From: a phage | Reading direction: 5' to 3' (one strand) | Sequence record: PZ386974.1 | Length of the DNA stretch: 64,000 bases | Part shown: positions 1-64,000 of the stretch, one piece after another | Layout: each line of letters opens with the position of its first letter | Position numbering within the stretch: the first letter of the stretch is position 1 | The notes under the pieces: model-generated | What the model saw: the letters and a program-made list of their open reading frames with translations, nothing else | The model's database searches: none | What the model was told of the DNA's origin: nothing | Position numbers and translations under genes: made by a program

Positions 1-1839
<1,839 letters not shown>

Positions 1840-1866
1840 AAATAAAGCAAATTAAGAGGAATTAAA

Positions 1867-3849
1867 ATGACACTTCTCTCTCCGGGCGTTGAGCTCAAAG
1901 AAACTACCGTACAGAGTACTGTAGTTAATAACTCCACTGGTACTGCTGCCCTGGCTGGAAAATTCCAATGGGGACCTGCATTCCAGATTAAACAAATCAC
2001 TGATGAAGTTGCATTGGTTGATATGTTTGGTACTCCTAATACGGATACAGCAGATTATTTCATGTCTGCTATGAACTTCCTTCAATATGGTAATGACCTT
2101 CGTGTTGTACGCGCAGTTGACCGTGATACTGCTAAGAACTCATCTCCTGTAGCAGGCAATATTGAATTCACAATCTCTGCTGCTGGTAGTAACTATGCAG
2201 TTGGTGATAAAATTATCGTTAAGTATTTGACCGAAACTGTTGAAGCAGATGGTTATGTCACTTCAGTTGATGTCGATGGTAAAATTCTTAACATTTATAT
2301 CCCAACCGGTAAAATTATTGCTCGTGCAAAAGAAATTAATGAATATCCGGCATTGGGTTCTAACTGGACCGCCGAAGTTGCCAGTTCTTCTTCTGGTCTC
2401 TCTGGCGTTATTACAATTGGTTCTATCGTAACCGATTCGGGTATTCTGTTAACTGAAGTTGAAACTTCTGAAGAAGCTATTACTTCTCTAACTTTCCAAG
2501 AATCTATTAAAAAATATGGTGTCCCAGGCGTAGTTGCTCTTTATCCTGGTGAACTTGGCGACCAGCTCGAAATTGAAATCGTATCTAAAGCAGACTATGA
2601 CAAAGGTGCTTCAGCCCAGTTAAAAATTTATCCTGATGGTGGTACTCGTGCATCTACTGCTAAAGCAATCTTTGGGTATGGCCCACAAACTGATGACCAA
2701 TATGCAATTATCGTTCGTCGTAACGATGCTGTAGTTCAGAGCGTAGTTCTTTCTACTAAACGTGGTGAACGCGATATTTATGGTAGTAATATCTTTATTG
2801 ATGATTTCTTTGCTAAAGGCGCAAGCAATTATATTTTCGCTACTGCACAAGGTTGGCCAAAAGGTTTCTCTGGCGTAATCAAACTGGGTGGTGGCTTATC
2901 ATCTAATGAAACGGTTGACGCTGGTGATTTAATGGAAGCTTGGGATTTGTTTGCTGACCGTGAATCTGTTAATGCGCAGTTGTTTATTGCCGGTTCTTGT
3001 GCAGGTGAATCTTTAGAAGTTGCTTCTACAGTTCAGAAACATGTTGTAGCAATTGGTGATTCTCGCCAAGATTGCTTGGTTCTTTGCTCACCACCACGTG
3101 CAACTATAGTCGGTATTCCTGTTAATCGTGCAGTTGATAATCTGGTTGATTGGCGTACTGCAACAGGAACTTACACCGATAATAACTTTAATGTAAGTTC
3201 TACTTATGCTGCTATTGACGGTAACTATAAATATCAATATGACAAATATAATGATGTGAATCGTTGGGTTCCATTAGCCGCTGATATCGCTGGTCTTTGT
3301 GCTCGTACAGACAATATTTCTCAGCCTTGGATGTCTCCTGCCGGTTATAACCGTGGACAAATTCTTAACGTTATTAAGCTTGCAATTGAAACTCGCCAAG
3401 CGCAGCGTGATCGTTTGTATCAGGAAGCTATTAACCCTGTCACTGGTACCGGTGGTGATGGGTATGTTCTGTACGGTGATAAAACTGCCACTTCTGTTCC
3501 TTCACCATTTGACCGTATTAACGTTCGTCGTTTGTTCAATATGGTTAAAACGAACATTGGTTCAGCATCTAAATATCGCCTGTTTGAATTGAACAACGCA
3601 TTTACCCGTTCTTCTTTCCGTACAGAGACTTCTCAATATCTACAGGGTATTAAAGCTCTCGGTGGTGTATATAACTTTAAAGTTGTTTGTGATACTACCA
3701 ATAACACCCCAGCAGTTATCGACCGTAATGAATTTGTAGCTACTTTCTACTTACAACCTGCCCGCTCGATAAATTATATTACGTTGAACTTTGTAGCAAC
3801 AGCAACTGGTGCCGATTTCGACGAACTAATTGGTGCTGTAGGTGGTTAA
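1867..3849 (+). CDS. 18: tail sheath protein gp18
   Basis: 660-aa ORF; N-terminus MTLLSPGVELKETTVQ and length match T4 gp18. Confidence 0.95.
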   Translation: MTLLSPGVELKETTVQSTVVNNSTGTAALAGKFQWGPAFQIKQITDEVALVDMFGTPNTDTADYFMSAMNFLQYGNDLRVVRAVDRDTAKNSSPVAGNIEFTISAAGSNYAVGDKIIVKYLTETVEADGYVTSVDVDGKILNIYIPTGKIIARAKEINEYPALGSNWTAEVASSSSGLSGVITIGSIVTDSGILLTEVETSEEAITSLTFQESIKKYGVPGVVALYPGELGDQLEIEIVSKADYDKGASAQLKIYPDGGTRASTAKAIFGYGPQTDDQYAIIVRRNDAVVQSVVLSTKRGERDIYGSNIFIDDFFAKGASNYIFATAQGWPKGFSGVIKLGGGLSSNETVDAGDLMEAWDLFADRESVNAQLFIAGSCAGESLEVASTVQKHVVAIGDSRQDCLVLCSPPRATIVGIPVNRAVDNLVDWRTATGTYTDNNFNVSSTYAAIDGNYKYQYDKYNDVNRWVPLAADIAGLCARTDNISQPWMSPAGYNRGQILNVIKLAIETRQAQRDRLYQEAINPVTGTGGDGYVLYGDKTATSVPSPFDRINVRRLFNMVKTNIGSASKYRLFELNNAFTRSSFRTETSQYLQGIKALGGVYNFKVVCDTTNNTPAVIDRNEFVATFYLQPARSINYITLNFVATATGADFDELIGAVGG

Positions 3850-3862
3850 TAAGACGCCTGAT

Positions 3863-3880
3863 GGGCTATTTCGGTAGCCC
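3863..3880 (+). terminator. intergenic hairpin GGGCTA-tttcgg-TAGCCC after gene 18
   Basis: 6-bp GC-rich stem directly after gene 18 stop; followed by late promoter. Confidence 0.4.
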
Positions 3881-3881
3881 A

Positions 3882-3889
3882 TATAAATA
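3882..3889 (+). promoter_or_regulatory. T4-type late promoter TATAAATA for gene 19
   Basis: exact TATAAATA in 18-19 intergenic region. Confidence 0.6.
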
Positions 3890-3961
3890 TACTATATCGT
3901 TTAAAAATTAATTCTATGGGCATCTGGTTAATCCTAAGCCCATATTACTACAGAGGCTAAT

Positions 3962-4453
3962 ATGTTTGTAGATGACGTAACTCGTGCCTTCGAATCAGGT
4001 GATTTCGCTCGCCCTAACCTGTTCGAAGTAGAAATCTCTTATCTTGGGCAAAACTTTAGCTTCCAGTGTCGTGCTACGGCTCTTCCTGCTGCGATCGTTG
4101 AAAAGGTTCCTGTTTCTTATATGAACCGTAAAATTAACGTGGCCGGTGATCGTACATTCGATGATTGGACTATTACAGTAATGAACGATGATGCTCATAG
4201 CATTCGTCAGAAATTTGTTGATTGGCAAGGTATTGCAGCAGGACAAGGTAATGAAATTACCGGTGGTAAACCTGCTGAATATAAAAAGTCTGCTATTGTT
4301 CGCCAATTTGCTCGCGATGCTAAAACGGTCACTAAAGAAGTTGAAATTGTTGGCTTGTGGCCTACTAACGTTGGTGAAGTATCTCTTGATTGGGACAGCA
4401 ATAACGAGATTGAAACATTCGAAGTAACTCTTGCTCTCGATTGGTGGGAATAA
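3962..4453 (+). CDS. 19: tail tube protein gp19
   Basis: 163-aa ORF, same length and position as T4 gp19. Confidence 0.93.
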   Translation: MFVDDVTRAFESGDFARPNLFEVEISYLGQNFSFQCRATALPAAIVEKVPVSYMNRKINVAGDRTFDDWTITVMNDDAHSIRQKFVDWQGIAAGQGNEITGGKPAEYKKSAIVRQFARDAKTVTKEVEIVGLWPTNVGEVSLDWDSNNEIETFEVTLALDWWE

Positions 4454-4455
4454 TC

Positions 4456-4477
4456 TGGTTGGGGAGAAATCCCCAGC
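4456..4477 (+). terminator. intergenic hairpin (GGGGA-gaaa-TCCCC core) after gene 19
   Basis: GC stem with GAAA tetraloop immediately after gene 19 stop. Confidence 0.4.
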
Positions 4478-4501
4478 TTCCCGTGATGACGGAGAAGTCC
4501 A

Positions 4502-4509
4502 TATAAATA
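4502..4509 (+). promoter_or_regulatory. T4-type late promoter TATAAATA for gene 20
   Basis: exact TATAAATA about 28 nt upstream of gene 20 ATG. Confidence 0.6.
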
Positions 4510-4537
4510 TAACTATAATTCCCATTCGGAGAATACA

Positions 4538-6109
4538 ATGAAATTTAATATCTTAAGTTTGTTTGCTCCATGGGCAAAAATGGACGAACGTGATTACAAA
4601 GACCAAGAAAAAGAAAATTTAGAATCTATCACCACACCAAAATTAGACGACGGCGCTAAAGAATACGAAGTATCTGAAAATGAAGCACAGCAAACATATA
4701 ATGCTATGTTTCAGAGAATGTTTGGTAGTCAAGAACCAGGGCTCAAATCAACCCGTGAATTAATCGATACGTATCGAAATTTGATGACGAACTATGAAGT
4801 GGATAACGCGGTCTCTGAAATAGTTTCTGATGCTATCGTGTATGAAGATGATACAGAAGTCGTTTCTATAAATTTAGACAACACAAAATTTAGTCCAAAT
4901 ATAAAATCAATGATGTTGGATGAATTTAACGAAGTGTTGAATCATTTATCTTTCCAACGTAAAGGTTCAGACCATTTTAGGCGTTGGTATGTAGATTCTC
5001 GAATTTTCTTCCATAAAATTATTGACCCTAAACGCCCTAAAGAAGGTATTAAAGAGCTTCGTCGTTTAGACCCACGTCAAGTTCAATATGTCCGTGAAGT
5101 TATTACAACCACTGAAGCCGGTGTTAAAATAGTCAAGGGTTATAAAGAATATTTCATTTATGACACATCACACGAATCTTATGCTTGTGATGGTCGCATA
5201 TATGAAGCTGGCACAAAAATAAAAATCCCTAAAGCCGCGATTGTTTACGCCCATTCTGGTTTAGTTGATTGTTGTGGTAAAAATATCATCGGTTATTTGC
5301 ATAGGGCTATTAAGCCAGCGAACCAATTAAAACTTCTTGAAGATGCTGTCGTAATTTATCGTATTACTCGTGCTCCCGATCGTCGTGTATGGTACGTTGA
5401 TACAGGTAATATGCCTTCAAGAAAAGCAGCAGAACATATGCAACATGTTATGAATACGATGAAAAACCGTATTGCATATGATGCTACTACAGGCAAGATT
5501 AAAAACCAGCAGCATATTATGTCGATGACCGAAGATTATTGGTTACAACGACGTGATGGTAAAGCAGTAACAGAAGTTGACACATTACCGGGTGCAGATA
5601 ATACCGGAAATATGGAAGATGTACGTTGGTTCCGTAATGCGCTTTATATGGCTTTACGTATTCCTATTACCCGTATTCCAAGTGACCAAGGTGGTATACA
5701 GTTTGATGCTGGTACTTCTATTACACGAGATGAATTGTCATTTGGTAAATTTATTCGTGAGCTGCAACATAAATTTGAAGAGATATTCCTAGACCCGCTT
5801 AAAACTAATTTAATTCTTAAAGGAATTATTACAGAAGATGAGTGGAATGATGAAATAAATAATATTAAGATAAAATTTCATCGGGATAGTTATTTCTCGG
5901 AATTAAAGGATGCTGAGATTCTGGAGCGTCGCATTAATATGCTTCAGATGGCCGAACCATTTATTGGTAAATATATTTCTCACAGAACAGCTATGAAAGA
6001 TATTCTTCAGATGTCTGACGAGGAAATTGAACAAGAGGCTAAGCAAATTGAAGAAGAGTCGAAAGAGGCTCGTTTCCAAGACCCCGACCAAGAACAAGAG
6101 GATTTTTAA
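4538..6109 (+). CDS. 20: portal vertex protein gp20
   Basis: 523-aa ORF; T4 gp20 length and position downstream of gene 19. Confidence 0.93.
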
Positions 6110-6345
6110 TGGACGATTTAATTCAAGCTATTAAATCAAACGACCTCGTTGCTACTCGAAAGTTTTTTGAAAGTGCAATGGCAGAAAAAACGGTTCGTTT
6201 GATTGAAGCACGCAAAGCAGAAATCGCGTCTCAATTTTTGATTGAAGGCGAAGAACCTGAAGAAGAAAAGAAAGCTAAAGCTTCGGAAGACGACGCTGAT
6301 GAAGGCGATGACGACGAAGACGAAGATGATGAGGACGATGAATAA
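6109..6345 (+). CDS. 67: prohead core protein gp67
   Basis: 78-aa ORF with poly-acidic C-terminus ([12 protein letters not shown]), ATGA overlap with gene 20, as in T4. Confidence 0.85.
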
Positions 6346-6770
6346 TGTATCTTATCCCTGAATCTTATGAATTGGTACTCGAAAATGTCGAAGCACTTAT
6401 TCCTGAAGCACAGGGCCGAATCGATGCATTGTCTTCTGCTCTCGATATTGACGATATAAATACTATTATCGAGAACATGCTTGAAACTGAAACGGATTTA
6501 GCTGTTGCAATGGCTTCCATTATTAATGAAGAACAGTTAAATGAGTTTATCGTTAAACATGTTTCTTCTCGTGGTGAAGTCACCCGCACTAAAGACCGTA
6601 AAACTCGTGAACGTAATGCGTTCCAAACCACTGGTCTTTCTAAAGCAAAACGTAGACAAATCGCTCGTAAGGTCGTTAAAGCTAAAAAAGCTAACCCTTC
6701 AGGCCAAGTTAAAGGCTTGCGTAAGCGTAAAAAGGCTCTTAAACGTCGTAAAGCATTAGGATTAAGCTAA
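6345..6770 (+). CDS. 68: prohead core protein gp68
   Basis: 141-aa ORF, basic C-terminus, position between 67 and 21. Confidence 0.85.
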
Positions 6771-7411
6771 TGAATAAACCCGAGTTACTTATTGAAACTT
6801 GGGGTCAACCCGGTGAGATTATTGATGGCGTTCCAATGTTGGAATCTCATGATGGAAAAGATTCTGGCTTAAAACCAGGGCTTTATATAGAAGGTATTTT
6901 TCTTCAGGCAGAGGTTGTTAACCGAAATAAACGTTTATATCCTAAACGCGTTTTGGAAAAAGCAGTAAGTGACTATATTAAAGAACAAGTCGCAACCAAA
7001 CAAGCCCTTGGAGAATTAAACCATCCACCTCGCGCAAATGTTGACCCTATGCAAGCCGCTATCATTATTGAAGATATGTGGTGGAAAGGAAACGATGTAT
7101 ATGGACGTGCTAGAATTATTGAAGGTGACCATGGTCCCGGCGATAAATTAGCTGCTAATATACGAGCTGGTTGGATTCCAGGTGTTTCCTCTCGTGGTCT
7201 TGGTTCTTTAACCGACACCAATAAAGGGTACCGTATCGTGAACGAAGGATTTAAATTAACCGTCGGCGTAGATGCCGTATGGGGACCTTCTGCTCCAGAT
7301 GCTTGGGTTACTCCTAAACAAATATCAGAATCAGAAAATTCGGTGGAAATCACCAAAAACAGTGCTGATGAAGCATTTAAAGCTCTCGCAGAGAGTTTAA
7401 AAGCATTATAA
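6770..7411 (+). CDS. 21: prohead core protease gp21
   Basis: 213-aa ORF; T4 gp21 length and synteny. Confidence 0.92.
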   Translation: MNKPELLIETWGQPGEIIDGVPMLESHDGKDSGLKPGLYIEGIFLQAEVVNRNKRLYPKRVLEKAVSDYIKEQVATKQALGELNHPPRANVDPMQAAIIIEDMWWKGNDVYGRARIIEGDHGPGDKLAANIRAGWIPGVSSRGLGSLTDTNKGYRIVNEGFKLTVGVDAVWGPSAPDAWVTPKQISESENSVEITKNSADEAFKALAESLKAL

Positions 7412-7444
7412 ATAATAATGTAATCTAAACCACAGGACACTAAA

Positions 7445-8257
7445 ATGATCAAAGAACAACTTTTGAAAGAAGCTCAGAACATCGAGACTTCAGTTGCTCT
7501 TAATAGTGTTTTCGAATCAGTAGAACTGTCTCCGGACGTTAAAGCTAATTTCAGCACTGTATTCGAAGCCACCGTTAAGCAGGAAGCAGTCAAACTGGCT
7601 GAATCTCATATCAAAGCCATCGCCGAAAAGGCCGAAGAAGAAGTTGAAAAGGCTAAAGAAGATGCTGAAGAGAAAGCTGATAAAAAATTGGCTGAACAAG
7701 CTTCTAAATTCCTAGACCATCTTGCAAAAGAATGGCTCGCAGAAAACCAAATCGCAGTTGATAAAGGCATTAAAGCTGATTTGTTCGAATCCATGCTTGG
7801 TGGTCTGAAAGAACTGTTTGTTGAACATAACGTTGTTGTTCCAGAAGAATCTGTAGATGTTGTAGCAGAAATGGAAGAAGAGCTGGCCGAACATAAAGAA
7901 GAAACCGCTCGTTTGTTCGAAGAAGTTACCAAACGTGATGCATATATCAATTACGTTCAGCGTGAAACCGCTATTAATGAAAGCGTAAAAGACCTGACTG
8001 AATCTCAGAAAGAAAAAGTTATTGGCCTGGTTGAAGGTATGGATTATTCTGACGCATTTGGTACTAAGTTAACTGCTATTGTAGAAATGGTTAAAGGTTC
8101 TACTAAAGAAGAAGCCGCTATTACCGAAAGTATAAATACAGTTGACAATGACGCTGCCGGTCTTAATTTTGTTGCCGAAGCAGTTGACACTACCACAACT
8201 CAGGTAGAACAGAATTCTAATGTAAGTTTATATGCGAAAGTCGCATCTCGTTTCTAA
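7445..8257 (+). CDS. 22: prohead core scaffold protein gp22
   Basis: 270-aa highly acidic coiled-coil-like ORF between 21 and 23. Confidence 0.92.
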   Translation: MIKEQLLKEAQNIETSVALNSVFESVELSPDVKANFSTVFEATVKQEAVKLAESHIKAIAEKAEEEVEKAKEDAEEKADKKLAEQASKFLDHLAKEWLAENQIAVDKGIKADLFESMLGGLKELFVEHNVVVPEESVDVVAEMEEELAEHKEETARLFEEVTKRDAYINYVQRETAINESVKDLTESQKEKVIGLVEGMDYSDAFGTKLTAIVEMVKGSTKEEAAITESINTVDNDAAGLNFVAEAVDTTTTQVEQNSNVSLYAKVASRF

Positions 8258-8274
8258 TTTAAAGGTTAACACAA

Positions 8275-9843
8275 ATGACTACTATCAAAACTAAAGCTCA
8301 GCTCGTAGACAAATGGAAAGAACTGCTGGAAGGTGAAGGCCTGCCGGAAATCGCTAATAGCAAGCAGGCTATTATCGCTAAAATCTTCGAAAACCAGGAA
8401 AAAGATTTCGAAGTATCCCCTGAATATAAAGACGAGAAAATCGCTCAGGCATTTGGTTCTTTCTTGACCGAAGCTGAAATTGGTGGTGACCATGGTTATA
8501 ATGCTCAGAACATCGCAGCAGGTCAAACCTCTGGTGCAGTAACACAAATTGGGCCGGCAGTTATGGGTATGGTTCGTCGTGCTATTCCTAATCTGATCGC
8601 TTTTGATATTTGTGGTGTTCAGCCTATGAACAGCCCGACCGGTCAGGTATTTGCTCTCCGTGCAGTATATGGTAAAGACCCTATCGCTGCTGGCGCTAAA
8701 GAAGCTTTCCATCCGATGTATGCCCCAGACGCGATGTTCTCTGGTCAGGGTGCTGCTAAGAAATTCCCAGCTCTGGCTGCTGACACTACTACTGTTGTAG
8801 GTGATATCTATACTCACTTCTTCCAAGAAACTGGTACCGTATATCTGCAAGCTTCTGCTATCGTAACACTTGATTCTAGTGCAACTGATGCAGCTAAATT
8901 AGATGCAGAAGTTAAGAAACAAATGGAAGCTGGTGCACTGGTAGAAATCGCTGAAGGTATGGCTACTTCTATCGCTGAACTTCAGGAAGGTTTCAACGGT
9001 TCTACCGATAACCCATGGAATGAAATGGGCTTCCGTATCGATAAACAAGTTATCGAAGCTAAATCTCGTCAGCTGAAAGCTGCTTACTCTATCGAATTAG
9101 CACAAGACCTCCGTGCAGTACACGGTATGGATGCTGATGCTGAACTGAGCGGTATTCTGGCTACAGAAATTATGCTAGAAATCAACCGTGAAGTTGTTGA
9201 TTGGATTAACTACTCTGCACAGGTTGGTAAATCTGGTATGACCCTGACTCCGGGTTCTAAAGCTGGCGTATTTGACTTCCAGGACCCGATTGATATCCGT
9301 GGTGCTCGTTGGGCCGGTGAAAGCTTTAAATCTCTGTTGTTCCAGATTGATAAAGAAGCAGTTGAAATTGCTCGTCAAACCGGTCGTGGTGAAGGTAACT
9401 TCATTATCGCTTCCCGTAACGTAGTTAACGTACTGGCTTCAGTTGATACTGGTATTTCTTACGCTGCGCAGGGTCTGGCTTCTGGTTTTAATACCGACAC
9501 TACTAAGTCTGTATTTGCCGGTGTACTTGGTGGTAAATACCGCGTATACATCGACCAGTATGCTAAACAGGATTACTTCACCGTTGGTTACAAAGGCGCT
9601 AACGAAATGGATGCAGGTATTTACTATGCTCCTTACGTTGCACTTACCCCGCTGCGTGGTTCCGATCCTAAGAACTTCCAGCCGGTAATGGGCTTTAAAA
9701 CTCGTTACGGTATCGGTGTTAACCCGTTTGCTGAAAGTTCCCTGCAGGCTCCAGGTGCTCGCATCCAGTCCGGTATGCCGTCTATCCTGAACAGCCTTGG
9801 TAAGAACGCTTACTTCCGCCGTGTATATGTAAAAGGCATCTAA
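8275..9843 (+). CDS. 23: major capsid protein gp23
   Basis: 522-aa ORF; strong T4-like codon bias; matches T4 gp23 length and sequence by recall. Confidence 0.96.
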   Translation: MTTIKTKAQLVDKWKELLEGEGLPEIANSKQAIIAKIFENQEKDFEVSPEYKDEKIAQAFGSFLTEAEIGGDHGYNAQNIAAGQTSGAVTQIGPAVMGMVRRAIPNLIAFDICGVQPMNSPTGQVFALRAVYGKDPIAAGAKEAFHPMYAPDAMFSGQGAAKKFPALAADTTTVVGDIYTHFFQETGTVYLQASAIVTLDSSATDAAKLDAEVKKQMEAGALVEIAEGMATSIAELQEGFNGSTDNPWNEMGFRIDKQVIEAKSRQLKAAYSIELAQDLRAVHGMDADAELSGILATEIMLEINREVVDWINYSAQVGKSGMTLTPGSKAGVFDFQDPIDIRGARWAGESFKSLLFQIDKEAVEIARQTGRGEGNFIIASRNVVNVLASVDTGISYAAQGLASGFNTDTTKSVFAGVLGGKYRVYIDQYAKQDYFTVGYKGANEMDAGIYYAPYVALTPLRGSDPKNFQPVMGFKTRYGIGVNPFAESSLQAPGARIQSGMPSILNSLGKNAYFRRVYVKGI

Positions 9844-9867
9844 TCTTAATTGATTAAATCTTATTTT

Positions 9868-9892
9868 GGGAGACTTCGGTCTCCCATTTTTG
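9868..9892. terminator. rho-independent terminator GGGAGAC-ttcg-GTCTCCC + T-run after gene 23
   Basis: 7-bp GC stem with UUCG tetraloop followed by ATTTTTGG; same 25-mer recurs at 57319 and (reverse strand) 48993. Confidence 0.65.
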
Positions 9893-9895
9893 GTT

Positions 9896-10165
9896 TTATT
9901 TCTGTGCAATTTCGATGTAAGTTTTCAAAATATTTTGCCAATTAGGCATACCTTCTTGGTCATATGCCGGAGAACCGTCTTTGTTTTTGAATGATGCAAG
10001 TTTATCGGTGGCCCAATAACCTTTAGCTCGAGCTTCAGAATCAACTTTCATCCATACTTTGTTGAAGGCATTACCATTAACTTTTGCACCATATTTTTCT
10101 ACTAACTTAACTGCTTCAGCTTCCAGAACTTTTAAAGTATCTCGTAAGAAACGTGCTTTAGTCAT
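9896..10165 (-). CDS. hypothetical protein (antisense small gene between 23 and 24)
   Basis: 89-aa ORF with GAGGAG RBS and upstream early-type promoter; sits where I recall T4 carrying segD (uncertain). Confidence 0.55.
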   Translation of the reverse strand: MTKARFLRDTLKVLEAEAVKLVEKYGAKVNGNAFNKVWMKVDSEARAKGYWATDKLASFKNKDGSPAYDQEGMPNWQNILKTYIEIAQK

Positions 10166-10195
10166 TTTGTTTACTCCTCTGTAGTTGATAAGTCT

Positions 10196-10225
10196 ATAGT
10201 ATCATATACCAAATACGTTGTAAAC
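10196..10225 (-). promoter_or_regulatory. T4 early-type promoter (GTTTACA-N17-TACTAT) for ORF 9896-10165
   Basis: minus-strand GTTTACA, 17-nt spacer, TACTAT; same architecture at several other minus-strand gene starts. Confidence 0.45.
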
Positions 10226-10231
10226 AATCTT

Positions 10232-10239
10232 TATAAATA
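10232..10239 (+). promoter_or_regulatory. T4-type late promoter TATAAATA for gene 24
   Basis: exact TATAAATA about 28 nt upstream of gene 24 ATG. Confidence 0.6.
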
Positions 10240-10266
10240 ATCTATATCACATAAGGAAAAAATGCA

Positions 10267-11550
10267 ATGAGTAAAATCCAAAAATTATTGCGTGAATCTA
10301 CAACGTCTACCAGCAACTCAATTGGTCGCCCAAATCTCGTTGCTTTGACTCGCGCTACGACTAAATTAATATATTCTGACATTGTAGCAACACAAAGAAC
10401 TAATCAACCTGTTGCTGCTTTTTATGGTATCAAATATCTTAACCCAGATAACGAATTCACATTTAAAACTGGCGCTACTTATGCGGGTGAAGCTGGATAC
10501 GTAGACCGAGAAAAAATTACTGAGCTCACAGAAGAATCAAAAGTCACACTAAATAAAGGCGATTTTTTCAAATATAATAATATCGTCTATAAAGTGTTAG
10601 AAGATACACCATTTGCAGATATTCAAGAAAGTGATCTAGAATTAGCTCTTCAGATTGCAGTCGTTCATTTAAAGGTACGGTTATTTTCAGATGCAGCGGT
10701 AACAAGCAAATTTGAAAGCTCTGATAGCGAAATTTCTGATGCAAGATTCCAGATTAATAAATGGCAAACTTCAGTCAAATCTCGTAAACTTAAAACTGGT
10801 CTCACGGTTGAATTAGCGCAAGATTTGGAAGCGAATGGATTTGATGCCCCTAACTTCTTAGAAGATTTGCTTGCTACTGAAATGGCAGATGAAATTAATA
10901 AAGATATTCTTCAGTCTTTAATTACTGTATCGAAACGTTATAAAGTTACTGGAATTACTGACACTGGATTTATTGACTTGAGCTATGCGTCAGCTCCAGA
11001 AGCAGGTCGTTCATTATATCGAATGGTGTGTGAAATGGTATCACACATTCAAAAAGAGACAACTTATACTGCAACGTTTTGTGTAGCCTCAGCTCGTGCA
11101 GCTGCTATTCTTGCTGCTTCTGGTTGGTTAAAACATAAGCCAGAAGATGACAAGTATCTTTCACAAAATGCTTATGGATTCTTGGCAAATGGATTACCTC
11201 TTTACTGCGATACCAACAGCCCGTTAGATTATGTTATTGTGGGTGTTGTAGAAAATCTCGGCGAAAAAGAAATTGTAGGGTCCATCTTTTATGCTCCATA
11301 CACTGAAGGAGTAGATTTAGATGACCCAGAACATGTCGGTGCTTTTAAAGTTGTAGTTGATCCAGAAAGCTTGCAACCGTCTATCGGATTATTGGTTAGA
11401 TATGCTTTATCAGCAAATCCTTACACAGTGGCAAAAGACGAAAAAGAAGCGAGAATAATTGATGGTGGGGACATGGATAAAATGGCAGGACGTTCAGACT
11501 TGTCTGTTTTACTCGGTGTTAAATTGCCTAAAATTATTATAGATGAATAA
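10267..11550 (+). CDS. 24: head vertex protein gp24
   Basis: 427-aa ORF, T4 gp24 length; gp23 paralog. Confidence 0.93.
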   Translation: MSKIQKLLRESTTSTSNSIGRPNLVALTRATTKLIYSDIVATQRTNQPVAAFYGIKYLNPDNEFTFKTGATYAGEAGYVDREKITELTEESKVTLNKGDFFKYNNIVYKVLEDTPFADIQESDLELALQIAVVHLKVRLFSDAAVTSKFESSDSEISDARFQINKWQTSVKSRKLKTGLTVELAQDLEANGFDAPNFLEDLLATEMADEINKDILQSLITVSKRYKVTGITDTGFIDLSYASAPEAGRSLYRMVCEMVSHIQKETTYTATFCVASARAAAILAASGWLKHKPEDDKYLSQNAYGFLANGLPLYCDTNSPLDYVIVGVVENLGEKEIVGSIFYAPYTEGVDLDDPEHVGAFKVVVDPESLQPSIGLLVRYALSANPYTVAKDEKEARIIDGGDMDKMAGRSDLSVLLGVKLPKIIIDE

Positions 11551-11562
11551 ACAAAAAAAAAA

Positions 11563-11585
11563 GGGACCTTACGGTCCCTTTTTCG
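11563..11585. terminator. bidirectional terminator GGGACC-ttac-GGTCCC flanked by A-run and T-run
   Basis: between convergent genes 24 (+) and rnlB (-). Confidence 0.65.
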
Positions 11586-12584
11586 TTATGATACTAATTC
11601 AATCCATGCAGGACGCAGAACATCTTGCACCATTCGGACTAATTCTTTCTTAACAAGATTCGGATTATCAGATGATGTTAATACAATACCTTCACGAGAA
11701 GTTTCTTCCAGAATATCTTGAACAGTCAATCCCATCACTTTACCAAAATCTTTTGGCGTTACAGTCCCAATCTTAGAAATCACATTATTAATACGATTTA
11801 ATGTAACATAACAAGCTAGAACATCAATCAAGTTTTTGTCAGTTTCGGTTAATGGAACCTGAGTTTTAATAGGCTTATCAGACTTTTTCTTTTCACTGAA
11901 TTTAGAGTTCTTGCACTTAATAGCTACACGAGTACCGTTTGGCAGCCATTTAGGGAAACAGGGCTTCAGAACATAACCTTCTGCCGTATTATCGCCAATA
12001 ACATTAGCATCAAATACGCAATTATTTGCTTCGACAAGGTCTTCCGATGCCGTGGCGTTATAAGCGGCTAAGACGGAATCAAGGTCATTTGGAATCATGA
12101 TAAGAGAATCAAATGTTCCACGTCCAAGCATTGGTGCCATTTTAAAACCGAATTCATTACAGAAATCTTGCATTTCGTAATCGGTCAAATACGTATTATC
12201 ACCACTTTCTGTATTGATAAGGATATCGAACACGTAAAAATCTTTTTCACCGTAGTCAACACCTTTCTGGATTCCACCACCAGCGAATTCACCGAATACT
12301 TGATATGATACGGCTCGAGCTGTGTACATGAATTCCTGAACGGCTTTAATAGCTTTATCATACTTCTTGAGTACGATTTCATAACCATAAAAATCTTCTG
12401 CTGGAAGAATAGGGCCTGTGCGCTTGGCGCATGTGACGTTGTCACGTTCAATTATTAACGAGAAGTTAGTCCCATGGATTTTCTCACGTGCTACCCAAAC
12501 ACCAGTAGTCAAACCATTAGTGTAGAGTTTTTCAATAAACTTAGAGTTGTAGTGGTTTTCAAGACTGCTGTATTTCTTAAACAT
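11586..12584 (-). CDS. rnlB: RNA ligase 2 (Rnl2)
   Basis: 332-aa ORF; N-terminus [21 protein letters not shown] and KIHGTNF lysine-nucleotidyl motif match T4 Rnl2. Confidence 0.95.
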
Positions 12585-12703
12585 AAATCACCATTATAAA
12601 TAATAATATCAAAATAATTAGCAGAGACTCTGTCTCCGACCGGATGTTTAATTTGAATGGATAGAACCTAGATTCATTATACCATCAAAAAATGTAAAGC
12701 ATA

Positions 12704-12955
12704 TTAGAACTTGATTTCTATCCAATGACCATCACGCTGATCGTGATTAATTTTGTACTGGAAGCCATTATCACGTAACCACTGCCCGACTTGCTCAGTG
12801 ATAGTTAAATCATTCTTTGACGGGTAGTACGTGAATTGTGTCTGGCCTTTATCAGCGGCTTTCTCTGCCATCACAGAGAAGTTAGTAATAAAATCACTCA
12901 ACAAATTAGCTTTAGTGGCCAGAGCCCTTTCTCTTAATTCCTGTGCAAAACTCAT
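12704..12955 (-). CDS. hypothetical protein (24.2-like)
   Basis: 83-aa ORF in T4 24.2 position. Confidence 0.5.
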   Translation of the reverse strand: MSFAQELRERALATKANLLSDFITNFSVMAEKAADKGQTQFTYYPSKNDLTITEQVGQWLRDNGFQYKINHDQRDGHWIEIKF

Positions 12956-13152
12956 TTCTTCACCTTTTTGTTAATCAAACGTTTACGGTATACAACTTTT
13001 TCTTTTGCTTTAAACTTTGACCGAGCTGTCTCGGCTTTAGTCCATAGTAATCCAACTTCTTTAGGTTGTAAACCAATTTTTTGAGCAATTTCTACGAATG
13101 AAAATCCCGCCTCATGTAATGTATAAACTTCAACTTCAGCTCTCATAATCAA
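12952..13152 (-). CDS. hypothetical protein, possible HTH (24.3-like)
   Basis: 66-aa ORF; ATGA overlap with downstream ORF. Confidence 0.5.
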   Translation of the reverse strand: MIMRAEVEVYTLHEAGFSFVEIAQKIGLQPKEVGLLWTKAETARSKFKAKEKVVYRKRLINKKVKK

Positions 13153-13227
13153 TCCCGTATTATTTGGTTTGTGCCATTATATACATCAATCTCAAGATGT
13201 GTTTTGTATGCTTTAAAAACGAAGAAA

Positions 13228-13241
13228 GGGGCCGAAGCCCC
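13228..13241 (-). terminator. terminator hairpin GGGGC-ttcg-GCCCC + T-run after hoc
   Basis: minus-strand stem-loop then TTTCTTCGTTTTT directly after hoc stop. Confidence 0.55.
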
Positions 13242-13245
13242 TTGA

Positions 13246-14664
13246 TTATGGATATGTATAGATGATACCAGTTTCCAAAGCAGTTTTATGGATGATGTAT
13301 CCATTACGTGATTCTTGAACATCAACTTCTGGATAGTCTTTCATCATCTTCTGAAGCGTATAACGATGCAAGTAATACTTACTATCTGGATCTTCAGTTT
13401 TCCAATCTTTACCTTCTTCAGTCATTTTTTGGATTTCATCCATAACCCACCAACCGCACCAGATGTAAGCTGAAGTACGATGTGGAAGAGGATGAACATA
13501 AGGTAATTCACCTTCTGGTTCTGGAGCAACTTTATCGGTTACCTGAACTTGACCTTCTGCTGTAATAGTTTTGCTATCATAATCAGTAGCAGTAACAGAT
13601 GCAGTAACTTCAATAGTTTGACTTCCAATAGATGAGGTATCAACGGTATATACATTAGTTGACCCTTCTACAGGAGAAGAATCTTTCTTCCATGAATACT
13701 CAATTTGCGCTTCTTCTGGAGCATCAGTGACATTAGCGGTAAATGTAGCCGAAGCATCTTGCTGAACGTTAATAGAAGGAGGAGTCAATGTAACCCGTGG
13801 ATTCATTGTCTTCTTATTAACCGTTAATGATACTTCATTCGAAGTAACTTCCTTTGCATCATAATCTGTCGCGGTTACTTGGGCTACACATTTAATTCTT
13901 TTTACTCCACTTGTAGTCGGAGTATAGCTAAATGTAGAGTTAGTTTCTCCACCAACCTGTGAATCATCTACATACCACTGATACGTAGCAGACGCTCCAA
14001 CCGGTTGAGAAGCTAAGGCAGCAGTAAATTGAACTGGGGTTCCAATTACTCCGGCTGAAGGACTATTGGGAGTTACTGCCAACGTAGTTGTCTGTGTCTT
14101 TTTATTAACAGTCAGTGACACTTCATTAGAAGTAACTTCCTTTGCATCATAATCTGTTGCGGTTACTTGAGCCACACACTTAATTCTTTTTACCCCGCTT
14201 TCGGCAGGAGTGTAATTGAACGTAACGTTAGTTGCTTCGCCAACAGGAGAATCGTCTACATACCATTGATAAGTAGCGTTTGCGCCTGATGGCTGCGAAG
14301 CTAAAGCGGCGGTAAATTCAATAGCTGTTCCTATTACTCCAGCGTCAGGGCTATTGGGAGTTACTGCTAAGGTAGTCGTTTGTGTCTTGTTTTGAACTGT
14401 GATAGTTGTAGAAGCTTCTGCTGTTTCAGCTTCAGCTTCTGGAACTGTATTTGTTGCAACTACTTTAATAGTCTTTTGACCGGCAGGTCCTTTTAGTACA
14501 TAACTAAAAGTTGCTTCAGCTCCATCTTGTGGAACATCATCCACAGACCAAGCATATGTAATAGTTCCGCCCCCAGTTTCACCACTGGGTGTAGCATTAA
14601 ACTGCTTAGTCTCATCTATAACTCCAGTAGGTGTTTTAGGAGTTATATCAACTGTAAAAGCCAT
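13246..14664 (-). CDS. hoc: highly immunogenic outer capsid protein Hoc, with extra Ig-like domain
   Basis: 472-aa ORF; N- and C-termini match T4 Hoc (376 aa); contains two tandem ~96-aa Ig-like repeats where T4 has one. Confidence 0.9.
   Translation of the reverse strand: MAFTVDITPKTPTGVIDETKQFNATPSGETGGGTITYAWSVDDVPQDGAEATFSYVLKGPAGQKTIKVVATNTVPEAEAETAEASTTITVQNKTQTTTLAVTPNSPDAGVIGTAIEFTAALASQPSGANATYQWYVDDSPVGEATNVTFNYTPAESGVKRIKCVAQVTATDYDAKEVTSNEVSLTVNKKTQTTTLAVTPNSPSAGVIGTPVQFTAALASQPVGASATYQWYVDDSQVGGETNSTFSYTPTTSGVKRIKCVAQVTATDYDAKEVTSNEVSLTVNKKTMNPRVTLTPPSINVQQDASATFTANVTDAPEEAQIEYSWKKDSSPVEGSTNVYTVDTSSIGSQTIEVTASVTATDYDSKTITAEGQVQVTDKVAPEPEGELPYVHPLPHRTSAYIWCGWWVMDEIQKMTEEGKDWKTEDPDSKYYLHRYTLQKMMKDYPEVDVQESRNGYIIHKTALETGIIYTYP
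13813..14388 (-). repeat. tandem duplication of 288-bp Ig-like domain unit inside hoc
   Basis: two adjacent 96-codon units (14101-14388 and 13813-14100), clearly similar at nt level (identity not computed), encoding KTQTTTLAVTPNSP...SLTVNK. Confidence 0.8.
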
Positions 14665-14673
14665 AAGTTATCC

Positions 14674-15342
14674 TTATTTTAATGTTACGAAAGAAGAATT
14701 ACGAGTTTCACGAATTAGAACTGATCCATCGCGATTAATATAATAAATTAAGCTAAATAATGTTTGGTGAGCAGAAGCATGCACAAAACTAGTTGGACGA
14801 GATTTCCAATCTGGGGTTTCGGCTATCCATTGATAAATCCACCAAGGAACAGTAACATATCCTGGGCCTTTGCCTAATTTAATGAGTGTAGGACTAAAAT
14901 TTTCAGGCAGAACAAATTTTACTTCTTTATTTACCTCTGGCTCAGGCTCTTTTTCAGATTCAACAACCTGAGTAATTGCTTCTTCGAATTTATCATGGTC
15001 GAATTCTTTTTCTTGTTCGACAACTTCTAATACTTCAACTTGTTCTGTTGGAGAATCAAACAACAGAATAGCTTCTTCTTTAACTTCTTCGTTGGTGAAA
15101 TTAACACCGTCCACATCATCTGCGGCAGTAATTAAATCAGTGATAGATAATCCATCAGTTTCAGGTAATGGTTCATCAGCCAGTGCGTTAAGAGCTTCTT
15201 CGATATCAATAACAATATTATCGAATGATTTTGATTTCTTAACACTAATGCCGAATTGTTCCGCATATTCAAACAGTTTAGCTTTGGCTTCCTTTTTATC
15301 AGAAAGAGCACGTAACTCTTCAATATAGTCTTTATCGATCAT
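14674..15342 (-). CDS. inh: inhibitor of prohead protease (Inh)
   Basis: 222-aa acidic ORF directly downstream of hoc, T4 synteny. Confidence 0.8.
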   Translation of the reverse strand: MIDKDYIEELRALSDKKEAKAKLFEYAEQFGISVKKSKSFDNIVIDIEEALNALADEPLPETDGLSITDLITAADDVDGVNFTNEEVKEEAILLFDSPTEQVEVLEVVEQEKEFDHDKFEEAITQVVESEKEPEPEVNKEVKFVLPENFSPTLIKLGKGPGYVTVPWWIYQWIAETPDWKSRPTSFVHASAHQTLFSLIYYINRDGSVLIRETRNSSFVTLK

Positions 15343-15355
15343 GATATTTCCTCAT

Positions 15356-15363
15356 TATAAATA
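15356..15363 (+). promoter_or_regulatory. TATAAATA late-promoter motif upstream of segE
   Basis: exact TATAAATA 17 nt upstream of the MEKSMYHF ATG. Confidence 0.4.
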
Positions 15364-15379
15364 TAACTATATTTATTAC

Positions 15380-16123
15380 ATGGAAAAGAGTATGTATCAC
15401 TTTGTTTATGAGACCGTAAATTTAATCAATGGTAAAAAGTACATTGGCAAACATTCTACAGAAAATTTAAATGATTCGTATCTAGGGTCAGGTGTTGCCT
15501 TAAATCGCGCTATCAAAAAATACGGAGAAGAATCATTTAAACGTTCAATAATTAAACAATTTGAAACTTCCGCTGAAGCTTTAGAATACGAAGCTCAGTT
15601 AGTAACAGAGGATTTGGTCAAATCTAACGAGTATTATAATATGCGCCAAGGCGGTGAAGGTGGAAGGTATAAGTACACCGAAGCTGATAAGACTAAAATG
15701 TCTAATAGTGCTAAAGAACGAATAAAGAGGCTTGGTCATAATCTTTTAGGAAAACACAGATCGGAAGAAACAAAAAGAAAACTATCTGAAACAAATAAAC
15801 GTCGATACTCTGAAGACCCAACATGCCACGGGCGGTATGGTACAGGAAAGCCAAAGATTGATAAAATTAAAGGTCCTAAAAATCCTACAACTCTAAATAA
15901 AATTTGTGTTAACAACGGTAAAGAAAACAGATTTATATCAGCCGAGGACCCGATGCCTGAAGGATTTGTAAAAGGAATGGTCCAACTTAATAGAAAATCT
16001 AGAAAGGGTTGTGAAGTAAAACCTACGACCACCGGCAGAATATGGGTAAATAACGGGGCTATAAATAAATTAGTAAATCCGTTATCCATCCCAGATGGAT
16101 ATGTTAAAGGCCGTTTAAGGTAA
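15380..16123 (+). CDS. segE: GIY-YIG homing endonuclease SegE-like
   Basis: GIY-YIG module (YHFVYETVNLINGKKYIGKHS); same inh-uvsW location as T4 segE; start placed at ATG 15380 not the ORF-track ATG 15341. Confidence 0.8.
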   Translation: MEKSMYHFVYETVNLINGKKYIGKHSTENLNDSYLGSGVALNRAIKKYGEESFKRSIIKQFETSAEALEYEAQLVTEDLVKSNEYYNMRQGGEGGRYKYTEADKTKMSNSAKERIKRLGHNLLGKHRSEETKRKLSETNKRRYSEDPTCHGRYGTGKPKIDKIKGPKNPTTLNKICVNNGKENRFISAEDPMPEGFVKGMVQLNRKSRKGCEVKPTTTGRIWVNNGAINKLVNPLSIPDGYVKGRLR

Positions 16124-16128
16124 TTATT

Positions 16129-17643
16129 ATGACAGATATTAAAGTACATTTTCATGATTTTAGCCATGTAAGAATTGAATGCGACGAAAGCGTGTTCTAT
16201 GAATTACGCGACTTTTTTAGCTTTGAAGCCGATGGGTACAAATTCAACCCGCGTTACAAATATGGGAACTGGGATGGTAGAATTCGACTTTTAGATTACA
16301 ATCGTTTGTTACCATATGGACTTGTAGGACAAATAAAAAAGTTCTGTAACAATATGAGTTATTCTGTATGGATTGACCCTAAAATCTTTGAGACTGAAGA
16401 CCTTACCAGGGAAGATTTTGACGCATGGCTTTCTAAACAAGAAATTTATTCTGGCAACGCCAAAATTGAACCACATTGGTATCAAAAAGATGCAGTATAT
16501 GAAGGACTAGTTAATCGTCGTCGAATTTTAAACCTTCCGACATCAGCAGGTAAATCACTAATCCAAGCACTTTTAGCTCGGTATTATCTAGAGAACTATG
16601 AAGGTAAAATTCTCATTATCGTCCCTACAACGGCATTGACAACTCAGATGGCTAATGATTTTGTTGATTATCGCTTGTTTAGTCATTCGATGATTAAGAA
16701 AATTGGCGGTGGTGCTGATAAAGCGGACAAATCTAAAAACGACGCTCCAATTATTGTTGGCACATGGCAAACGGTAGTTAAGCAGCCTAAAGAATGGTTC
16801 TCTCAGTTCGGTATGATGATGAACGACGAATGCCACTTAGCAACAGGCAAAAGTATTTCTTCAATCATCTCAGGATTAAATAATTGCATGTTTAAATTCG
16901 GTTTATCCGGCTCATTAAGAGACGGAAAAGCCAATGTAATGCAGTATGTAGGCATGTTCGGCGAAATCTTCCGTCCTGTTAGCACGTCTAAATTAATGGA
17001 AGATGGACAGGTAACTGAGCTTAAGATTAATAGTATTTTCCTTCGTTATCCGGACGAATTCACCGTTAAATTAAAAGGTAAAACATACCAAGAAGAAGTT
17101 AAAATTATTACCGGACTAAAACGTCGTACAAAGTGGATTGCTCAACTTTCGGTCAAATTGGCTAAGAAAGACGAGAACGCCTTTGTAATGTTTAAACACG
17201 TTACACACGGTAAAGAAATATTTGAAGCTATTAAAGAGCTTGGATACGAAAAAGTTTATTACGTATCAGGTGAAGTTGATACTGAAACACGTAACGCGCT
17301 TAAAGTCATGGCAGAAAATGGTAAAGGCATTATTATTGTCGCATCATATGGAGTATTCTCTACTGGTATTTCAGTCAAGAATCTTCATCATGTTATTTTC
17401 GCCCATGGTGTTAAATCAAAAATTATCGTACTTCAAACAGTAGGTCGTGTGCTTCGTAAGCATGGTTCTAAAGCTGTTGCTACAGTTTGGGATCTCATCG
17501 ATGACGCAGGTGTAAAACCTAAATCATTAAATACTAAAAAGAAGTATACTCATCTTAATTACTTGTTAAAACACGGTATTGATCGTATCCAGCGTTACGC
17601 TGATGAGAAATTTAACTATGTAATGAAAACAATTAATTTATAA
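16129..17643 (+). CDS. uvsW: UvsW DNA/RNA-DNA helicase
   Basis: 504-aa ORF; SF2 helicase motifs (PTSAGKS Walker A, DECH box). Confidence 0.93.
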   Translation: MTDIKVHFHDFSHVRIECDESVFYELRDFFSFEADGYKFNPRYKYGNWDGRIRLLDYNRLLPYGLVGQIKKFCNNMSYSVWIDPKIFETEDLTREDFDAWLSKQEIYSGNAKIEPHWYQKDAVYEGLVNRRRILNLPTSAGKSLIQALLARYYLENYEGKILIIVPTTALTTQMANDFVDYRLFSHSMIKKIGGGADKADKSKNDAPIIVGTWQTVVKQPKEWFSQFGMMMNDECHLATGKSISSIISGLNNCMFKFGLSGSLRDGKANVMQYVGMFGEIFRPVSTSKLMEDGQVTELKINSIFLRYPDEFTVKLKGKTYQEEVKIITGLKRRTKWIAQLSVKLAKKDENAFVMFKHVTHGKEIFEAIKELGYEKVYYVSGEVDTETRNALKVMAENGKGIIIVASYGVFSTGISVKNLHHVIFAHGVKSKIIVLQTVGRVLRKHGSKAVATVWDLIDDAGVKPKSLNTKKKYTHLNYLLKHGIDRIQRYADEKFNYVMKTINL

Positions 17644-17668
17644 GGGCTTCGGCCCTTAGGAGATAAAA

Positions 17669-17899
17669 ATGGTACTTGAATTTAAACAATTTTTATACGA
17701 AGCATCTATTGACGAATTCATGGGTAAAATTGCTAGTTGTCATACCTTAGAAGGGCTTGAAGAATTGGAAGCTTATTATAAGAAACGTATAAAAGAAACG
17801 GAATTAAAAGATACAGATGATATTTCTGTCAGGGATGCCTTAGCAGGTAAGCGTGCCGAACTTGAAGGCGATGATGAGGATGTGGAAGAAGACTTCTAA
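17669..17899 (+). CDS. uvsW.1: UvsW.1 small acidic protein
   Basis: 76-aa ORF downstream of uvsW with AGGAG RBS. Confidence 0.75.
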   Translation: MVLEFKQFLYEASIDEFMGKIASCHTLEGLEELEAYYKKRIKETELKDTDDISVRDALAGKRAELEGDDEDVEEDF

Positions 17900-17959
17900 T
17901 TAAAAAAAGGCCCGACCTTTTTGGAAGGGCCAAAAACCATAGGCAAAAAAGGTAACACT

Positions 17960-18127
17960 ATAGTAAAAGTTGGGTTTCGTTCAATTGCTCTTCTGAACTT
18001 TCTGAAACCGGCAATTGTTGGACATAATTATAACAAGGACCAGGATGTGCTGGACCTTTGTCTGTTTCAACAACCAATGCAGAATCGATTGGAGTTTTAC
18101 AGACAACACAAATCTTATCTGACATGA
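17960..18127 (-). CDS. small Cys-containing protein (uvsY.-2-like), below ORF-track size cutoff
   Basis: 55-aa ORF MSDKICVVCKTPIDS...PGPCYNY with GGAGG RBS 7 nt upstream; hand-translated. Confidence 0.5.
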
Positions 18128-18157
18128 TTGCCTCCTAAGTTGAAATTACATATCTAT

Positions 18158-18382
18158 TTATACCACTCGCATGCACATATCGATACCCATATCTTTTGTA
18201 TAAAAATACTCGTCGATGTACCCAGCAAACTTCCCTTTAATATAAAGGACGTCTTCGCCACAAGGATGGTCTGCCAGGATACGAATATCCTGACGACGTA
18301 GACGATACTTTTCCATTAAGAATTTAATTTCAGTTTCAAATTCTTCATCATTATTAAAGGCATCTTCAATTGAATAACGCAT
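18158..18382 (-). CDS. hypothetical protein (uvsY.-1-like)
   Basis: 74-aa ORF downstream of uvsY, stop/start overlap. Confidence 0.6.
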   Translation of the reverse strand: MRYSIEDAFNNDEEFETEIKFLMEKYRLRRQDIRILADHPCGEDVLYIKGKFAGYIDEYFYTKDMGIDMCMRVV

Positions 18383-18795
18383 TATTGCCCCGCTTCAAAT
18401 TCTCGCATATCCTGGATATGTTTAAGTGCAAAACTACGAGACTTAACTGCGTCAAGTGCACCACTACAGAACTCAAGTAAAATTCCCCAGTATTGTAAAG
18501 TAGTCTCTATTTTAAGCACATCTTTATCTGCAGCCAGGACAGTTTTCATTTCAGATTTCTCGTATCGGTCCATACTGAATTCATCACCATCACCTCGTCC
18601 CGAGTAGTAGTCTAATCTCGCTTTTAGAGCAGTTTTCTTCTGAGTCTCTATACGCAACATTTCTTTACGAATAAATGAGTGCTTACGTAGCCATTTGCTG
18701 TATAACTTAACATTATTCGCTGTCTCATATTGCAACTTTGTCGTATCAATAGCTAAGTCTGCGTCTAACTCTTCCTGTAAATCTTCCAGCTTCAT
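18382..18795 (-). CDS. uvsY: UvsY recombination mediator
   Basis: 137-aa product from internal ATG (MKLEDLQEEL...) matches T4 UvsY; the 164-aa ORF-track version is an upstream extension. Confidence 0.9.
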   Translation of the reverse strand: MKLEDLQEELDADLAIDTTKLQYETANNVKLYSKWLRKHSFIRKEMLRIETQKKTALKARLDYYSGRGDGDEFSMDRYEKSEMKTVLAADKDVLKIETTLQYWGILLEFCSGALDAVKSRSFALKHIQDMREFEAGQ

Positions 18796-18875
18796 AATAT
18801 TCTCTCTTTTAACTAATAATCTCCCGGCTGTATCGGAAGGACCTAAAACCATTATACATAGGTTGCCTTGAAGCA

Positions 18876-19274
18876 TTACACTCTATTGCTTGATGCTAAC
18901 TGAAGTTTGATTTGTTCGATATCATCAGGGTTATCTACGACCGAAAATCTAATCTCTACTATAACTGTATAATCATCATATACTGGCGTTACACTTACAG
19001 AAAGTTTGTCGATGCGCGGCTCATAGTTACGGACGGCTGCCTGGATATTACGCTCAATCGTATCGGCTGTAAGTGGTGTCATGTTCTCGAAAAGTTCATC
19101 AACCAAATCGCATCCAAATTCAGGGTCGAAGGGGCGTGAGCCTTTTCTAGTTGTCACTATGCCAAGAAGACTATTTTTAATAGAACGAAGTCCTACAGAA
19201 CGAGCAACGTCCTTGTTCCAATCCATACGCATTTCTGGGTCGATATCTGAATAAAGTTTATTGATATTAGACAT
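18876..19274 (-). CDS. 25: baseplate wedge protein gp25
   Basis: 132 aa; MSNINKLYSDIDPEM... near-identical to T4 gp25. Confidence 0.95.
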   Translation of the reverse strand: MSNINKLYSDIDPEMRMDWNKDVARSVGLRSIKNSLLGIVTTRKGSRPFDPEFGCDLVDELFENMTPLTADTIERNIQAAVRNYEPRIDKLSVSVTPVYDDYTVIVEIRFSVVDNPDDIEQIKLQLASSNRV

Positions 19275-19900
19275 TATAGTAACTCAAAGAATTCTTTGAG
19301 GCCTCGTATTGTGTGAACGTGTGACGCCCCACATTTGGGACATTTAATAGGGGTTGCCAGATAAATTGATGGCGACACTAAAAGATTTTTAATATTGATC
19401 ATATCATCTTCTGTTATAAGGCCGTAAAGGTCGTTTATTTCTGCTTCAGTTAAATCTTCAACAGCGATGGACTCTCCATTTACAAAAACGGCCTCAATAC
19501 ATGAAGCAATCATTAATGCGATATTTTTATCGTCAAATAATTTAGGTTGACGGAACTTAATTTTAATACCACTAAACGAATACCAGGGATCGGCCTGTTC
19601 ATCTAATTGAGTGTGCAATAAATTCATATAGACTTGAAATGAATGCCCACAGGAACAATTCCAGGTGTGTTCTTGATTCACTTCACCTAATGAATGTGCC
19701 CACAGATTTACCAACAATAGCTCGGCTTCTTGTTTAGTCAAGTTTTTAGCGTTAGAGCAATTAGTGATAATATTGTTCACTGCTGATTCAATAGTACCGG
19801 TAGCCCGCGCACCTATGAGTCCTAAATATTCTTTTAAAGTAAAGGCTCTACAATTCACTTCTTTATCGCCTAAACGTACGGTAAACGTATATTTGTACAT
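19274..19900 (-). CDS. 26: baseplate hub protein gp26
   Basis: 208 aa, T4 gp26 length; ATGA overlap with gene 25. Confidence 0.9.
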   Translation of the reverse strand: MYKYTFTVRLGDKEVNCRAFTLKEYLGLIGARATGTIESAVNNIITNCSNAKNLTKQEAELLLVNLWAHSLGEVNQEHTWNCSCGHSFQVYMNLLHTQLDEQADPWYSFSGIKIKFRQPKLFDDKNIALMIASCIEAVFVNGESIAVEDLTEAEINDLYGLITEDDMINIKNLLVSPSIYLATPIKCPKCGASHVHTIRGLKEFFELL

Positions 19901-19918
19901 GTTAACTCCTTTATTGTG

Positions 19919-19930
19919 TATTTATAAATA
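19919..19930. promoter_or_regulatory. palindromic bidirectional late promoter TATTTATAAATA between genes 26 and 51
   Basis: 12-bp palindrome gives TATAAATA on both strands, correctly spaced upstream of gene 51 (+) and gene 26 (-). Confidence 0.5.
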
Positions 19931-19947
19931 ATAGAAAAGGAGTAATT

Positions 19948-20700
19948 ATGGCTAATATAATTCGTTGTAAATTACCGGATGGTGTTCATCGTTTTAAGCC
20001 GTTCACTGTGGCGGATTATAGAGACTTTTTACTAGTTAGAAATGACATCGAACATCGTTCGCCGCAAGAACAAAAAGAAATAATTGCCGATCTGATTGAT
20101 GATTATTTTGGCGAGTACCCTAAAACATGGCAACCATTTATATTCCTGCAAGTTTTTGCAGGCTCTATAGGCAAAACAAAAGTTCCCGTTATTTTCACTT
20201 GCCCTAAATGCTCTAAAGAAAAAACTGCACCATTTGAGATATATCAAAAAGAACTAGTCGAACCTGAACTTGATGTTGCTGGTATAAAAATACGGTTTTC
20301 TTTCCCTGAAAAGTTTTATGACAACAAGGCGTTAATGATAAGTGAAAACATAAAAGAAATATATTATAATGACGAATGGTACCCATGGAATGATTTGACT
20401 GAAGAGAACCAAATCCAAGTAATAGAAGCAATAGACATTGACTCGCTCGAGAAGGTTATTGCTTCTATGAACCCTATTAATTTAACTCTTAGATTAGGTT
20501 GTTGTGAACGACATGTTAAAACATATACTGATATCTTAGAGGTTTTTAAATTGTTAGTTAACCCTGATGAGATTTTTACATTCTATCAGATAAACCATTC
20601 ACTGGTAAAGAGTCAATACACATTGGATTCTATTATGCAAATGATTCCTGTTGAACGTGGTATTGCTTTAACATTAGTAGAAAAGGACCATAAAAAATGA
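19948..20700 (+). CDS. 51: baseplate hub assembly catalyst gp51
   Basis: 250 aa, T4 synteny 26-51-27. Confidence 0.9.
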
Positions 20701-21869
20701 AAGTATTCCAACGTCCAGGATATCCTAACTTAAGCGTTAAATTATACCAAGATTATTCGGCTTGGCAAGAAAATAGATACGTTGAACTCGCGGCAACAAT
20801 AACAACTTTAACCATGCGAGATTCGTTATATGGAAGAAATGAAGGGATTCTTCAATTTTATGACACTAAAAACATCCACACTAAAATGGACGGTAGACAG
20901 ATAGTTCAAATCTCTGTTTCAAATTCAAACACGCCTCTCCAAGTTAGAACTCGAATTTATGGATGCAAACATTATTCTGTGTCTGTGGACTCAAAAGGTG
21001 ACAATATTATTGCAATTGAGCTTGGAACAATACATTCTATAGAGAACCTTAAATTTGGGCGACCATTCTTCCCGGACGCAGGAGAATCTATACGTGAAAT
21101 GTTAGGTGTCATATACAAAGACCGTGCGTTAATTACTCCGCCAATAAACACTATTAATGCTTATGTTCCTGATATCCCTTGGACAAGCACATTTGATGAT
21201 TATTTGGCATATGTCAGAGAATTAGGACTTGCTACAGCGAGTGATAAGTTCGTATTCGTATGGCAAGATATTTTAGGCGTAAACATGATTGACTATGATA
21301 CTCTTATTGGTCAGGAAGGCATTAAGATGATTGTAGGCGAGCCAAATACCGTAGGTCAGTATATTCAAGAGCTTGAGTATCCATTAGTATGGGATTTCAC
21401 CTGGATGACTAAAGCTAACCAATTTACAAGAGACCCTATTAAAAACGCCACGATATTCGCTCATTCATTTTTAGATACATCTATTCCGGTTATTGTTACA
21501 GGCGATGGTGATAATGCTATTGTTGTGTCAAGATCCGGTGGATATTCCGAAATGACCTATCGTAATGGATTTGAAGAAGCAAGTCGTCTTCAGACAATGG
21601 CTCAATATGACGGATATGCTAAATGCACTACTACAGGTAATTTTAACATAACTCCTGCTACTAAAATTATATTTGTTGACCAAAAGAACCAATTCAAATC
21701 CGAATTTTACGTGGATGAAGTTATTCATGAGTTATCAAATAACAACTCACAAACTCATCTGTACATGTTTACCAACTCAATGGTGTTAGAACCTGTTAAC
21801 CCAGTTAAGGTTAAAAATGAACTTAAATCTGATTCTACCTCTAAAGAAAATAATTCTACCACAGTCTAA
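20697..21869 (+). CDS. 27: baseplate hub protein gp27
   Basis: 390 aa, T4 gp27 length. Confidence 0.92.
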
Positions 21870-22350
21870 TAAAAAGGTAATGATTCCCAAATTAGGGCTA
21901 AAACATTATAATCTTTTAAAGGACGTTAAAGGCCCTGATGAAAACATGAAAATCTTAGCTGATTCTATTTGTAAAAATATGAGTCCTGCAGATTTTGATT
22001 TTGCGTGTCTACACATATTGGAATTTAATAACAAACTTAAGTCTGAAGTTGAAAAAGACGGATTCACGTATAAACTAGATGACGTCTATGTATGTCAACG
22101 AACAGAATTCCAATTCCAAGGCAATACTTTTTATTTTAGACCCCCAGGCAAATTTGAACAATTCGCTACAATCAGTGAAATGCTATCAAATTGCTTAATA
22201 AAAGTTAATGACGAAGAGAAAGAAATTTCTTTCCTTGAGATGCCTGCTTTTGTAATCAAATGGGCAGAAGACCTTTCGACAACTATTGCTATTCCAGGCC
22301 CTAATGGCCCTATTAAGGGTATAGCAGAAATTATTGGATTGCTTGAATGA
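21817..22350 (+). CDS. 28: baseplate hub distal subunit gp28
   Basis: 177 aa; overlaps gene 27 3' end by 53 nt as in T4. Confidence 0.88.
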
Positions 22351-24119
22351 AACCTGAAGAAATGAAATCCATGCGTAGAAATAAGGTCATTGCCGATAAT
22401 AAACCACAAAAAGTAGCTGCAACAGCAGCTACCGATTCATTAGAAGCATTGAATGACATTTCATCAAAACTAGACGATGTCCAAGCCGCGTCTGAACTCA
22501 CATCACAAAGTGTAGAAGATAAAGGCAATGGAATTATTGAATCAATTGGAGACTTAAAGAATTCGACAGATAATACTGCTGAAGGCACAGAGCTTATCGC
22601 AGAAGTTATTGAAAAACAAACTGAAGTCACTAAAAGTATAAACGAAGTTTCTAGTGCAATAAGCTCTAAGTTAGACCGATTAGCTACATTATTAGAGCAA
22701 AAATTACAAACATCTACCGCTATTCAAAATACAGGAGGCACCTCTCTTGAAGTAATTGAGAACGCAATACCTGTTAAAGTGGTTGAGAATGAAACTTCTG
22801 ATGAGTTGTTTAAAGCATTACCTACACCTGAAAAGATTGATAATAAGCCAGACGAAGATTTCTTCCCAGCCCCGGTTCAAGAAAGTGCTAATTCTACTTC
22901 CGATTCTAAAGGTGGAATTAGCTTTAAATTGAGCGATAAAATTGCAATGCTCACCAAAACAGTTCAAACCGGGTTTAATAAATCAATATCAATTTCAGAC
23001 AGAATTGCTGGAATGCTTTTCAAATACACTATAACGGCTGCTATTGAAGCAGCAAAAATGGCCGCACTTATTCTTGGTATTGTTATCGGTATTGATTTAT
23101 TGATAGTCCATTTCAAATATTGGACAGACAAGTTCACTTCTGCCTGGGATTTATTTGATGAAAACTTTACTAAATTCTCCGATGAAGCTAAAGAGTGGGG
23201 TAAATTCTTAAGTGATATATTCACTTCTATTGACTCGATAAAACAAATGTGGGAAGCTGGAGACTGGGGTGGTTTAACCGTTGCTATTGTCAAAGGTGTA
23301 GGAACAGCATTAATGAACTTAGGTGAACTAATTCAATTAGGAATGGCTAAACTCTCCGCGTCTATATTGCGTGCTATAGGTTTTGGTGATACCGCGGACG
23401 AAATAGAAGGACGTGCTTTGGAAGGATTCCAAGAAACTACTGGGAACAAATTAAAGAAAGAAGACCAAGAGAAAGTCGCTAAATATCAAATGAAGCGTGA
23501 CGATGGGGAATTAGGAACCGTTTCTAAAGGTCTTGATATGTTACAACGCGGCAAAACATTCGTTACTAACTGGGTTCGTGGTAATGACAATAAAGAAGAG
23601 TTTAGTACAAGCGATGAGCGTGCTGCGGAATCAGCAAAATTAAAAGAGTTACCTGAAGAGGAGCGTAAAGAGGCGTATATAAAAGCTAATGAAACTCGTG
23701 CGGCACTGGTTAGATTTGAGGATTATATCGATAAAATCGATATGACTAATCCAGAAAATGCTAAAAACGTCGAGAAGTCTTATGCTGATTTAAGTAAACT
23801 TATTAAAGACCCTGAACTTAATAAAACTCCTGTTGTTAAAAAGGAAATAGATGCTAGATTTGAAAAGCTAAATAATAAAATGGCTGAAGCCAAAAAGGCT
23901 CAGACAACAGTTAAGCCTGAATCTTCGACTAAATCTCCGGAAGCAAAACAAGTTCAGTCAATAGAGAAAGGACGGGCTTCTGAATCTAAACAACAGCAAC
24001 CGGTAGCGGCGATTAGTAACACAAATAATGTCGTCAAAAAGAATACCGTAGTCCAGAATATGACCCCTGTAACAAGTACAACGGCTCCTGGAATTTTCCA
24101 TGCCACCGGTGTTAATTAA
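22347..24119 (+). CDS. 29: baseplate hub / tail length determinator gp29
   Basis: 590 aa, same length as T4 gp29. Confidence 0.92.
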   Translation: MKPEEMKSMRRNKVIADNKPQKVAATAATDSLEALNDISSKLDDVQAASELTSQSVEDKGNGIIESIGDLKNSTDNTAEGTELIAEVIEKQTEVTKSINEVSSAISSKLDRLATLLEQKLQTSTAIQNTGGTSLEVIENAIPVKVVENETSDELFKALPTPEKIDNKPDEDFFPAPVQESANSTSDSKGGISFKLSDKIAMLTKTVQTGFNKSISISDRIAGMLFKYTITAAIEAAKMAALILGIVIGIDLLIVHFKYWTDKFTSAWDLFDENFTKFSDEAKEWGKFLSDIFTSIDSIKQMWEAGDWGGLTVAIVKGVGTALMNLGELIQLGMAKLSASILRAIGFGDTADEIEGRALEGFQETTGNKLKKEDQEKVAKYQMKRDDGELGTVSKGLDMLQRGKTFVTNWVRGNDNKEEFSTSDERAAESAKLKELPEEERKEAYIKANETRAALVRFEDYIDKIDMTNPENAKNVEKSYADLSKLIKDPELNKTPVVKKEIDARFEKLNNKMAEAKKAQTTVKPESSTKSPEAKQVQSIEKGRASESKQQQPVAAISNTNNVVKKNTVVQNMTPVTSTTAPGIFHATGVN

Positions 24120-24127
24120 GGATTATT

Positions 24128-25237
24128 ATGATTAGTGTAAAAGAAATAGTAGTAGATGCAAAGGATTTAAATAAAGCAATCCCAGTCTCAGAAAGTGCTG
24201 GGCAAAGCACTAAAACCGAAACAACTACTAAAACTTATGTTGCTCAATTTCCTACAGGAAGAGCAGCCGGAAATGACTCCACAGGAGACTTCCAGGTAAC
24301 AGACCTTTATAAGAACGGATTATTATTTACCGCGTACAATATGTCTGCACGCGATTCAGGATCCCTCAGGAATTTACGTCCGGCATACGCCGGGACTTCA
24401 TCTAATGGTATCATATCGGATTTAACTGATAATGTGAAAGATGCGGTGACTAAATTCTCAAATGGATTGCTTCCTGCCGGAGCTAATAAGTCTACTATAA
24501 ATAAAACTCCTGTTGCTAATATCCTTTTGCCACGTTCCAAATCTGACGTTGATACAACTTCACATCGTTTTAATGATATCGGTGATAGTCTTATTACTAA
24601 AGGTGGAGGTACTGCTACAGGTGTTTTAAGTAACATTGCTTCTACTGCAGTCTTTGGTGCATTAGATTCTATTACTCAAGGGCTTATGGCTGATAACAAC
24701 GAACAGATTTATACGACTTCTCGTAGTATGTATGGCGGTGCTGAGAACCGTACTAAAGTCTTTACATGGGATTTAACTCCACGTTCGACTGAAGACCTTA
24801 TGGCTATTATAAACATTTACCAGTATTTTAACTATTTCTCTTATGGTGAGACTGGTAAATCACAGTATGCCCAAGAGATTAAAAGTTATTTAGACGAATG
24901 GTACCGTTCAACGTTTATTGAGCCTATGACGCCAGATGATGCAGTAAAAAATAAGACATTGTTTGAAAAGATTACTGCGTCATTAACAAACGTATTAGTT
25001 GTAAGCAACCCTACAATTTGGATGGTTAAAAACTTTGGTTATACATCTAAATTTGATGGATTAACTGACGTATTTGGCCCATGTCAAATTCAAAGCGTAC
25101 GTTTTGATAAAACTCCAAATGGACAATTTAATGGTCTCGCTGTTGCTCCTAACTTACCATCAACATTTACGTTAGAGATAACAATGCGAGAAATTATTAC
25201 ATTAAACCGTTCTTCACTTTATGCGGGGACTTTCTAA
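24128..25237 (+). CDS. 48: baseplate tail tube cap gp48
   Basis: 369 aa, T4 synteny 29-48-54. Confidence 0.9.
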   Translation: MISVKEIVVDAKDLNKAIPVSESAGQSTKTETTTKTYVAQFPTGRAAGNDSTGDFQVTDLYKNGLLFTAYNMSARDSGSLRNLRPAYAGTSSNGIISDLTDNVKDAVTKFSNGLLPAGANKSTINKTPVANILLPRSKSDVDTTSHRFNDIGDSLITKGGGTATGVLSNIASTAVFGALDSITQGLMADNNEQIYTTSRSMYGGAENRTKVFTWDLTPRSTEDLMAIINIYQYFNYFSYGETGKSQYAQEIKSYLDEWYRSTFIEPMTPDDAVKNKTLFEKITASLTNVLVVSNPTIWMVKNFGYTSKFDGLTDVFGPCQIQSVRFDKTPNGQFNGLAVAPNLPSTFTLEITMREIITLNRSSLYAGTF

Positions 25238-26199
25238 TGTACTCTTTAGAAGAATTTAATAACCACGCTATAAATGCGGATTTCCAACGAAACAATATGT
25301 TTAGTTGTGTATTTGCTACTACCCCATCGACCAAATCATCTTCACTAATTTCGTCAATTGGTAGTTTTGCTTATAATAACTTAGGGTTGGATTCAGATTG
25401 GCTAGGATTGTCTCAAGGTGATATCAATCAGGGCGTAACAACCCTGATTACAGCAGGAACACAGAAATTAATTCGAAAATCGGGTGCAAGTAAATATCTG
25501 ATTGGAGCAATGAGTCAACGTACGGTACAAAGCTTGTTAGGTGAGTTCACAGTAGGAACTTATCTGATAGACTTCTTCAATATGGCATATAATAATACAG
25601 GTTTAATGATTTATTCTGTAAAAATGCCTGAGAACCGATTATCTTATGAAACGGATTTCAACTATAACTCCCCGAACATCCGAATTACCGGTCGTGAAAT
25701 GGACCCGTTAGTAATAAGCTTTAGAATGGATTCCGAAGCATCTAACTTTAGAGCAATGCAAGACTGGGTAAACTCAGTCCAAGACCCTGTAACAGGTCTT
25801 CGTGCTTTACCACAAGACGTCGAAGCAGATATTCAGGTTAATTTACACGCACGAAATGGTTTACCACATACCGCTGTCATGTTCACAGGATGTATTCCTG
25901 TTAGTGTCTCTTCTCCTGAGTTAACGTATGATGGTGATAATCAGATAACAGTTTTTGATGTAACATTTGCTTATCGCGTTATGCAATCAGGTGCTGTAAA
26001 TAGACAGGCTGCTTTAGAATGGCTGGAATCAGGACTTATTAGTAGTGTTTCAGGAATGTTTGGAAATAATCAGAATGATTCTGGACTAGGAAGTGCAGTA
26101 TCAAGACTTTCTAGATTAGGTGGGACCGCTGGAGGTGTGTCTAATATAAACACATTGACAGGTGTGGTGAATTCTGCGTCAAGAGTTTTAGGACTATAA
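25237..26199 (+). CDS. 54: baseplate tail tube initiator gp54
   Basis: 320 aa, same length as T4 gp54. Confidence 0.9.
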   Translation: MYSLEEFNNHAINADFQRNNMFSCVFATTPSTKSSSLISSIGSFAYNNLGLDSDWLGLSQGDINQGVTTLITAGTQKLIRKSGASKYLIGAMSQRTVQSLLGEFTVGTYLIDFFNMAYNNTGLMIYSVKMPENRLSYETDFNYNSPNIRITGREMDPLVISFRMDSEASNFRAMQDWVNSVQDPVTGLRALPQDVEADIQVNLHARNGLPHTAVMFTGCIPVSVSSPELTYDGDNQITVFDVTFAYRVMQSGAVNRQAALEWLESGLISSVSGMFGNNQNDSGLGSAVSRLSRLGGTAGGVSNINTLTGVVNSASRVLGL

Positions 26200-26206
26200 A
26201 GAAAAA

Positions 26207-26226
26207 GGGAGACAACGTCTCCCTTT
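26207..26226. terminator. bidirectional terminator hairpin (GGGAGAC...TCTCCC) between gene 54 and alt-side genes
   Basis: GC stem flanked by A-run and T-run between convergent transcription units. Confidence 0.55.
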
Positions 26227-26232
26227 AGGGGT

Positions 26233-26526
26233 TTATTTACGGAATGAAAGGAATGCTGGTGCTCGGAATGGAGTATCATCTTTAGAGTATTTAACTAATA
26301 CGACCATTGGTACCTCTGTTTCTAAATGACCCGTCACTACACCGACAAAAATTTGATCAGTGTGTTCAGGGTCACGAAAGTTTTTAAGAGGTTCCATAGC
26401 AATATGGAATGCACCTGGGAATACTCGATTCAATTCGTCAATCACAGCTTCGTTAAAAGCATCATCCGCTGGGATAACATCTTCAACTACTAGTTCTTGA
26501 CCATTAAAGCGAAGCATAGATTTCAT
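26233..26526 (-). CDS. hypothetical protein (alt.-1-like)
   Basis: 97-aa product from ATG with GAGGAAA RBS; early-type promoter upstream at 26556-26585. Confidence 0.55.
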   Translation of the reverse strand: MKSMLRFNGQELVVEDVIPADDAFNEAVIDELNRVFPGAFHIAMEPLKNFRDPEHTDQIFVGVVTGHLETEVPMVVLVKYSKDDTPFRAPAFLSFRK

Positions 26527-26555
26527 AACGTTTTCCTCGTGTTGTTGATGGGATG

Positions 26556-26585
26556 ATAGTATCACACATCCATGTGTTTGTAAAC
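26556..26585 (-). promoter_or_regulatory. T4 early-type promoter (GTTTACA-N17-TACTAT)
   Basis: minus-strand GTTTACA, 17-nt spacer, TACTAT, overlapping 3' end of alt. Confidence 0.45.
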
Positions 26586-28672
26586 TATCCTTGGACAAAT
26601 TTAAACGGAACTGATTCTAAATCCATTAAAGATGCTAACAATTTCAATCCTTTAGGAGCACTAGTTTTTTCTACAAATGAAGAGAACGATACTGGCTCAT
26701 CCGATTCGATTTCACCCGTCATAGCAACCACCTCGCCTGTTTCCATGAGAACATCACCATCATAAATGACAGCTTCATCCAACTGGTCCGAGGACATGAC
26801 TTCAGCTTGAATAAATTTAAGGTTGGATTCTAAACCCGCACCAGTGTCAGATGACGCATCTGTAATTTTATTTATTTGCAAGAGAATGCCTCTAGGCAAA
26901 ATAATTTCTTGCTCATTAGGGTGATTACTCAACTGTCCTGGATAAATCACGTTAACTTTATGAGCGCCATCAATAGCCCATCCAACGTTAACACGGATTT
27001 GTTCTGGCGCATGCATAGCTGTTCTTACTTGACTAGGAGAAATAGTAACACCTTCGTCATTATTGTCAATGTTAAGCTCTTTGCGAACTTCTTCAGGAGC
27101 AAGTCCAAGGGCAACGTTCTCTTTAAACCCACCGAAAATAATAGGAGCTAGTGAAGTGGAAACATAGTTTCTGAAGTAGAATACCTTATTTTTAACCATT
27201 GCTTCGTAAATAGGCATTCTGATAGACTGAGCTCTATATAACGTTAGTCCTTCAGGTAAACGGTCTCCATTTAAAAACGCCGAATCAAGACCATCAATAG
27301 CGCGTTTAACTTCATCTTCATCCGCAACATCGTAAAAATCCGGTTTATAACGACCTAACAACATATTATTGATATCTATATATGCAGAAGAGGCATATTC
27401 ACGAATAGCTCGTTTTTCAGCAACAGAGTATTGTTTAGGGTCTCGATTCATTGTTATATTAAAGGTGCCTCTAGCCGATTCTCTGGCATAAGTATACATC
27501 ACATTAGACAAGAACGCTGATTTACGTTGTTTCCAAGTTCTTTCAGATACTTCAGCTAAAACGTCGTCAGGCAGTTGGAAATTATCACGTCTAAAATCTT
27601 CAAACCATTCGTCTTTAATAGAGTCTGCAATTTCATTTGCAGCTTCAACAAAAGCAGCTAATGCTTTAACAGATGTTGTTTTTTCGGTTTTAATTTTCTT
27701 AGCAAACTTTTCTAAAGTCGGCTTAATAACACTACCATAAGAAACTTCATCAGCAAATTTAAAGGATTCATCAATACGATTATAAATCTTATTTTCGATA
27801 TCAGCAACTAAAGTGCCTTTTGCTGTGGACGATGCTTGGGCTAGTACGATTTCATATGCTTCAGGAAGTAATTCGGCCGTAGCTGGGCCACTAACTTCTT
27901 TAGCAGAATTTTCGTATTTCTGGAATAACTCACCTTCTTGTCGGTCAGCTTCTAAAGATTGACTTGCTGCAATAGCACGACGAGAAATTTTAGTACGAGC
28001 AATAACAGGCTTATCTTTACGTTTTTCTTCTACAGCAGCAATAGAACCAGCGATAGCCGTTTCTTTGGTGACCTTTTCGCCAGTCTTTTTACTCACATAA
28101 ACTTCGCCAACATCAGAATCTACTTTCGCGTACAACTCTGTGTTAATGTTAGGGATGCCTTTAATATCTTCAATGTTGGCATTTTTACGAACCATCATCA
28201 CATAGGTGTGTTTACCTGTGAATTGATACATTGCCGACAATACTTTAAAACGACCACCGGTTTTAGTAGAAACTAAACGAGCAAGAAGAGTTTGAAGCTG
28301 TTGTCCACGTCCTTTCAATTTCTTGGTAGGGAATCGGAACAGAACTGCATCCATACGAAGAGCTTTAACCTGTTCATATACTGTATTGAAAATAGTGTTG
28401 ATTGCATCAATAGGAGCAGGACCAAGGCCATTTTTCAATTCAGCTAGATTACCCTTTTCAGACAGACTCATAATAACAACATGAGCGTATTTGTCGCCAA
28501 GTTTAACTTGTTTTACAGCGTCGCCTTCGGAAAGGTAAGAGAATAAACGAACTACAATATTTGTATCGATATCACCAATTTTCCAGACTTGTGGAACTTT
28601 AGCTTTAGGGTTCAAATTGACGACAGGAAGACTGCCTTCAGATTCAAACACTTCATTTAATTGTTCAGACAT
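26585..28672 (-). CDS. alt: Alt ADP-ribosyltransferase (packaged, modifies host RNA polymerase)
   Basis: 695 aa; C-terminal ART signatures (YVSTSLAP STS motif, EQEIILPRG catalytic Glu); T4 synteny next to gene 30. Confidence 0.88.
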   Translation of the reverse strand: MSEQLNEVFESEGSLPVVNLNPKAKVPQVWKIGDIDTNIVVRLFSYLSEGDAVKQVKLGDKYAHVVIMSLSEKGNLAELKNGLGPAPIDAINTIFNTVYEQVKALRMDAVLFRFPTKKLKGRGQQLQTLLARLVSTKTGGRFKVLSAMYQFTGKHTYVMMVRKNANIEDIKGIPNINTELYAKVDSDVGEVYVSKKTGEKVTKETAIAGSIAAVEEKRKDKPVIARTKISRRAIAASQSLEADRQEGELFQKYENSAKEVSGPATAELLPEAYEIVLAQASSTAKGTLVADIENKIYNRIDESFKFADEVSYGSVIKPTLEKFAKKIKTEKTTSVKALAAFVEAANEIADSIKDEWFEDFRRDNFQLPDDVLAEVSERTWKQRKSAFLSNVMYTYARESARGTFNITMNRDPKQYSVAEKRAIREYASSAYIDINNMLLGRYKPDFYDVADEDEVKRAIDGLDSAFLNGDRLPEGLTLYRAQSIRMPIYEAMVKNKVFYFRNYVSTSLAPIIFGGFKENVALGLAPEEVRKELNIDNNDEGVTISPSQVRTAMHAPEQIRVNVGWAIDGAHKVNVIYPGQLSNHPNEQEIILPRGILLQINKITDASSDTGAGLESNLKFIQAEVMSSDQLDEAVIYDGDVLMETGEVVAMTGEIESDEPVSFSSFVEKTSAPKGLKLLASLMDLESVPFKFVQG

Positions 28673-28712
28673 AGAGTTTTCCTTTTAGTAATAATTTATA
28701 TTTATGCCAAAA

Positions 28713-28728
28713 AGAGCCCGAAGGCTCT
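28713..28728 (-). terminator. hairpin AGAGCC-ttcg-GGCTCT + T-run upstream of alt
   Basis: minus-strand stem-loop followed by TTTTTGG between upstream ORF and alt. Confidence 0.5.
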
Positions 28729-28916
28729 TAATCCACAATCGGGAGCAAAGTACGATAAACTTCAAAATTAGGGCCTTTTTCGTACGTATCAAAATTGTCC
28801 ATAAAAATATTATAGGAATCGTTATTAGGAAAATCTAATATAATCTGAGAGCAAGAGGTGGAAACATCTCCACCATCCTTCTTAGCTACAATAACTGTTT
28901 CTAAATAAGCTTTCAT
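28728..28916 (-). CDS. hypothetical protein
   Basis: 62-aa ORF starting at ATG overlapping ligase stop (TAATG). Confidence 0.5.
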   Translation of the reverse strand: MKAYLETVIVAKKDGGDVSTSCSQIILDFPNNDSYNIFMDNFDTYEKGPNFEVYRTLLPIVD

Positions 28917-30409
28917 TATAAACCTGTCTGGGACCACGGTCCAAATACGTCTTCAAACGAATCCGCTTCTGTTTTATCAAAACGGAACCCTTTAATAATT
29001 GGAAGGAAAATACCTACAGTACCTTCACGGCCTTTAGAATGAACCCAACCATTACATTCACAATCAGCGATACGTCCAATTAATTTACCTTCACGAGCTT
29101 CGGTCATTAATCGTTCACGGTCCAAATCATGTCGCTCATCTAAAGGAATAAGAACCTTTACACCGTCAACTGTTTTATGAGTTGTATCTTTAAACCCTGA
29201 ACCACAATCAGTTGTAATACGACGACAACGTGATACGAGTTCGACACCACCTAATTTGTTAGGGTCTTTAGAGTGTTCATAGTATCCTACAACTTCTAAA
29301 GCGATATCAATAACTTCTTTAAATTTAATTAGGTTCTTAGAGCGTTTGTTTTCCCAATATGAATCACGGTTTTTAAGGATAATACCTTCAAGACCTTGGT
29401 CAACATATTTTTTATAAACCACTTTAGCTTCGTCAAGATTACGAACTAACTGATTTTCAATTGGCTCAATTCGTTTAAAGCCTTCAGCCATATTTTCAAG
29501 AGCAGCAAAACGAACATCGTATTTCTGACCTTTAATTTTGCCATCAGAATAGACTTCATCTAAAGGAACATAGTCCCAGGCTTGAAGAACCATACCTTCC
29601 GCTTCTTTAGGAGAAATAGTCCCTTGAAGAGATTTATTTGCTAAACCATTTGAAGTGCTACGGTCTGCAACTTGTACTTCTTCGGATTCTTCATTATCAC
29701 CAAATAAGAACGACAGGTCGTTTCCTGAGCTCACAGCCTTTTTAATATCGAATGAATGATAAACTAATTCACCATCGATTAAAACCCCATTAGGGTGTCT
29801 TTCACGAGCTTCTTTAGTCATTTCCATTAGTTCATCCGCTAATAGAGTAAGACCATGGTATTCGTTACCAGCACGAGAAAAGAATTGAACACCATCATCG
29901 CGAACTTCAGCGAAACAACGAGCACCATCTGCTTTTAATTGGGCAAATGCGGGCCATTTAATATTTTTAGTAATCAATTTCTCATCATATGCAGATGCTA
30001 ACATCTGTGGTTGCAATTGAATAAGTCCAGGCCACACCTTATTCGCGATAGACACTGAAGCACCTACTTCAAGGTCGCGCATCATTACACGACGAAGGAC
30101 TTCTACATCATCAGGTTTACCATCAGCGATATAACCCATGAGCTCTTTAATTGCAGCATTACCAGTGAGTTTACGAGTGGCTAATGTGAACTCAATAAAA
30201 TCCAACATGTCATCTAATTCAAGAAGACCATATGCTTGAGACCTTTCACCCGGTCCTGGCCATTTCTTAATATAATACTGGATACCACGTGCATATGTTA
30301 AACGATACACACGTTCAAGTAATTTGTTGTCCTTATTTTTCTTAAGGATTTCTTGTTTTGTTTTAGTAGAACCGATCGCAGCTATTTGGTTTAAAATATC
30401 TAAAATCAT
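28916..30409 (-). CDS. 30: ATP-dependent DNA ligase gp30
   Basis: 497 aa; N-terminus MILDILNQIAAIGSTKTKQ and active-site KADGAR match T4 DNA ligase. Confidence 0.95.
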   Translation of the reverse strand: MILDILNQIAAIGSTKTKQEILKKNKDNKLLERVYRLTYARGIQYYIKKWPGPGERSQAYGLLELDDMLDFIEFTLATRKLTGNAAIKELMGYIADGKPDDVEVLRRVMMRDLEVGASVSIANKVWPGLIQLQPQMLASAYDEKLITKNIKWPAFAQLKADGARCFAEVRDDGVQFFSRAGNEYHGLTLLADELMEMTKEARERHPNGVLIDGELVYHSFDIKKAVSSGNDLSFLFGDNEESEEVQVADRSTSNGLANKSLQGTISPKEAEGMVLQAWDYVPLDEVYSDGKIKGQKYDVRFAALENMAEGFKRIEPIENQLVRNLDEAKVVYKKYVDQGLEGIILKNRDSYWENKRSKNLIKFKEVIDIALEVVGYYEHSKDPNKLGGVELVSRCRRITTDCGSGFKDTTHKTVDGVKVLIPLDERHDLDRERLMTEAREGKLIGRIADCECNGWVHSKGREGTVGIFLPIIKGFRFDKTEADSFEDVFGPWSQTGL

Positions 30410-30675
30410 TTGATGACCTCGATTTTGGTTACGGTTCTATTATAAGCCACTTCATCTAGAAGCGATTTCAGCGTTTTCTGATAAGTGGTAATCCATTTAC
30501 CGAGTCCTTCAACATAATATTCTGAAATGTAGATGAACCCTTGTTCAACACACTCTTTAAATATTTCTGCGTCTTTTACTGAACGAAACACCGGCCAGTC
30601 TCGAAAGAACATGTTAACATGACCGTAGTCACGCGTTGTGTTTTTGCCATCTGTAATATCATGAACTACAAACAT
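30406..30675 (-). CDS. hypothetical protein (30.1-like)
   Basis: 89-aa ORF, ATGA overlap with gene 30. Confidence 0.6.
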   Translation of the reverse strand: MFVVHDITDGKNTTRDYGHVNMFFRDWPVFRSVKDAEIFKECVEQGFIYISEYYVEGLGKWITTYQKTLKSLLDEVAYNRTVTKIEVIK

Positions 30676-30684
30676 AATTAGCCC

Positions 30685-31500
30685 TTAACAATTTATAGAC
30701 CAAGTCCATTTAGACGAATCTAAAGGAAAGTTTTGAATCGTCCACCATGGCTGCATATCGGTTGGTCCTGGGGTTCGCCAGGTATACGGATTCGACGGAG
30801 CACCAATTTGATTAGGCCATGCGCCTGGACTTGTTGTACCAGATTCTTTAAGCAAATCCGCCAATCGTTTTAAAAGGTCTTCACGATCTGAATCTGAATT
30901 ATGCTCTGGTGGAACCAAACGAGATTCAATATCATCCCACGTGTGTACACGTTGTGCAGTACGAGGAATGGCATCACGTTCACCACGAGCCAACCAATAA
31001 ATCGGTACATTAAGAATTTCTGCTGCATGGTCACAGTGATGAGCTAAATCGTCAACGTAACAAATCACGTTATATTTTGTTTTAGCTAGTTCAAATAATT
31101 GTTCCTTTGAAGAATCATGACCACACATCATTACTTCAGAGAAAGCGCCTGGGAACAAAGCATTCAAATTAAATTGTCTATTCAATCGAGCATCAATTGA
31201 ATCACCTAGCGCCGTCACAGCTACAAAATTATAGTCTTCTTTTAGTTTATTGATAACTCGAAGAGCATCCGAATAAGGCGCTAAGTAACGAATAAAATCA
31301 GAGCTATTATATTTTTCTATTAATTGTTTACCAAGGTTATCGTCGGTATTGAACAGTTTACCAGGAGAAATAAATTTTTCGTCCTGAATCATTTTTAAAA
31401 TATGTTCTAATGGAAGGTTATATTTTTGGGCAAAATAAGGAAGTCCAGATTGCCAGCTTAAACATACACCATCAATATCAGTCAAAATAGTAGGCTTCAT
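30685..31500 (-). CDS. HAD-superfamily phosphatase-like protein (30.2-like)
   Basis: 271 aa; N-terminal DIDGV motif typical of HAD hydrolases. Confidence 0.65.
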   Translation of the reverse strand: MKPTILTDIDGVCLSWQSGLPYFAQKYNLPLEHILKMIQDEKFISPGKLFNTDDNLGKQLIEKYNSSDFIRYLAPYSDALRVINKLKEDYNFVAVTALGDSIDARLNRQFNLNALFPGAFSEVMMCGHDSSKEQLFELAKTKYNVICYVDDLAHHCDHAAEILNVPIYWLARGERDAIPRTAQRVHTWDDIESRLVPPEHNSDSDREDLLKRLADLLKESGTTSPGAWPNQIGAPSNPYTWRTPGPTDMQPWWTIQNFPLDSSKWTWSINC

Positions 31501-31964
31501 AAAGAGTCTCTTAATAGGTTTAACACATCAATAAATTCAGCTTCAGTTAGTATTGTATCATCTTTTGTTAGGTGGCTAGCCATGCTGTGCTTCAAAATTT
31601 TTCCTTTAGAGGCTTGTAAGGCATCACGAAATCCCTTATTTTGGATCGCGGCTTCAAAATATGCATTTGTGTATAATTCTTTCCACGCTTCAGAGTATCT
31701 TGAAAATGGAACTCCTAACCAGAAGAGAGTCCCACGGTCCTGAGCTCTTGCGTAAGACCTTCCAGCTTGCTGTGCAGCCAATCCAGACAACCCAAATATA
31801 CGTCTTTGTTGTTCAACATTTTTCACCTTACATCCTTGGAGAAATCCTTCAAGACCTCCGAATTGAATACCATCCATAACAAAAGGCCATTGAGCAAAGT
31901 TACTTAATGCACATGACGGCCACTTGAAATTACTTCTTATTTCTAATTCAGACATCTTTAACAC
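31497..31964 (-). CDS. NADAR/YbiA (DUF1768)-family protein (30.3-like)
   Basis: 155 aa; FKWPSCALSNFAQWPF...DGIQFGGLEGFLQGCK resembles YbiA/NADAR N-terminal signature. Confidence 0.6.
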   Translation of the reverse strand: MLKMSELEIRSNFKWPSCALSNFAQWPFVMDGIQFGGLEGFLQGCKVKNVEQQRRIFGLSGLAAQQAGRSYARAQDRGTLFWLGVPFSRYSEAWKELYTNAYFEAAIQNKGFRDALQASKGKILKHSMASHLTKDDTILTEAEFIDVLNLLRDSL

Positions 31965-32166
31965 TTATAATTTCAACATCAGCCCAATGGCCGTATCCAG
32001 GTATACGGTCTTCGATAGATAAATTTCCGTCATTTTTAGGCATTTTAATTGACGTAACGTATGGTTCTAAACGGTTTTCTGCATAATATGGAAAAACGTC
32101 TGTTACACGATAAGTAACTTCGATCATTTCCGTACCAAACAATTTCTGGATTAATTTATTCAACAT
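31948..32166 (-). CDS. hypothetical protein (30.x)
   Basis: 72-aa ORF in gene-30 operon. Confidence 0.5.
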   Translation of the reverse strand: MLNKLIQKLFGTEMIEVTYRVTDVFPYYAENRLEPYVTSIKMPKNDGNLSIEDRIPGYGHWADVEIISVKDV

Positions 32167-32353
32167 GTTTCAACCCTTTAATAGGAGATAACTCTTTACC
32201 CATACGTATGTCAGAAGTCCAATCAACCCATTGAACAGCATACGCTTCATTGATAATTCCAGCGGCGGTTTTAAATTCAGGGAGAACTTTAAAAATCACC
32301 CCAGGAATTCCAACACCTTTTAATTGGACTGTTTGTGCTATTAAAAATTTCAT
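32156..32353 (-). CDS. hypothetical protein (30.x)
   Basis: 65-aa ORF; early-type promoter upstream. Confidence 0.5.
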   Translation of the reverse strand: MKFLIAQTVQLKGVGIPGVIFKVLPEFKTAAGIINEAYAVQWVDWTSDIRMGKELSPIKGLKHVE

Positions 32354-32407
32354 ATTTTTCCACTTACTAAAGAAATCATTATACTCTAATCCGTCCTTGG
32401 ATGTAAA

Positions 32408-33022
32408 CTACTTAATGAAATTAATTTCTACCGGATGAACAACAGGTTGAGCAGTGATATATTGAGTAATTGCTTTCATGACTAGAGCTTCAGAACCAGG
32501 ATTTTTCTCAACGAATTCACGTGCTTGGTTATGAGCTTCAAGTTCACTTAGTAAACCACTTCGTTGACATCCACGGTCTTGAGTACCCTGTTCAGATAAA
32601 AAGGCGACGATGTATTTTTCATCGTCATACGGTTTAGACGGTTGAGCAAATGTTCCTTTACTTCCAAAAGGAGAGTTATGACGCCACATCACGCCGTTAG
32701 GAGTTTCAACCTTCGTATATTCGTGTGGGCCATTTTTCTTAGTTTCTTGATGTGGAACTTCATGGACCTTAGGGTTAGGACATTCAATAAAATGCTCATC
32801 TAAATCAGTCGAGAATATTAAAGTAAAACAATTACTAAATTTACCAACACCTGCCTGATAAATTTTACCTTCAGACGTTCTAATTTCACAAACCGAGCCA
32901 GCATCAGTAACTTCTAAAACTTCAAAAGGCTCGATAAGGTCATATGAGAACATGTTTTTAAGGCGTGGAGTAATATCCCCATTTTTAAAATTCATTTTAT
33001 AAAAAGTATTAACTTTAAACAT
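32408..33022 (-). CDS. hypothetical protein (30.x, 204 aa)
   Basis: 204-aa ORF in T4-like codon usage. Confidence 0.6.
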   Translation of the reverse strand: MFKVNTFYKMNFKNGDITPRLKNMFSYDLIEPFEVLEVTDAGSVCEIRTSEGKIYQAGVGKFSNCFTLIFSTDLDEHFIECPNPKVHEVPHQETKKNGPHEYTKVETPNGVMWRHNSPFGSKGTFAQPSKPYDDEKYIVAFLSEQGTQDRGCQRSGLLSELEAHNQAREFVEKNPGSEALVMKAITQYITAQPVVHPVEINFIK

Positions 33023-33034
33023 AATTTCCTCAAT

Positions 33035-33050
33035 GGGAGCCGAAGCTCCC
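33035..33050 (-). other. intergenic RNA hairpin GGGAGC-ttcg-GCTCCC
   Basis: identical 16-mer hairpin also at 33974-33989. Confidence 0.45.
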
Positions 33051-33057
33051 AGTTAAA

Positions 33058-33423
33058 TTAGATATCAAATTCGTTAAGAACTACATCAAAGATTGCTTCG
33101 AGATGTTCAGGTTTAGCTCGGTTACTCAGGATATGACGAATCCAAGTTTTAACCAGAAGTTTACGATTAACACCATTCCAGCAAGGATGAGTACCTAAAT
33201 CACGTTGACGGAAATCATCATCTAATGCAATTTTGAAGTTGGAACCTTCCATTGTGATTGAAACCGTGATGCCATTTTCAAATCGCATATAAACATAATT
33301 AGGAGTCATATACTGCTCAATTTCACATACTGAACCATTTTTATGCTTCCACAAACAAACCATATCGATAGAACCAGCGATACCGTTAGAAACATATTTG
33401 CGTTCGAAGTTGGTGTAGTTCAT
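33058..33423 (-). CDS. hypothetical protein (30.x, 121 aa)
   Basis: 121-aa ORF. Confidence 0.6.
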   Translation of the reverse strand: MNYTNFERKYVSNGIAGSIDMVCLWKHKNGSVCEIEQYMTPNYVYMRFENGITVSITMEGSNFKIALDDDFRQRDLGTHPCWNGVNRKLLVKTWIRHILSNRAKPEHLEAIFDVVLNEFDI

Positions 33424-33497
33424 TTTATTCTCCAGATGTTTAAGTTGTTTGTTGGTACAGGTCTATAATAACATAACCTGTACCAAAGTAAACTGTT

Positions 33498-33866
33498 TTA
33501 TGCAACTTTAATCCAATTGTCTAAATTTAAAACACCTTTGGCTTTCATTTTTTCGATCAGGTTATCTGCTGTAATGCGTCCATTTTGATACCATGTAACA
33601 TCTTCAGAGTAACCAGTTTCTTCGTCAACATATGTTTCTGAACGAATTTTACCGGTAATAATAGTTTTTAATTCGTATGTGTCACCTGTGAAAAAGTTTG
33701 CTAACACAATTTTCCAAGAGAAATCATCTGAAGGACCTTCAGGGGTCATACAACTTACGATCTCAAATTGCTCTTTGTATAACATCCACTGGAATTCTTT
33801 AATTTCGATAGCTTTATAACCATCGTGGTCTTTACATTTGATGTATGAGTTCAGATTGATTTTCAT
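33498..33866 (-). CDS. hypothetical protein (30.x, 122 aa)
   Basis: 122-aa ORF with early-type promoter upstream (33909-33937). Confidence 0.6.
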   Translation of the reverse strand: MKINLNSYIKCKDHDGYKAIEIKEFQWMLYKEQFEIVSCMTPEGPSDDFSWKIVLANFFTGDTYELKTIITGKIRSETYVDEETGYSEDVTWYQNGRITADNLIEKMKAKGVLNLDNWIKVA

Positions 33867-33908
33867 TTTGTTCTCCAGGTTGTTTTATTGATTAGGTGGT
33901 ACAAGTCT

Positions 33909-33937
33909 ATAGTAACACATCCTACAGGAGAGTAAAC
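33909..33937 (-). promoter_or_regulatory. T4 early-type promoter (GTTTAC-N17-TACTAT)
   Basis: minus-strand GTTTACT, 17-nt spacer, TACTAT, upstream of ORF 33498-33866. Confidence 0.45.
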
Positions 33938-33973
33938 ATCTTTTTAAACTTTTTCTGCCCTAAACGCACAAAA

Positions 33974-33989
33974 GGGAGCCGAAGCTCCC
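33974..33989 (-). terminator. terminator hairpin GGGAGC-ttcg-GCTCCC + TTTTGTG
   Basis: directly after stop of the 59-aa ORF on minus strand. Confidence 0.55.
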
Positions 33990-33994
33990 TAAAA

Positions 33995-34174
33995 TTATGC
34001 AACAACCTTTCCAAAACGAGAAGCATCATCTCGAAGAACTGCACGTGCTCTGCGCATGATCTTCTCAACTGTTTGATTAATACGAGAGTTCGACCCACGC
34101 TTGTATCCAGCGCGTTTAGAGGTACCATCAACTTTCTTTTCAACTGCTTTCTTTGCTTTAGCTTGTTTTGCCAT
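33995..34174 (-). CDS. small highly basic protein (30.9-like), below ORF-track size cutoff
   Basis: 59-aa ORF MAKQAKAKKAVEKK... hand-translated; T4-like codon usage; terminator downstream. Confidence 0.55.
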   Translation of the reverse strand: MAKQAKAKKAVEKKVDGTSKRAGYKRGSNSRINQTVEKIMRRARAVLRDDASRFGKVVA

Positions 34175-34469
34175 TATAAATTCTCTTTAAATGAAAATGC
34201 AGGACTTATTGACATTGCCTGCGCAAGTCCTCAAGGGGAACATAGGTTTTGGATATTTAACGACAGGATAACCATAAACCCGTCATCATACCACCCACGA
34301 CTTAGACAGATAACCTTTTTCTGACGCGTGATAGTATAAAATACATTCAAGAGGTACACCGTAAAACTGCCGGGGTCTTAAAACTATAATGATTCGCAAA
34401 TCATTAATCAGACAGTTCGACGGCTCCTCGATTTTCTAGCCGCACTTAAGGTAGCGAATCACCTAAAAC

Positions 34470-34718
34470 TTATTTAAGGGTGATAACAAAATGACGTACT
34501 GCTTTACGAGCTGCAGAAGCCAAAGGCTTAGCGTATTTCAGTTCATCTTTTGCTTCCAGTTCAGAAGCCAAAGCTGCCTGTACCGGGTTCAGATGTTTGA
34601 AATATCGCAGGATTTCAAGAGCTTCGGCTTCAACATCAATAGATGCGCCATAGTTTTCGTGGCCGTTATTCCATGCGTTTCGTTGCAGTTCAAGAGCGTG
34701 TTGTAATTGTTTAATCAT
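34470..34718 (-). CDS. rIII: rIII lysis-inhibition accessory protein
   Basis: 82 aa; MIKQLQHALELQRNAWNNGHENYGASIDVEAEALEILRYFKHLNP matches T4 RIII. Confidence 0.93.
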   Translation of the reverse strand: MIKQLQHALELQRNAWNNGHENYGASIDVEAEALEILRYFKHLNPVQAALASELEAKDELKYAKPLASAARKAVRHFVITLK

Positions 34719-34834
34719 TTTAAATTCTCAATTCGAGATAATATTTAGTAGCCACGTTCGTCTGAATTTCACTTCCTTTCGACAAGTCTCTCAGTTGTAG
34801 GCTACCGCTTAGAAGAGTGTTCTCTTCATATAGT

Positions 34835-34842
34835 TATTTATA
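34835..34842 (-). promoter_or_regulatory. late promoter TATAAATA (minus strand) for rIII
   Basis: exact motif just downstream of gene 31 stop. Confidence 0.5.
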
Positions 34843-35175
34843 TCACTTATAAAGACACGGAATAGCTTTATAGTGGCATGTTACGAATTTCTGTTTAATT
34901 TCTTTAGGATGTTTAAGTCCCAAAGCCACAAATGGATGTGGAACATTTCGAATTTGTCCAACTGGTAGTGGAGTCAAATCACCGACTTCAACAAAACCTT
35001 CAGGAACATCAGGACCTACAGAATGAACTACACATAGTTCAGGAACTTCACCTTGAACACGTTTACCAATCACAAGTCCTGATTCGGTAACTTCTTCATC
35101 ACCTGCTTGAGCGGGTTCAGAAACCAGAATGACATATTCACCAACAGCACGAATTGGGAGTTGTACTTCAGACAT
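34843..35175 (-). CDS. 31: head assembly co-chaperonin gp31 (GroES analog)
   Basis: 110 aa; [21 protein letters not shown]... matches T4 gp31. Confidence 0.95.
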
Positions 35176-35205
35176 CTTATTTCCTTGTTGTTTGACGATA
35201 GATTA

Positions 35206-35230
35206 ATAATACCATACTATTCGTAAAGCA
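35206..35230 (-). promoter_or_regulatory. candidate MotA-dependent middle promoter for gene 31
   Basis: minus strand TGCTTTA (MotA box) followed 12 nt later by TATTAT. Confidence 0.4.
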
Positions 35231-35232
35231 TA

Positions 35233-35541
35233 TTACATAAGAAGCAAACGTTCTACTGGAGTACCATCAACCGAAATTACTTTATCAAGGCGGAAAGAAC
35301 GCCACTGACCTAACTCGGTATCGAATGCTCGAACTGATTCACGAGGTTCAGAACGAACTTCTGTTGATGGGTTACTATTTTCATATTTGACTTCAAGTTC
35401 ATCGCGGGAGGCAAACATCGTACGAACATCACCGTTAGCCTTTTCAAATACAACACAATGAACGCCTACAGACAGAATAGTTTTAATACGTTCACGAAGA
35501 ACCATAGTTTCTCGTTCAGTTAAAATCATATTATTCACCAC
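35233..35541 (-). CDS. hypothetical protein
   Basis: 102-aa ORF between cd and gene 31. Confidence 0.5.
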   Translation of the reverse strand: MVNNMILTERETMVLRERIKTILSVGVHCVVFEKANGDVRTMFASRDELEVKYENSNPSTEVRSEPRESVRAFDTELGQWRSFRLDKVISVDGTPVERLLLM

Positions 35542-36112
35542 AAAAGTTTCGGATTTGTTCCCAATTCAGAGAACGAAGATTATTACGAGAGTACTGAATT
35601 ACTTCAATACCGGCTTGTTTTAGAATTTCGGCCCAATTTTCAGGAGATCTGTCATATAATTCCGCGTATACAACCTTTTTAATACCTGACTGCGTAATAG
35701 CTTTAGTGCAATCAGGACACGGAGAAAGCGTAGTATATAACGTAGCACCTTCAATAGAATTACCTTTACGAGCTGCAAACAAAATTGCGTTCAGTTCCGC
35801 ATGGATTTCGTTATTAGCAGACCATGCACTATGAGCGGCCCGATGTTCTTTAGCCAAAACAAAATTATCCACCCGTCCAAATGCTGTAGTGCCTTCTTTA
35901 TGCCCAGCAACGATGACCGGGCTTGGTTTATTCTTCAACCAACCGTTTTCGGATGCATGTTCGCAACAGTTTGTACCACCTGAAGGAGAGCCATTATAAC
36001 CTGTAGAAATAATGCGTCCATCCTTTTCAATGACGGCACCAACTTTCCATGAACAACATTTTGATTCTTGAGAAATCAGATATGCAATCTGAAGGTATGT
36101 GCTAGCTTTCAT
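35531..36112 (-). CDS. cd: dCMP deaminase
   Basis: 193 aa; zinc-binding CDA motifs (HAE..., PCPDC); T4 Cd length. Confidence 0.93.
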   Translation of the reverse strand: MKASTYLQIAYLISQESKCCSWKVGAVIEKDGRIISTGYNGSPSGGTNCCEHASENGWLKNKPSPVIVAGHKEGTTAFGRVDNFVLAKEHRAAHSAWSANNEIHAELNAILFAARKGNSIEGATLYTTLSPCPDCTKAITQSGIKKVVYAELYDRSPENWAEILKQAGIEVIQYSRNNLRSLNWEQIRNFCGE

Positions 36113-37104
36113 TATTGAACCTTATTAATATAAGTTAACAGCTCTTTAGTTTGTTCCCAACTGATGCACGCATCGGTAACGGAAACGCCATAGGACATAT
36201 TATCAGAAATTTTTTGATTTCCTTCATGTAGGAATGATTCTATCATAATTCCTTTGACCAAATCATTAGCTGCTAAATTTTTACCAATACCAATTTGATT
36301 GCTATAATGCCCATCAGCGTTTGCATGGCTACAGTCAACCATTACATAATGATTCAGACCTACTGCCCTTGCTTTGTTAGAAGCTTCTTGAATATCAGAA
36401 GAATGATAGTTCGGGCCGTTGGTCCCACCACGCAATACGATATGCGTATTCTGATTACCTTCAGCTTCAACAATGCCTACAGTACCATCGACGTCCATAC
36501 CCATATACCGATGAGGCCAGGCGGCACTATACATCGCGTCTGTAGCTACTTTAATAGAACCATTGGTTGCGTTCTTGAAGCCTACGCACATCGGTAGACC
36601 TGAAGCAATTTCACGATGTGTCTGACTTTCAGTCGTACGGGCGCCAATAGCAACCCATGAGAAAATACCAGAAAGATACTTAATCGTGAATGGGTCTAAT
36701 ACTTCAGTTGCTAATGGAAGTCCCATACGTAGAAGTTTACGACACAATGTTCGTGCAACTATAAGACCGTGGTTCATATCAAAACTTCCGTCAAGATATG
36801 GATCATTTACAAGACCTTTCCAACCTACGGTAGTTCGAGGCTTTTCAAAATAAACGCGCATCACTAACAGAACATTAGGAAGACGAGTTTGAAGTTCGGC
36901 CAGACGTTTGCCGTATTCAACAGCAGCAATAGGGTCATGAATTGAACAAGGACCTACAACAATAAGTTTGCGTGGGTCTTCACCGTTCATAATCGAATTA
37001 ACTTGTTCGCGATGAGAAGCCACTTGTGATGCGTAAGCTTCCGACAAAGGAATAATCTCAGCCAGTTCTTTTGGAGAAATAAGTTTTCCGACGACAGGTA
37101 ACAT
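36112..37104 (-). CDS. class I 3-deoxy-D-arabino-heptulosonate-7-phosphate (DAHP) synthase
   Basis: 330 aa; full-length similarity by recall to E. coli AroG/AroF/AroH incl. VVGPCSIHD, KPRTTVGWKGL, IGARTTESQ, DCSHAN, ESFLHEGNQ, TDACISW; stop overlaps cd start (TAATG). Confidence 0.9.
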   Translation of the reverse strand: MLPVVGKLISPKELAEIIPLSEAYASQVASHREQVNSIMNGEDPRKLIVVGPCSIHDPIAAVEYGKRLAELQTRLPNVLLVMRVYFEKPRTTVGWKGLVNDPYLDGSFDMNHGLIVARTLCRKLLRMGLPLATEVLDPFTIKYLSGIFSWVAIGARTTESQTHREIASGLPMCVGFKNATNGSIKVATDAMYSAAWPHRYMGMDVDGTVGIVEAEGNQNTHIVLRGGTNGPNYHSSDIQEASNKARAVGLNHYVMVDCSHANADGHYSNQIGIGKNLAANDLVKGIMIESFLHEGNQKISDNMSYGVSVTDACISWEQTKELLTYINKVQ

Positions 37105-37225
37105 AACAATCCTTAGGAGATATAAACAGATTCTGATTCAACAATACCTTTAACCGGACCACGCCAGGCTAAGTTGGTAGTGCTCAGATTTATGACCATT
37201 CTCGATAGTAATGAGATAGCTCTCA

Positions 37226-37462
37226 TTATAGTGTTCCATATACTCGAGTTGCTTCAACAAGACCATCACTGCCTAATTTAAGGCTAGTAATCTGGCCACC
37301 ATCTTTAGGATTAACGATTATGAGAAAAGAACGTGGAGATTCTTGAATAACTCGTAATGTTGCATCCTGGAAACGTTCAGACACTTTATTGATGAGTGCT
37401 TGAGCAAATTCTTTTACTTTAATCTGAAATTCGTGCACTGTAATTGGGTTTTCACTTAGCAT
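37226..37462 (-). CDS. hypothetical protein
   Basis: 78-aa ORF with GAGGAAA RBS and early promoter upstream. Confidence 0.55.
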   Translation of the reverse strand: MLSENPITVHEFQIKVKEFAQALINKVSERFQDATLRVIQESPRSFLIIVNPKDGGQITSLKLGSDGLVEATRVYGTL

Positions 37463-37491
37463 TCTGTTTTCCTCATTGTGTTGGTAGAGTT

Positions 37492-37521
37492 ATAGTATCA
37501 CAACTCTACCATGTTGTAAAC
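37492..37521 (-). promoter_or_regulatory. T4 early-type promoter (GTTTACA-N17-TACTAT)
   Basis: minus strand GTTTACA, 17-nt spacer, TACTAT upstream of ORF 37226-37462 and DAHP synthase. Confidence 0.45.
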
Positions 37522-37523
37522 CA

Positions 37524-37799
37524 TTAAATTGCTTTGCATTCAATTTTTTGTGTACCGAAATTGATATCACATTGGATAACTAAATCGCCGTCAAGATCAA
37601 ATACCACGATGACGTGTGCAGACCCAGGGAGAAGAGTAATAGCAATAGAATCTACTTGGTCTGGGAGCAAAGCATTGAGTACATGAGTTAGTTGAGCATG
37701 AACTCTGAGTTCGGCTGCATTATCAAGCACTTCAAACATATTATTAGCAATAATCTGACTGAAGACTACCTTTACAATTTCAGAATAAGTTGGGAACAT
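37524..37799 (-). CDS. hypothetical protein
   Basis: 91-aa ORF. Confidence 0.5.
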   Translation of the reverse strand: MFPTYSEIVKVVFSQIIANNMFEVLDNAAELRVHAQLTHVLNALLPDQVDSIAITLLPGSAHVIVVFDLDGDLVIQCDINFGTQKIECKAI

Positions 37800-37806
37800 A
37801 ATTACC

Positions 37807-38031
37807 TCAGTGTACAGTATTTACTTTAACTCGAACAACAAATCGCTCGGTCGGTTCACCTACAGGAACAAACTCTACATGATATTCGCCTTTGTAACGA
37901 GTATTCAGATCATTACGAATTCCTGCGAGTTTGTTGATTAATGTAGGACTCATATTAAGTCCCACTAGTTTACGAAGCATTTTGTATGCTTCATCTTCGA
38001 TTTCATGATGTTTATCGTACATAGTTTTCAT
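37807..38031 (-). CDS. hypothetical protein
   Basis: 74-aa ORF. Confidence 0.5.
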   Translation of the reverse strand: MKTMYDKHHEIEDEAYKMLRKLVGLNMSPTLINKLAGIRNDLNTRYKGEYHVEFVPVGEPTERFVVRVKVNTVH

Positions 38032-38202
38032 TTAACCATTCAATTGCCTGGTCGACGTTATCAAATATACCGCCGTCCAACCATTCTTCATGTTCATAGT
38101 CCAGCACATCAATACCGAACCGTCCATTTACTAAAGGCCATACTACAAACAAATATTCTTTATGCTGTTCGATGACCTCAATCACTTCATATAATCGTTT
38201 CA

Positions 38203-38203
<1 letters not shown>
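38012..38203 (-). CDS. hypothetical protein
   Basis: 63-aa acidic ORF. Confidence 0.45.
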
Positions 38204-39289
<1,086 letters not shown>

Positions 39290-39290
<1 letters not shown>

Positions 39291-39589
39291 TATTTGATTC
39301 CTAAGAAAGCTTCAAGAATACGAATGTTGAGTTCGCGCCGGTCTTTATTAATTTCAGCAACGTTTTTATTAATTGACGTACTTCTAACGTTTGAAGAAAT
39401 AAATTTAATCATATGACTTTTGAGTTGATGCAAATCCAACCCTTTTTCTTTAGCAGCTTTACGAAGAGCTTTACCTGCTTCATCTAGTGCTTTTGCCGCA
39501 TCTTTATCATAATTGCCAAGTGGCATTCCGCGGCAGATATCAATATACTCATCAGACCGTTTGATGTAATTCTCTAGTAATGTTTTCAT
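39290..39589 (-). CDS. hypothetical protein
   Basis: 99-aa ORF. Confidence 0.5.
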
Positions 39590-39617
39590 TTAGATTTCCT
39601 CAATTATCCATAGGAGC

Positions 39618-39647
39618 ATTATACTCTGCTCCCGAGAGTTTGTAAAC
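39618..39647 (-). promoter_or_regulatory. T4 early-type promoter (GTTTACA-N17-TATAAT)
   Basis: minus strand GTTTACA, 17 nt, TATAAT. Confidence 0.5.
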
Positions 39648-39871
39648 TATTTTACTAAAGATTCAATATACTCATGAAGAGCTTTAGTCGCTACTGCCCA
39701 CTTATTCTGATATTCATTTTTCAGATTAGCACGAGACTGAACTAACAAGCGATCATTAGTCGGAGGCAAAGATTCTAATCGTTGAATCTGGCGTCCATAA
39801 ATCATAGCCGCCATTTCAGATTCATAGATAAGCCCTTTAATGTATTCATGCTGTTCTTTAGTCATTGGCAT
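39647..39871 (-). CDS. hypothetical protein (pseT.1-like)
   Basis: 74-aa ORF. Confidence 0.5.
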   Translation of the reverse strand: MPMTKEQHEYIKGLIYESEMAAMIYGRQIQRLESLPPTNDRLLVQSRANLKNEYQNKWAVATKALHEYIESLVK

Positions 39872-40152
39872 TTTTCCTCTTTTAAACCACTACGATAATA
39901 ACATATCATAGTCTTCTGGTCGTGTACATATCTTTTTACGTCGTTTAACCAGATACGAAATTCTTGAGAGTCTTCAAATGGCATTCCGACCCACGGATTA
40001 CCATCAATAACCTTTACTTGCCATTTCTGGTTATATTCAGCAATAGATTCTGGCCATGGCGGATGTAAAGTTTCTTTAGGGCTTAAGGGCACATCCTGGG
40101 CACATCCGGCCAAAATGCCAATAGATAATACAACTGCGGTTAATTTAATCAT
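39862..40152 (-). CDS. outer-membrane spanin lipoprotein (o-spanin, PseT.2-like)
   Basis: 96 aa; signal peptide with lipobox LAGC; immediately downstream of i-spanin-like gene. Confidence 0.65.
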   Translation of the reverse strand: MIKLTAVVLSIGILAGCAQDVPLSPKETLHPPWPESIAEYNQKWQVKVIDGNPWVGMPFEDSQEFRIWLNDVKRYVHDQKTMICYYRSGLKEEKCQ

Positions 40153-40505
40153 TCTGAGAGCTTCCTGAGGTCTTCTGCAAAGGAATCGAAGGACCTGTTG
40201 ATTTGTTTTTCGACCAATCCTGGCTTACTTGCCACCACGTTCTTCTTCTTCGAATCCTTACGGAGCTTTTCATTTTCGGCCTTAAGTTGGTCAACTAAAA
40301 CACGGTTCTTATAAGTCATTTCTTCGATTGACTGATATTGAACCTTGAAGTCGTCTAATACTTTAGCATTGTTTTTAGCGGTCTCTTTGACAGAAGCTAA
40401 TTCAGTATTCAACGAATCAACTTTGTTGTTTAAGACAACTATTGTTATCGTAGAAACTAGAGCAAAAGCTGCTACTATAGCATAAATCGGATTTACTTTA
40501 AGCAT
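40149..40505 (-). CDS. inner-membrane spanin (i-spanin, PseT.3-like)
   Basis: 118 aa; N-terminal TM helix (IYAIVAAFALVSTITIVVL) then charged coiled-coil. Confidence 0.65.
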   Translation of the reverse strand: MLKVNPIYAIVAAFALVSTITIVVLNNKVDSLNTELASVKETAKNNAKVLDDFKVQYQSIEEMTYKNRVLVDQLKAENEKLRKDSKKKNVVASKPGLVEKQINRSFDSFAEDLRKLSE

Positions 40506-40993
40506 GTTTTAATAATCTCAATGATTTCATCTCGGGATAATCCATTGATAAGAACGGTTTTCGGACCATCGCACTGGATTTTGTACGATTCAAACAATAC
40601 ACACAACTCTTCTGCTGTATGATACGGACTTGAGATTCCGAGACGGTTGAATTTGTCGGTAAGAGGGTCGCAAATAATGTAGAATTTTATACCTGAGATA
40701 TGTACGTTTGGTTGACTAATATTAATGAACACATTAGCGTCATATTTAGTCAAATTGTTTTGAAGAAATTCTACCATGGCATTAACTGCTTCCGGCATCG
40801 CTTCACGTTTCTCTTCGGTGTAACGTGTTGAATATTCCTTTTGCTTTAACTTCTTTTTAGCATTTTTCGCTAGAGTAACACGTAGGTCAGTAAGATAACC
40901 AACTGCACGGCCTTTCTTAAAGACCCTGATTCCGTCTGTAGAATCACCAAATGCTGCCACAACCATATCGTTAGTAATCAATTGCATATTCAT
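40493..40993 (-). CDS. alc: Alc, inhibitor of host transcription on cytosine-containing DNA
   Basis: 167-aa product from internal ATG (MNMQLIT...) with GAGGAG RBS; matches T4 Alc. Confidence 0.9.
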   Translation of the reverse strand: MNMQLITNDMVVAAFGDSTDGIRVFKKGRAVGYLTDLRVTLAKNAKKKLKQKEYSTRYTEEKREAMPEAVNAMVEFLQNNLTKYDANVFINISQPNVHISGIKFYIICDPLTDKFNRLGISSPYHTAEELCVLFESYKIQCDGPKTVLINGLSRDEIIEIIKTCLK

Positions 40994-41023
40994 AATTTTC
41001 TCCTCGTGTTGTTGATAAAAGCC

Positions 41024-41053
41024 ATAGTAACACCTTCCTTGGTGTTTGTAAAC
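41024..41053 (-). promoter_or_regulatory. T4 early-type promoter (GTTTACA-N17-TACTAT) for alc
   Basis: located in the alc leader (the ORF-track N-terminal extension) just downstream of the rnlA stop. Confidence 0.45.
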
Positions 41054-41055
41054 CA

Positions 41056-42189
<1,134 letters not shown>

Positions 42190-42205
42190 TCAGTTAGTTT
42201 TTTAA

Positions 42206-42235
42206 ATTGTACCACAATCCTTGTGGTATGTAAAC
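42206..42235 (-). promoter_or_regulatory. T4 early-type promoter (GTTTACA-N17-TACAAT) for rnlA
   Basis: minus strand GTTTACA, 17 nt, TACAAT, then GAGGA RBS. Confidence 0.45.
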
Positions 42236-42645
42236 TACTTTTTCTTATGTTGGATATTCCAAGGCGGGTTGAACTTTTTGATAAAAAGTGGTTCTTCAAG
42301 GTCCATTGTTGCGATGGTCATTGAACCAAGTTCGTTGGTGACTGAAAGGTCAAAACATTGGCGGGCCCAGAATTCAACCTTTTTGCCTTGCATTAAGGCA
42401 TCCAAAATCATAAGTGATTTTCTTGAATCTGAAGTCTGGTCTTTTCGATTTATGGCTGTTCGATAATAGTTAATGCGTTTCTTTAAATTCTTGGTTTTAC
42501 CAATATACACAAGTTCGTCATCTATAGCAATAGCGTATATGACATTTTTCTTATTAGGGACATCAACTGTTTTAATTGTTGCATCTTCTAATAGCTCCAA
42601 TTCTGTATATTTAATAAAGGAATATTCGGCGGCAATATCTTTCAT
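42235..42645 (-). CDS. denA: endonuclease II (GIY-YIG family)
   Basis: 136 aa, same as T4 EndoII; VYIGKT motif. Confidence 0.9.
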   Translation of the reverse strand: MKDIAAEYSFIKYTELELLEDATIKTVDVPNKKNVIYAIAIDDELVYIGKTKNLKKRINYYRTAINRKDQTSDSRKSLMILDALMQGKKVEFWARQCFDLSVTNELGSMTIATMDLEEPLFIKKFNPPWNIQHKKK

Positions 42646-42671
42646 AATAAAGTGGGACCGAAGTCCCGTCC

Positions 42672-43859
42672 TTAGAAATATTTTTTGTATGAATTGATTA
42701 CATTTTGGTCTACATCATTATCAATTTGTGCGACAAGATAAGAACTGATTTCAACTTCCTGAGGAGCTGCTTGAACTAAATCAGAGTTCAGATATTCACG
42801 AATCCAAGGATACGGATGCTTTGTCGGAGCATCAGTGATTGGGCATGGCAAACCACACTGTTTCATACGAGACACAGTCAAGTAATCAACAAAAGCACAC
42901 ATACTCTGTGTATTGATGCCTGGGCATGTACCGTCTTTAAAGAGGTGTGCAGCCCATTCCTTCTCTTGACTATTTACTTCCATAAAAATGTCAACTGCTT
43001 CTTGTTCACATTCTTTAGCAATTTGAACCCACTCATCACCGTCAGTACCAGATTGAAGTTGACGGATAATGTACTGAGTACCCTTGAGATGGAGTTGTTC
43101 GTCACGAGCAATGAACTTCATAATCTTTGCATTACCTTCCATAATTTCCATATTTTTATGGAAGTTGAAAGTACATGCAAATGATACGTAAAAACGAATA
43201 GCTTCTAAGGCGTTGATAACATGCAAACAGAGATAAAGAGACTTCATTAAATCACGCTTGGCGTTAAACATTATTTCTTCGTACATCTCAATATCATTCT
43301 GCTGGCATGAGCCTATTGAATACTCATAATTTTCCTTAGCATTTTCCCAATGACGAGTCTTGACTAGAACATCATCGTAATATTTACCTATTGATTCAGC
43401 TCGTTTCATGATTGCTTCGTCTAATACAATCTCATCAAATACCTTAGATGGGTCTGTATAAAGATTTCGCATAATATGAGTATACGAACGAGAGTGAATA
43501 GTTTCACTGAAAGTCCATGTTGCAACCCATGTATCTAATGAAGGGTCAGAAATCAGTGCCATAAGTACCGCAGATGGGGCCCTGCCTTGGATAGAATCTA
43601 ATAATGATTGATACTTAAGATTGTTTGTAAAGATGTCCTGTTGGAACTGAGGAAGCTTATTGAACTGCGCAGAGTCCAACATCAAGTTTACCTCTTCGGG
43701 GCGCCAGAAAAATGACAATTGCTTTTCGGTCAAATCTTCAAAAACTTTATGGCGTTGAATATCATAACGCGCAATACCAAGACCAGAACCAAAGAACATC
43801 GGTTCATTCAAAACATCGACTTGTTGTGTGTTAAAAACTGTACTCATTATATTTCTCAC
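42672..43859 (-). CDS. nrdB: ribonucleotide reductase small subunit NrdB (intron-less)
   Basis: 395-aa uninterrupted ORF with diiron ligand motifs. Confidence 0.93.
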   Translation of the reverse strand: MRNIMSTVFNTQQVDVLNEPMFFGSGLGIARYDIQRHKVFEDLTEKQLSFFWRPEEVNLMLDSAQFNKLPQFQQDIFTNNLKYQSLLDSIQGRAPSAVLMALISDPSLDTWVATWTFSETIHSRSYTHIMRNLYTDPSKVFDEIVLDEAIMKRAESIGKYYDDVLVKTRHWENAKENYEYSIGSCQQNDIEMYEEIMFNAKRDLMKSLYLCLHVINALEAIRFYVSFACTFNFHKNMEIMEGNAKIMKFIARDEQLHLKGTQYIIRQLQSGTDGDEWVQIAKECEQEAVDIFMEVNSQEKEWAAHLFKDGTCPGINTQSMCAFVDYLTVSRMKQCGLPCPITDAPTKHPYPWIREYLNSDLVQAAPQEVEISSYLVAQIDNDVDQNVINSYKKYF

Positions 43860-43900
43860 TTAGTTTTAACTCATCCATGAGTAAATTATAATCAAAAGTC

Positions 43901-46156
43901 TTAAAGCTTACAAGCAGAACAATCTTCAGCTTTAGGTGTTTCTAATTCATAGTCATCTGTACCCGACCCATCACGAGTGTTATGATAGTAGAGGTTTTTT
44001 CCGCCAAAGTACCAGAAGTAAAGCAGATCGTCAAGCATTACTGACATTGGCACTTTACCTTTCTCAAATACTGCAGGGTCATAGTAAGTATTAGCAGAAG
44101 CAGATTGGCACACCCATTTCAACATGATAGCAACTTGGGTCAAATAAGGTTTATTACCTTTCTTAGCAAGTTTCCACGCGTAGTCGTAAAGACTCATGTT
44201 ATGTTCGATATTAGGAACAACCTGTCGGAAGTTGCCTTCTTTAGATTCTTTAATACTTACTGGACCGCGCGGAGGCTCAATCCCGTTTGTAGAGTTCGAT
44301 ACTTGACTGCTTGACTCACAAGGCATGAGTGCAGACAACGTTGAGTTACGAATTCCATGTTCTTTGAGTTCAGCTCGAAGTTCTTCCCAGTCACAGACGT
44401 AGTTCGGGGCTGCGATTTGGTCAATCTTTTTATTGTACCAGTCGATAGGTAATTCGCCTCTAGACCATTTAGTGTCTGAATAATACTCGCAACGTCCTTT
44501 TTCTTTGGCGAGTTTGATTGAAGCTTTGATAAGGCCATATTGCAATCTCTCAAACAATTCATGAGTCAAATCGTTAGCGTCTTCATATGAAGCAAAGTTA
44601 GAAGCTAACCATGCAGCATAGTTCGTCACACCGACACCGAGGTTTCGACGCTTTTTAGCTTTTAAAGCTTCTGGAACCGGATAATCTTGATAGTCTAACA
44701 GGTTATCAAGTGCACGTACTTGTACTTCAGCAAGTTCATTAATTTTATCTTGGTCTTGCCAATCAAATTTATCTAATACAAAAGCAGATAATGTGCATAA
44801 ACCGATTTCAGCGTCAGGTCCATTCACATCATTAGTTGGAATAGCGATTTCACAACATAAGTTACTTTGACGAATTGGAGCTTTTTCACGAATAAATGGA
44901 GTGTAGTTATTCGTGTTATCAACAAACTGCGGATAAATTCGAGCAGTGCCAGAACGTTCAGTCATGAACAATTCAAAGAGTTCTAGTGCTTTGATTCTTT
45001 TCTTTCTGATTGTTGGGTCTTTTTCAGCTTTCTCATAAAGCTCACGGAATTTATCTTGATCTTCAAAGAACGAGTAGTATAGTTCGCCTGACATTTCGTG
45101 AGGGCTAAATAAAGTAATATAATCATTTTTGCCAAGGCGTTCCATCATGAGGTCATTAATCTGAATTCCATAGTCCATATGTCGAATACGGTTTTCATCC
45201 ACGCCTTTGTTATTTTTCAGAACTAATAGGTTCTCTACTTCTAAGTGCCACATCGGATAATACGCTGTAGCAGCACCGCCACGAATACCACCTTGAGAAC
45301 AAGATTTTACTGCAGTTTGGAAATGTTTCCAGAATGGAATAACACCTGTATGTCGAACTTCACCCATACCGATCTTAGAACCTTCTGCACGAAGCATACC
45401 AACGTTGATACCGATACCAGCTCGTTTAGAAATATATTCAATAATTGATGCTGAAGTTTTGTTAATAGATTTTAACGAATCACCGGCTTCAATAACTACA
45501 CAACTAGAGAACTGGCGAGTCGGAGTACGAGCACCTGCCATAATTGGGGTTGGCAATGAAACTTGATGAGTAGAAACGGCATCATAAAAACGAATAATAT
45601 GTTTCAAACGGTCATGAGTTTCGTTTTGGTGTAAGGCCATGCCAATAGCCATGATAGCAAACTGGGGAGTTTCATAAATCTTCCCAGTTGTTTTATCTTT
45701 AACTAGATATTTTTCTTTAAGCTGCATAGCACCAGCATAAGTCAGGTCAAAGTCTCGTCCATGTTTAATCTGTGAATCGAGATAAATGATTTCTTCTGCT
45801 GAATATTGAGACAACAGCTCAGGGTCATATTTGCCTTCATTAACACAATAAGAAATATGGTCGATAAAAGCAGGCGGTTCAAACTGCCCATATACATCTT
45901 TACGAAGTGCAAACATTAGCCCTTTGGCGGCGACATACTGATAATCAGGTTCTTCGACAGAAATCGAGTTAGCTGCAACTTTAATACAAATCTTCTGAAT
46001 ATCTTTGGTGCTCATCCCGTCAACAAGATGGGTCTTAATTTCTTCGTACAATTCATATGGGTCAATTTGTGTTCCTTCACATTGCCAAGTTAAGACTTGA
46101 ATAATTTTCTGTGCATCAAAATTTTGGGATACACCACTGCTCTTAGTTACTTGCAT
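43901..46156 (-). CDS. nrdA: ribonucleotide reductase large subunit NrdA
   Basis: 751 aa; class Ia RNR catalytic motifs, C-terminal CSACKL. Confidence 0.95.
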   Translation of the reverse strand: MQVTKSSGVSQNFDAQKIIQVLTWQCEGTQIDPYELYEEIKTHLVDGMSTKDIQKICIKVAANSISVEEPDYQYVAAKGLMFALRKDVYGQFEPPAFIDHISYCVNEGKYDPELLSQYSAEEIIYLDSQIKHGRDFDLTYAGAMQLKEKYLVKDKTTGKIYETPQFAIMAIGMALHQNETHDRLKHIIRFYDAVSTHQVSLPTPIMAGARTPTRQFSSCVVIEAGDSLKSINKTSASIIEYISKRAGIGINVGMLRAEGSKIGMGEVRHTGVIPFWKHFQTAVKSCSQGGIRGGAATAYYPMWHLEVENLLVLKNNKGVDENRIRHMDYGIQINDLMMERLGKNDYITLFSPHEMSGELYYSFFEDQDKFRELYEKAEKDPTIRKKRIKALELFELFMTERSGTARIYPQFVDNTNNYTPFIREKAPIRQSNLCCEIAIPTNDVNGPDAEIGLCTLSAFVLDKFDWQDQDKINELAEVQVRALDNLLDYQDYPVPEALKAKKRRNLGVGVTNYAAWLASNFASYEDANDLTHELFERLQYGLIKASIKLAKEKGRCEYYSDTKWSRGELPIDWYNKKIDQIAAPNYVCDWEELRAELKEHGIRNSTLSALMPCESSSQVSNSTNGIEPPRGPVSIKESKEGNFRQVVPNIEHNMSLYDYAWKLAKKGNKPYLTQVAIMLKWVCQSASANTYYDPAVFEKGKVPMSVMLDDLLYFWYFGGKNLYYHNTRDGSGTDDYELETPKAEDCSACKL

Positions 46157-46243
46157 ATATTCCTCAGTATAGGTTGATAGACATTACTCCAAACGGGATA
46201 GTATTTATCCCGTTAATTTATTATACACCTTTAAACTGAAGCG

Positions 46244-46498
46244 TTAATTATCCTTAGCAATAATTTCTTCGTATTCTTTAGGTGTCAAGACTGTGATATT
46301 GAAATAAACCAACGGTTCTTTTTCCATACCGAATCCACCACAGAATTCACGATATTCATAAATTCGTTCATGTGAATAACAAATGAATCGTTCACCTTTA
46401 ACTGTGATTTCACTATTTGGTGAAGGGATATCCAGTTCACTTGGATTTTTCATTTCAAAAATTGTGGTGCCATATGAATTAATAAAACGTAAAATCAT
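46244..46498 (-). CDS. hypothetical protein (nrdA.1-like)
   Basis: 84-aa ORF between td and nrdA. Confidence 0.5.
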   Translation of the reverse strand: MILRFINSYGTTIFEMKNPSELDIPSPNSEITVKGERFICYSHERIYEYREFCGGFGMEKEPLVYFNITVLTPKEYEEIIAKDN

Positions 46499-46499
46499 T

Positions 46500-48185
<1,686 letters not shown>

Positions 48186-48187
48186 AA

Positions 48188-48451
48188 TTATTTCCTCAGA
48201 TTTTTCTTAACAACTTTCCAATCAGCTTTAAACTGATCGACGTCAGAATGATAAATCCAGAATCCTGCACTTTCACCATCTTCGTAGAGTGGACATCCAT
48301 CACATTCTTCGTTCCAACCCATTTCGCGTAAAGCTTCTTCAGCTTGTTCAAGGAGTTCAGCGTCTTTACCAACAATGTTGAAGTACCATTTACCTCTAAC
48401 TTCAGAATCTTTGATGCTCTGGCGTTGCAATCTCATTTTATTCTCCTTCAC
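48188..48451 (-). CDS. hypothetical protein (frd.2-like)
   Basis: 87-aa ORF. Confidence 0.5.
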   Translation of the reverse strand: MKENKMRLQRQSIKDSEVRGKWYFNIVGKDAELLEQAEEALREMGWNEECDGCPLYEDGESAGFWIYHSDVDQFKADWKVVKKNLRK

Positions 48452-48498
48452 TTTTGATTTGATAGGGCTACTATAACATAACCCTATCTGATTGTATA

Positions 48499-48903
48499 CT
48501 ACTTTTTAAAAGTTTTTTGCAAAAGTTTGATGATTTCGTCGACGTTGGTTTCATCTACGATACAATGGATTTTTGTTACACCTAAAGTTATACCTTCGTT
48601 AGTAGGTTGAGGCTTTACTAAATCTACCTCAGTAAAGTACTCAATAAAGTATTTGAACTCGTCAGGATAAATCTCAAAATAAGTTTCAATTTCACCACCG
48701 GCAGAACATACAGTACCATCTTCCATAGTTACACTTACTACGTTTGACGTATCGCTATCATAATCAGGTTCCATTCCGTTTACAACAAAACTAGGCCCGT
48801 GGAGTTCAATCAATTTTAACATCTTAGCGTTATTATGTGGTGCTTCTTGAACAAAGTCGTCTTTAAATAAAGGGTTAATGATATAAGATTTTCCGATTTC
48901 CAT
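48499..48903 (-). CDS. hypothetical protein (frd.3-like)
   Basis: 134-aa ORF; early promoter upstream. Confidence 0.55.
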   Translation of the reverse strand: MEIGKSYIINPLFKDDFVQEAPHNNAKMLKLIELHGPSFVVNGMEPDYDSDTSNVVSVTMEDGTVCSAGGEIETYFEIYPDEFKYFIEYFTEVDLVKPQPTNEGITLGVTKIHCIVDETNVDEIIKLLQKTFKK

Positions 48904-48932
48904 TTTGATTTCCTCATGTTGTTGATATGACT

Positions 48933-48961
48933 ATACTAACACATCTAGTGAAGAAGTAAAC
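48933..48961 (-). promoter_or_regulatory. T4 early-type promoter (GTTTAC-N17-TAGTAT)
   Basis: minus-strand GTTTAC, 17-nt spacer, TAGTAT upstream of ORF 48499-48903. Confidence 0.4.
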
Positions 48962-48992
48962 AACTTTTTCGGTAATTTATAGATACTCAAAA

Positions 48993-49010
48993 GGGAGACC
49001 GAAGTCTCCC
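48993..49010 (-). terminator. terminator GGGAGAC-ttcg-GTCTCCC + TTTTGAG after gene 32
   Basis: same hairpin as after genes 23 and 35, here on the minus strand. Confidence 0.6.
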
Positions 49011-49016
49011 GATTTA

Positions 49017-49919
49017 TTATAGACCAGCTAACAGGTCATCGAGGTCGCCATCATCAGAGGATGAGGTAGAGCTCATGAAGTCATCTTCAGTTTTTGCAGA
49101 ACTAAAGGCTTCCATGTCTTTATCAAAATCGTCAAGGTCAGAAGCAACTTTATCTGCAACAGAAGCTGCGGCAGCTGCTGCACCACCAAGAGCGGCAGTA
49201 CCAAGAACCTTAGCGAAAGATTCATTTAATTTTTCAAATGATTTGAACTGGTCTTTAGCCGTCAAAGTAGTAAGGTCTACCATCTGGTCATATAGTTCTT
49301 TCTGGAATGCTTCGTCATTAATACGAGGAATTTCAGACTGACCCAAGAATTTAGATTCGTCATAGTTGCTAAAACCGGAAACCTGCTTAGCTTTCAGAAC
49401 GAAGTTAGCACCTTCAAACGGACAAGTAACATCAACTGGAGTTTCACCCATTTCGGTATCAACTGCAATCATTGCATTGATTTTGTCCCAAATCTTTTTA
49501 CCGAAACGATATTTAAATACTTTACCTTCGTTATCTGGAGCTTGAGGATCTTTAACAACCAGAATATTAGCCCAATAAGAAGTTTTACGTTTCAGTTGAG
49601 AATATTCAGCTTTGTTGGTATTGTACAGGTCATTTTTACTAATGTACTGACATACAGGACAAGAGTCATAATCACCATGTGTAGAAGAGCAATTTTCAAT
49701 ATACCATTTACCATTTTTCTTGAAACCATGGTTAACAAGAATTGCAAATGGTAGTGCATCATCAGTTTTTGCTGGCAAGAAACGAATTACCGCTTGACCA
49801 TTACCGGATGCATCTAGCTTCAGCTTCCATTCGCCTTTATCTTCTGAAGAGAAACCTTTGTTACCATTCAGTTTAGCCATTTGAGCAGCGAGGTCAGCAG
49901 TAGATTTACGTTTAAACAT
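49017..49919 (-). CDS. 32: single-stranded DNA-binding protein gp32
   Basis: 300 aa; MFKRKSTA..., zinc-binding H/C cluster, acidic C-terminus. Confidence 0.95.
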
Positions 49920-50037
49920 GGATTATTACCTTTTATTTAGATTATTTAATTTATTTACAGTTGGTTGCTACGACACTTATACCTCGTAGCTGGTATGATT
50001 TATTTATAAAGTAATTTTAACACACAAGAAATAAAGC
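49920..50037 (-). promoter_or_regulatory. gene 32 leader: A/U-rich tract plus stem (candidate translational operator) and late-promoter motif
   Basis: minus strand has stem GCTACGA...TCGTAGC, then ~40 nt A/U-rich before ATG; TATAAATA upstream. Confidence 0.4.
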
Positions 50038-50691
50038 TTAATACTTACATGATTTGATTGTTTCTATGAACAATTTCTTAGCAGCATTTCCATCGATTTG
50101 AAGTATTTTTCGATATGCCTTTAATTTGGTAGAATAATTTTGCCAGACTAAGTTATCGGTGAGTTCGTCGTGCTTATCTATAATATTCAAAAATGAATCT
50201 AACAACAAGAAGGTTTCAAATGAAATTACATTGCTTTGTAGCAATTTAAATATGTAGCTCGACTGAACTTTATTATTATAATCAAATATCTCTTGAAGCG
50301 CGCTAACTTCAACTTTCTTACTGAAATAGTAGATGTTACGTACATCTTCAGCAAACGTCTCCTTGGCTTGTTTGAGACGTCCAATATATTCCCTATAGAA
50401 AACTAATGCATCAGCGTCTGATATCTCACCAATCCATGCGTCTTGGTTAGCAACTAAGTTGCTTATGAATATCAAGGTGAGTTCCTTCAATTTATATTTC
50501 TCTGCTAGTTTTTCAAAGAAATATTTATCTCGGCGTTTTTGATACGCATTATCCGAAACACGCATGCACCAGTTATATTTGATTACGTCATACCGACCAT
50601 TAAAATGTTGTTTGCACATCAAGTATAGTTTGTATACCGATTTTCCGTTAATATAACGTTCTCCATCAGGAGGCATGCGTATTTTAATCAT
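50038..50691 (-). CDS. 59: helicase loader gp59
   Basis: 217 aa, matches T4 gp59. Confidence 0.93.
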   Translation of the reverse strand: MIKIRMPPDGERYINGKSVYKLYLMCKQHFNGRYDVIKYNWCMRVSDNAYQKRRDKYFFEKLAEKYKLKELTLIFISNLVANQDAWIGEISDADALVFYREYIGRLKQAKETFAEDVRNIYYFSKKVEVSALQEIFDYNNKVQSSYIFKLLQSNVISFETFLLLDSFLNIIDKHDELTDNLVWQNYSTKLKAYRKILQIDGNAAKKLFIETIKSCKY

Positions 50692-51026
50692 AATAAGAAA
50701 TCTAACGTATTAGTTTTTTCACCACGAGCAACTGATGGGCGAAGCATATTTTCGTCAATTGCTTCGCTTGTAATTTTTTCAACAATTCCTGTAGGAATAA
50801 ATTTAGCAAATTGTGTTTCTGGGATAGAATTTTCTTCCAAGAAAGCAGTTGTTGCTTCTAAATAAGACATACCAAATTGTTCAACCATGGATTCGATAAT
50901 GAATCCGTTTTCTTGTCGGTCAAGCAATTTAGCGATATCATCTTTATCGTGTTTTACTGCTAATTCTTGTTCAGATAAACCGGCCTCATCAACCGGTTTA
51001 ATATCACTTAGTGAAAACTGTGTCAT
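50688..51026 (-). CDS. 33: late transcription co-activator gp33
   Basis: 112 aa, matches T4 gp33. Confidence 0.92.
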   Translation of the reverse strand: MTQFSLSDIKPVDEAGLSEQELAVKHDKDDIAKLLDRQENGFIIESMVEQFGMSYLEATTAFLEENSIPETQFAKFIPTGIVEKITSEAIDENMLRPSVARGEKTNTLDFLL

Positions 51027-51273
51027 AAAGCTCGACTACCTCTTCGTTTTCAGCTTCAAATTGGTCACGAGCGTCTTTATGATAAAGAGCTAACAAACGA
51101 TTAAACATTTTTCCATCGACACCAAGCTCTTCTTTAGCACGAGTACGAATGTCTTTAATCAGTTCATTATAACCAGAAATTTTAAGTTTGTTATCGGAAG
51201 CTTCCTTGACTAGTTTAGCCAGTTCTTCACCATGCACATCTTGATTAAATTCAACTGCTTCTTTCTTAGCCAT
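51004..51273 (-). CDS. dsbA: dsDNA-binding protein DsbA
   Basis: 89-aa product from internal ATG (MAKKEAVEF...) with GAGGT RBS. Confidence 0.85.
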   Translation of the reverse strand: MAKKEAVEFNQDVHGEELAKLVKEASDNKLKISGYNELIKDIRTRAKEELGVDGKMFNRLLALYHKDARDQFEAENEEVVELYDTVFTK

Positions 51274-51280
51274 GTTTACC

Positions 51281-52198
51281 TCAGAATTCATTAATTACAC
51301 TTGTTAATTTAGAAAGGCCAGATTTTACAAAGTATGAATAAATCTTGCCTTTAGGTTGTTGTTTATATGAGTTATAATACTCTATAATGGTTGAAGCAAT
51401 ATTATCAGGGATATAATCAAAATCAATGAGAACCAAATTTTCTTGATACCGTTTATATTCTTCTGCACTTAATAATACTTCAGCTTGAGAACGGTCATTA
51501 GCAATTGCTTCAATAATTGATGTTTTCATGCTTGGAGTTCGTTCACCATCAACTCTGGTAAACCAGAAGTCGCCACGAACTCGAACAGATGCAACGCCGT
51601 CTTTACGGTCACCTTTAAGAATTTTAGTCATGCAATCAATTTCAGCAGAACCGTTCTTAATTTTAACCCATTTTTTCTGTGGTGGCGACCACTGTTTAAC
51701 GTTAGGATATTTGTGTAATTGTGTAAAGTCACCATCTGATGCAACAATACATACCTTATGACCAGCTAATGACAAATATTTAGTTAATACACCGATATGG
51801 TCGTCCGCTTCATACTTGTCAATATCCATTACAACGTATGGCATGTATTTCTTAATCTCATCAACAACTTGATGGAGTGCAGTAAAATATCCTTCCCAAT
51901 CCCACTTTGAAGCTTCACGATCGGTTTTACGATTTTTCTTGTAATAGTAAGCAAAGTCACGACGCCAATAACCTGAAGTAGCATTATCCATACACAATAC
52001 AAATTTTGTATAGCCTTGCTTACGGAACATCACTACGTTTTTACGAATTGAATTCAAGATTACATGTCGAACCATTGGAACAGTAATTTTATCACCGTCT
52101 TCAAAGTTGTTTAATGCGGCTGCCAACGCAATGTTACTAAAGTCGGCAAGTGCAATACCTTCTTTGTAATCTTCATCCAACATCATTTCTAAATCCAT
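51281..52198 (-). CDS. rnh: RNase H (5'-3' exonuclease / flap endonuclease)
   Basis: 305 aa, matches T4 RNase H. Confidence 0.93.
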   Translation of the reverse strand: MDLEMMLDEDYKEGIALADFSNIALAAALNNFEDGDKITVPMVRHVILNSIRKNVVMFRKQGYTKFVLCMDNATSGYWRRDFAYYYKKNRKTDREASKWDWEGYFTALHQVVDEIKKYMPYVVMDIDKYEADDHIGVLTKYLSLAGHKVCIVASDGDFTQLHKYPNVKQWSPPQKKWVKIKNGSAEIDCMTKILKGDRKDGVASVRVRGDFWFTRVDGERTPSMKTSIIEAIANDRSQAEVLLSAEEYKRYQENLVLIDFDYIPDNIASTIIEYYNSYKQQPKGKIYSYFVKSGLSKLTSVINEF

Positions 52199-52230
52199 AT
52201 GAACCTCTTGTTCAGTTAGTCAACTTGTCT

Positions 52231-52260
52231 ATAGTAACACACTCATTTGAAAGCGTAAAC
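52231..52260 (-). promoter_or_regulatory. T4 early-type promoter for rnh
   Basis: minus strand GTTTACG, 18-nt spacer, TACTAT. Confidence 0.4.
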
Positions 52261-52263
52261 TGG

Positions 52264-52271
52264 TATAAATA
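52264..52271 (+). promoter_or_regulatory. T4-type late promoter TATAAATA for gene 34
   Basis: exact motif about 30 nt upstream of gene 34 ATG. Confidence 0.6.
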
Positions 52272-52301
52272 AGTATTATTGAAACAATAAAGGAAAAACG
52301 A

Positions 52302-55300
52302 ATGGCCGACATCAAACGTAAGTTCAGAGCCGAAGACGGTCTGGACGCCGGTGGCGACAAGATTGTTAACGTAGCATTAGCCGACCGTACAGTAGGTACT
52401 GATGGCGTAAACGTTGACTTCCTGGTACAAGAAAACACCGTTCAAGTATATGATTCTACGCGTGGATATAACAAAGGATTTGTTGTTCTTTATGACAACC
52501 GTTTATATCAAGCAATAAATGATATCGTGTCTCCTTCCGGGGCATTTAACCTTTTACAATGGCGTGCAGTTCGTACCGATGCACAATGGATAACTGTAGC
52601 TTCTGGGACTTATCAACTTTCTTCAGGTGAATCGATTTCGGTTAACACCAGTGCCGGCAATGATATGGTTTTCACGTTGCCAAATGCGCCGGTTGATGGT
52701 GACACTATTGTTTTGGCTGATATTGGTGGAAGAACCGGGGCAGTTAAAGTACAGATTAACGCGTCTGTGCAGAGTATTTTAAACTTTAGAGGCGAACAAG
52801 TTCGTACAGTTTTAATGACGCGTCCGCGTTCACAACTAGTGTTTGTGTTTAGTAATCGTTTGTGGCAGATGTATATCATTGATTACGGTAAAGAATCAAT
52901 CACTGTTACACCTGCTACACCATATCAAGCGCAAGCAAACGATTTTATTGTTCTTCGTTTTACTAGTGCAGCACCAATCAACATTACACTTCCACGTAAT
53001 GCTAACAATGGTGATATAATCAGCCTAGTTGATTTAGATAAATTAAACCCACTGTATCATACGATTATTAAAACATTTGATGATACAACGTCTATTGGCG
53101 AAGTCGGGACTCATATCGTCGAAGGTAGAACTTCTTCTGACGCGTTTTTTGTTTTTGATGCTGCAAATAGTTTATGGCGTATATGGGAAGGCGACCAGAA
53201 ATCACGTCTTCGTATTATCCGTACAGATTCAAATATTCGCCCAAATGAAGAAGTTCTTATTTTTGGTACAAATAACGCTACAGCAGAAACTATTAACCTT
53301 ACGCTTCCTACAGGAATTTTGACCGGTGACACTGTTAAAATTTCAATGAACTACATGCGTAAAGGCCAAACAGTAAAAATTAAAGCTGCCGAAGGTGATA
53401 CAATTGCTTCTTCTGTCGCATTACTTCAGTTCCCTAAACGTTCTGAATATCCACCTGATACTCAATGGGTCTCTGTTACTGAACTAGAATTCAATGGCAC
53501 TACTTCATATGTTCCTGTATTAGAATTAGCGTATATCGAAGACACCGATTCTGACACTCATTATTGGGTTGTGCAACAGAATGTCCCTACAGTAGAACGT
53601 GTTGATGCCGGAACTGATGCTACACGAGCTCGTTTAGGTGTTATTGCTCTTGCTACTCAAGCGCAAGCAAATGCTGATTTAGAGAATACTCCAGCTAAAG
53701 AAGTGGCTATTACTCCTGAAACGTTGGCAAATCGTACAGCAACTGAAGCTCGACGTGGTATCGCTAAAATTGCTACAACAGCACAAGTTAACCAGAATTC
53801 CACAGCATCATTTGTGGACGATACTGTTGTTACGCCTAAAAAACTAAATGAGCGTACAGCAACTGAAACTCGTCGTGGTCTTGCTGAAATTGCTACTCAG
53901 ACTGAAACCGATGCTGGTCTTGATGACACAACGATTATTACACCTAAGAAATTGCAGGCACGTCAGGGTTCTGAAACACTATCTGGTATAGTTAAATATG
54001 TATCAACTACTTCTGCTACTCCGGCTGCATCTCGTGGAGCTGCAGGCACTAATGTTTATAATAAAGACACAACCACGTTAACTATTTCTCCTAAAGCCCT
54101 TGACCAATATAAAGCAACTTATGCTCAACAAGGTGCAGTAATTTTAGCTGTTGATAGTGAAGTAATTGCTGGTCAATCACAAGCAGGTTATTCTCATGCT
54201 GTAGTAACTCCTGAAACACTACATAAGAAAACTTCTACTGATGGACGTATTGGTTTAATTGAAATTGCTACGCAAGCAGAAACTAATGCTGGGACTGATT
54301 ATACGCGGGCAGTAACGCCTAAGACGTTAAATGATAGGAAAGCTACGGAAGGATTATCCGGCATAGCCGAACTTGCTACGCAAGTTGAATTTGATACTGG
54401 AACTGATGATACTCGTATCTCGACTCCACTGAAAATTAAAACTCATTTTGATTCTTCTGACCGTACCAGTGTTAATTCTGATTCCGGACTTATTGAAGAA
54501 GGAACCTTGTGGAACCATTATACTCTTGATATTTCTAAAGCAAATGAAACACAACGTGGTACACTTCGCGTAGCGACTCAGGCAGAATCTAATGCAGGAA
54601 CTTTAGATGATGTTCTTATTACTCCTAAAAAGCTTTTAGGGACTAAGTCCACTGAAACGTCTGAAGGTGTAATTAAGGTTGCTACTCGGGCTGAAACTGT
54701 AACAGGAACTTCTGCTAATACTGCTGTATCGCCTAAGAATTTAAAATGGATTGTCCAGAATGAACCAACATGGGCTGCTACTACGGCAATTCGTGGATTC
54801 GTTAAAACTTCATCCGGTTCTATTACATTCGTTGGTAATGATACAGTTGGTTCAACACAACCTTTAGAATCATATGAGAAAAATAGTTATGCGGTATCAC
54901 CATATGAATTAAACCGTGTACTTGCTAACTATTTGCCATTAAAAGCAAAAGCTGCTGACTCAAATTTATTAGATGGCCTAGATTCATCTCAGTTCATTCG
55001 TAGGGACATTGCACAGACGGTTAATGGTTCACTAACCTTAACCCAACAAACGAATCTGAGTGCCCCTCTTGTATCATCTAGTACTGCTACGTTTGGTGGT
55101 TCAGTTTCGGCAAATAGTACATTAACTATTTCTAATACTGGAACGGCAACTCGTCTGATTTTTGAGAAAGGACCTCAAACTGGAACTAACCCAGTGCAGA
55201 CGATGACTATCAGAGTTTGGGGAAATCAGTTTGGTGGCGGTTCAGATACAACACGTTCTACTGTATTTGAGGTTGGTGATGAAACATCTAATCACTTTTA

Positions 55301-56177
55301 TTCTCAACGTAATAAAGATGGGAATATAGCGTTTAGCATTAATGGCACTGTAATGCCAATAAACATTAACGCTTCCGGTTTGATGAATGTTAATGGCGTT
55401 GCAACATTCGGTCGTTCAGTTACTGCTAATGGCGAATTTATCAGTAAATCATCAAATGCTTTTAGAGCAATAAATGGAAATTACGGATTCTTTATTCGTA
55501 ATGCTGGTAATGACACTTATTTTATGCTCACTGCAGCTGGTGATCAGAACGGTGGATATAATGGATTACGTCCATTATCAATTAATAATCAATCCGGTCA
55601 AGTTACAATCGGTGAAAGCTTAATTATTGCCAAAGGTGTTACTATAAATTCAGGTGGTTTAACTGTTAACTCGAGAATTCGTTCTCAGGGTACTAAAACA
55701 TCTGATTTATATACCCGTGCACCAACATCTGATACTGTAGGATTCTGGTCAATCGATATTAACGATTCAGACACTTATAACCAGTTCCCAGGTTATTTTA
55801 AAATGGTTGAAAAAACTAATGAAGTGTCTGGACTTCCATACTTAGAACGTGGTGAAGAAGTTAAATCTCCTGGTACTTTGACTCAATTTGGCAATACTCT
55901 TGATTCACTTTACCAAGATTGGATTACTTATCCAACAACTCCAGACGCACGTACCACTCGCTGGACACGTACATGGCAGAAAACTAAAAATTCTTGGTCA
56001 AGTTTTGTTCAAGTATTTGATGGCGGAAACCCTCCTCAACCTTCTGATATTGGCGCTTTACCTTCTGATAATGCAACAATCGGAAACTTGACAATACGGG
56101 ATTTCTTAAGGATTGGTAATGTCCGCGTTATTCCAGACCCTGTGAATAAATCTGTTAAATTCGAGTGGATTGAATAA
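52302..56177 (+). CDS. 34: long tail fibre proximal subunit gp34
   Basis: 1291 aa (T4 about 1289 from memory); repetitive beta-rich sequence. Confidence 0.93.
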   Translation: MADIKRKFRAEDGLDAGGDKIVNVALADRTVGTDGVNVDFLVQENTVQVYDSTRGYNKGFVVLYDNRLYQAINDIVSPSGAFNLLQWRAVRTDAQWITVASGTYQLSSGESISVNTSAGNDMVFTLPNAPVDGDTIVLADIGGRTGAVKVQINASVQSILNFRGEQVRTVLMTRPRSQLVFVFSNRLWQMYIIDYGKESITVTPATPYQAQANDFIVLRFTSAAPINITLPRNANNGDIISLVDLDKLNPLYHTIIKTFDDTTSIGEVGTHIVEGRTSSDAFFVFDAANSLWRIWEGDQKSRLRIIRTDSNIRPNEEVLIFGTNNATAETINLTLPTGILTGDTVKISMNYMRKGQTVKIKAAEGDTIASSVALLQFPKRSEYPPDTQWVSVTELEFNGTTSYVPVLELAYIEDTDSDTHYWVVQQNVPTVERVDAGTDATRARLGVIALATQAQANADLENTPAKEVAITPETLANRTATEARRGIAKIATTAQVNQNSTASFVDDTVVTPKKLNERTATETRRGLAEIATQTETDAGLDDTTIITPKKLQARQGSETLSGIVKYVSTTSATPAASRGAAGTNVYNKDTTTLTISPKALDQYKATYAQQGAVILAVDSEVIAGQSQAGYSHAVVTPETLHKKTSTDGRIGLIEIATQAETNAGTDYTRAVTPKTLNDRKATEGLSGIAELATQVEFDTGTDDTRISTPLKIKTHFDSSDRTSVNSDSGLIEEGTLWNHYTLDISKANETQRGTLRVATQAESNAGTLDDVLITPKKLLGTKSTETSEGVIKVATRAETVTGTSANTAVSPKNLKWIVQNEPTWAATTAIRGFVKTSSGSITFVGNDTVGSTQPLESYEKNSYAVSPYELNRVLANYLPLKAKAADSNLLDGLDSSQFIRRDIAQTVNGSLTLTQQTNLSAPLVSSSTATFGGSVSANSTLTISNTGTATRLIFEKGPQTGTNPVQTMTIRVWGNQFGGGSDTTRSTVFEVGDETSNHFYSQRNKDGNIAFSINGTVMPININASGLMNVNGVATFGRSVTANGEFISKSSNAFRAINGNYGFFIRNAGNDTYFMLTAAGDQNGGYNGLRPLSINNQSGQVTIGESLIIAKGVTINSGGLTVNSRIRSQGTKTSDLYTRAPTSDTVGFWSIDINDSDTYNQFPGYFKMVEKTNEVSGLPYLERGEEVKSPGTLTQFGNTLDSLYQDWITYPTTPDARTTRWTRTWQKTKNSWSSFVQVFDGGNPPQPSDIGALPSDNATIGNLTIRDFLRIGNVRVIPDPVNKSVKFEWIE

Positions 56178-56185
56178 GAGGTATT

Positions 56186-57313
56186 ATGGAAAAATTTATG
56201 GCTAAGTTTGGACAAGGATACGTCCAAACGCCATTTTTATCGGAAAGCAATTCGGTACGATTTAAATTAAGCATAGCGGGCTCTTGTCCGCTATCAACAT
56301 CTCCTGCCTATATTAAGTTCCAAGATAATCCACTTGGGTCCCAGGTTTTTTCTGTTGGATTAAACGTTCGTGTAATAAATCCTACAACAGGTGCAGTAGT
56401 TGAATCTAAGTCATATAATTTCTCTACTGAAAACGACGCCACGTCAAGTGCATTTGTTACTTTCATGGACACATATGCTTCAAATTTTATATTTGCTCTT
56501 GTTACTAACGCTAAAACAAACTTTCCACCCGAAGTTCTTACATGGTTTAATAAAGCCGGAAGTTCTGCTATTCCATTAGCTCAACAAGTTTTAAATATAG
56601 TGGACATTTCTTATTCTGCGTTTTATATTTCTGGTAAGAATGCTATAGCACTAGAACATATTAAGTATAGTAATAAGAAAACTTCAACCGACTATAGTAC
56701 ACCACTTGATGTTGTGTACGACACGATCGATGATATTGGTGCTACCGGCTTCCCTAGACGTACGTACGAATCGACAGACACATTTTTATCTGCTGTTGGA
56801 GGTGCTAATAATGAAATTAAAAGGATGCCTACAACGTCCGTTATTACACCTCTCACTGGGTATAAATTGAAGCCTGGAGATTTCCTTTATATGAAATTCC
56901 AACTAATGGCCGATGCCGATTTGTTAGCACAAGGGACGACACGACTTTCTATTCGTTTCTTTAAATCTCCTTCTACTTCACCTATTTCATTTAAGGATAT
57001 AAACTTTGATGGGGCTGCAGGTGAATGGAAGATATATGAAGACTACATAGAAATTCCTGCTGGTGCTGACGGGTTCACGATTTATTGTTATCGTACAGCT
57101 CCAGTCGGGCAAGGTGGATTAAGAAACGTTATATTCACTGAAGTATCATGTAATGGAAGCGTTTCAAAACCTGCCGAGTTTGGTATAAATGGTATTCGTG
57201 TAAATTATGTTTCAGAATCTTTAAGTGCCCCAGACATAATGACATTACCTACTCAATCTTCAACCGATACTGGTAAGGTATTTGGTCAAGAATTTAAAGA
57301 AGCATCAGAATAA
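56186..57313 (+). CDS. 35: long tail fibre hinge protein gp35
   Basis: 375 aa, T4 synteny. Confidence 0.9.
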   Translation: MEKFMAKFGQGYVQTPFLSESNSVRFKLSIAGSCPLSTSPAYIKFQDNPLGSQVFSVGLNVRVINPTTGAVVESKSYNFSTENDATSSAFVTFMDTYASNFIFALVTNAKTNFPPEVLTWFNKAGSSAIPLAQQVLNIVDISYSAFYISGKNAIALEHIKYSNKKTSTDYSTPLDVVYDTIDDIGATGFPRRTYESTDTFLSAVGGANNEIKRMPTTSVITPLTGYKLKPGDFLYMKFQLMADADLLAQGTTRLSIRFFKSPSTSPISFKDINFDGAAGEWKIYEDYIEIPAGADGFTIYCYRTAPVGQGGLRNVIFTEVSCNGSVSKPAEFGINGIRVNYVSESLSAPDIMTLPTQSSTDTGKVFGQEFKEASE

Positions 57314-57318
57314 ATTTA

Positions 57319-57343
57319 GGGAGACTTCGGTCTCCCATTTTTG
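57319..57343 (+). terminator. terminator GGGAGAC-ttcg-GTCTCCC + T-run after gene 35
   Basis: identical 25-mer to 9868-9892. Confidence 0.6.
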
Positions 57344-57351
57344 TATAAATA
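57344..57351 (+). promoter_or_regulatory. T4-type late promoter TATAAATA for gene 36
   Basis: exact motif immediately after the terminator. Confidence 0.6.
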
Positions 57352-57375
57352 TGGTATACATATAAGGAGACAACT

Positions 57376-58041
57376 ATGGCCGATTTAAAAGCTGGTAGTA
57401 CAACTGGCGGTGCTGTCATATGGCATCAAGGTAATTTCCCTTTAATGCCAGCAGGTGATGACGTCCTGTATAAAACGTTTAAACTCTATTCAGAATATAA
57501 TAAACCACAAGCTGCTGATAACGATTTCGTTTCTAAAGCTAATGGTGGTACGTATGCCGCTCGAGTAACATTTAATAATGGTGTGCAAGTACCTTATGCC
57601 GTAAATAACACAAATCAAAGTGGTATTTATCCTGGCAATGGCGATGCTGCTACTTTTGATACAGCAAATATTGATATTGTTTCATGGTATGGCATTGGTT
57701 TTAAATCATCACAAGGATCTGCAGGTAGAACTGTTGTTGTTAACACTCGTACTGGTGATATCAGCACTAAAGGTGGTATTTATGCAACTGGTCCTGTCCG
57801 TTCTAATGCTACTGCTCCGGTTGCAGCAAATGATCTCACAAGAAAAGATTATGTTGATGGACGAATAAATATTGTTACGGATAACGCAAATTCCCGTGTA
57901 TTGCGTAAAGGCGATACCATGACTGGTACTTTAACAGCACCAAACTTTTTCTCACAGAATCCGGCGTCTGAGGCTAATCATGTTCCTCGTTTCGACCAGA
58001 TTGTAATTAAAGATTCTGTTCAAGATTTCGGCTATTATTAA
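57376..58041 (+). CDS. 36: long tail fibre distal connector gp36
   Basis: 221 aa, same length as T4 gp36. Confidence 0.9.
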
Positions 58042-58049
58042 GAGGACTT

Positions 58050-61000
58050 ATGGCTACATTAAAACAGATACAATTTAAAAGAAGCAAAGTAGCAGGAGTT
58101 AATCCTACTGCAGCACAATTAGCCGAAGGCGAATTAGCGATAAACTTAAAAGATCGAACTCTTTTTACTAAAGATGACCTCGGTAATATTATTAGCCTAG
58201 GCTTTGCTAAGGGTGGGGATATTAACGGTAATGTAACTCAAAATGGTGATTATTTACAAAACGGCACATTTAACCTCAATGGAAATCAGTTTGTTTATGC
58301 AGGAAAATACATTGAATTTTTACCTAAAACCACTGGAAATGGCGCTTGGGCTAACCAACATTCGAATAAAGCCCCTATCTTTACAGATTTGAGTTCAACT
58401 ACTTCTATTTCAGAATACCACCCTTTGATTAAACAACGCTATAAAGATGGAACTTTTTCTGCTGGTACATTAGTAAACGAAGGTAGTTTTAAATTCCATT
58501 ATATTGATGAAACCGGGACTTCAAAATACTGGACTTTTAATCGAAACGGTAATTTTCAAGTTGATTCTGGAAGTTTATTAGTATCTAATGGATATTTAGT
58601 TACTCAAAGTAATATTGAAACTAAAGCTGGTTCTTTAATTGGTCCTAAAGTTATTACCAAAAATATCAATGTGAGCACTAAATCTTGGGGCACTAATATT
58701 GATACTGCATATGATTTAGTTTCATTACCGACTTGGCACTATACTCCAACCGAAACAGATTTGGATACTAATGGTATAAACTACCTTCGTAAATTCCGCG
58801 GACATGTTTCTTCTGCTATTTTCCATGAAGTTGCTGATGCTCGTTCAGGTAAACCACAGAATATTTCGTATTGGACGGGACGTAATGCTGAAGTTTATCA
58901 ATGGTCTTATACCACAGATGGGCGTATGTCTGTTGCTAATTCGATAGGTATAGGTCTTGCTGATGTTGGTGACCAAGGACGTTATCCATTGGTTTCGTTT
59001 GGTAAAGGTATTGCAATTGGTGACAATGATACTGGTATTAAATGGGTTCGTGACGGGGTTATCGATTTAGTTGCGAATGGTATTTCTGCCGGCACTATTC
59101 TTAATAACGGCATTAACAGTACTAAAAAATTGATGGTTGGTTATAGTCGAGATTCTGGTTCTACTTGGGATTACCCAAATAACAACCAAGCAATGTTTAC
59201 TGCGCGTACCGATGTTGATGGTAATAATAACGGTGACGGTCAGACTCATATTGGTTATAGCAGCAATGCCAAGATGTATCACTATTTCCGTGGCACTGGT
59301 CGTATGTCCGTTAGTATGGGCGATGGACTTCTTGTTGAGCCTGGCATTTTAGATATTAAAACTGGTTCAAATTCGTTAAATTTGCGTGCTGATGGTACCA
59401 TCGCTTCCGTTCAAACGTTAAAACTTAATAATGGATTATATTTTAATGGCGATGGAACTAATGCTTCTCTAGTTTTTAAAGCAGCTTCAGGTATTGATGG
59501 CACTAAGCAAATCATGTGGGAAGGCGGTACTCGAGCAGGTCAGAATAAGAGTTATGTAACGGCTAAAGCATGGGGTAATTCATTTAATGCCACTGGTGAT
59601 AAATCTCGTGAAACTGTATTTGAAGTTAGTGACGGGCATGGATACCATTTTTATTCTCAACGTGTAGCTCCTGCGCCTGGTTCTACCGTCGGACCTATTC
59701 AATTTCGAGTTAATGGTGGTTTATTAACTTCAGGTAGTATTGTTACTTCTGGTTCTATTACAACTGAATCTTCTTTAAGTGTTAATAATGGCATGTCAGT
59801 AAATGGACAAGCTAAATTCGGTGGAACTGCTGATGCATTAAGAATTTGGAATGCTGAATACGGTGCTATTTTCCGTCGTTCAGAGGCGGCATTGCATATT
59901 ATTCCAACTCCTAAAGATGCAGGTGAATCTGGCGGAATAAGTAATCTTCGCCCATTAAGTATCAGCCTTAATAATGGTATGGTGCAAATGCGTCATTCTG
60001 TCACGTTAGGTGACGATGGTGCTGGCGGTAATATGATTACAGTGGACAATGATAACAAACTTGTTGTTGTTACTAGTAATAGTCGCATTTCTCCTAATTT
60101 CAGAATGCAGATAGGTCAGTCGGCATACATTGATGCAGAATGTACTGATAGAGCACGTCCGGCCGGAGCGGGTTCTTTTGCTTCCCAAAATAATGAAAAT
60201 GTACGTGCGCCGTTCTATATGAATATTGATAGAACTGATACTAGTACATATGTTCCTATTTTGAAACAACGATATGTTCAAGGAAATAGCTGTTATTCTT
60301 TAGGAACTCTAATTAATGGTGGTAACTTTAGAGTTCATTATCATGAAGGTGGTGATAATGATTCGACGGGCCCTTTAATTAAGGACTTCGGGTGGGAATT
60401 CAATAGAACCGGTGATTTTATTTCCCCTGGTAAATTAGGCGCTGGTACGGTTCGTATTGGTACTGACGGTAACATCACAGGTGGTTCTGGTAATTTTGCC
60501 AACTTAAATAGTACAATTGAATCACTTAAAACTGATATTGTCTCAAGTTATCCAATTGGTGCTCCGATTCCATGGCCTACTGATACACCTCCTGAAGGTT
60601 ATGCCATAATGGAAGGTCAAACATTTGATGCTGGCTTGTATCCTAAGTTAGCTGCGGTGTATCCTTCCGGCTCTCTGCCTGATATGCGTGGTCAAACTAT
60701 CAAGGGTAAACCATCTGGGCGTGCTGTATTGAGTACAGAAGCAGACGGTGTTAAGTCACATAGCCATAGTGCAAGTGCATCAAGCACAGATTTGGGTACT
60801 AAGACCACTTCTAGTTTTGATTACGGTAGCAAAACGACTTCAAGCTTTGATTATGGTACTAAGACCAGTAATACCACTGGCAACCATAACCATACAGTGA
60901 GTGGTAATACTAGTTCCGCAGGAGCTCACCACCACGCGCGTTCAGGTCCTCAGGTACAAGGCGGCATACCCACTAGCGTATTCTATGATGGATACAATAG

Positions 61001-61304
61001 TGCTGGTCCAAACGGCAACGCTAAATTCACTGCAACCGTGAGCGGTGCTACTGCATCGTCGAATATGGCCAAAACTTCTTCAGACGGTGCCCACACCCAT
61101 AGTTGGTCAGGAACTACTAGCTCTACGGGTAACCACGCGCATACTGTAGGTATCGGTGCCCATAGCCATTCGGTCGGTATTGGTGCTCATACCCACACGG
61201 TAGCTATTGGTTCGCACGGTCATACTATCACTGTAAATAGTACAGGAAATACAGAAAACACAGTTAAAAACGTTGCTTTTAACTATATCGTTCGTTTAGC
61301 ATAA
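58050..61304 (+). CDS. 37: long tail fibre distal subunit / receptor-binding protein gp37
   Basis: 1084 aa; C-terminal His-box (HxH) repeats and terminal ...NYIVRLA as in T4 gp37. Confidence 0.93.
60795..60854 (+). repeat. tandem 30-bp (10-codon) repeat [10 protein letters not shown] x2 in gp37 tip region
   Basis: two adjacent units with conserved peptide but many synonymous differences; T4 has a single copy by recall. Confidence 0.6.
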
Positions 61305-61310
61305 GGAGAA

Positions 61311-61330
61311 GGGACCTCAGTCCCTTTTTA
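61311..61330 (+). terminator. hairpin GGGAC-ctca-GTCCC + T-run between genes 37 and 38
   Basis: lies between the gene 38 SD-like GGAG (61305-61308) and its ATG (61335). Confidence 0.5.
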
Positions 61331-61334
61331 TAAT

Positions 61335-61886
61335 ATGAAACTCTATCATTATTATTTTGACACTAAAGAATTTTACAAAGAAGAAAATTATAAACCATTA
61401 AAAGGCGTAGGATTTCCGGCTCATTCGACACCAAAAAAACCTTTAGACCCTAAAGAAGGCTATGCTGTTATATTTGATGAACGCGAACAAGAATGGGTAT
61501 ATGTTGAAGACCATCGTGGAAAAACGGTATGGACTTATGATAAGCAAAAAATTGTTATTGACACTCCAGGTGCTCTTCAAAATGTTACTACAGAAGAACC
61601 TGGTGAATTTGACATTTGGACCGACGACGGGTGGAAGGAAGATGAAGCATATAAACGTGTAGTTCAACGTGATAAGAAAATTCATGAACTCTATAAATTA
61701 TTCAGTGTTTTAAGTTCTCTTATTGATGCAGAGGTTGCTAATAGAGAAGAAAAACGAAAATTTAAAGAGCTCAAAAAATTCTTTGCCCTTTTAGAAAAAC
61801 ATGAACATCTTGGCGGCGAATTCCCTAAATTCCCTGACCTTGAAAGCAAATCACTTGTTAAACGAATTATAAATATCTTTAAGTAA
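61335..61886 (+). CDS. 38: tail fibre assembly chaperone gp38 (T4-type)
   Basis: 183 aa; MKLYHYYFDTKEFYKEENYKP... matches T4 gp38. Confidence 0.93.
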   Translation: MKLYHYYFDTKEFYKEENYKPLKGVGFPAHSTPKKPLDPKEGYAVIFDEREQEWVYVEDHRGKTVWTYDKQKIVIDTPGALQNVTTEEPGEFDIWTDDGWKEDEAYKRVVQRDKKIHELYKLFSVLSSLIDAEVANREEKRKFKELKKFFALLEKHEHLGGEFPKFPDLESKSLVKRIINIFK

Positions 61887-61895
61887 GGAGGTATT

Positions 61896-62555
61896 ATGGC
61901 AACACCAAAAGTGTCATTTTCGCCTAGTGATATTCTATTTGGGTTGCTAGATCGTATTTTCAAAGATAACGCTACTGGAAAGGTTTTAATGTCCCGAGTA
62001 GCGGTAATTATTCTTTTGTTCCTAATGGCACTAATATGGTACAAAGGAAGTATTTTGCTGGATTATTATGTAAGAGCTAAGTATGATACTTATACTGAAA
62101 TAATCCAAAAAGAACGAGCTTTACGTTTTGAATCTGCGGCTCTAGAACAACTGCAAATAGTTCATATCTCATCTGGTGCAGATTTTAGTGCTGTGTATTC
62201 TTTCAGACCTAAAAACTTAAATTATTTTGTCGACCTTATAGCTTATGAAGGCAAACTACCTAGCACAATTTCTGAAAAGTCCCTTGGCGGATTCCCGGTG
62301 GATAAAACGGCCAATGAATATATAATTCATTTAAGCGGCCGTCATTTCTCATCTAAATCAGAATTTGCATTTTTGCCTACAAAATCTAAGACTGCCGAAC
62401 TTTCTTATATGTATAGCTGTCCATACTTTAATTTGGATAACATCTATGCTGGAACTGTGACGATGTATTGGTATAAGGGGAATAATATACTTGAGGAGGA
62501 CCGCTTAGCGGCTATATGCAACCAAGCGGTCCGAATACTAGGAAGGGCTAAATAA
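61896..62555 (+). CDS. t: holin T
   Basis: 219 aa; single N-terminal TM segment, large periplasmic domain; matches T4 T. Confidence 0.93.
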   Translation: MATPKVSFSPSDILFGLLDRIFKDNATGKVLMSRVAVIILLFLMALIWYKGSILLDYYVRAKYDTYTEIIQKERALRFESAALEQLQIVHISSGADFSAVYSFRPKNLNYFVDLIAYEGKLPSTISEKSLGGFPVDKTANEYIIHLSGRHFSSKSEFAFLPTKSKTAELSYMYSCPYFNLDNIYAGTVTMYWYKGNNILEEDRLAAICNQAVRILGRAK

Positions 62556-62828
62556 TTAGTTGTTAGAATACATCGCTAAATGACGATAAATATTTTCAAA
62601 ACCTTCATTGAATTCACTAATCAGTGTTTTCTTTTCTTCGGCAGTTAAATTTGTAATTAGTTTTCTAAAAGAATTCTGATTTAGCTGCCGACCATCTTTT
62701 TTAATTCCAATCTCATTCAAGAATCCGATGAAACTTGCTCGGTCTTCAACAATATCTTCCCTAGAGAATTTAATCAAAATAGAAGCAATAGTAATAATTT
62801 CACGTACGATTTCAATGTCTTTATTCAT
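62556..62828 (-). CDS. asiA: anti-sigma70 factor AsiA
   Basis: 90 aa; MNKDIEIVREIITIASILIKFSREDIVE matches T4 AsiA. Confidence 0.93.
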   Translation of the reverse strand: MNKDIEIVREIITIASILIKFSREDIVEDRASFIGFLNEIGIKKDGRQLNQNSFRKLITNLTAEEKKTLISEFNEGFENIYRHLAMYSNN

Positions 62829-62874
62829 AACGTTTTATTCATTCCACTTAGTTGATATGGATATAGTACCATTA

Positions 62875-63036
62875 TCAGTGTTGATTGTAAACGGCTTTTT
62901 CTACGCTTTTAACGTAATTGGTATAGTCTTCCTGTTCGTACGAGTGTAAGGCTAAGAACAGAGCTAATAATTCATTATAGACTAAAGCCTCACGCTCACG
63001 TTCGGCCTCTACTACGTTCTGAAGATTATGACTCAT
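62875..63036 (-). CDS. hypothetical protein (asiA.5-like)
   Basis: 53-aa product from internal ATG with AAGGA RBS. Confidence 0.45.
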   Translation of the reverse strand: MSHNLQNVVEAEREREALVYNELLALFLALHSYEQEDYTNYVKSVEKAVYNQH

Positions 63037-63325
63037 ATCGTTCCTTATAACTATCAATATAGTCCTGTATGTCGAAAAACGACATTTCATATTCTAGGGC
63101 GTTAAGAGCCCGTTCTTCAGTATAGTCAGAACCAAAGACGATAGTGATTTCGCCAGGCTTCATGTGATTGAAATCGACACTAAAAGGAATACGAGAACAT
63201 ACTTCGTCTGCCATATCTACGATAACACTACGACACACTTCTCGGTTAACCCGATAAAGCTCTGCAAGTTCTTCACATCGAATAACAAGTTCAGTGGCAG
63301 GATTTTCTTTGATTTTAGTAAGCAT
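63026..63325 (-). CDS. arn: Arn-like anti-restriction protein (tentative)
   Basis: 99-aa product from internal ATG (MLTKIKENP...); position upstream of asiA as T4 arn. Confidence 0.55.
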   Translation of the reverse strand: MLTKIKENPATELVIRCEELAELYRVNREVCRSVIVDMADEVCSRIPFSVDFNHMKPGEITIVFGSDYTEERALNALEYEMSFFDIQDYIDSYKERYES

Positions 63326-63408
63326 AGTCTTTACCCTTATGTTTTTGTTTACGTTTAGATTGAAGTTCTGATTTCTTTTTGTCCTTATGGACGGAAGCCT
63401 TATTGAAA

Positions 63409-63627
63409 TCATGTTTTGCCACAAGATTGTTCATAATGCTTTATAACCTCGTTTAAACATTTACTAGTGAAAGAAAACTTTTTAGCCACAGAACATTCGA
63501 TAATGTGCTCTTTCAAATCTTTAGAGTCGGTATAACCCATCTCAATAATAAAGTGGCGAATTAAAGCTTTATTCTTATCATTAACAGAATTAAAATAATC
63601 TGCTTTAGAATCAATTATTCTCATCAT
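63409..63627 (-). CDS. hypothetical protein (arn.x-like)
   Basis: 72-aa ORF. Confidence 0.5.
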   Translation of the reverse strand: MMRIIDSKADYFNSVNDKNKALIRHFIIEMGYTDSKDLKEHIIECSVAKKFSFTSKCLNEVIKHYEQSCGKT

Positions 63628-63892
63628 CTAATTTCCTTAATTGATATTGCAACGAGCTAATAATTTCTTCGTTCATTTTAATATACATGTCACGCAAGAA
63701 AGGTTTTAATCCATCACGAATAATTGCTAACGTATCACCTTTACATAAATTAACCAAATAAGGATGGTCTAAAGCGTCCCAACCAGGCTGATTAGCATAC
63801 ATACCATAGTTTTCTTCCATCATAGCATTCAGGCGTTTGATATGATTAATGTGGGCTTCAATAGCATCAATCTGGAGTTGTTTAAGATTCAT
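63611..63892 (-). CDS. hypothetical protein (arn.x-like)
   Basis: 93-aa ORF; start overlaps upstream stop (TAATG). Confidence 0.5.
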   Translation of the reverse strand: MNLKQLQIDAIEAHINHIKRLNAMMEENYGMYANQPGWDALDHPYLVNLCKGDTLAIIRDGLKPFLRDMYIKMNEEIISSLQYQLRKLDDENN

Positions 63893-64000
63893 TAGTAAAG
63901 GTCCTCAGAGTAAAGTTCTTTTTCATTACCACCACGTTCAATACGTACTTGTCCAGCGTAAGTTGCAATAATCATTGCTTCTTCACGTGTCCAGTAATTA
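63892..64000 (-). CDS. hypothetical protein, 3' end only (gene continues beyond window)
   Basis: open minus-strand frame ...[11 protein letters not shown] running to window edge. Confidence 0.4.

Follow-up and report, generated by a model that had tools for sequence, protein, structure and literature searches.

In phage T4, overlapping late promoters with divergent transcription were reportedly mapped in the baseplate gene cluster by Scarlato and co-workers in 1989, and the transcripts of T4 genes 26, 25 and uvsY are said to have been mapped by Gruidl and co-workers in 1991. No promoter features are annotated in the T4 records NC_000866 and AF158101. T4 late promoters are defined by the octamer TATAAATA at positions -13 to -6, without a -35 element, and cryo-EM of the T4 late complex shows gp55 reading the flipped non-template bases -12, -9 and -8, with gp33 and the ring of gp45 bound to the DNA duplex immediately upstream. 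For RB69, two late promoters, Pl:118620 (+) and Pl:118672 (-), were listed by Nolan et al. (2006; PMC1524935, Additional file 5), and these are the plus-strand and the minus-strand octamer, respectively, of the 26/51 locus described below. Both octamers are also annotated as T4-late-type promoters in the GenBank record OL960577.1 (phage SA35RD, Mosigvirus). The RB69 and OL960577.1 promoters have the same sequence as the locus studied here, with no substantial difference, and all of them are motif-based predictions. Since it is present in the RB69 list and in the OL960577.1 annotation, the bidirectional 26/51 late promoter is already known and is not original to this work.

Symmetric bidirectional promoters have also been described for E. 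coli sigma-70 (Warman, Grainger et al.; bioRxiv 10.1101/2020.01.31.928960; PMC12825309). In that class, the -10 elements of the two opposite strands share one pseudo-symmetric sequence and the divergent starts lie 7–25 bp apart, with preferred spacings of 18, 10 and 23 bp, and the polymerases compete sterically once activity is high. The promoters carry a TATAAT hexamer, often together with a -35 element that biases direction, and their basal activity is low. The 26/51 locus resembles this class in its overlapping octamers and would also have one of its preferred start spacings, 23 bp, although the starts are predicted ones and the class was defined on sigma-70. It differs from the class in its 8-bp gp55 motif, in the lack of a -35 element and in activation by a DNA-tracking sliding clamp; moreover, its symmetry is perfect and both of its products are needed mRNAs.

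The window, i.e., the whole 64-kb stretch of DNA that was analyzed, corresponds to roughly 99.4–161.3 kb of RB69 and comes from an RB69-like Mosigvirus. The segment carrying genes 26 and 51 showed 98–99% DNA identity to about 150 Mosigvirus genomes, RB69 among them (98.3% over the 26/51 locus), and this identity to annotated RB69 genes identifies the two genes, which the RB69 record names gp26 (baseplate hub subunit) and gp51 (hub assembly catalyst). The gene order (uvsW.1, uvsY.-2, uvsY.-1, uvsY, 25 and 26 on one side; 51, 27 and 28 on the other) was as in T4, where the neighborhood reads uvsW, uvsY.-2, uvsY.-1, uvsY, 25 and 26, followed by 51, 27 and 28. The initial annotation had described genes 26 and 51 as two divergent baseplate-hub genes. 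The divergent pair, with the gene 51 ATG at 19948 (+) and the gene 26 ATG at 19900 (-) around a 47-bp intergenic region, was confirmed from the open reading frames. As a minor correction, gp51 acts as a chaperone in hub assembly and not as a subunit of the hub, and the same may apply to gp26; both proteins are entered as hub assembly chaperones in a review table. The two proteins matched each other by BLASTP (E=2e-9, 24% identity over about 200 residues) and both are full-length members of PF12322 (T4_baseplate); judging from these sequence matches, gp26 and gp51 are paralogs. In tblastn at E<=10, genomes with a gp51 match were also hit at a second location, which is consistent with the paralog gp26.

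Additionally, the late co-activator gp33 was found to be encoded in the window (PF16805, E=3.5e-26), and the RB69 annotation includes gp55 and gp45, genes 55 and 45 lying outside the window. Therefore, the machinery that reads TATAAATA is present in such phages. The last 23 nt of dsbA are shared with gene 33; this conserved dsbA-33 overlap was pointed out as unexplained by Geiduschek and Kassavetis.

The uvsY region yielded some separate observations. The longest uvsY ORF encodes 164 aa and abuts gene 25, and the same annotation is found in RB69 and SA35RD. In the T4 record, UvsY has 137 aa and lies 76 bp away from gene 25. Judging from the length and from the T4 sequence, translation homologous to that of T4 UvsY probably begins at codon 28, an internal Met (MKLEDLQEEL), and the annotated uvsY N-terminus may be over-extended. 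The 81 nt at the 5' end of the ORF are the place where a middle promoter is annotated in SA35RD and where T4 has oriF. A further minus-strand copy of TATAAATA, within the 3' end of uvsY.-1, is separated by 29 nt from the ATG of the downstream uvsY.-2 ORF (55 aa, Shine-Dalgarno GGAGG); the SA35RD annotation includes this copy, and for RB69 it had been called as Pl:116810, with a score of 15.3.

The feature between genes 26 and 51 is a 12-mer, TATTTATAAATA, centered between 19924 and 19925 and flanked by tgtg and atag (Table 1). The initial annotation had stated that this 12-mer is its own reverse complement and that it presents TATAAATA on both strands at a suitable distance from each gene; both statements proved exact and all of the coordinates were correct. 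Directly 3' of each octamer is a late morphogenesis gene that has a strong Shine-Dalgarno sequence, with the ATG at a distance of 17 nt for gene 51 and of 18 nt for gene 26. These gaps were the shortest among the TATAAATA/ORF pairs of the window, the remaining pairs having gaps of 20–30 nt, but they agree with the 17 and 21 nt of T4. The octamer occurred 20 times in the window, vs 7.1 +/- 2.7 expected, a number that was reached by no shuffle, and about half of the copies were located 17–30 nt 5' of an ORF with a Shine-Dalgarno sequence. The 12-mer itself was present in one copy in the 64 kb (0.01 expected from dinucleotide-preserving shuffles). No second copy was found in RB69 1-99,500, in RB69 160,500-167,560 or in the window, so the 12-mer is unique in an RB69-type genome. 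A chance origin was ruled out by the expected number of copies together with the conservation reported below.

A scan of the region with the sigma-70 consensus gave a single 10/12 match, with its -10 inside gene 51. This match was judged to be fortuitous, since in T4-type phages the early and middle transcripts are all made from the opposite strand.

Table 1. Coordinates of the features of the 26/51 locus and of the sites compared with it. Positions are those of the window unless another record or segment is named.
Feature	Coordinates	Strand	Sequence	Remarks
Perfect 12-bp palindrome	19919..19930	both	TATTTATAAATA	Two late-promoter octamers with a 4-bp overlap
Predicted late promoter, -10-like element (-13 to -6)	19923..19930	+	TATAAATA	Gene 51 and downstream genes 27, 28, 29
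Predicted late promoter element	19919..19926	-	TATAAATA	Gene 26 and downstream gene 25
Predicted gene 51 mRNA leader	19936..19947	+	AAAGGAGUAAUU	12 nt; predicted +1 = 19936 (A)
Gene 51 Shine-Dalgarno	19937-19942	+	AAGGAG	Followed by 5-nt spacer TAATT
Predicted gene 26 mRNA leader	19901..19913	-	(U)AAAGGAGUUAAC	About 13 nt; predicted +1 = 19913 +/- 1
Gene 26 Shine-Dalgarno	19911..19906	-	AAGGAG	Followed by 5-nt spacer TTAAC
Extended dyad, left arm	19898..19912		CATGTTAACTCCTTT	Gene 26 start codon, spacer, Shine-Dalgarno
Extended dyad, right arm	19936..19950		AAAGGAGTAATTATG	Gene 51 Shine-Dalgarno, spacer, start codon
26/51 intergenic region	19901-19947			47 bp, 79% A+T
Gene 26	19274..19900	-		208 aa; baseplate hub subunit/assembly chaperone; PF12322
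Gene 51	19948..20700	+		250 aa; baseplate hub assembly catalyst/chaperone; PF12322; gp26 paralog
uvsY, longest ORF	18382..18876	-		164 aa
Octamer within the uvsY.-1 3' end	18155-18162	-	TATAAATA	
Sigma-70 consensus match	19932-19961	+		10/12
Gene 33	50688..51026	-		Late co-activator gp33
dsbA	51004..51291	-		
12-mer in T4 (NC_000866.4)	116450-116461			Gene 26 start 116428, gene 51 start 116479
RB69 4/53 intergenic region	RB69 80627-80687			Outside the window
RB69 4/53, octamer beside gene 4	RB69 80638-80645	+	TATAAATA	
RB69 4/53, octamer nearer gene 53	RB69 80660..80653	-	TATAAATA	
Aeh1 4/48, 14-bp palindrome between the genes	895-915 (segment)		TATTTAGCTAAATA	
P-KP2 gp51-like gene	901-1641 (segment)			Same strand as gp26-like gene
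P-KP2 gp26-like gene	1641-2192 (segment)			Same strand as gp51-like gene

The start sites were placed by the rule that the motif spans -13 to -6. They are predicted to lie 23 bp apart, at 19913 and 19936, and the 12-mer is 5' of both, so it would be part of neither mRNA. The predicted leaders of genes 26 and 51 were the shortest among the late promoter/ORF pairs of the window, with the Shine-Dalgarno sequence beginning at +2 or +3. Around the 12-mer, the extended dyad has 15-nt arms that are 80% complementary and separated by 23 nt. The elements follow one another in mirror order: CDS, ATG, 5-nt spacer, AAAGGAG and octamer on the left, and octamer, AAAGGAG, 5-nt spacer, ATG and paralogous CDS on the right. 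Given the paralogy of gp26 and gp51, the entire 26/51 unit is thus mirror-symmetric.

The reading of the 12-mer as a back-to-back promoter, proposed in the initial annotation, was supported by the octamers on both strands, the late genes, gp33 and the conservation of the site. A perfect octamer is present on each strand, the sequences upstream are not conserved among orthologs, a late assembly gene preceded by AAGGAG lies just downstream on the strand of each octamer, and gp33 is encoded in the window, as are gp55 and gp45 in RB69. On this sequence evidence, the 12-mer is very probably a T4-type late promoter that works back to back in both directions. With the sigma-like gp55, and with gp33 and the gp45 sliding clamp as helpers, RNA polymerase would recognize TATAAATA on the non-template strand and, with the octamer on both strands, could bind either way round. 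Rightward transcription would start near 19936 and proceed through gene 51 and then 27, 28 and 29, and leftward transcription would start near 19913 and cover genes 26 and 25, each mRNA having a minimal leader of 12–13 nt with the Shine-Dalgarno sequence at its very start. Base pairs 19924 and 19925, which are neighbors, carry the -12 adenines of the two promoters, so the upstream duplex of each promoter would be the melted and initially transcribed DNA of the other. With this DNA shared, the two orientations would be mutually exclusive at any instant, and RNA polymerase could probably occupy only one of them at a time.

Comparison with the T4 26/51 region, which the initial annotation had proposed as a check, revealed the identical 12-mer in the same place. 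The T4 locus is orthologous to that of the window, and its gene 51 likewise begins 17 nt after the motif. By contrast, its intergenic region is 50 bp long instead of 47, the gap to gene 26 is 21 nt instead of 18, and the flanking bases differ. In RB69 and SA35RD, the entire 47-bp intergenic region was identical to that of the window. The 12-mer was found at 26/51 in 11 genera of the annotated panel, including representatives of Karamvirus, Gelderlandvirus, Gaprivervirus, Dhakavirus and Kagamiyamavirus, as well as of Jiaodavirus, Zedzedvirus, Lazarusvirus and Muldoonvirus. The exact 12-mer was also detected in 47 of the 53 loci of an unselected IMG/VR set encoding gp51 relatives of 38–100% identity. 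When 30 distinct sequences were anchored on the palindrome, all 12 of its positions were invariant. The commonest base at the positions adjoining it reached only 33–43%, and most of the other flanking positions were at about 30–55%; the Shine-Dalgarno and leader positions were better conserved, up to 93%.

This conservation bears on the possibility that only one of the octamers works, most plausibly that of gene 51, with the palindrome being incidental and gene 26 transcribed from elsewhere. A consensus match alone does not prove activity, and for some of the late-promoter sites listed for T4, activity in vivo is unproven (Geiduschek and Kassavetis). Some relatives also fit a single promoter. 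In Krischvirus/RB49-like phages (four loci), the intergenic region is 70 bp long and contains TATTTAGTATTTTATAAATA, with a perfect TATAAATA on the plus strand only and just the variants ACTAAATA and TATAAAAT on the minus strand. In the RB49 list of Nolan et al., a single low-scoring plus-strand site, without a minus-strand partner, falls at the expected 26/51 location, as estimated from the G2494 coordinates. Gene 26 of Krischvirus may, from the variants present, use a variant late promoter. However, TATT (19919-19922) belongs to the minus-strand octamer only and AATA (19927-19930) to the plus-strand octamer only, and each of these outer tetramers was invariant in the 30 sequences against the 33–43% of the adjoining flanks, which argues that both promoters are under selection and used. 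In addition, the minus strand 5' of gene 26 is antisense to late genes, and no further minus-strand TATAAATA was found there from 19931 to 34834. A single working octamer is thus very unlikely.

Some Aeromonas phages (five loci) have a shorter, 10-bp palindrome, TATTTAAATA, which lacks the 2 bp at the center of the 12-mer, and in which each strand reads TTTAAATA, with T for A at -12. The 44RR list of Nolan et al. contains no late promoter near the expected 26/51 site, provided that one of the Aeromonas contigs with the 10-mer is 44RR, and the missing entry fits the variant 10-mer. Since Krischvirus and some Aeromonas phages are without the exact palindrome, the arrangement is not obligatory.

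Other divergent late pairs were compared with the 26/51 locus. The RB69 4/53 intergenic region is a second one, and, as in 26/51, late motifs on opposite strands are present in a short intergenic region between divergent late genes. In contrast to 26/51, the octamers are 7 bp apart and crossed, each lying downstream of the predicted start of the other, and the predicted transcripts would overlap at their 5' ends by about 5 nt. In Aeh1, whose late consensus is CTAAATA, a 14-bp palindrome, TATTTAGCTAAATA, was found between the divergent late genes 4 and 48. It consists of two CTAAATA motifs back to back and coincides with Pl:122785/Pl:122835 of Nolan et al. The back-to-back arrangement is that of 26/51, but the 14-mer is made from the CTAAATA variant; by its sequence, the Aeh1 4/48 site is the same design rebuilt from the motif of its own lineage.

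The Aeh1 site is also informative about whether the palindrome could mainly be the binding site of a dimeric protein, such as DsbA, or a DNA structure that regulates 26/51, with the promoter role being secondary. The 12-mer has the perfect dyad symmetry that such a site would have, DsbA is encoded in the window, and DsbA has been reported at A/T-rich sites overlapping two T4 late promoters, with micromolar affinity only. Nevertheless, two octamers overlapping by 4 bp fully explain the 12 invariant positions, so no extra constraint is needed, and the Aeh1 14-mer shifts in step with the Aeh1 late consensus, as a promoter would. As to structure, a loopless 12-bp palindrome composed entirely of A/T forms no stable hairpin, and a hairpin or cruciform was rejected on this ground; the sole larger inverted repeat is that of the Shine-Dalgarno/start-codon arms. 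A main function in protein binding or DNA structure is therefore highly improbable, and binding of DsbA as an added layer on the 26/51 promoter is a minor possibility.

The mirror symmetry could also be a passive relic, maintained without selection, of the inverted duplication that yielded genes 26 and 51. This would agree with the paralogy of the two proteins and with a module in which promoter, Shine-Dalgarno sequence, ATG and CDS are all mirror-symmetric. At 24% protein identity, however, neutral symmetry in the DNA would have been erased long ago. The flanks are mostly at about 30–55%, the symmetry is gone beyond the Shine-Dalgarno/start-codon arms, and the 12-mer is invariant amid these diverged flanks, which points to active purifying selection and refutes a neutral relic.

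The arrangement of the genes in Slopekvirus is relevant here. In the Klebsiella phage P-KP2, the paralogs (PF12322) are in tandem on one strand, the gp51-like gene followed by the gp26-like gene, and upstream of the pair are a gp19-family gene and a terminator-like GC-rich hairpin followed by a T run. No palindromic late promoter was found at this tandem 26/51 locus, so the palindrome goes with the head-to-head order. Given the tandem pair, head-to-head need not have been the ancestral order, and this too speaks against a passive relic, an explanation that is hardly credible. Inverted duplication as the sole cause of the symmetry was rejected for its maintenance, given the diverged flanks, but could explain its origin.

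If the 12-mer is a bidirectional late promoter, a role that goes further than the saving of space can be envisaged, in which the palindrome would set an alternating, approximately 1:1 firing of gp26 and gp51, or would tie direction to the polarity of the clamp left by the replication fork, in a module derived from inverted duplication. The idea of a set ratio comes from the probable use of one orientation at a time and from the requirement for an upstream gp45 clamp of the correct polarity for activation. Taken as a whole, this combined proposal is unlikely.

The 26/51 palindrome is textbook T4 biology in an RB69-like phage and has little weight as a discovery; its value is that of a clean annotation, with two late promoters, two predicted starts and minimal leaders. 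To this, the survey adds that none of the 12 bases varies among phages with gp51 identities of only 38–100%. What is new here is that the paralogy of gp26 and gp51 turns the locus into a mirror-symmetric unit, and that the 23-bp spacing of the predicted starts would probably allow occupancy in one orientation only. The residual novelty lies in the possible consequences of perfect symmetry, i.e., competition between orientations, clamp polarity and balanced expression of the paralogs. The locus offers a natural, perfectly symmetric bidirectional promoter with a minimal sigma factor and without a -35 element, which could be a convenient model for the choice of orientation by RNA polymerase and for steric competition, and the natural variants (the 10-mer, the 14-mer and the crossed or separated octamers) could serve as comparison constructs.

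Follow-up and report, generated by a model that had tools for sequence, protein, structure and literature searches.

A probable AdfN-type NADAR DNA ADP-ribosylglycohydrolase encoded by gene 30.3 of an RB69-like phage

A minus-strand gene in the window, that is, the whole stretch of 64,000 nucleotides of phage record PZ386974.1 that was analysed, very probably encodes AdfN (gp30.3), a free-standing NADAR DNA ADP-ribosylglycohydrolase which would act early in infection and defeat the DarTG1 system of the host. In the proposed mechanism, AdfN would be an early product of infection. In a host with DarTG1, infection would release DarT1, which would ADP-ribosylate guanine bases of the phage DNA and block replication. 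AdfN would then hydrolyse the N-glycosidic linkage of ADP-ribose to guanine by means of E36, K43 and the phage-type H123, and with the normal template restored the phage would replicate. What the enzyme is, how it works and how it counters the defence are already known from work published between 2023 and 2025, and nothing conceptually new is proposed here. For the allele in the window, computation established its orthology, its fold, its catalytic residues, an unbroken reading frame and purifying selection, and the coordinates are collected in Table 1.

Identity and reading frame of gene 30.3

The window protein matched the Pfam family PF08010 (Phage_30_3, "Bacteriophage protein GP30.3") with an E-value of 1.9e-69 and 232 bits against a curated cut-off of 36 bits, and the match spanned profile positions 1-138 of 138. 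A total of 107 database homologues were found. Over the full length, 147 of the 152 residues (97%) were shared with T4 gp30.3 (NP_049816), and 133 of 137 residues were identical over the part retained in the truncated RB69 gp30.3 (NP_861905). The DNA of the window allele and the T4 allele differed at 49 of 459 positions (about 11%), including 39 synonymous and 10 non-synonymous changes, and the resulting dN/dS was 0.05, a sign of strong purifying selection on the frame. The substitutions were, in window-to-T4 order, K11R, E89P, I120V, M125I and H128G, and none of the five fell at an invariant column of the family alignment described below. Over the surrounding 2-kb stretch (30400..32400), identity was 99.2% with Escherichia phage AV110 and 98.4% with SA79RD, two phages classified in the Tevenvirinae, genus Mosigvirus, to which RB69 belongs. 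Judged by its sequence, the gene is 30.3 and comes from a T4-type phage belonging to Mosigvirus.

The first-pass annotation had described a 155-aa ORF at 31497-31964 with the motifs of a YbiA-like protein. This ORF was present on the minus strand and, read from a GTG codon, carried W-P-S-C-A-L-S-N-F and DGIQFGGLEGFLQGCK. The frame was thus retained, but the GTG start at 31964 was discarded, and translation most likely begins three codons further on, with the ATG at 31955, which gives a product of 152 aa. The ATG was preferred since T4 and RB69 share it, while T4 has GCA at the position of the GTG; since it makes an 8-nt overlap with the stop of the 30.4 homologue upstream (ATGTCTGA); and since the published T4 numbering (E36, K43) is reproduced from it. 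At the other end of the gene, the stop codon overlaps the ATG of gene 30.2 (ATGA). Overlaps or gaps of less than 10 nt were found throughout 30.5-30.4-30.3-30.2-30.1-ligase-alt.1, and the gene order, continued to alt, was the same as in T4 and also matched the RB69 record. Just upstream of 30.5, the best promoter-like site of the region was located, and a promoter is annotated at the same site in the record of the near-identical phage SA79RD. The total number of promoter-like sites in the region was not above that of shuffled controls, and this promoter is therefore suggestive only.

Two other ORFs of this region were inspected. In T4, an internal out-of-frame ORF 30.3' of 75 aa sits inside gene 30.3, and it is open in T4 and 12 related viral loci. 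The equivalent frame in the window was not open and met a stop at codon 35, which argues against 30.3' as a conserved gene. The place of T4 30.6 (95 aa) is occupied in the window by a 204-aa ORF, for which no Pfam match was obtained at E ≤ 1; a near-identical gene in SA79RD is annotated as hypothetical.

In most database records gp30.3 is labelled "hypothetical protein", and in several GenBank records, such as the Escherichia phage AV110 CDS at 1298..1627 of locus L091 and the phage SV76 protein, it is given as 109 aa from an internal start. A truncated gp30.3 in AV110, the best database match, was considered and rejected: only 4 of 494 aligned bases of the AV110 DNA differed from the window and the full 152-codon frame was intact, so the 109-aa CDS reflects a choice of start codon in annotation and not a truncation. 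A protein-level search of such 109-aa records would miss the catalytic E36 and K43.

Table 1. Coordinates of adfN, its catalytic codons and surrounding features in the window
Feature	Position	Strand	Remark
adfN (gene 30.3) CDS	31497..31955	-	152 aa, ATG start (most likely), TGA stop, single NADAR domain
Glu36 codon (GAA)	31848..31850	-	predicted catalytic Glu contacting the distal ribose of ADP-ribose; aligns with E of YbiA SEHYFQAQK
Lys43 codon (AAG)	31827..31829	-	conserved, predicted catalytic Lys; aligns with K of YbiA
His123 codon (CAC)	31587..31589	-	last-strand residue; invariant, directly after predicted strand 120-122
C-terminal alpha-helix, residues 138-151	31503..31544	-	seen in the model; lost in the RB69 allele
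Equivalent of T4 ORF 30.3'	31592..31819	-	
Gene 30.2	30685..31500	-	predicted HAD-fold hydrolase with disordered C-terminal tail; neighbour context, not shown to be part of the system
Candidate early sigma-70-type promoter	32378..32407	-	TTTACA-18-TATAAT, 11/12, just upstream of 30.5
204-aa ORF in the place of T4 30.6	32408..33022	-	
DNA ligase	28916..30409	-	PF01068
Alt ADP-ribosyltransferase	26585..28672	-	PF03496, E = 1.7e-27
Class I DAHP synthase, aroF-like	36112..37104	-	330 aa; PF00793, E = 5e-75

NADAR fold, active site and activity

When the window protein was searched alone, no match to PF08719 (NADAR) was obtained at E ≤ 1, no match in the PDB by phmmer even at E ≤ 10, and no match in NCBIfam, and the PHROGs match was phrog_652, described only as "unknown function". 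The NADAR homology was therefore reached through the family profile and the structure. A family alignment of 57 sequences, down to 35% identity, was converted to a profile and compared with the PDB, and E. coli YbiA (2b3w) was the sole match (E = 0.0033), in which LSNF...EGFLQslK was aligned with FSNF...SEHYFQAQK. In addition, 23 of 56 family members matched PF08719 individually, with a best E-value of 1.5e-7. The window protein itself goes unmatched because Pfam splits the superfamily and files the phage clade as PF08010, and not because homology is lacking.

The residues P13, A16, L17, S18, N19, F20, F25, E36, G37, F38, Q40, K43, Q50, G58, A61, G65, A112, H123, T134, L136 and T137 were invariant in all 57 sequences. 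Among them, LSNF at positions 17-20 followed by E36 and K43 reproduces the NADAR motif E-x-[FY]-x-Q-x-x-K after SNF. An AlphaFold2 model of the window protein, built with the family alignment, reached a pLDDT of 93.3 and a pTM of 0.87, and the predicted structure showed the alpha+beta fold of NADAR proteins. Fold searches with this model returned NADAR structures only, with YbiA among the top matches. The NADAR/YbiA-like assignment of the first-pass annotation was thus upheld by the profile match to YbiA, by the PF08719 matches of the relatives and by the match of the model to NADAR structures. Of the checks it had proposed, the direct search against PF08719, whose failure it had named as a refutation, was negative at E ≤ 1, but this outcome is misleading given the Pfam split, and the NADAR link came from the 23 of 56 relatives, the YbiA profile match and the fold search; the structure prediction and active-site comparison gave the expected outcome, with NADAR-only fold matches and with E36 and K43 invariant.

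The residue on the last strand is Glu in NADARs of the YbiA type, Asp in those linked to DarT1 and His in phage NADARs (PMC11125620, PMC11543638), and the phage-type His was present at this position of the window protein (H123). E. coli YbiA (2b3w) and the Phytophthora NADAR (8bau), both of PF08719, shared 18-21% identity with the window protein and differ from it by Glu in place of this His. The DarG1 or DarT1-associated NADARs (G. lovleyi, PDB 8bat; E. coli C7) shared about 13% identity with it, and DarG1 has an N-terminal extension and a last-strand Asp, whereas the phage protein has His. In the published phylogeny, the gp30.3 clade is closest to the DarT1-linked NADARs.

The activity itself was described for the T4 protein. 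Gene 30.3 of T4 was renamed adfN (anti-DarT factor NADAR) by Johannesman et al. (Nat Commun 2025, PMC11825919), in whose work an AlphaFold model of T4 AdfN also resembled NADAR structures. Purified T4 AdfN stripped ADP-ribose from DarT1-modified DNA and the E36A variant did not; E36A lost activity and K43A was impaired (PMC11825919). Hydrolysis of guanosine-ADPr by T4 gp30.3 was found independently in vitro (PMC11125620), and the published specificity is for guanine adducts (DarT1), not for thymine adducts (DarT2). T4 and T2 without adfN were unable to plaque on DarTG1 cells, and DarTG2 was not countered by adfN (PMC11825919). For T4 adfN, the published work established necessity as well as sufficiency for DarTG1 resistance in T-even infection. 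The first-pass suggestions that the protein is an ADP-ribosyl hydrolase acting on DNA bases and that it serves against DarT-like toxins accordingly agree with what was demonstrated, the former for the 97%-identical T4 gp30.3 (PMC11825919, PMC11125620) and the latter, as DarTG1 counter-defence, for T4 and T2 adfN (PMC11825919).

YbiA was both the closest PDB sequence match and a top structural match, and some divergent relatives of gp30.3 have NUDIX, Thg1 or PRPP-synthetase-like genes nearby. YbiA serves a housekeeping function in riboflavin metabolism. These points would fit a metabolic N-glycosidase or a scavenger of small ADPr molecules (riboflavin intermediates, or cADPR-type immune signals and by-products) that acts on these instead of DNA adducts. 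We consider this reading improbable, since the gp30.3 clade has His at the position of the defining Glu of YbiA and lies nearest the DarT1-linked NADARs in the published phylogeny, and since DNA de-ADP-ribosylation and the DarTG1 phenotype are direct observations which explain the data with no need of another role. A side activity on small molecules besides the activity on DNA is possible.

Genomic neighbourhood

The adjacent gene, 30.2, had been called a HAD-type phosphatase in the first pass, and its fold was confirmed. In the family alignment of gp30.2, D8, D10, K132, D150 and D151 were invariant and T96 nearly so, which corresponds to the four HAD motifs. The Pfam HAD_2 match (E = 0.013, 16 bits) was below the cut-off of 23.8 bits; gp30.2 belongs to no Pfam family and is "hypothetical" in most records. 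In the model of gp30.2, most of residues 1-190 had a pLDDT above 90, and the tail was disordered. A Foldseek search of the model against the PDB gave 97 matches at E ≤ 0.001, and the best 50 of the 97 were hydrolases of the HAD superfamily, including two designed esterases, with the cytosolic and mitochondrial 5'(3')-deoxyribonucleotidases at the top (E = 5e-8). A single weak match, again to a 5'(3')-deoxyribonucleotidase, was obtained with the family profile against the PDB. A HAD-type hydrolase was thus supported at fold level, whereas a phosphatase activity and its substrate are putative. The tail of about 70 aa is rich in Trp, Pro and Asn and could not be aligned with T4, and the overall identity of gp30.2 to the T4 protein was 70%.

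A functional cluster of Alt, the HAD-type protein and the NADAR protein had also been proposed. The positions of its members were correct, with the ligase and Alt genes on the same strand as adfN and Alt about 2.8 kb downstream, but a functional module was not borne out by comparison with other phages, and in the published genetics 30.3 alone was required and no neighbouring gene had to be transferred (PMC11825919). Seven window proteins were searched by tblastn against 80 viral loci containing a gp30.3 relative, with 6-kb flanks. Within 6 kb of the gp30.3 relative, 30.2 was found in 21 of the 80 loci, ligase in 20 and Alt in 15, and these loci were essentially genomes of T4-type synteny. In the majority of divergent relatives, none of 30.2, ligase and Alt was within 6 kb of the NADAR gene, and divergent relatives on large contigs had unrelated neighbours. 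Likewise, when the neighbours on the contigs of three divergent homologues were compared with gp30.2, a 30.2 homologue was found at the T4-like locus only. When the flanking ORFs of these 80 loci and of L002-L009 (88 loci together) were clustered, no family of neighbours was shared by more than 23 loci, and the families at that level were T4 core-synteny genes. An apparent neighbour family of 22 loci was an antisense ORF inside 30.3 itself and was rejected. Across phages, 30.2 lies directly upstream of the ligase gene (with 30.1 between them in close relatives), even where it is apart from 30.3. The fact that 30.2 stays with ligase when 30.3 is elsewhere hints at a role connected with ligase or DNA ends rather than with AdfN.

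Other neighbours were observed beside divergent gp30.3-type NADAR genes. On metagenomic contigs of the 300-kb class (L002..L004, 9115..11294), NUDIX and Thg1-like genes were located within a few kb, and on a very large phage-like contig (L005, 1..22), PRPP-synthetase-like and GGDEF-domain genes were located within a few kb. There are hints that the His-type NADAR clade also occurs in other NAD/ADP-ribose or RNA-repair contexts.

The published work on T4 leaves room for a partner of AdfN. Uninfected E. coli gained no protection against DarT1 from T4 AdfN, which rescued non-T-even phages only weakly, so the picture of AdfN acting alone is incomplete, and an additional T-even factor was postulated for its full activity. 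The translationally coupled neighbour gp30.2 might be that factor, in which case it might, for instance, bring AdfN to DNA under replication, or act on the freed ADP-ribose or on the site of damage. The adjacency of the two genes in T4-type phages, with their ATGA overlap, and the fact that uninfected E. coli has no such partner would agree with this proposal, but 30.2 tracks ligase and not 30.3 across divergent phages. We regard the proposal as very unlikely to be correct.

The position of Alt about 2.8 kb away on the same strand could instead point to a writer-eraser pair, in which AdfN would mainly reverse or tune the ADP-ribosylation of host proteins or RNA by the phage's own Alt, ModA and ModB. 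Proximity and co-expression are the one basis for this idea, and it seems very unlikely: the tested NADARs, including T4 gp30.3, act on guanine-ADPr DNA, the phenotype of adfN deletion in T4 and T2 is accounted for by DarTG1 alone, Alt was within 6 kb in only 15 of the 80 loci, all of T4-type synteny, and hydrolysis of arginine-ADPr by any NADAR was not found in the examined literature on NADARs.

Elsewhere in the window, a gene for a class I DAHP synthase lies directly upstream of the dCMP deaminase gene, where T4 has the small ORFs cd.1 and cd.2. Class I DAHP synthase is the first enzyme of aromatic amino-acid synthesis. About 140 phage records, most of them from Escherichia and Shigella phages, contain the gene with at least 95% identity and annotate it as aroF, and by its sequence it is an auxiliary metabolic gene.

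Comparison with T4 and RB69 and meaning for the phage

The AdfN assignment was examined against the alleles of the two reference phages. The window protein shares its genomic position, E36, K43, H123 and the C-terminal helix with T4 AdfN, from which it is distinguished by five substitutions and by its genus, since the T4 gene belongs to Tequatrovirus and the window gene to Mosigvirus. RB69, of the same genus as the window phage, is sensitive to DarTG1 (PMC11825919). In recombinants between RB69 and the resistant T2 and T4, the 3' part of 30.3 was always acquired (PMC11825919). The RB69 allele has a T insertion at nt 411, by which the protein is shortened by 15 residues and loses its terminal helix; such C-terminal truncation lowers the activity of AdfN, the helix being needed for full activity, and RB69 was fully rescued by ectopic adfN(T4) (PMC11825919). 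In a three-way DNA alignment, the extra T was absent from the window, whose allele is full length. A decaying or non-functional copy, as the frameshifted allele of RB69 in the same genus and the 109-aa version in some database records might suggest, has next to no chance of being the right description, because the window has the 152-codon frame without the T insertion, every invariant residue and a dN/dS of 0.05, and because the 109-aa AV110 annotation is a start-codon choice on intact DNA.

AdfN also differs from an antitoxin in its setting. The DarG1 gene adjoins that of DarT1, and its product shields uninfected cells, whereas T4 AdfN is an orphan and gives no such protection. No DarT1 toxin adjoins adfN in the window: the neighbours are 30.4 and 30.2, and the sole nearby ADP-ribosyltransferase is Alt, of the exoenzyme type (PF03496). 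The window adfN is therefore an orphan antitoxin-like gene and not a member of a toxin-antitoxin system.

By analogy, the window allele and its phage would be expected to behave like T4 AdfN and T4. The main value of these results is the correct annotation of a gene that is mostly recorded as "hypothetical protein". This RB69-like phage, unlike RB69, is predicted to resist hosts carrying DarTG1, and such predicted resistance would be useful for the choice of therapeutic or typing phages.

Follow-up and report, generated by a model that had tools for sequence, protein, structure and literature searches.

What does an inverted repeat do when its arms enclose the -10 element of a phage promoter? 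The question is raised by two intergenic sites in a 64,000-nucleotide stretch of DNA, referred to here as the window, which comes from a Mosigvirus (RB69-like), a relative of phage T4. A first-pass annotation had noticed the repeats at two early promoters and suggested that they could be operators for a dimeric regulator or hairpins in read-through transcripts. The genes around both repeats lie on the minus strand. Site 1 (33452-33486) is situated between the homologues of 30.8 and 30.7, and site 2 (48461-48488) between those of frd.2 and frd.1, the upstream gene being named first in each case; these are small, co-directional early genes and the gaps holding the two sites measure 62-74 nt. The sites are probably composites of the promoter-early stem-loop (PeSL) type, in which the downstream gene's early promoter, strong and of the T4 type, is nested inside an RNA hairpin belonging to the upstream gene. 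Their parts, in the direction of transcription, are:

33498-33866, minus strand: 30.8 homologue, the upstream gene; the site 1 hairpin would end up 3' in its read-through RNA
33488-33493, minus strand: site 1 -35 element GTTTAC of the 30.7 homologue early promoter, 5 nt past the stop codon (TAA) of the 30.8 homologue
33476-33486, minus strand: site 1 5' arm TTGGTACAGGT, within the -35/-10 spacer; one half of an 11-bp perfect inverted repeat
33463-33475, minus strand: site 1 loop TATGTTATTATAG, 13 nt, containing TGn and the -10 element TATTAT (33465-33470)
33452-33462, minus strand: site 1 3' arm ACCTGTACCAA; predicted start near G33458, 7 nt past the -10
33421-33433, minus strand: Shine-Dalgarno GGAG (33430-33433) and ATG (33421-33423) of the 30.7 homologue, left unpaired by the site 1 hairpin
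48499-48903, minus strand: frd.2 homologue, the upstream gene; its read-through RNA would include the site 2 hairpin
48494-48499, minus strand: site 2 -35 element GTATAC; it overlaps the stop codon (TAG) of the frd.2 homologue
48482-48488, minus strand: site 2 5' arm GATAGGG; the RNA stem grows inward to GAUAGGGUUAU, with 2 G.U pairs
48468-48481, minus strand: site 2 loop TTATGTTATAGTAG, 14 nt, containing the -10 element TATAGT (48470-48475)
48461-48467, minus strand: site 2 3' arm CCCTATC; predicted start near A48463

The 9-bp perfect repeat with a 13-nt loop originally described at site 1 is present, GGTACAGGT (33454-33462) being complementary to ACCTGTACC (33476-33484), and is really longer, extending to 11 bp (TTGGTACAGGT/ACCTGTACCAA, 33452-33486). 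The 7-bp repeat of site 2, GATAGGG (48461-48467)/CCCTATC (48482-48488), likewise exists, around a loop of 14 nt. Alone it is unremarkable, its significance coming from its position; as RNA, however, the stem comprises 11 pairs, two of them G.U. Sequence, and orthology to early promoters of T4, both support assigning the two promoters to the early T4 type. On the minus strand they read GTTTAC-17-TATTAT (site 1) and GTATAC-18-TATAGT (site 2), each with TGn, and in the relative SA79RD the place of the site 1 -35 is annotated as a T4 early promoter and also as a terminator, a double label which the same annotation uses at two further places. The 25 nt upstream are 76% (site 1) and 84% (site 2) A+T, compared with 62% for the window. 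Downstream, 18 nt (site 1) or 6 nt (site 2) separate the hairpin from a GGAG with its ATG; GGAG is common across all early leaders. A plus-strand promoter read from the TATAAT within the site 1 loop was considered and rejected, having no usable -35 by eye and being absent from the promoter scan.

The two sites were said to share an 11-mer, ATAACATAACC (minus strand GGTTATGTTAT), and the window does contain exact copies of it at 33468-33478 and 48473-48483, and no others. The near-identity of the loops is simply that of the promoter family's conserved extended -10 region. The accompanying claim that other copies of the promoter lack a flanking repeat proved wrong. A repeat also accompanies three further early promoters, and about half of all those in the window have such a repeat. 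These copies, and a paralogous promoter with half an element, are:

37482-37511, minus strand: third copy, TGGTAGAGTT/loop GTGATACTAT/AACTCTACCA, 10 bp with a loop of 10, bracketing the -10 of the cd.2 homologue promoter
39613-39632, minus strand: fourth copy, GGAGCA/GAGTATAA/TGCTCC, 6 bp with a loop of 8, bracketing the -10 element TATAAT (39618-39623)
42210-42228, minus strand: fifth copy, TACCACAA/GGA/TTGTGGTA, 8 bp with a loop of 3, in the spacer and slightly shifted
33875-33940, minus strand: paralogous early promoter of the 30.8 homologue; the 3'-arm-like GACTTGTACCA is kept and the complementary 5' arm is missing

The third copy has its -35 at 37516-37521 and is the orthologue of the T4 early promoter Pe133295; the fourth precedes the RNA ligase A homologue; the 3' arm of the fifth takes in the initial TA of the -10 element TACAAT. 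Together the five are spread across 33.4-48.5 kb, beside the homologues of 30.7/30.8, cd.2, rnlA, denA and frd.1/frd.2. Upstream of the 30.8 homologue's promoter lies a distinct CUUCGG terminator, complete with U tract; with site 1 this promoter bounds the variable 30.8 cassette.

Stems of this length and placement exceed what is expected by chance. The window has 2 perfect inverted repeats of at least 11 bp with a loop of at most 20 nt, where dinucleotide shuffles give 0.5, and 4 of at least 10 bp, where they give 1.6. Each of these four lies between genes: two are terminators and two are promoter hairpins. With shuffled flanks, the bracketing stem has P=0.001 at site 1 and P=0.02 at site 2, and the bracketing stems of 19 promoter-like intergenic sites sum to 100 bp versus 81.5 +/- 4 in shuffles (P<0.0005). 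As RNA, site 1 folds with -19.5 kcal/mol (z -4.4) and site 2 with -16.3 kcal/mol (z -6.2), the other three copies giving -17.2 (37482-37511, z -3.4), -12.2 (39613-39632, z -2.6) and -8.3 kcal/mol (42210-42228, z -2.5). A search of the whole window against Rfam 15 at the gathering score returned no match.

Comparison with the orthologous T4 promoters, which the first-pass annotation had named as a check, found that they carry a stem as well, whether identical or re-made. The T4 stems are GGTACAGG/CCTGTACC at 30.7 and GGTAGAG/CTCTACC at cd.2, whilst that at frd.1, AGGGTA/TACCCT, is in a shifted register; relative to T4, site 2 has a conserved 3' arm and a re-made 5' arm. Among relatives, the frd.1 promoter has four different stems. 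Across T4-like contigs from IMG/VR, 22 promoters out of 91 distinct ones have stems of at least 7 bp, where shuffles average 4.2, and the promoter family holds at least 32 distinct arm sequences; these family counts take in related sequences, a non-independence which de-duplication and clustering lessen but do not abolish. In an ungapped alignment of 81 unselected promoters, covariation reached 0.255 versus 0.186 +/- 0.016 (0 of 500 shuffles), slid registers giving 0.149-0.177. The only enriched pairing registers are i+j=51 and 45, and the inner stem positions covary. Averaged over the family in a single register the signal is modest (46% paired versus 41%), because hairpins are confined to part of the promoters and do not keep to one register; testing each promoter separately, or by its context, tells more. 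A search for related loci with the cd.2 protein yielded two only, near-identical, and covariation at that locus therefore depends on T4 and the family-wide scan.

The same family contains a second geometry, in which the spacer pairs with a Shine-Dalgarno or AUG 20-45 nt away. The 30.7 promoter of one relative (L017) has 11 bp of its spacer paired with the 30.7 GGAG (-24.3 kcal/mol, z -6.1), and T4 P30.8 pairs TCCTTTGT with ACAAAGGA; this ribosome-binding-site-hiding type is also seen in many other family members.

The surroundings of the elements differ from phage to phage. At site 1 the identity to T4 rises from approximately 45% (30.8) to 80-93% (30.7), T4 has a 76-nt insertion directly after the site 2 element, and the upstream genes vary among relatives. 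From the sequences at the three loci examined, it is suggestive that the elements sit at junctions of insertion, deletion or replacement between phages.

Several lines of evidence point to RNA of the sense strand as the form in which the repeat acts. Isolated stem mismatches, read in the sense orientation, are G.T in 19 cases, A.C in 1 and other in 2 (9:1:2 after de-duplication). The sense fold is more stable than the antisense fold in 46 of 56 cases, with a mean difference of -3.1 kcal/mol against +0.3 in composition-matched shuffles; within the window, sense and antisense give -16.3 versus -11.1 and -17.2 versus -12.7 kcal/mol. Sense RNA folds better because the imperfections are G.U pairs. 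At site 1 all pairs are Watson-Crick and the two strands fold alike (-19.5 versus -19.3 kcal/mol), and the strand argument there depends on relatives, namely one G.U variant (L005). A terminator for transcription on the antisense strand was rejected as a candidate, the plus-strand tail AGTAAACTGTTTT having no adjoining U tract and the G.U pattern favouring the other strand.

The second line concerns the start site. The GenBank name Pe133295 implies that the T4 cd.2 transcript starts within the 3' arm, and the start at site 1 was placed by analogy with this promoter. With the predicted start within the 3' arm, both arms are therefore present only in RNA coming from upstream. RNA started locally at site 1 is predicted to retain just the last ~7 nt of the 3' arm, and the resulting leader is unstructured (-0.7 kcal/mol).

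The third line is the association with the upstream gene. Tight hairpins occur at 43 of 100 promoters with an abutting upstream ORF and at 4 of 99 others (OR 18, p 2e-11) or, counted by cluster, at 30 of 58 versus 3 of 46 (p 5e-7), which makes them 15-18 times commoner where the upstream gene abuts. They are rarer where a separate upstream terminator exists (4 of 41 versus 43 of 158). Split in the same way, the window has the hairpin at 5 of 7 abutted promoters and at 0 of 5 others. About half of the early promoters with an abutting upstream gene have no hairpin, and the element is therefore not obligatory. Taken with the predicted start within the 3' arm and the better sense fold, this association supports the proposal of a hairpin in read-through RNA.

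Whether such a hairpin would terminate transcription is a separate matter. None of the five is followed by a U tract; their tails are A-rich with 1-5 T per 12 nt, compared with 4-8 T for the window's canonical terminators, and the missing U tract makes efficient intrinsic termination doubtful. A generic terminator scan of the window called none of the five, their loops being too long or a U tract being absent, although WebGeSTer calls in the annotation of one relative include such hairpins. A literature search found no transcript-end (3'-end) maps for T4/RB69-type phages.

These observations can be assembled into a model of a composite promoter and hairpin. The arms take up the first unconstrained bases flanking the extended -10, which is 10 nt long; the 5' arm lies in the spacer, the 3' arm runs from about -6 to +5, and it is the pairing rather than the sequence which is conserved. 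Hairpins occur almost only where a co-directional upstream stop abuts the -35 and a separate terminator is absent. RNA started at the promoter would begin within the 3' arm and have an open, A/C-rich leader; in RNA from upstream promoters the hairpin would fold just past the upstream stop codon, where it may delimit the upstream cistron on its 3' side. There it could act as a read-through attenuator, as a barrier to 3'-to-5' exonuclease after cleavage further downstream, or as both. Overlap with the promoter would shorten a very compact genome by ~25-30 nt, and the ~50-bp conserved block might provide a homology patch for the exchange of gene cassettes between phages. An unlikely elaboration is that the promoter -10 doubles as the pause signal of a terminator which dispenses with a U tract. 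Elongation complexes from a strong upstream early promoter, retaining sigma-70, would re-engage the perfect extended -10 on the non-template strand and pause ~10-20 nt downstream, with the arms closing beside the RNA-DNA hybrid and the transcript being released or arrested. If this were so, the promoter within the loop would be a functional unit and not a space-saving overlap, and both the centring of the loop on the extended -10 and the dispensable U tract would be explained. A related reading, likewise unlikely, has the hairpin stopping 3' exonucleases at the end of the upstream cistron once RegB has cleaved the GGAG a few nt further on.

Other explanations treat the repeat as DNA. That the arms are half-sites of an operator, at which a dimeric DNA-binding regulator such as an early-promoter shut-off factor occludes the -10, would fit the classic geometry of symmetric arms around a -10, and the mechanism of early-promoter shut-off in T4 is not settled (PMC2988021). 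Outer arm bases are moreover alike at some sites (TTGGTA...TACCAA, TGGTAG...CTACCA, TTGATA...TATCAA), although this likeness arises because a conserved start-region motif, TAYCAA, occupies the 3' side and the 5' side is complementary to it. The inner arm positions vary freely and yet covary, the arms differ from site to site in the window, and the family's 32 or more arm sequences, with four stems at the one orthologous frd.1 site, count against it. Neither is the spacing of half-sites kept, loops ranging from 3 to 15 nt; a bias towards G.T and not A.C mismatches has no meaning for double-stranded DNA; and presence of the repeat follows the abutting upstream gene rather than the promoter itself. 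The operator reading is rejected as extremely unlikely. A cruciform or DNA hairpin, serving as the target of a recombination or repair enzyme (e.g. endonuclease VII) or in pre-melting of the -10, accords with the position of the elements at mosaic junctions, with the fully Watson-Crick stem of site 1, and with a remark in the T4 GenBank record that an inverted orientation had once been reported for the 14-nt loop of the cd.2/cd.3 element; PeSL mini-circles in RB49/phi1 and the suggested recombination protein (PMC2839356) point in the same direction. Against this, the excess of G.T over A.C and the energy advantage of the sense strand indicate one strand as RNA, and pairing of the spacer with a Shine-Dalgarno or AUG, found in the same family, makes sense in RNA only. 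Cruciform extrusion is costly where loops are long, as with the 10-15-nt loops here, and plain homology would suffice for a role at junctions without any secondary structure. A DNA-level structure is accordingly judged improbable.

Concealment of the downstream ribosome-binding site in read-through RNA, as in T4 e, soc, 49 and I-TevI, where translation is restricted to transcripts that begin within the hairpin, is a documented mechanism (PMC3014915), and the second geometry described above (P30.7 of L017, T4 P30.8 and many others) follows the same logic within this promoter family. At the present sites it is very unlikely, the 3' arm stopping 18 nt (site 1) or 6 nt (site 2) short of an unpaired GGAG and the minimum free energy folds keeping Shine-Dalgarno and AUG free at both. 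The repeats might also be non-functional by-products of mutation, created by quasi-palindrome correction through template switching in replication, an activity for which T4-type polymerases are known. De Boer and Ripley are said to have shown in 1984 that quasi-palindromes template mutations in T4 rII. Such a process would produce arms that are often perfect across 10-11 bp, a site 2 5' arm re-made in another register relative to T4, and the matched one-base insertions of one family pair (GGCTAT/ATAGCC versus GGTCTAT/ATAGACC). It accounts for compensatory changes but not for centring on the -10, and it leaves the association with an abutting gene and the sense-strand G.U bias unexplained; that the repeats are mere by-products is highly improbable.

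The finding of a promoter in a hairpin is real but ordinary, since the PeSL cassette of T4-like phages has already been described and a relative's GenBank record already has overlapping promoter and terminator features at the place of site 1. Its use lies in documentation of the element in RB69-type phages, and of its -10-bracketing position at three T4 early promoters. The sequence comparisons further indicate selection on the hairpin as RNA of the sense strand, rather than as a DNA operator or cruciform, and it appears to be specific to places where the upstream gene leaves a separate terminator no room; the same promoter family also makes hairpins which hide ribosome-binding sites. In annotation, such sites are better labelled as composite promoter/3'-hairpin elements than as plain terminators, and for phage engineering they represent natural cassette boundaries.

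A number of parallels can be drawn with known systems, the closest being the PeSL cassettes of RB49/phi1 (Arbiol et al. 2010, PMC2839356), also found in PST/T4 and nt-1/KVP40 (Comeau et al. 2014, PMC4122927). A literature search for earlier reports of dyad symmetry at T4 early promoters found nothing beyond the two PeSL papers and two Virology Journal reviews, and RB69-type phages are not mentioned in PMC2839356 or PMC4122927. As in PeSLs, an intergenic early promoter with AT-rich sequence upstream is followed by the Shine-Dalgarno and ATG of a small gene, and a stable stem-loop overlaps the promoter. It brackets the -10, the same class of position as in phi1, whose PeSL stem-loops lie most often between -35 and -10 or overlap the -10 (PMC2839356). 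Several dispersed copies accompany small non-essential genes or genes of unknown function in plastic regions, at indel or replacement junctions. The site 1 and site 2 promoters, known here from their sequence, fit the PST/T4 PeSL consensus TTTACW-N17-TAYWAT (PMC4122927). They differ from the described PeSLs in being of the T4 type (GTTTAC...TAnnnT) and not near-perfect TTGACA/TATAAT, and their stems are of mixed sequence in place of polyG/polyC. The PST/T4 PeSL stem-loops were published as lying just upstream of the promoter, whereas those described here surround the -10; the -10-bracketing position in T-evens is thus our reading of the sequences and not a published statement. One PeSL stem-loop lowered expression of a downstream lacZ, and in RB49/phi1 mini-circles between PeSLs were demonstrated, the authors speculating on a DNA-binding recombination protein (PMC2839356).

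PeSL-like elements with T4 early promoters are also attributed to the T-even IP loci (Repoila et al. 1994, as cited in PMC2839356). As represented there, these resemble the present elements in being weaker, AT-richer stem-loops of variable size which flank variable small genes in T-even coliphages; the account covers two IP loci only, while the elements of the window occupy the 30.x, cd.x, pseT/rnlA and frd.x regions. With intrinsic terminators, including the CUUCGG-loop form common in T4-type genomes, the elements share a stable intergenic stem-loop placed right after a stop codon. They lack a U tract, however, and have loops of 8-14 nt, not 3-8, with the -10 inside; the 42210-42228 copy alone has a loop of 3 nt, and it too is without a U tract. 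Finally, in T4 e, soc, 49 and I-TevI a promoter lies inside a hairpin which hides the ribosome-binding site in the long RNA (PMC3014915). Both there and here, read-through RNA folds the hairpin and locally started RNA is without the 5' arm. In those genes the 3' arm hides the Shine-Dalgarno or AUG and the promoter is late or middle, whereas at site 1 and site 2 the ribosome-binding site is unpaired and the promoter is early.

The window is part of the genome of an RB69-like T-even phage of the genus Mosigvirus, and the 1-kb stretch around site 1 shares 96–99% identity with many RB69-like phages. The minus strand carries the genes around both sites; the homologues of 30.8 and 30.7 are 74 nt apart, with site 1 between them, and those of frd.2 and frd.1 are 62 nt apart, with site 2 between them. 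The promoter at site 1 is of the T4 early type (GTTTAC, a 17-nt spacer, TGn and TATTAT). The first-pass annotation had described inverted repeats bracketing the −10 element at both sites, and both are present, that at site 1 being perfect over 11 bp. The 11-mer it noted in common was likewise recovered at both, and an alignment of nine window promoters identifies it as the conserved extended −10 of the promoter family. The observation is real except in its claim of uniqueness: other copies had been said to lack the flanking repeat, which is wrong, as three further early promoters in the window carry one. Five other window early promoters fold no better than shuffles.

Promoter-embedded inverted repeats in the window, with the genes flanking site 1
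33498–33866, minus strand: 30.8 homologue, upstream of site 1
33452–33486, minus strand: site 1, an 11-bp perfect inverted repeat formed by spacer and start region, loop 13 nt; reads TAA-AACA-GTTTAC-T-TTGGTACAGGT-TATGTTATTATAG-ACCTGTACCAA-...-GGAG-AATAAA-ATG
33058–33423, minus strand: 30.7 homologue, downstream of site 1
48461–48488, minus strand: site 2, TAG/GTATAC-18-TATAGT, arms GATAGGG/CCCTATC, 14-nt loop
37482–37511: third copy, arms TGGTAGAGTT/AACTCTACCA, loop GTGATACTAT, −17.2 kcal/mol, z −3.4
39613–39632: fourth copy, arms GGAGCA/TGCTCC, z −2.6
42210–42228: fifth copy, arms TACCACAA/TTGTGGTA, slightly shifted upstream, z −2.5

Perfect inverted repeats of at least 11 bp (loop up to 20 nt) number 2 in the window versus 0.5 in dinucleotide shuffles, and those of at least 10 bp number 4 versus 1.6; these four are all intergenic, two being terminators and two promoter hairpins. 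When the −10 was left in place and only its flanks were shuffled, a bracketing stem of the observed length had a P of 0.001 at site 1 and of 0.02 at site 2, and stems summed over 19 promoter-like intergenic sites reached 100 bp versus 81.5±4 in shuffles (P<0.0005). As RNA, site 1 folds at −19.5 kcal/mol (z −4.4) and site 2, where two added G·U pairs give 11 pairs, at −16.3 kcal/mol (z −6.2).

The comparison with orthologous T4 promoters, which the annotation had proposed, revealed stems at 30.7, cd.2/cd.3 and frd.1. The T4 30.7 promoter has the same stem as site 1 (GGTACAGG/CCTGTACC), whilst cd.2/cd.3 has GGTAGAG/CTCTACC and frd.1 AGGGTA/TACCCT. At frd.1 the 3' side, CCCTATCAAA, is conserved between T4 and the window, and the 5' arm has been re-made in another register; IMG/VR relatives have four different stems here, each around the −10 (GATAGGG/CCCTATC, AGGGTA/TACCCT, AGGCTAT/ATAGCCT and ATGGGGCT/GGTCCCAT, the last with G·U pairs). 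In the T4 GenBank record the 14-nt cd.2/cd.3 loop between GGTAGAG and CTCTACC coincides precisely with a misc_feature at 133300–133313, "inverted complement of previously reported sequence", whose note "corrects the early promoter Pe133295"; this loop was once read, or cloned, flipped.

An IMG/VR search with the pattern GTTTAC-N14-GTGATACTAT gave 91–93 distinct promoters in T4-like contigs. Of 91 promoters, 22 have a −10 bracketed by a stem of at least 7 bp and 10 by one of at least 10 bp, against a shuffle mean of 4.2 bp. The arms comprise at least 32 unrelated sequences, and enrichment is confined to two registers, each with the extended −10 at its centre. In an unselected, ungapped alignment of 81 promoters, paired cells in the tight register made up 46.1% versus 41.1±1.4 (1/500 shuffles; slid registers 35.7–42.1), and the covariation score was 0.255 versus 0.186±0.016 (0/500; slid registers 0.149–0.177). 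The family adopts two geometries: a tight hairpin whose arms abut the 10-nt extended −10, and a long-range helix in which bases just after the −35 pair with the downstream Shine-Dalgarno or AUG. The latter is found at the 30.7 promoter of one relative (IMGVR_UViG_3300045988_118042, ~520–600; 11 bp, −24.3 kcal/mol, z −6.1), where the spacer pairs with the Shine-Dalgarno as CTCCGTTGTAT...ATACAACGGAG, and at T4 P30.8 (130254–130363; TCCTTTGT...ACAAAGGA). These two helices would hide the ribosome-binding site only in read-through RNA, extending to early promoters a principle familiar from T4 e, soc, 49 and I-TevI. Such a switch failed its test at sites 1 and 2.

Two readings had been offered, an operator for a dimeric regulator and a hairpin in read-through RNA. 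The operator is rejected, since the arms are not conserved. A DNA-level or strand-neutral constraint predicts G·T and A·C mismatches at about 1:1, because the two transitions of a Watson-Crick pair give one of each; isolated mismatches within helices are 19 G·T, 1 A·C and 2 other (9, 1 and 2 after de-duplication by local context). Single substitutions produce G·U in the sense RNA in one relative at site 1 (CTTGTACC) and in two at the 37482 site (TGGTGGAGTT). Sense folds better than antisense at 46 of 56 promoters, by a mean of −3.1 kcal/mol versus +0.3 in same-composition shuffles; the values are −16.3 versus −11.1 kcal/mol at site 2 and −17.2 versus −12.7 at 37482, whilst site 1, all Watson-Crick, folds equally on both strands. 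Since the predicted start site falls in the 3' arm, both arms are present only in RNA from upstream; leaders of RNA begun at the promoter itself have no structure (−0.7 and −1.8 kcal/mol). If the name Pe133295, given to the T4 cd.2/cd.3 promoter, is read as a start coordinate, transcription there would begin at an A inside CTCTACC. The G·T bias, sense-strand folding and start position thus support the read-through hairpin.

This hairpin is tied to the upstream gene. Seven early promoters of the window have their −35 directly against the stop of a co-directional gene, and 5 of these 7 embed a hairpin, versus 0 of 5 others: 33914 and 48938 have a separate upstream CUUCGG terminator with a U tract, 10201 and 52236 lie in divergent gaps, and 62868 follows a long spacer. 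Among 199 distinct promoters hairpins occur in 43/100 abutted and 4/99 others (odds ratio 18, p 2e-11), and among 104 sequence clusters in 30/58 and 3/46 (p 5e-7); promoters with their own terminator further upstream carry them less often (4/41 versus 43/158). The hairpin therefore behaves as a 3'-end feature of the upstream gene, folded into the promoter where there is no room elsewhere. C(UUCG)G hairpins, which are extra-stable, are a classic element between genes in T4-type genomes, and here they act as separate terminators alternating with the promoter-embedded ones.

Other minus-strand features
13226–13243, 28712–28729, 33034–33051, 42654–42667, 48993–49010 and ~33965–33985: C(UUCG)G-tetraloop intergenic hairpins, most followed by a U tract
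34129–34469: 341-nt non-coding stretch separating the homologues of rIII and 30.9, most of it conserved in T4 (130541–130784), with ~100 nt absent from T4 and an 8-bp hairpin, TAATGATT-tgcg-AATCATTA (34387–34406); it has no Rfam match and could be a leader or small RNA
35176–35232: site resembling a MotA-type middle promoter (GCTT...TATTAT), upstream of the gene 31 homologue, its −10 flanked by the bulged inverted repeat CGA(A)TAG...CTATCG; possibly an analogue of the "PmSL" reported for phage nt-1
36112–37104: 330-aa DAHP synthase homologue downstream of the cd.2 homologue, annotated in relatives as Tyr-sensitive phospho-2-dehydro-3-deoxyheptonate aldolase
37105–37228: 121-nt spacer directly after the cd.2 stop codon, with hairpin TAATGAGA-gcta-TCTCATTA

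None of the five embedded hairpins is followed by a U tract, their A-rich tails holding 1–5 T in 12 nt versus 4–8 in the window's canonical terminators, so that a classical intrinsic terminator, which failed this test, is unlikely. No Rfam family matched. Published work holds that the stem-loop of the promoter-early stem-loop cassette (PeSL) attenuates transcription from upstream, and one RB49/phi1 example lowered lacZ expression to the same degree as rrnB T1 (PMC2839356). An equally plausible role would be a barrier to 3'-exonucleases protecting the upstream cistron once the RNA has been cut within the A-rich leader or at GGAG. It is improbable that the embedded −10 acts as a sigma-dependent pause, allowing the flanking arms to stop read-through with no U tract. 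A literature search found no transcript-end data for T4 or RB69-type phages.

At the three loci examined, the elements also lie at mosaic junctions. Identity to T4 stands at ~90% for 30.9 and ~45% for 30.8, climbs at the site 1 element to 80–93% in 30.7, and drops past the hairpin downstream of 30.7; the 30.8 and 30.7 promoters, paralogous over ~70 nt, flank the variable 30.8 cassette. Directly after the site 2 element T4 has a 76-nt insertion (~146040–146115, separating frd.1 from its promoter hairpin; the window lacks it at ~48452) with a 22-codon mini-ORF, which is hydrophobic (MFAPYIMAAVMLVCLYLLIKAC), has its own Shine-Dalgarno and is unannotated in the T4 record. Around cd.2, the element is conserved with T4 better than anything near it (87%), and the upstream genes at both sites differ among relatives. 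PeSLs have been described as behaving in this way.

At the level of sequence the window element has every feature of the PeSL. Its early promoter overlaps a stem-loop, is preceded by AT-rich sequence and is followed by a Shine-Dalgarno and ATG; the copies are dispersed, adjoin small genes and sit at junctions. The T-even analogues have been described as T4 early promoters with weaker, AT-richer stems (PMC2839356), and those of PST/T4 were depicted as lying immediately before the promoter (PMC4122927); neither paper mentions RB69-type phages. In the GenBank record of the relative SA79RD, terminator and early-promoter features already overlap at site 1. The window elements are new members of an already known kind, and of modest interest.

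Follow-up and report, generated by a model that had tools for sequence, protein, structure and literature searches.

The 295-nt spacer between rIII and the gene 30.9 homologue of this phage is probably an unannotated anti-defence RNA locus, and the 35 nt of it nearest to rIII are a ToxI antitoxin-like unit, the key point that the first-pass annotation of the region had missed. We think it fairly probable that the spacer is a minus-strand, modular and structured non-coding RNA locus, transcribed with rIII, that includes at least one counter-defence RNA. We demonstrate homology of the first module (W) to toxI repeats, conserved pseudoknots, constraint at the nucleotide level and shuffling of the modules among phages. 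The window (the whole 64-kb stretch of DNA analysed here) belongs to a Mosigvirus (T-even) genome, with best matches that are 99% identical. All genes surrounding the spacer are on the minus strand: gp31 (34843-35175), rIII (34470-34718), the spacer itself (34175-34469, starting directly after the rIII stop codon), the 30.9 homologue (33995-34174, encoding a very basic protein of 59 aa) and an intrinsic terminator (33969-33989; GGGAGC-UUCG-GCUCCC followed by UUUU, also an annotated terminator in ATK47 and G53). Both rIII and 30.9 were assigned from the open reading frame list and from how near-identical Mosigvirus records are annotated, and these agree with the context and coordinates given in the first-pass annotation. 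The 30.9 protein had no Pfam match and no PDB match, and its PHROG is of unknown function.

Gene 30.9 is the last gene ahead of the strong terminator, which closes a transcription unit consisting of rIII, the non-coding RNA and 30.9. Early, middle and late promoters have been reported for rIII (PMC9409239), and the terminator after 30.9 is where the unit ends, so that transcription of the spacer is expected throughout infection; we infer its expression from these promoters and from its sense orientation directly 3' of rIII. A promoter and terminator scan found no site within 34175-34469, in agreement with the earlier statement that no clear early-promoter match is present, and checking the T4 early, middle and late promoter consensus by hand gave no conserved site. 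One candidate promoter (TTTTAC-17-TATTTT) was rejected, being lost in T4. The TTGACA hexamer pointed out earlier is present (34211-34216) but is not conserved: many relatives, including T4 and T6, have TTGGCA. What a promoter/terminator cassette after rIII looks like can be seen in a distant relative (L040), which carries one.

No open reading frame longer than ~26 codons had been noticed in the spacer, which holds for ATG starts but not for other start codons: there are a 42-aa GTG frame (34231-34359, minus strand), a 37-aa TTG frame (34286-34399, minus strand) and a 142-aa GTG frame (33896-34324, plus strand) that is antisense to 30.9. None of these frames is conserved, and T4 lacks a 53-nt block that lies inside both of the minus-strand ones. 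A tRNA scan of the window found none. An Rfam scan, one of the checks suggested in the first-pass annotation, identified no known family: Rfam 15 gave no match in the window at gathering score and none in the region 34150-34490 at E<=10, and scanning 11 related loci gave nothing relevant.

The spacer sequence is present in 776 phage records, T4, T2 and T6 among them. Spacer length ranges from 120 to 416 nt across the 42 rIII-30.9 junctions that could be delimited. The homologous spacer of T4 (NC_000866, 130541-130784) can be compared with the window block by block: identity to T4 is 98% in block B, 96% in block Y and 95% in block Z, as against 87% for rIII and 86% for 30.9; the first block (W) is only 58% identical and block C is missing in T4. 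Because these non-coding blocks are better conserved than the flanking genes, the spacer is not a scar. The non-randomness of the region is comparative, that is, it lies in conservation and in covariation across relatives: the single-sequence folding z-score is -1.2 on either strand, and the short inverted repeats by themselves are not beyond chance. The earlier description of a hairpin-rich gap is therefore partly confirmed. Its interpretation is also partly supported: of the candidates offered, a small structured RNA agrees with what we found, a chain of conserved and covarying RNA modules on the gene-sense (minus) strand. The G-U pairs and the UNCG and GNRA tetraloops are consistent only with RNA folding in the gene sense.

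The RNA modules of the spacer recur, reordered, in every T4-like relative examined. Their order is W-B-C-Y-Z in the window phage, and the alignment of close and distant relatives gives Y-W-X-Z, X-Y-Z, Z1-Y-hairpin and other orders in other lineages. Modules Y, Z1 and C have no second copy elsewhere in the 64 kb.

Module W (AGGUGAUUCGCUACCUUAAGUGCGGCUAGAAAAUC; 34430-34464, minus strand) is a single ToxI-type unit (pseudo-ToxI), recognized by BLAST matches to toxI repeats and by its pseudoknot pairs. A BLAST search of plasmids with W matched 74 records, most of them at several tandem places each. The matching repeats, aligned by BLAST at 86-90% identity, lie directly upstream of genes annotated as 'type III toxin-antitoxin system ToxN/AbiQ family toxin'. 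For example, W matches the 5.5 toxI repeats (AGGTGATTTGCTACCTTTAAGTGCAGCTAGAAATTC) of the Pectobacterium plasmid pECA1039, downstream of which come a terminator and the gene of the ToxN toxin; the same layout is found in the E. coli plasmids pU90-1 and pTA141-2, with two toxI alleles. Among 5,426 complete E. coli genomes, W is the only part of the spacer with any match, and what it matches are toxI arrays in 54 of these genomes.

We assessed conservation of the ToxI fold by aligning toxI repeats with W variants taken from nine lineages of phages. In 96.4% of the cells the helices of the pseudoknot (2-4 with 13-15, and 9-11 with 23-25) are paired, and three of the six pairs have compensatory changes on both sides. 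The structure scores 0.37, compared with 0.10 or less for slid controls, and none of 500 shuffles attained its result. We consider the identity of W as a ToxI-type unit near certain. Like ToxI of ToxIN (pECA1039 and the E. coli plasmids), W comprises a 35-36 nt unit with both pseudoknot helices, C27 and U28, and A-rich flanks of the AA^AU type, and the sequences of the two are about 85-90% identical. ToxN cuts at AA^AU, and AAAU motifs are found on both sides of W, the 5' one provided by the final rIII codons (AAA UAA). W differs from ToxI in having UU rather than UUU in the second loop, one extra 3' A and a different 5' tail. The layouts differ as well: ToxI is a 3-5.5x tandem array with a terminator and toxN after it, whereas W is a single orphan (or ~1.3 units) in a phage transcript, followed by AAAUCGAGGAG, the first bases of module B, which resemble only the start of a second repeat. 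As W is a single unit with no tandem array, and no toxN-type gene was found among the annotated flanking genes, it is an orphan mimic and not a toxin-antitoxin locus.

The closest known parallel is the pseudo-ToxI of the Pectobacterium phage PhiTE (Blower et al. 2012, PMC3475682), likewise a phage-encoded, non-coding ToxI mimic. The W of the window carries the compensatory pair of changes U9C and A25G, and the shortened UU loop, as described for PhiTE. It retains C27 and U28, as judged from the alignment; mutation of either one abolishes ToxN inhibition by ToxI, and both are lost in the PhiTE mimic (PMC3475682). The two phages differ (PhiTE is rV5-like, the W phage T4-like), and W, unlike the PhiTE mimic, is unrepeated and embedded in a conserved multi-module RNA locus. 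Neutralization of ToxN during infection was demonstrated for PhiTE, while for W the same mechanism is proposed from sequence.

W has been gained and lost among close relatives, and RB69 and several others are without it, a pattern that resembles that of accessory anti-defence elements. T2, T4 and T6 carry a diverged W with one broken pair (an A4/G13 mismatch); searching plasmids with the T4-type W gave no match, and no cognate toxI was found. Unannotated single ToxI-like units of the window type are found in 112 phage records. Units of the Pectobacterium type are found in 200 records, including 163 Klebsiella T4-like phages and members of other families. Where the position was checked (L026, L036 and phage Marfa), the unit is placed in the rIII-30.9 spacer.

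Module Y (34239-34292, minus strand) is a phage-specific H-type pseudoknot, defined by covariation and by a covariance model match, and is the only module found in all 42 rIII-30.9 spacers. Its P1 stem pairs GACGGG (34279-34284) with CCUGUC (34262-34267), and its pseudoknot helix pairs the loop strand UUUAUGG (34272-34278) with CCUAUG (34241-34246); the A-rich linker GUUAAAUAUCCAAAA occupies 34247-34261. In general, the parts are arranged in the order P1, loop UU, strand UAUGG, UUAU, an invariant A-rich linker (GUUAAAUA..CAAAA) and the partner strand, preceded by a semi-conserved UAUGAUG. Among 33 distinct sequences, 80% of the cells are paired (64% in shuffles). The covariation score of 0.44 exceeds those of the shuffles (0.18; 0 out of 500 reach it) and of slid controls (0.09-0.17), and changes on both sides are seen in four pairs of P1 and five pairs of the pseudoknot helix. 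The covariation across relatives that the first-pass annotation had put forward as a check is present in both pseudoknots.

The covariance model of Y (R1) finds the module as its sole match in the 64-kb window (66.1 bits, E 3.8e-11), and gives 42-57 bits for metagenomic sequences that were left out of model building. When 185,579 genomes of bacteria and archaea were scanned for the pattern of Y, 34 matches emerged, none with a fully complementary P1; one of them, on a Bacilli MAG contig (L129), has a weak score of 35 bits with the Y model. Our first viral pattern scan for Y used a mis-specified pattern and recovered few copies. In plasmids and E. coli genomes, no bacterial antitoxin counterpart was found for Y, B, C or Z.

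Outside the T-even phages, Y is found inside tRNA gene arrays. It fills a 58-nt slot between tRNA-Asp and tRNA-Pro in L062, begins 6 nt past tRNA-Met in L083/L139, lies just upstream of tRNA-Met in L185, and in L142 follows tRNA-Lys and abuts an apparent tRNA 5' end (recognized by eye; not called by ARAGORN). Its distance to the tRNA ends varies, from 6 to 21 nt after the upstream tRNA and from 0 to 7 nt before the downstream one. Other contexts include a position upstream of a gp32-like gene (L057) and the interior of long regions free of open reading frames (L050 and L054). Given these locations, Y is an autonomous RNA module and not a leader tied to 30.9.

Y has the general build of type III antitoxins, with two coaxial stems, a first loop that is short and a long loop rich in A. 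In topology, Y matches CptI, the RNA antitoxin of CptIN (PDB 4RMO; PMC4627078): stem 1a, a short loop, stem 2a, 3-4 nt, stem 1b, a long A-rich loop with AAAU, and stem 2b. The two are also similar in size (about 44-45 nt); the CptI unit used for comparison was recovered from a primer in PMC4627078. Unlike CptI, Y shows no sequence homology to the antitoxin, no tandem repeats and no adjacent toxin, and no tandem repeats of Y beside a toxin gene of the CptN family were found in the pattern-scanned bacterial and archaeal genomes, the plasmids or the E. coli genomes. Several other assignments of Y were rejected. A mini-ORF starting from the AUGAUG before Y does not have a conserved frame, since the length of P1 is either 6 or 7 nt; a preQ1-I riboswitch has neither an Rfam match nor copies of Y in bacteria to speak for it; base pairs between the linker of Y and its 5' flank are inconsistent across sequences; and the stable T4 RNAs rnaC and rnaD, compared by eye, do not resemble X or Y.

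The remaining modules are hairpins of differing conservation. Module B (34342-34434, minus strand) is a long irregular hairpin with helices recovered in the MFE fold: an outer helix UCGAGGAG/CCUCUUGA, an inner helix CCGUCGAACUGUC/GGCAGUUUUACGG and an apical hairpin UAAUGAUU-UGCG-AAUCAUUA (34387-34406) with a UNCG loop. This apical hairpin is the perfect inverted repeat TAATGATT/AATCATTA reported earlier. In a divergent relative (L021), four positions of module B are changed in a pair-preserving manner and UGCG is replaced by UACG, giving the compensatory variants UAUCGAUU-UACG-AAUCGGUA and UUGUC/GACAA. Module C (34289-34341, minus strand) is a variable block with a small hairpin, CAGA-AAAAGGUUA-UCUG (34307-34323), whose stem covaries (CAGA/UCUG to CAGC/GCUG). 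It is the block absent in T4, and in some relatives its position is taken by a module of ~135 nt (X) that is not present in the window.

Module Z1 (34224-34241, minus strand) is a small hairpin formed by an 18-mer, GU(A/U)CCC-loop-GGG(G/A)CUUG, that is conserved across all clades, lying after Y, before Y or apart from Y in relatives. In module Z2 (34199-34222, minus strand), a GCAGG...CCUGC hairpin, the stem is swapped wholesale between clades (GGGAGC/GCUCCC, GAACUGG/CCAGUUC, GAGAGGU/ACCUCUC). Both of the mutually exclusive repeats described in the first-pass annotation exist: GCAGG/CCTGC (34199-34203 and 34218-34222) and AGGACTT/AAGTCCT (34201-34207 and 34225-34231). Only the hairpin of the GCAGG/CCTGC type has an equivalent in distant relatives; the alternative pairing of AGGACUU (34225-34231) with AAGUCCU (34201-34207) is possible in the T-even clade only. 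Lastly, the MFE fold contains a possible hairpin at 34180-34198 (AUUUUC-AUUUAAA-GAGAAU, minus strand), which may cover the Shine-Dalgarno sequence of 30.9. Of the regulatory leader considered earlier, this putative pairing over the last ~20 nt is the only part for which such a role is possible.

The most likely function of the locus, as we infer it, is the production of antitoxin mimic or decoy RNAs by the phage against abortive infection by type III toxin-antitoxin systems. In the published model of ToxIN, ToxN is released once the labile ToxI is no longer replenished (PMC5772629), and PhiTE escapes by expressing ToxI look-alikes (PMC3475682). By analogy, in a host with ToxIN, the phage would shut off host transcription, the labile ToxI would decay and the ToxN ribonuclease would be freed; the transcript of the phage spacer would then supply W as a ToxI look-alike, which ToxN is predicted to bind and possibly to trim at the flanking AA^AU sites, so that ToxN would stay inhibited and infection would proceed. 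Y could be a second stable RNA of this kind, serving an RNA-binding enzyme as decoy or ligand and released in other phages from tRNA precursor transcripts. Modules B, C, Z1 and Z2 would be accessory structured modules, and the final hairpin may gate translation of 30.9. The putative roles suggested here for Y, B, C and Z, as decoys or otherwise, are proposed from their architecture and genomic context.

We regard an anti-ToxN function of W as moderately likely. Judged by its sequence, W appears to have all the sequence and structure features needed to act as the PhiTE look-alikes do. Against this, it would act as a single unit without a toxN partner, and in PhiTE 1.5 repeats were insufficient and expansion was needed, with a mimic that carried the disabling changes C27G/U28A (PMC3475682). 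E. coli toxIN strongly restricts T2, T4 and T6, and restricts RB69 least of the four phages (PMC9391042). As the three restricted phages have a diverged W and RB69 has none, W is not the main determinant in these phages, and the relative resistance of RB69 to toxIN cannot be due to W; there the job is done by TifA (T4 gp61.4), a proven ToxN inhibitor in T-even phages (PMC9391042). TifA is a counter-defence against the same toxin, but it is a protein, and its gene lies at another locus. That T-even phages possess it shows that they do encounter ToxIN, and equally that W does not have to be their main inhibitor. A bolder version of our reading, tentative and in our judgement less likely to be right than wrong, is that the spacer is an 'RNA anti-defence island' of autonomously folded RNAs that are swapped like accessory genes, each neutralizing a different host RNA-targeting defence: W would be the ToxI mimic, Y a new decoy class or a new pistol-related ribozyme processed from tRNA arrays, and X (~135 nt) a third, kissing-loop RNA.

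Other explanations of the spacer have to be weighed against a counter-defence RNA locus. It could be an ordinary cis-acting untranslated region that serves 3' stabilization of the rIII mRNA, processing or attenuation, or control of 30.9 translation, with W being a functionless fossil of recombination. The location between two co-oriented genes, the possible hairpin over the Shine-Dalgarno sequence at its end, and the terminator-like appearance in some relatives of Z2-type hairpins followed by U-rich tracts all fit such a region, as does the T4-type W, diverged in a phage that is sensitive to toxIN. But the modules are not tied to the rIII stop or to the 30.9 start, since their order varies with respect to the two genes; in other phages, away from any rIII or 30.9, Y is found within tRNA arrays and upstream of a gp32-like gene; and the spacer contains no promoter or terminator consensus. 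Preservation of the pseudoknot by compensatory changes among W variants, and of C27 and U28 in the window, is unlike a fossil. We consider this explanation rather unlikely. A DNA-level element (a promoter cluster, a replication origin or a recombination hotspot) is very unlikely: one record annotates an 'ori type 2 repeat' in the spacer, and the mosaic structure implies frequent recombination, but there is no promoter-like site, TTGACA is not conserved, and the G-U pairs, like the UNCG and GNRA loops, indicate that it is the sense-strand RNA that folds. We give still less credence to a hidden small protein gene, a pseudogene, or the scar of a lost gene, homing endonuclease or other mobile element, as the first-pass annotation had considered. 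Some genome records do carry short hypothetical open reading frames in the spacer, and the block is length-polymorphic among relatives. However, the frames are not conserved (the T4 deletion removes 53 nt from within), substitutions are compensatory in stems and not synonymous, constraint exceeds that on the neighbouring genes, and no relative has an intact protein gene at this position.

For Y alone, with or without Z1, a further explanation is a small self-cleaving ribozyme related to pistol, which would cut the rIII-30.9 transcript here and tRNA precursors elsewhere, as theta ribozymes do. Y shares with the pistol ribozyme env25 (Rfam RF02679; PMC6101554) a P1 hairpin, a loop starting with UU that forms a pseudoknot of 5-7 bp with the 3' strand, and the linker GUUAAAUA after P1. 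Pistol ribozymes are associated with phages (PMC4604425), the occurrence of small ribozymes next to phage tRNAs is established as a concept (PMC10879173), and Y abuts tRNA ends in L062, L142, L139 and L185. Yet Y has no Rfam pistol match, even at E<=10; P2, P3, the G-U cleavage junction and the conserved catalytic triplet (G40-C41-G42) are not consistently present; Y has an extra 4-nt loop that is not in pistol; and L062 and L142 have no room for P2/P3, as the pseudoknot there leads directly into the following tRNA. The theta (minimal HDV-like) ribozymes are likewise pseudoknotted RNAs of ~50 nt adjoining phage tRNA genes (PMC10879173), but an HDV-like topology fails for Y because it has no P3/L3 (only 4 nt are found at that place); it also lacks the catalytic-C junction in J4/2, and its distance to the tRNAs is variable. 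We find a ribozyme improbable, and retain a putative decoy as our reading of Y.

The searchable literature makes no mention of ToxI-like units in T4-like phages, or of the Y and X motifs, and none of the genome records listed annotates them. To our knowledge, PhiTE is the one phage for which mimicry of an RNA antitoxin has been demonstrated. Here, an intact-looking ToxI unit is found in a fixed, unannotated locus of the window Mosigvirus and its close relatives, and related units are found in well over a hundred other phage genomes, including the 163 Klebsiella T4-like phages, a group used in therapy research. The copy of the locus in T4 itself has a diverged ToxI-like unit and the conserved pseudoknot Y, which has no Rfam family; as T4 is the best-studied phage, the locus is directly testable with existing toxIN strains and T4 genetics. 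These findings suggest that 'intergenic' phage DNA and the gaps in tRNA arrays hide a layer of RNA-based counter-defence, which, if true, would affect both the prediction of host range and the engineering of phages.

Many relatives carry a further RNA in the rIII-30.9 spacer, module X (~135-140 nt), of which there is no copy in the window. Examples are found in L028 (1751-1890), L007, L024 and L036 among the related loci, and in phage Marfa (NC_048798, ~129292-129426); in total, 403 phage records contain module X, at 94-100% identity and unannotated, and Rfam has no match for it. The fold we propose for this RNA has six helices, among them a GNRA hairpin and a kissing loop of 6 bp; it is 97.9% paired, with compensatory changes in 13 out of 32 pairs (0 out of 500 shuffles).

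In L044 and L045 (1432-1623), rIII is reduced to its C-terminal half and a block of the pseudoknot Y and module Z lies upstream of this half gene, which indicates that the locus has been rearranged. In L030 (Yersinia phage TG1 type; 1889-2533), only the N-terminal ~20 codons of 30.9 are left, and the frame continues into a 214-aa ORF unrelated to it; 30.9 has thus been replaced here, whereas Z1 (a conserved hairpin), Y and W (a ToxI-type antitoxin-like unit) are retained in that order as RNA modules. Elsewhere in the window, a gene adjoining that of dCMP deaminase encodes a 330-aa AroG-like 3-deoxy-7-phosphoheptulonate (DAHP) synthase (36112-37104, minus strand; annotated so in the Mosigvirus record ATK47), an auxiliary metabolic gene that T4 lacks at the corresponding position.

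ToxI-like units, single or double, are also found in phages whose genome sizes (roughly 76-111 kb) are not T4-like, e.g. Vibrio phages JSF10 and JSF12, Salmonella phage 7-11, Escherichia phage StefiGeyer_Bas88 and Klebsiella phage pzk-kv7; none of the units in these records is annotated.

Copies of Y have diverse surroundings. Three phage contigs have long ORF-free, hairpin-rich stretches (0.8-1.7 kb) that contain or adjoin a Y copy: L050 (2500-3280), L054 (2456-3300; a partial tRNA-like match is at 2466-2519) and L083 (570-2286). Group I introns scoring above the Rfam gathering threshold are present in two Y-carrying phage contigs (L050, 5245-5476; L062, 3462-3704). Among bacterial-collection sequences the sole plausible Y-like match (35 bits, E 2e-4) is in a Bacilli bacterium MAG contig (L129, 4567-4622, plus strand); this contig could represent either a prophage or phage sequence grouped with the MAG during binning.

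In unrelated phage contigs, Y also takes up spacer slots between the genes of tRNA arrays: L062 (6797-6851, minus strand), L139 (2492-2547, plus strand), L142 (431-486, minus strand) and L185 (2543-2597, minus strand). In some arrays Y directly abuts the first base of the next tRNA, and this placement suggests that tRNA processing frees the Y RNA from the arrays.

What the first reader, a model, noticed from the sequence alone, without database searches (positions are those of the whole stretch)
36112..37104. Phage-encoded class I DAHP synthase inserted between pseT and cd
A 330-aa ORF aligns along its whole length (by recall) with E. coli AroG-type DAHP synthase, the committed step of the shikimate pathway. 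Metal and PEP ligands look conserved (Cys in VVGPCSIHD, KPRTT, His in DCSHAN, Glu in ESFLHEGNQ, Asp in TDACISW), so it is probably active. Its stop overlaps the cd start (TAATG) and it sits in an early transcription unit (promoter 37492-37521) among nucleotide-metabolism genes. As far as I recall, canonical T4 carries only small cd.x ORFs here. Hypothesis: an auxiliary metabolic gene raising chorismate flux (aromatic amino acids, or pABA/folate to feed phage td/frd) or bypassing host feedback inhibition.
Basis: partly seen in the sequence, partly recalled or inferred. Interest (0 to 1): 0.75.

Follow-up and report, generated by a model that had tools for sequence, protein, structure and literature searches.

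The report
Phage DAHP synthase, feedback site remodelled
This T4-like coliphage carries an intact copy of the enzyme that opens the aromatic amino acid pathway; the gene is already annotated in about 190 related phage genomes, but its amino-acid feedback site looks rewired, so it is probably always on.

Summary
A 330-aa ORF at 36112..37104 (minus strand) is a full-length type I-alpha DAHP synthase. It scores 428 bits against TIGR00034 (cut-off 173), and an AlphaFold model matches solved DAHP synthases with TM 0.95. All metal, PEP and E4P ligands are invariant. Its stop overlaps the cd start.

The window is a Mosigvirus. The gene is not new. Identical proteins are annotated in many GenBank phages, it forms PHROG 5045 (auxiliary metabolic gene), and two genome papers mention it. 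I found no functional study.

What I add:
- The T4-like phage copies form one clade (100/100 bootstrap), at most 53% identical to any cellular enzyme.
- The gene has phage-like GC3 and is under purifying selection (dN/dS about 0.15).
- It always lies between cd.2 and cd.
- The clade lacks the N-terminal lid and has changed the residues that hold the inhibitor in AroG/AroF: P150I, Q151K, D155G, S180P, F209Y.
- An unrelated Aeromonas phage lineage lost the same residues independently.

Most likely this is a feedback-insensitive DAHP synthase. It is accessory, because RB69 lacks it. Interest is modest: a known gene with a testable new detail.

The parts
36112..37104 (-). DAHP synthase CDS (330 aa, type I-alpha). 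Catalytic residues in the phage protein's own numbering: Cys53, His260, Glu289, Asp311, Arg83, Lys88-Pro-Arg-Thr-Thr92, Arg156, Lys177, Arg225. Remodelled inhibitor-site residues: Ile141 and Lys142 (codons at 36684..36679), Gly146, Pro171, Tyr200, Ala214.
37110..37114 (-). Shine-Dalgarno AAGGA, 5 nt upstream of the DAHP synthase ATG
   Evidence: read directly from the sequence
37113..37226 (-). 37-aa ORF that fills the spacer between cd.2 and the DAHP synthase. Its ATG overlaps the cd.2 stop (TAATG). Function unknown.
   Evidence: a corresponding small CDS is annotated in phage NRG-P0074; no similarity to cd.1
37226..37462 (-). cd.2 homologue (78 aa, DUF7320), the first gene of the presumed transcription unit
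   Evidence: 71% identical to RB32 cd.2; Pfam DUF7320
37492..37520 (-). Sigma-70 / T4-early-type promoter-like site: (G)TTTACA, 17 nt, TACTAT, with TG upstream of the -10 element
   Evidence: a consensus match only, and the count is not above shuffles; nearly identical in RB32 at the same cd.3/cd.2 junction
37482..37511 (-). 13-bp stem, 4-nt loop hairpin overlapping the -10 element. It would form in read-through RNA coming from cd.3.
   Evidence: -17.2 kcal/mol, z -3.5; the stem is conserved in RB32
35531..36112 (-). cd, dCMP deaminase. Its start overlaps the DAHP synthase stop by one base.
38203..39102 (-). pseT, polynucleotide kinase/phosphatase, the upstream landmark of the locus

Best explanation
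The ORF encodes a catalytically competent type I-alpha DAHP synthase (PEP + erythrose-4-phosphate -> DAHP + Pi, metal-dependent). A T4-like phage lineage acquired it long ago and has kept it as an accessory gene between cd.2 and cd.

It is probably transcribed with cd.2 and cd from an early-type promoter.

The phage enzyme lacks the N-terminal lid. It has also replaced the residues that bind the backbone of the inhibitory amino acid in AroG and AroF. I therefore infer that Phe, Tyr and Trp do not shut it down. If so, carbon keeps entering the shikimate pathway during infection, whatever the aromatic amino acid pools are and although host genes are no longer expressed.

Shown here: enzyme family, fold, intact active site, purifying selection, one phage clade, conserved position, remodelled inhibitor site.
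Inferred: catalytic activity, feedback insensitivity, expression timing.
Unknown: which downstream product matters to the phage (aromatic amino acids, folate via pABA, or others).
For: Identity of the enzyme:
- TIGR00034 equivalog, 427.7 bits against a cut-off of 173; Pfam E 5e-75.
- AlphaFold2 model with pLDDT 92.4 and pTM 0.91; Foldseek TM 0.95 and rmsd 1.9 A to N. meningitidis and E. coli DAHP synthases.
- Ten catalytic residues are invariant in all 31 phage-clade and 98 cellular sequences.

Kept by selection in phages:
- dN/dS is 0.10-0.25. The best pair is Entb_45 against PEi20, with dS 0.71 and omega 0.145.
- GC3 is 0.30, like the neighbouring phage genes, against 0.50-0.57 for E. coli aroFGH.
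- The phage clade is monophyletic in 100 of 100 NJ bootstraps, and its nearest cellular sequences are about 53% identical.
- The position is the same (cd.2 - DAHPS - [cd.1] - cd) in six genera and in two metagenomic T4-like contigs.

Feedback site:
- The N-terminus is 8-10 residues shorter, so there is no equivalent of AroG D6/D7 or AroF Ile11.
- AroG P150->I, Q151->K, D155->G, S180->P and F209->Y in essentially all phage-clade members. The 98 cellular homologues keep P (93%), Q (100%), D (97%), S (99%) and F (99%).
- An unbiased scan found only 7 positions where a residue conserved at 90% or more in cells is replaced clade-wide. Four of them fall in the 9-residue inhibitor site listed in PMC9529685 (hypergeometric P about 1e-5).
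- Literature: AroG P150L is fully feedback-resistant and S180F and F209A/S are resistant. Q151/Q152 and S180/S181 bind the inhibitor main chain, and D155 stabilises the site (PMC9529685). AroF becomes Tyr-insensitive on replacement of Gln152 or deletion of Ile11 (PMC5791370).
- Independent replicate: the Aeromonas phage HJ05 lineage has a separately acquired DAHP synthase (at most 46% identical to any cellular sequence, 36% to this one). It keeps all catalytic residues but has A150, H/S151, P155, P180 and V209.
Against: - No enzyme assay, complementation or expression data exist for any phage copy that I could find.
- The beta6a/beta6b regulatory hairpin, most of the N-terminal extension and several hydrophobic pocket residues (L179, V221, and Gly211 as in AroF) are retained, so some ligand could still bind.
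- The remodelled positions are as conserved within the phage clade as the originals are in cells (0.91 against a background of 0.75, permutation p 0.02). That fits a fixed new function or a structural lock at least as well as simple loss.
- The substitutions are not the same amino acids as the laboratory resistance mutations.
- RB69, in the same genus, lacks the gene, so any benefit is conditional.
- The promoter call is only a consensus match.
Confidence: 0.6

Rival explanations
1. It is an ordinary, still feedback-regulated extra copy of DAHP synthase (for example Tyr-sensitive like AroF). It merely replaces host enzyme that is no longer made after host shut-off.
For: - It is closest to AroF by score.
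- It has Gly at AroG position 211 and Pro at 147, as AroF does.
- The regulatory beta-hairpin strands are predicted.
- Many GenBank records name it 'aroF, Tyr-sensitive'.
- DAHP synthase activity is reported to fall in stationary phase (PMC4174253), so an extra copy alone could help.
Against: - Gln151, Ser180, Asp155, Pro150 and Phe209 are replaced, and the N-terminal lid is missing. These are the positions where single changes abolish inhibition in AroG or AroF.
- The isozyme-specific NCBIfam models fail their cut-offs: AroG 363 against 568, AroH 386 against 463.
- The 'Tyr-sensitive' names are automatic transfers, not tests.
Confidence: 0.15
2. Its main role is as a sink, not a supplier. By irreversibly consuming erythrose-4-phosphate (and PEP), it pulls transketolase flux from fructose-6-P and glyceraldehyde-3-P towards pentose phosphates. 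Those are needed for nucleotides and, in these phages, for arabinosylating every cytosine.
For: - The gene sits among nucleotide-metabolism genes: cd, pseT, and nearby nrdAB, td and frd.
- Five of the six DAHPS-positive T4-like genera also carry the arabinose-5-phosphate isomerase of the arabinosyl-5-hydroxycytosine pathway. That pathway is proposed to draw ribulose-5-P from the pentose phosphate pathway (bioRxiv 10.1101/2025.06.16.659550; PMC13390438).
- A feedback-insensitive enzyme is what a sink would need.
Against: - RB69 arabinosylates its DNA but lacks the DAHP synthase.
- The Klebsiella Marfavirus phages have the synthase, but judging from the organism counts they have no detectable isomerase.
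- The Acinetobacter and Yersinia T4-like phages have the isomerase without the synthase.
- The co-occurrence may simply reflect shared ancestry.
- Draining E4P wastes carbon that transaldolase would otherwise turn into more pentose.
- There are no flux data.
Confidence: 0.1
3. The allosteric pocket was not lost but re-tuned to a different effector. The new Lys151 and the loss of Asp155 would favour an anionic metabolite such as chorismate, prephenate or a nucleotide. That would tie pathway entry to a phage-relevant signal.
For: - The replaced residues are fixed across genera that are only 53-77% identical overall. Site conservation is 0.91 against a background of 0.75, p 0.02.
- The segment corresponding to AroG 143-183 is 97% conserved in the phage clade.
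- The pocket-forming hairpin is retained.
Against: - No ligand is identified.
- The same segment also borders the active site (G163, A164, R165), which could explain the conservation.
- The convergent HJ05 lineage uses different replacement residues (A/H/P/P/V). That fits loss better than a shared new specificity.
Confidence: 0.1
4. It is a decaying passenger gene or frameshifted remnant with no function in the phage.
For: It is absent from RB69 and from all Tequatrovirus examined, so it is dispensable in the laboratory.
Against: - The ORF is full-length and intact in every member.
- All catalytic residues are invariant.
- dN/dS is about 0.15.
- It is retained in about 190 deposited genomes across at least six genera.
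Confidence: 0.03

Closest known systems
E. coli AroF (Tyr-sensitive DAHP synthase, PDB 6AGM/6AGL), with AroG (1KFL/1QR7) and AroH
   Same: - Same type I-alpha family and fold (TM 0.95).
- 51%, 47% and 43% identity to AroF, AroG and AroH.
- Identical metal, PEP and E4P ligands.
- Gly at the Tyr/Phe-discriminating position 211, as in AroF.
   Different: - 20-26 residues shorter. It lacks the first 8-10 N-terminal residues, about 12 C-terminal residues and two short loops.
- The inhibitor-binding residues Pro150, Gln151, Asp155, Ser180 and Phe209 are replaced by Ile, Lys, Gly, Pro and Tyr.
- It is phage-encoded, with phage-like codon composition.
PHROG 5045 / GenBank 'phospho-2-dehydro-3-deoxyheptonate aldolase' of T4-like phages (Mosigvirus, Kanagawavirus, Winklervirus, Kagamiyamavirus, Bragavirus, Marfavirus)
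   Same: - This ORF is a member: 606 bits, full length.
- It is 100% identical to proteins in deposited phages such as LF82-1, phiC120 and O157 typing phage 3.
- The genomic position is the same.
   Different: Nothing structural differs. The family is annotated but, as far as I could find, functionally uncharacterised.
Laboratory feedback-resistant DAHP synthases (AroG P150L, D146N, S180F, F209A; AroF Q152I, P148L, delta-Ile11)
   Same: The changes fall at the same positions (150, 151/152, 180, 209, N-terminus) that abolish inhibition in engineered enzymes (PMC9529685, PMC5791370).
   Different: This is a natural variant carrying several changes at once, with different replacement residues, fixed over long evolutionary time. 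Resistance has not been measured.
DAHP synthase of Aeromonas phage HJ05 and relatives
   Same: Phage-encoded, with an intact active site. The same inhibitor-site positions are lost, including an identical Ser180->Pro.
   Different: - Only 36% identical to this protein, with a longer N-terminus (387 aa).
- The phage is an unrelated 79-kb type and the gene has a different neighbourhood, next to an Acb2/Tad1-like gene.
- This looks like an independent acquisition.

Membership tests
Type I-alpha DAHP synthase (AroF/G/H; TIGR00034, Pfam PF00793) | Score above the curated family cut-offs over the full length | tested here: met
   TIGR00034 scores 427.7 bits against 173.2. PRK12755 scores 455.1 against 343. 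PF00793 scores 252 against 25.5 and covers residues 36-323.
Type I-alpha DAHP synthase (AroF/G/H; TIGR00034, Pfam PF00793) | (beta/alpha)8 barrel with an N-terminal extension and the beta6a/beta6b hairpin insertion | tested here: met
   AlphaFold2 model with pLDDT 92.4. Helices are predicted at 11-17 and 22-39 before the first barrel strand, and extra strands at 198-203 and 209-214. Foldseek gives TM 0.95 to 5dcb, 1kfl and 1gg1.
Type I-alpha DAHP synthase (AroF/G/H; TIGR00034, Pfam PF00793) | Metal ligands Cys61, His268, Glu302 and Asp326 (AroG numbering) | tested here: met
   Invariant in the window protein (Cys53, His260, Glu289, Asp311) and in all aligned homologues.
Type I-alpha DAHP synthase (AroF/G/H; TIGR00034, Pfam PF00793) | PEP and E4P binding residues (Arg92, the Lys97-Pro-Arg-Thr motif, Arg165, Lys186, Arg234) | tested here: met
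   All invariant. The motif KPRTT is at residues 88-92, not the KANRS-type motif that I recall for KDO8P synthases.
Type I-alpha DAHP synthase (AroF/G/H; TIGR00034, Pfam PF00793) | Catalysis of PEP + E4P -> DAHP | not testable with these tools
   Needs an enzyme assay or complementation of an aroF aroG aroH mutant.
Feedback-regulated isozymes AroG (Phe), AroF (Tyr), AroH (Trp) | Isozyme-specific profile score | tested here: not met
   The AroG equivalog NF006723 scores 363 against a cut-off of 568. The AroH model NF009396 scores 386 against 463. No AroF-specific model was returned.
Feedback-regulated isozymes AroG (Phe), AroF (Tyr), AroH (Trp) | Inhibitor-binding residues: Gln151, Ser180, Asp155, Pro150, Phe209, plus the N-terminal lid (AroG Asp6/Asp7, AroF Ile11) | tested here: not met
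   These are replaced by Lys, Pro, Gly, Ile and Tyr, and the N-terminus is 8-10 residues shorter. This holds clade-wide. The residues are kept in 93-100% of 98 cellular homologues.
Feedback-regulated isozymes AroG (Phe), AroF (Tyr), AroH (Trp) | Inhibition by an aromatic amino acid | not testable with these tools
   Needs kinetics with and without Phe, Tyr and Trp.
Phage auxiliary metabolic gene family PHROG 5045 | Full-length profile match and residence in a phage genome | tested here: met
   605.9 bits, residues 1-330 against profile positions 8-337 of 341. The window is 97-99% identical to Mosigvirus genomes.
KDO8P synthase (the other branch of PF00793) | Best match to KdsA-type models | tested here: not met
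   Only DAHP synthase models are returned by NCBIfam. All PDB sequence matches listed are DAHP synthases.

The most novel reading that the evidence does not exclude
The phage enzyme is not just a deregulated copy. In this reading its conserved, re-built allosteric pocket responds to a different metabolite. Alternatively, the enzyme works mainly as an erythrose-4-phosphate/PEP sink that reroutes central carbon towards pentose phosphates. That would be functionally tied to the arabinosyl-5-hydroxycytosine DNA modification, with which it co-occurs in five of six genera.
Probability: 0.12. Interest if true: 0.6.

Novelty: already known. Interest (0 to 1): 0.35.

Why it matters
If the inference holds, T4-like phages carry a naturally feedback-insensitive first enzyme of the shikimate pathway, and an unrelated phage lineage arrived at the same solution independently. 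That would be a clear case of a virus overriding a host metabolic control point by editing an allosteric site while keeping the catalytic site intact.

It would also give metabolic engineers a naturally evolved, multi-site feedback-resistant DAHP synthase scaffold.

It raises a concrete question: which chorismate-derived product limits phage yield, and under what conditions? RB69 is a natural null for comparison.

As a genome annotation, though, the gene is ordinary and already recorded.

Tried and rejected
- Literature searches for a functional study of a phage DAHP synthase found only two genome-description papers that mention it.
- I asked whether the 37-aa ORF upstream is a remnant of cd.1. 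BLASTP found no alignment, so I rejected this.
- I asked whether the synthase is an obligate partner of the arabinosylation pathway. I rejected this as obligate: RB69 has the pathway without the synthase, Marfavirus apparently has the reverse, and the Acinetobacter T4-like phages have the isomerase only.
- The 'Acinetobacter phage MD-2021a' aroF hits turned out to be bacterial chromosome contigs (clpA, cobS, cobT and others). I discarded them as evidence of phage carriage.
- The 'Bacteriophage sp.' faecal scaffolds are unverified and unannotated, so I did not use them.
- A recent transfer from the host is rejected. Identity to E. coli AroF is only 51%, GC3 is phage-like and no cellular sister group appears.
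- The general promoter scan is not above chance. I therefore rely only on the conservation of that one site with RB32.
- I saw no TGCTT-type MotA box by eye in the 121-nt spacer, but I did not scan for it systematically.
Full report

Yes. The ORF listing reports a single ORF at 36112..37104 on the minus strand, with an ATG start, 330 aa and no interruptions. The stop TAA overlaps the ATG of the next ORF (35531..36112) as TAATG. An AAGGA ribosome-binding site lies 5 nt upstream of the ATG. The ATG is the first possible start codon after the upstream in-frame stop, so the short N-terminus is not an annotation artefact.

The flanking genes are:
- dCMP deaminase (cd), downstream
- cd.2 (37226..37462, 71% identical to RB32 cd.2)
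- cd.3-like (37524..37799)
- two small ORFs (37807..38031 and 38012..38203)
- pseT (38203..39102)

**2. What is it?**

- Pfam DAHP_synth_1, E 5e-75.
- NCBIfam equivalog TIGR00034 (aroFGH), 427.7 bits against a cut-off of 173, and PRK12755, 455 bits against 343.
- The best solved structure by sequence is E. coli AroF (6agm, E 5e-105), followed by N. meningitidis DAH7PS and AroG.
- An AlphaFold2 model built on a 40-sequence alignment has pLDDT 92.4 and pTM 0.91. It superposes on type I-alpha DAHP synthases with TM 0.95 and rmsd 1.9 A.

I aligned it with E. coli K-12 AroG, AroF and AroH, taken from the annotated chromosome. The four metal ligands (AroG C61, H268, E302, D326) and the PEP/E4P residues (R92, K97, R99, R165, K186, R234) are invariant. 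They are also invariant in all 31 phage-clade and 98 cellular sequences of a larger alignment. This is a type I-alpha DAHP synthase with an intact active site.

**3. Where does the window come from, and is the gene new?**

The region is 98-99% identical to many Mosigvirus genomes, such as moskry, JS09 and APCEc01.

tblastn finds the protein in 213 phage records:
- 140 at 95% identity or more (Mosigvirus), many of them 100% identical
- 47 at 60-80% (T4-like phages of Klebsiella, Serratia, Edwardsiella, Enterobacter and Escherichia EcS1)
- 26 below 60% (Proteus and Shigella Bragavirus, and others)

Most records already annotate it as phospho-2-dehydro-3-deoxyheptonate aldolase, DAHP synthase or aroF. 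It is PHROG 5045, filed under 'moron, auxiliary metabolic gene and host takeover' (606 bits). PMC11845039 lists the Kanagawavirus KLB31 copy as an auxiliary metabolic gene, with the same aromatic-amino-acid hypothesis. PMC8022965 notes the domain in phiC120. I found no functional study. The finding is therefore correct but already known at the annotation level.

**4. Evolution and genomic setting**

The gene has the same position in six genera: after the cd.2 homologue and before cd. The genera are Mosigvirus, Marfavirus, Bragavirus, Kanagawavirus, Kagamiyamavirus and Winklervirus.
- In EcS1 and X20 an ORF of about 112 aa lies between it and cd. The EcS1 copy is a cd.1 homologue.
- In Proteus phage PM2 two small ORFs lie between it and cd.
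- Mosigvirus lacks cd.1.

Two metagenomic members, P0020 and P0022, also sit in T4-like contexts. Tequatrovirus RB32 has cd.3, one extra ORF, cd.2, cd.1 and cd, with no synthase. RB69, a member of the same genus as the window, also lacks it: there cd.2 abuts cd directly. The gene is therefore accessory.

The phage sequences form one clade in 100 of 100 NJ bootstraps. The nearest cellular sequences are only about 53% identical and come from scattered phyla. [quoted passage not shown]

GC3 is 0.30, like cd and pseT, against 0.50-0.57 for E. coli aroFGH. dN/dS is 0.10-0.25, and the least saturated informative pair gives 0.145 at dS 0.71. Together these indicate an old acquisition maintained by purifying selection.

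**5. The part that goes beyond the annotation: the allosteric site**

The phage clade has 28-31 residues before AroG R40, against 37 or more in the cellular enzymes. It therefore lacks the segment that contains AroG D6/D7 and AroF Ile11.

I ran an unbiased scan for positions fixed in the phage clade (at least 90%) but nearly absent from cells (at most 5%). It gave 13 positions. At seven of them the cellular residue is itself at least 90% conserved:

| AroG position | Cellular residue | Phage-clade residue |
|---|---|---|
| 150 | P | I |
| 151 | Q | K |
| 155 | D | G |
| 156 | L | I |
| 180 | S | P |
| 209 | F | Y |
| 223 | T | A |

PMC9529685 lists the inhibitor site as AroG 147, 151, 155, 179, 180, 209, 211, 212 and 214 (converted from C. 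glutamicum AroF numbering). It states that:
- Q151/Q152 and S180/S181 bind the main chain of Phe or Tyr
- D155 stabilises the site
- P150L is completely feedback-resistant, and S180F and F209A/S are feedback-resistant

PMC5791370 records Tyr-insensitive AroF mutants from replacement of Pro148 or Gln152, or from deletion of Ile11.

Four of the seven strong clade-specific changes fall in that nine-residue site (hypergeometric P about 1e-5). A fifth, position 150, is a classic resistance position.

The Aeromonas phage HJ05 lineage provides an independent check. It is a 79-kb phage that is not T4-like. Its synthase is at most 46% identical to any cellular sequence and 36% identical to this one. 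It keeps every catalytic residue but has A150, H/S151, P155, P180 and V209.

Two phage lineages have thus separately dismantled the same regulatory contacts. I infer that the enzyme is insensitive to Phe, Tyr and Trp. This is an inference from sequence, not a measurement.

One caveat applies. The replaced residues are as conserved within the phage clade as the originals are in cells (0.91 against a background of 0.75, p 0.02). The site is therefore fixed rather than decaying. That could mean a structural lock, or a new ligand.

**6. Expression**

A TTTACA-17-TACTAT site with an upstream TG lies at 37520..37492, between cd.3 and cd.2. Such matches are not enriched in the region. However, this one is almost base-for-base conserved in RB32 at the same junction.

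From there the genes run cd.2, a 37-aa ORF, the synthase and cd, with overlapping or nearly abutting stops and starts. This suggests one transcription unit. Early timing is plausible but not shown.

**7. Function**

The best-supported mechanism is a deregulated DAHP synthase that keeps carbon flowing into the shikimate pathway during infection. Which product matters is unknown.

I considered a sink model, in which draining E4P and PEP favours pentose phosphates. Mosigvirus DNA carries arabosyl-5-hydroxycytosine — that is, arabinosyl-5-hydroxycytosine — whose proposed precursor is ribulose-5-P, made available by a phage arabinose-5-P isomerase. That isomerase co-occurs with the synthase in five of six genera. 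But the link is not obligate:
- RB69 has the modification without the synthase.
- Marfavirus seems to have the synthase without the isomerase.
- The Acinetobacter T4-like phages have only the isomerase.

The link is therefore possibly just phylogenetic.

**8. Verdict**

The remodelled, convergently lost feedback site is a modestly interesting and directly testable addition.

Noticed in passing
window 37482..37511 (minus strand): A stable 13-bp hairpin (-17.2 kcal/mol, z -3.5) overlaps the -10 element of the promoter-like site between cd.3 and cd.2. The stem is conserved in Tequatrovirus RB32. It could be an RNA processing or stability element, or a weak terminator, for read-through transcripts.
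   Followed up: partly
window 37113..37226 (minus strand): An unannotated-looking 37-aa ORF fills the 121-nt spacer between cd.2 and the DAHP synthase. Its ATG overlaps the cd.2 stop. A matching small CDS is annotated in phage NRG-P0074. It has no similarity to cd.1.
   Followed up: partly
L020 7964..8599 (RB69 gp55) and phage collection hits H159-H218: The arabinose-5-phosphate isomerase of the arabinosyl-5-hydroxycytosine pathway co-occurs with the DAHP synthase in Mosigvirus, Kanagawavirus, Kagamiyamavirus, Winklervirus and Bragavirus. It was not seen in the Klebsiella Marfavirus phages. It is present without the synthase in the Acinetobacter and Yersinia T4-like phages.
   Followed up: partly
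L021 6743..7503 (RB69): RB69, a Mosigvirus, lacks the DAHP synthase, and cd.2 abuts cd directly. This is a natural presence/absence polymorphism within the genus and a ready-made null for experiments.
   Followed up: yes
L005 3899..5062 and 5196..5546 (Aeromonas phage HJ05): An independently acquired phage DAHP synthase (387 aa) has the same inhibitor-site positions replaced. The next gene downstream encodes an Acb2/Tad1 hairpin-domain protein, an anti-CBASS/anti-Thoeris sponge family (Pfam E 8.5e-17).
   Followed up: partly
L017, L018 ('Acinetobacter phage MD-2021a' contigs): These records in the phage collection are plainly bacterial chromosome fragments (clpS, clpA, cobS, cobT, fadH). Their aroF genes are not phage genes.
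   Followed up: yes
window 36112..37104 and 35531..36112; GenBank records: Public annotations are inconsistent. The synthase is variously 'hypothetical protein', 'putative aldolase', 'AroG' or 'aroF, Tyr-sensitive'; the last is an unsupported specificity. The cd gene is sometimes called ribD or tadA. Cluster P0001 is named as an E. coli protein but sits on a 170,875-bp contig that is probably a phage genome.
   Followed up: no
window 35233..35541 (minus strand): The gene 31.1 homologue (102 aa, GTG start by ORF listing; phrog_1086) is labelled 'tail fiber protein' in some records. Only a weak secondary PHROG hit (phrog_10657, E 5e-9) supports that name.
   Followed up: no
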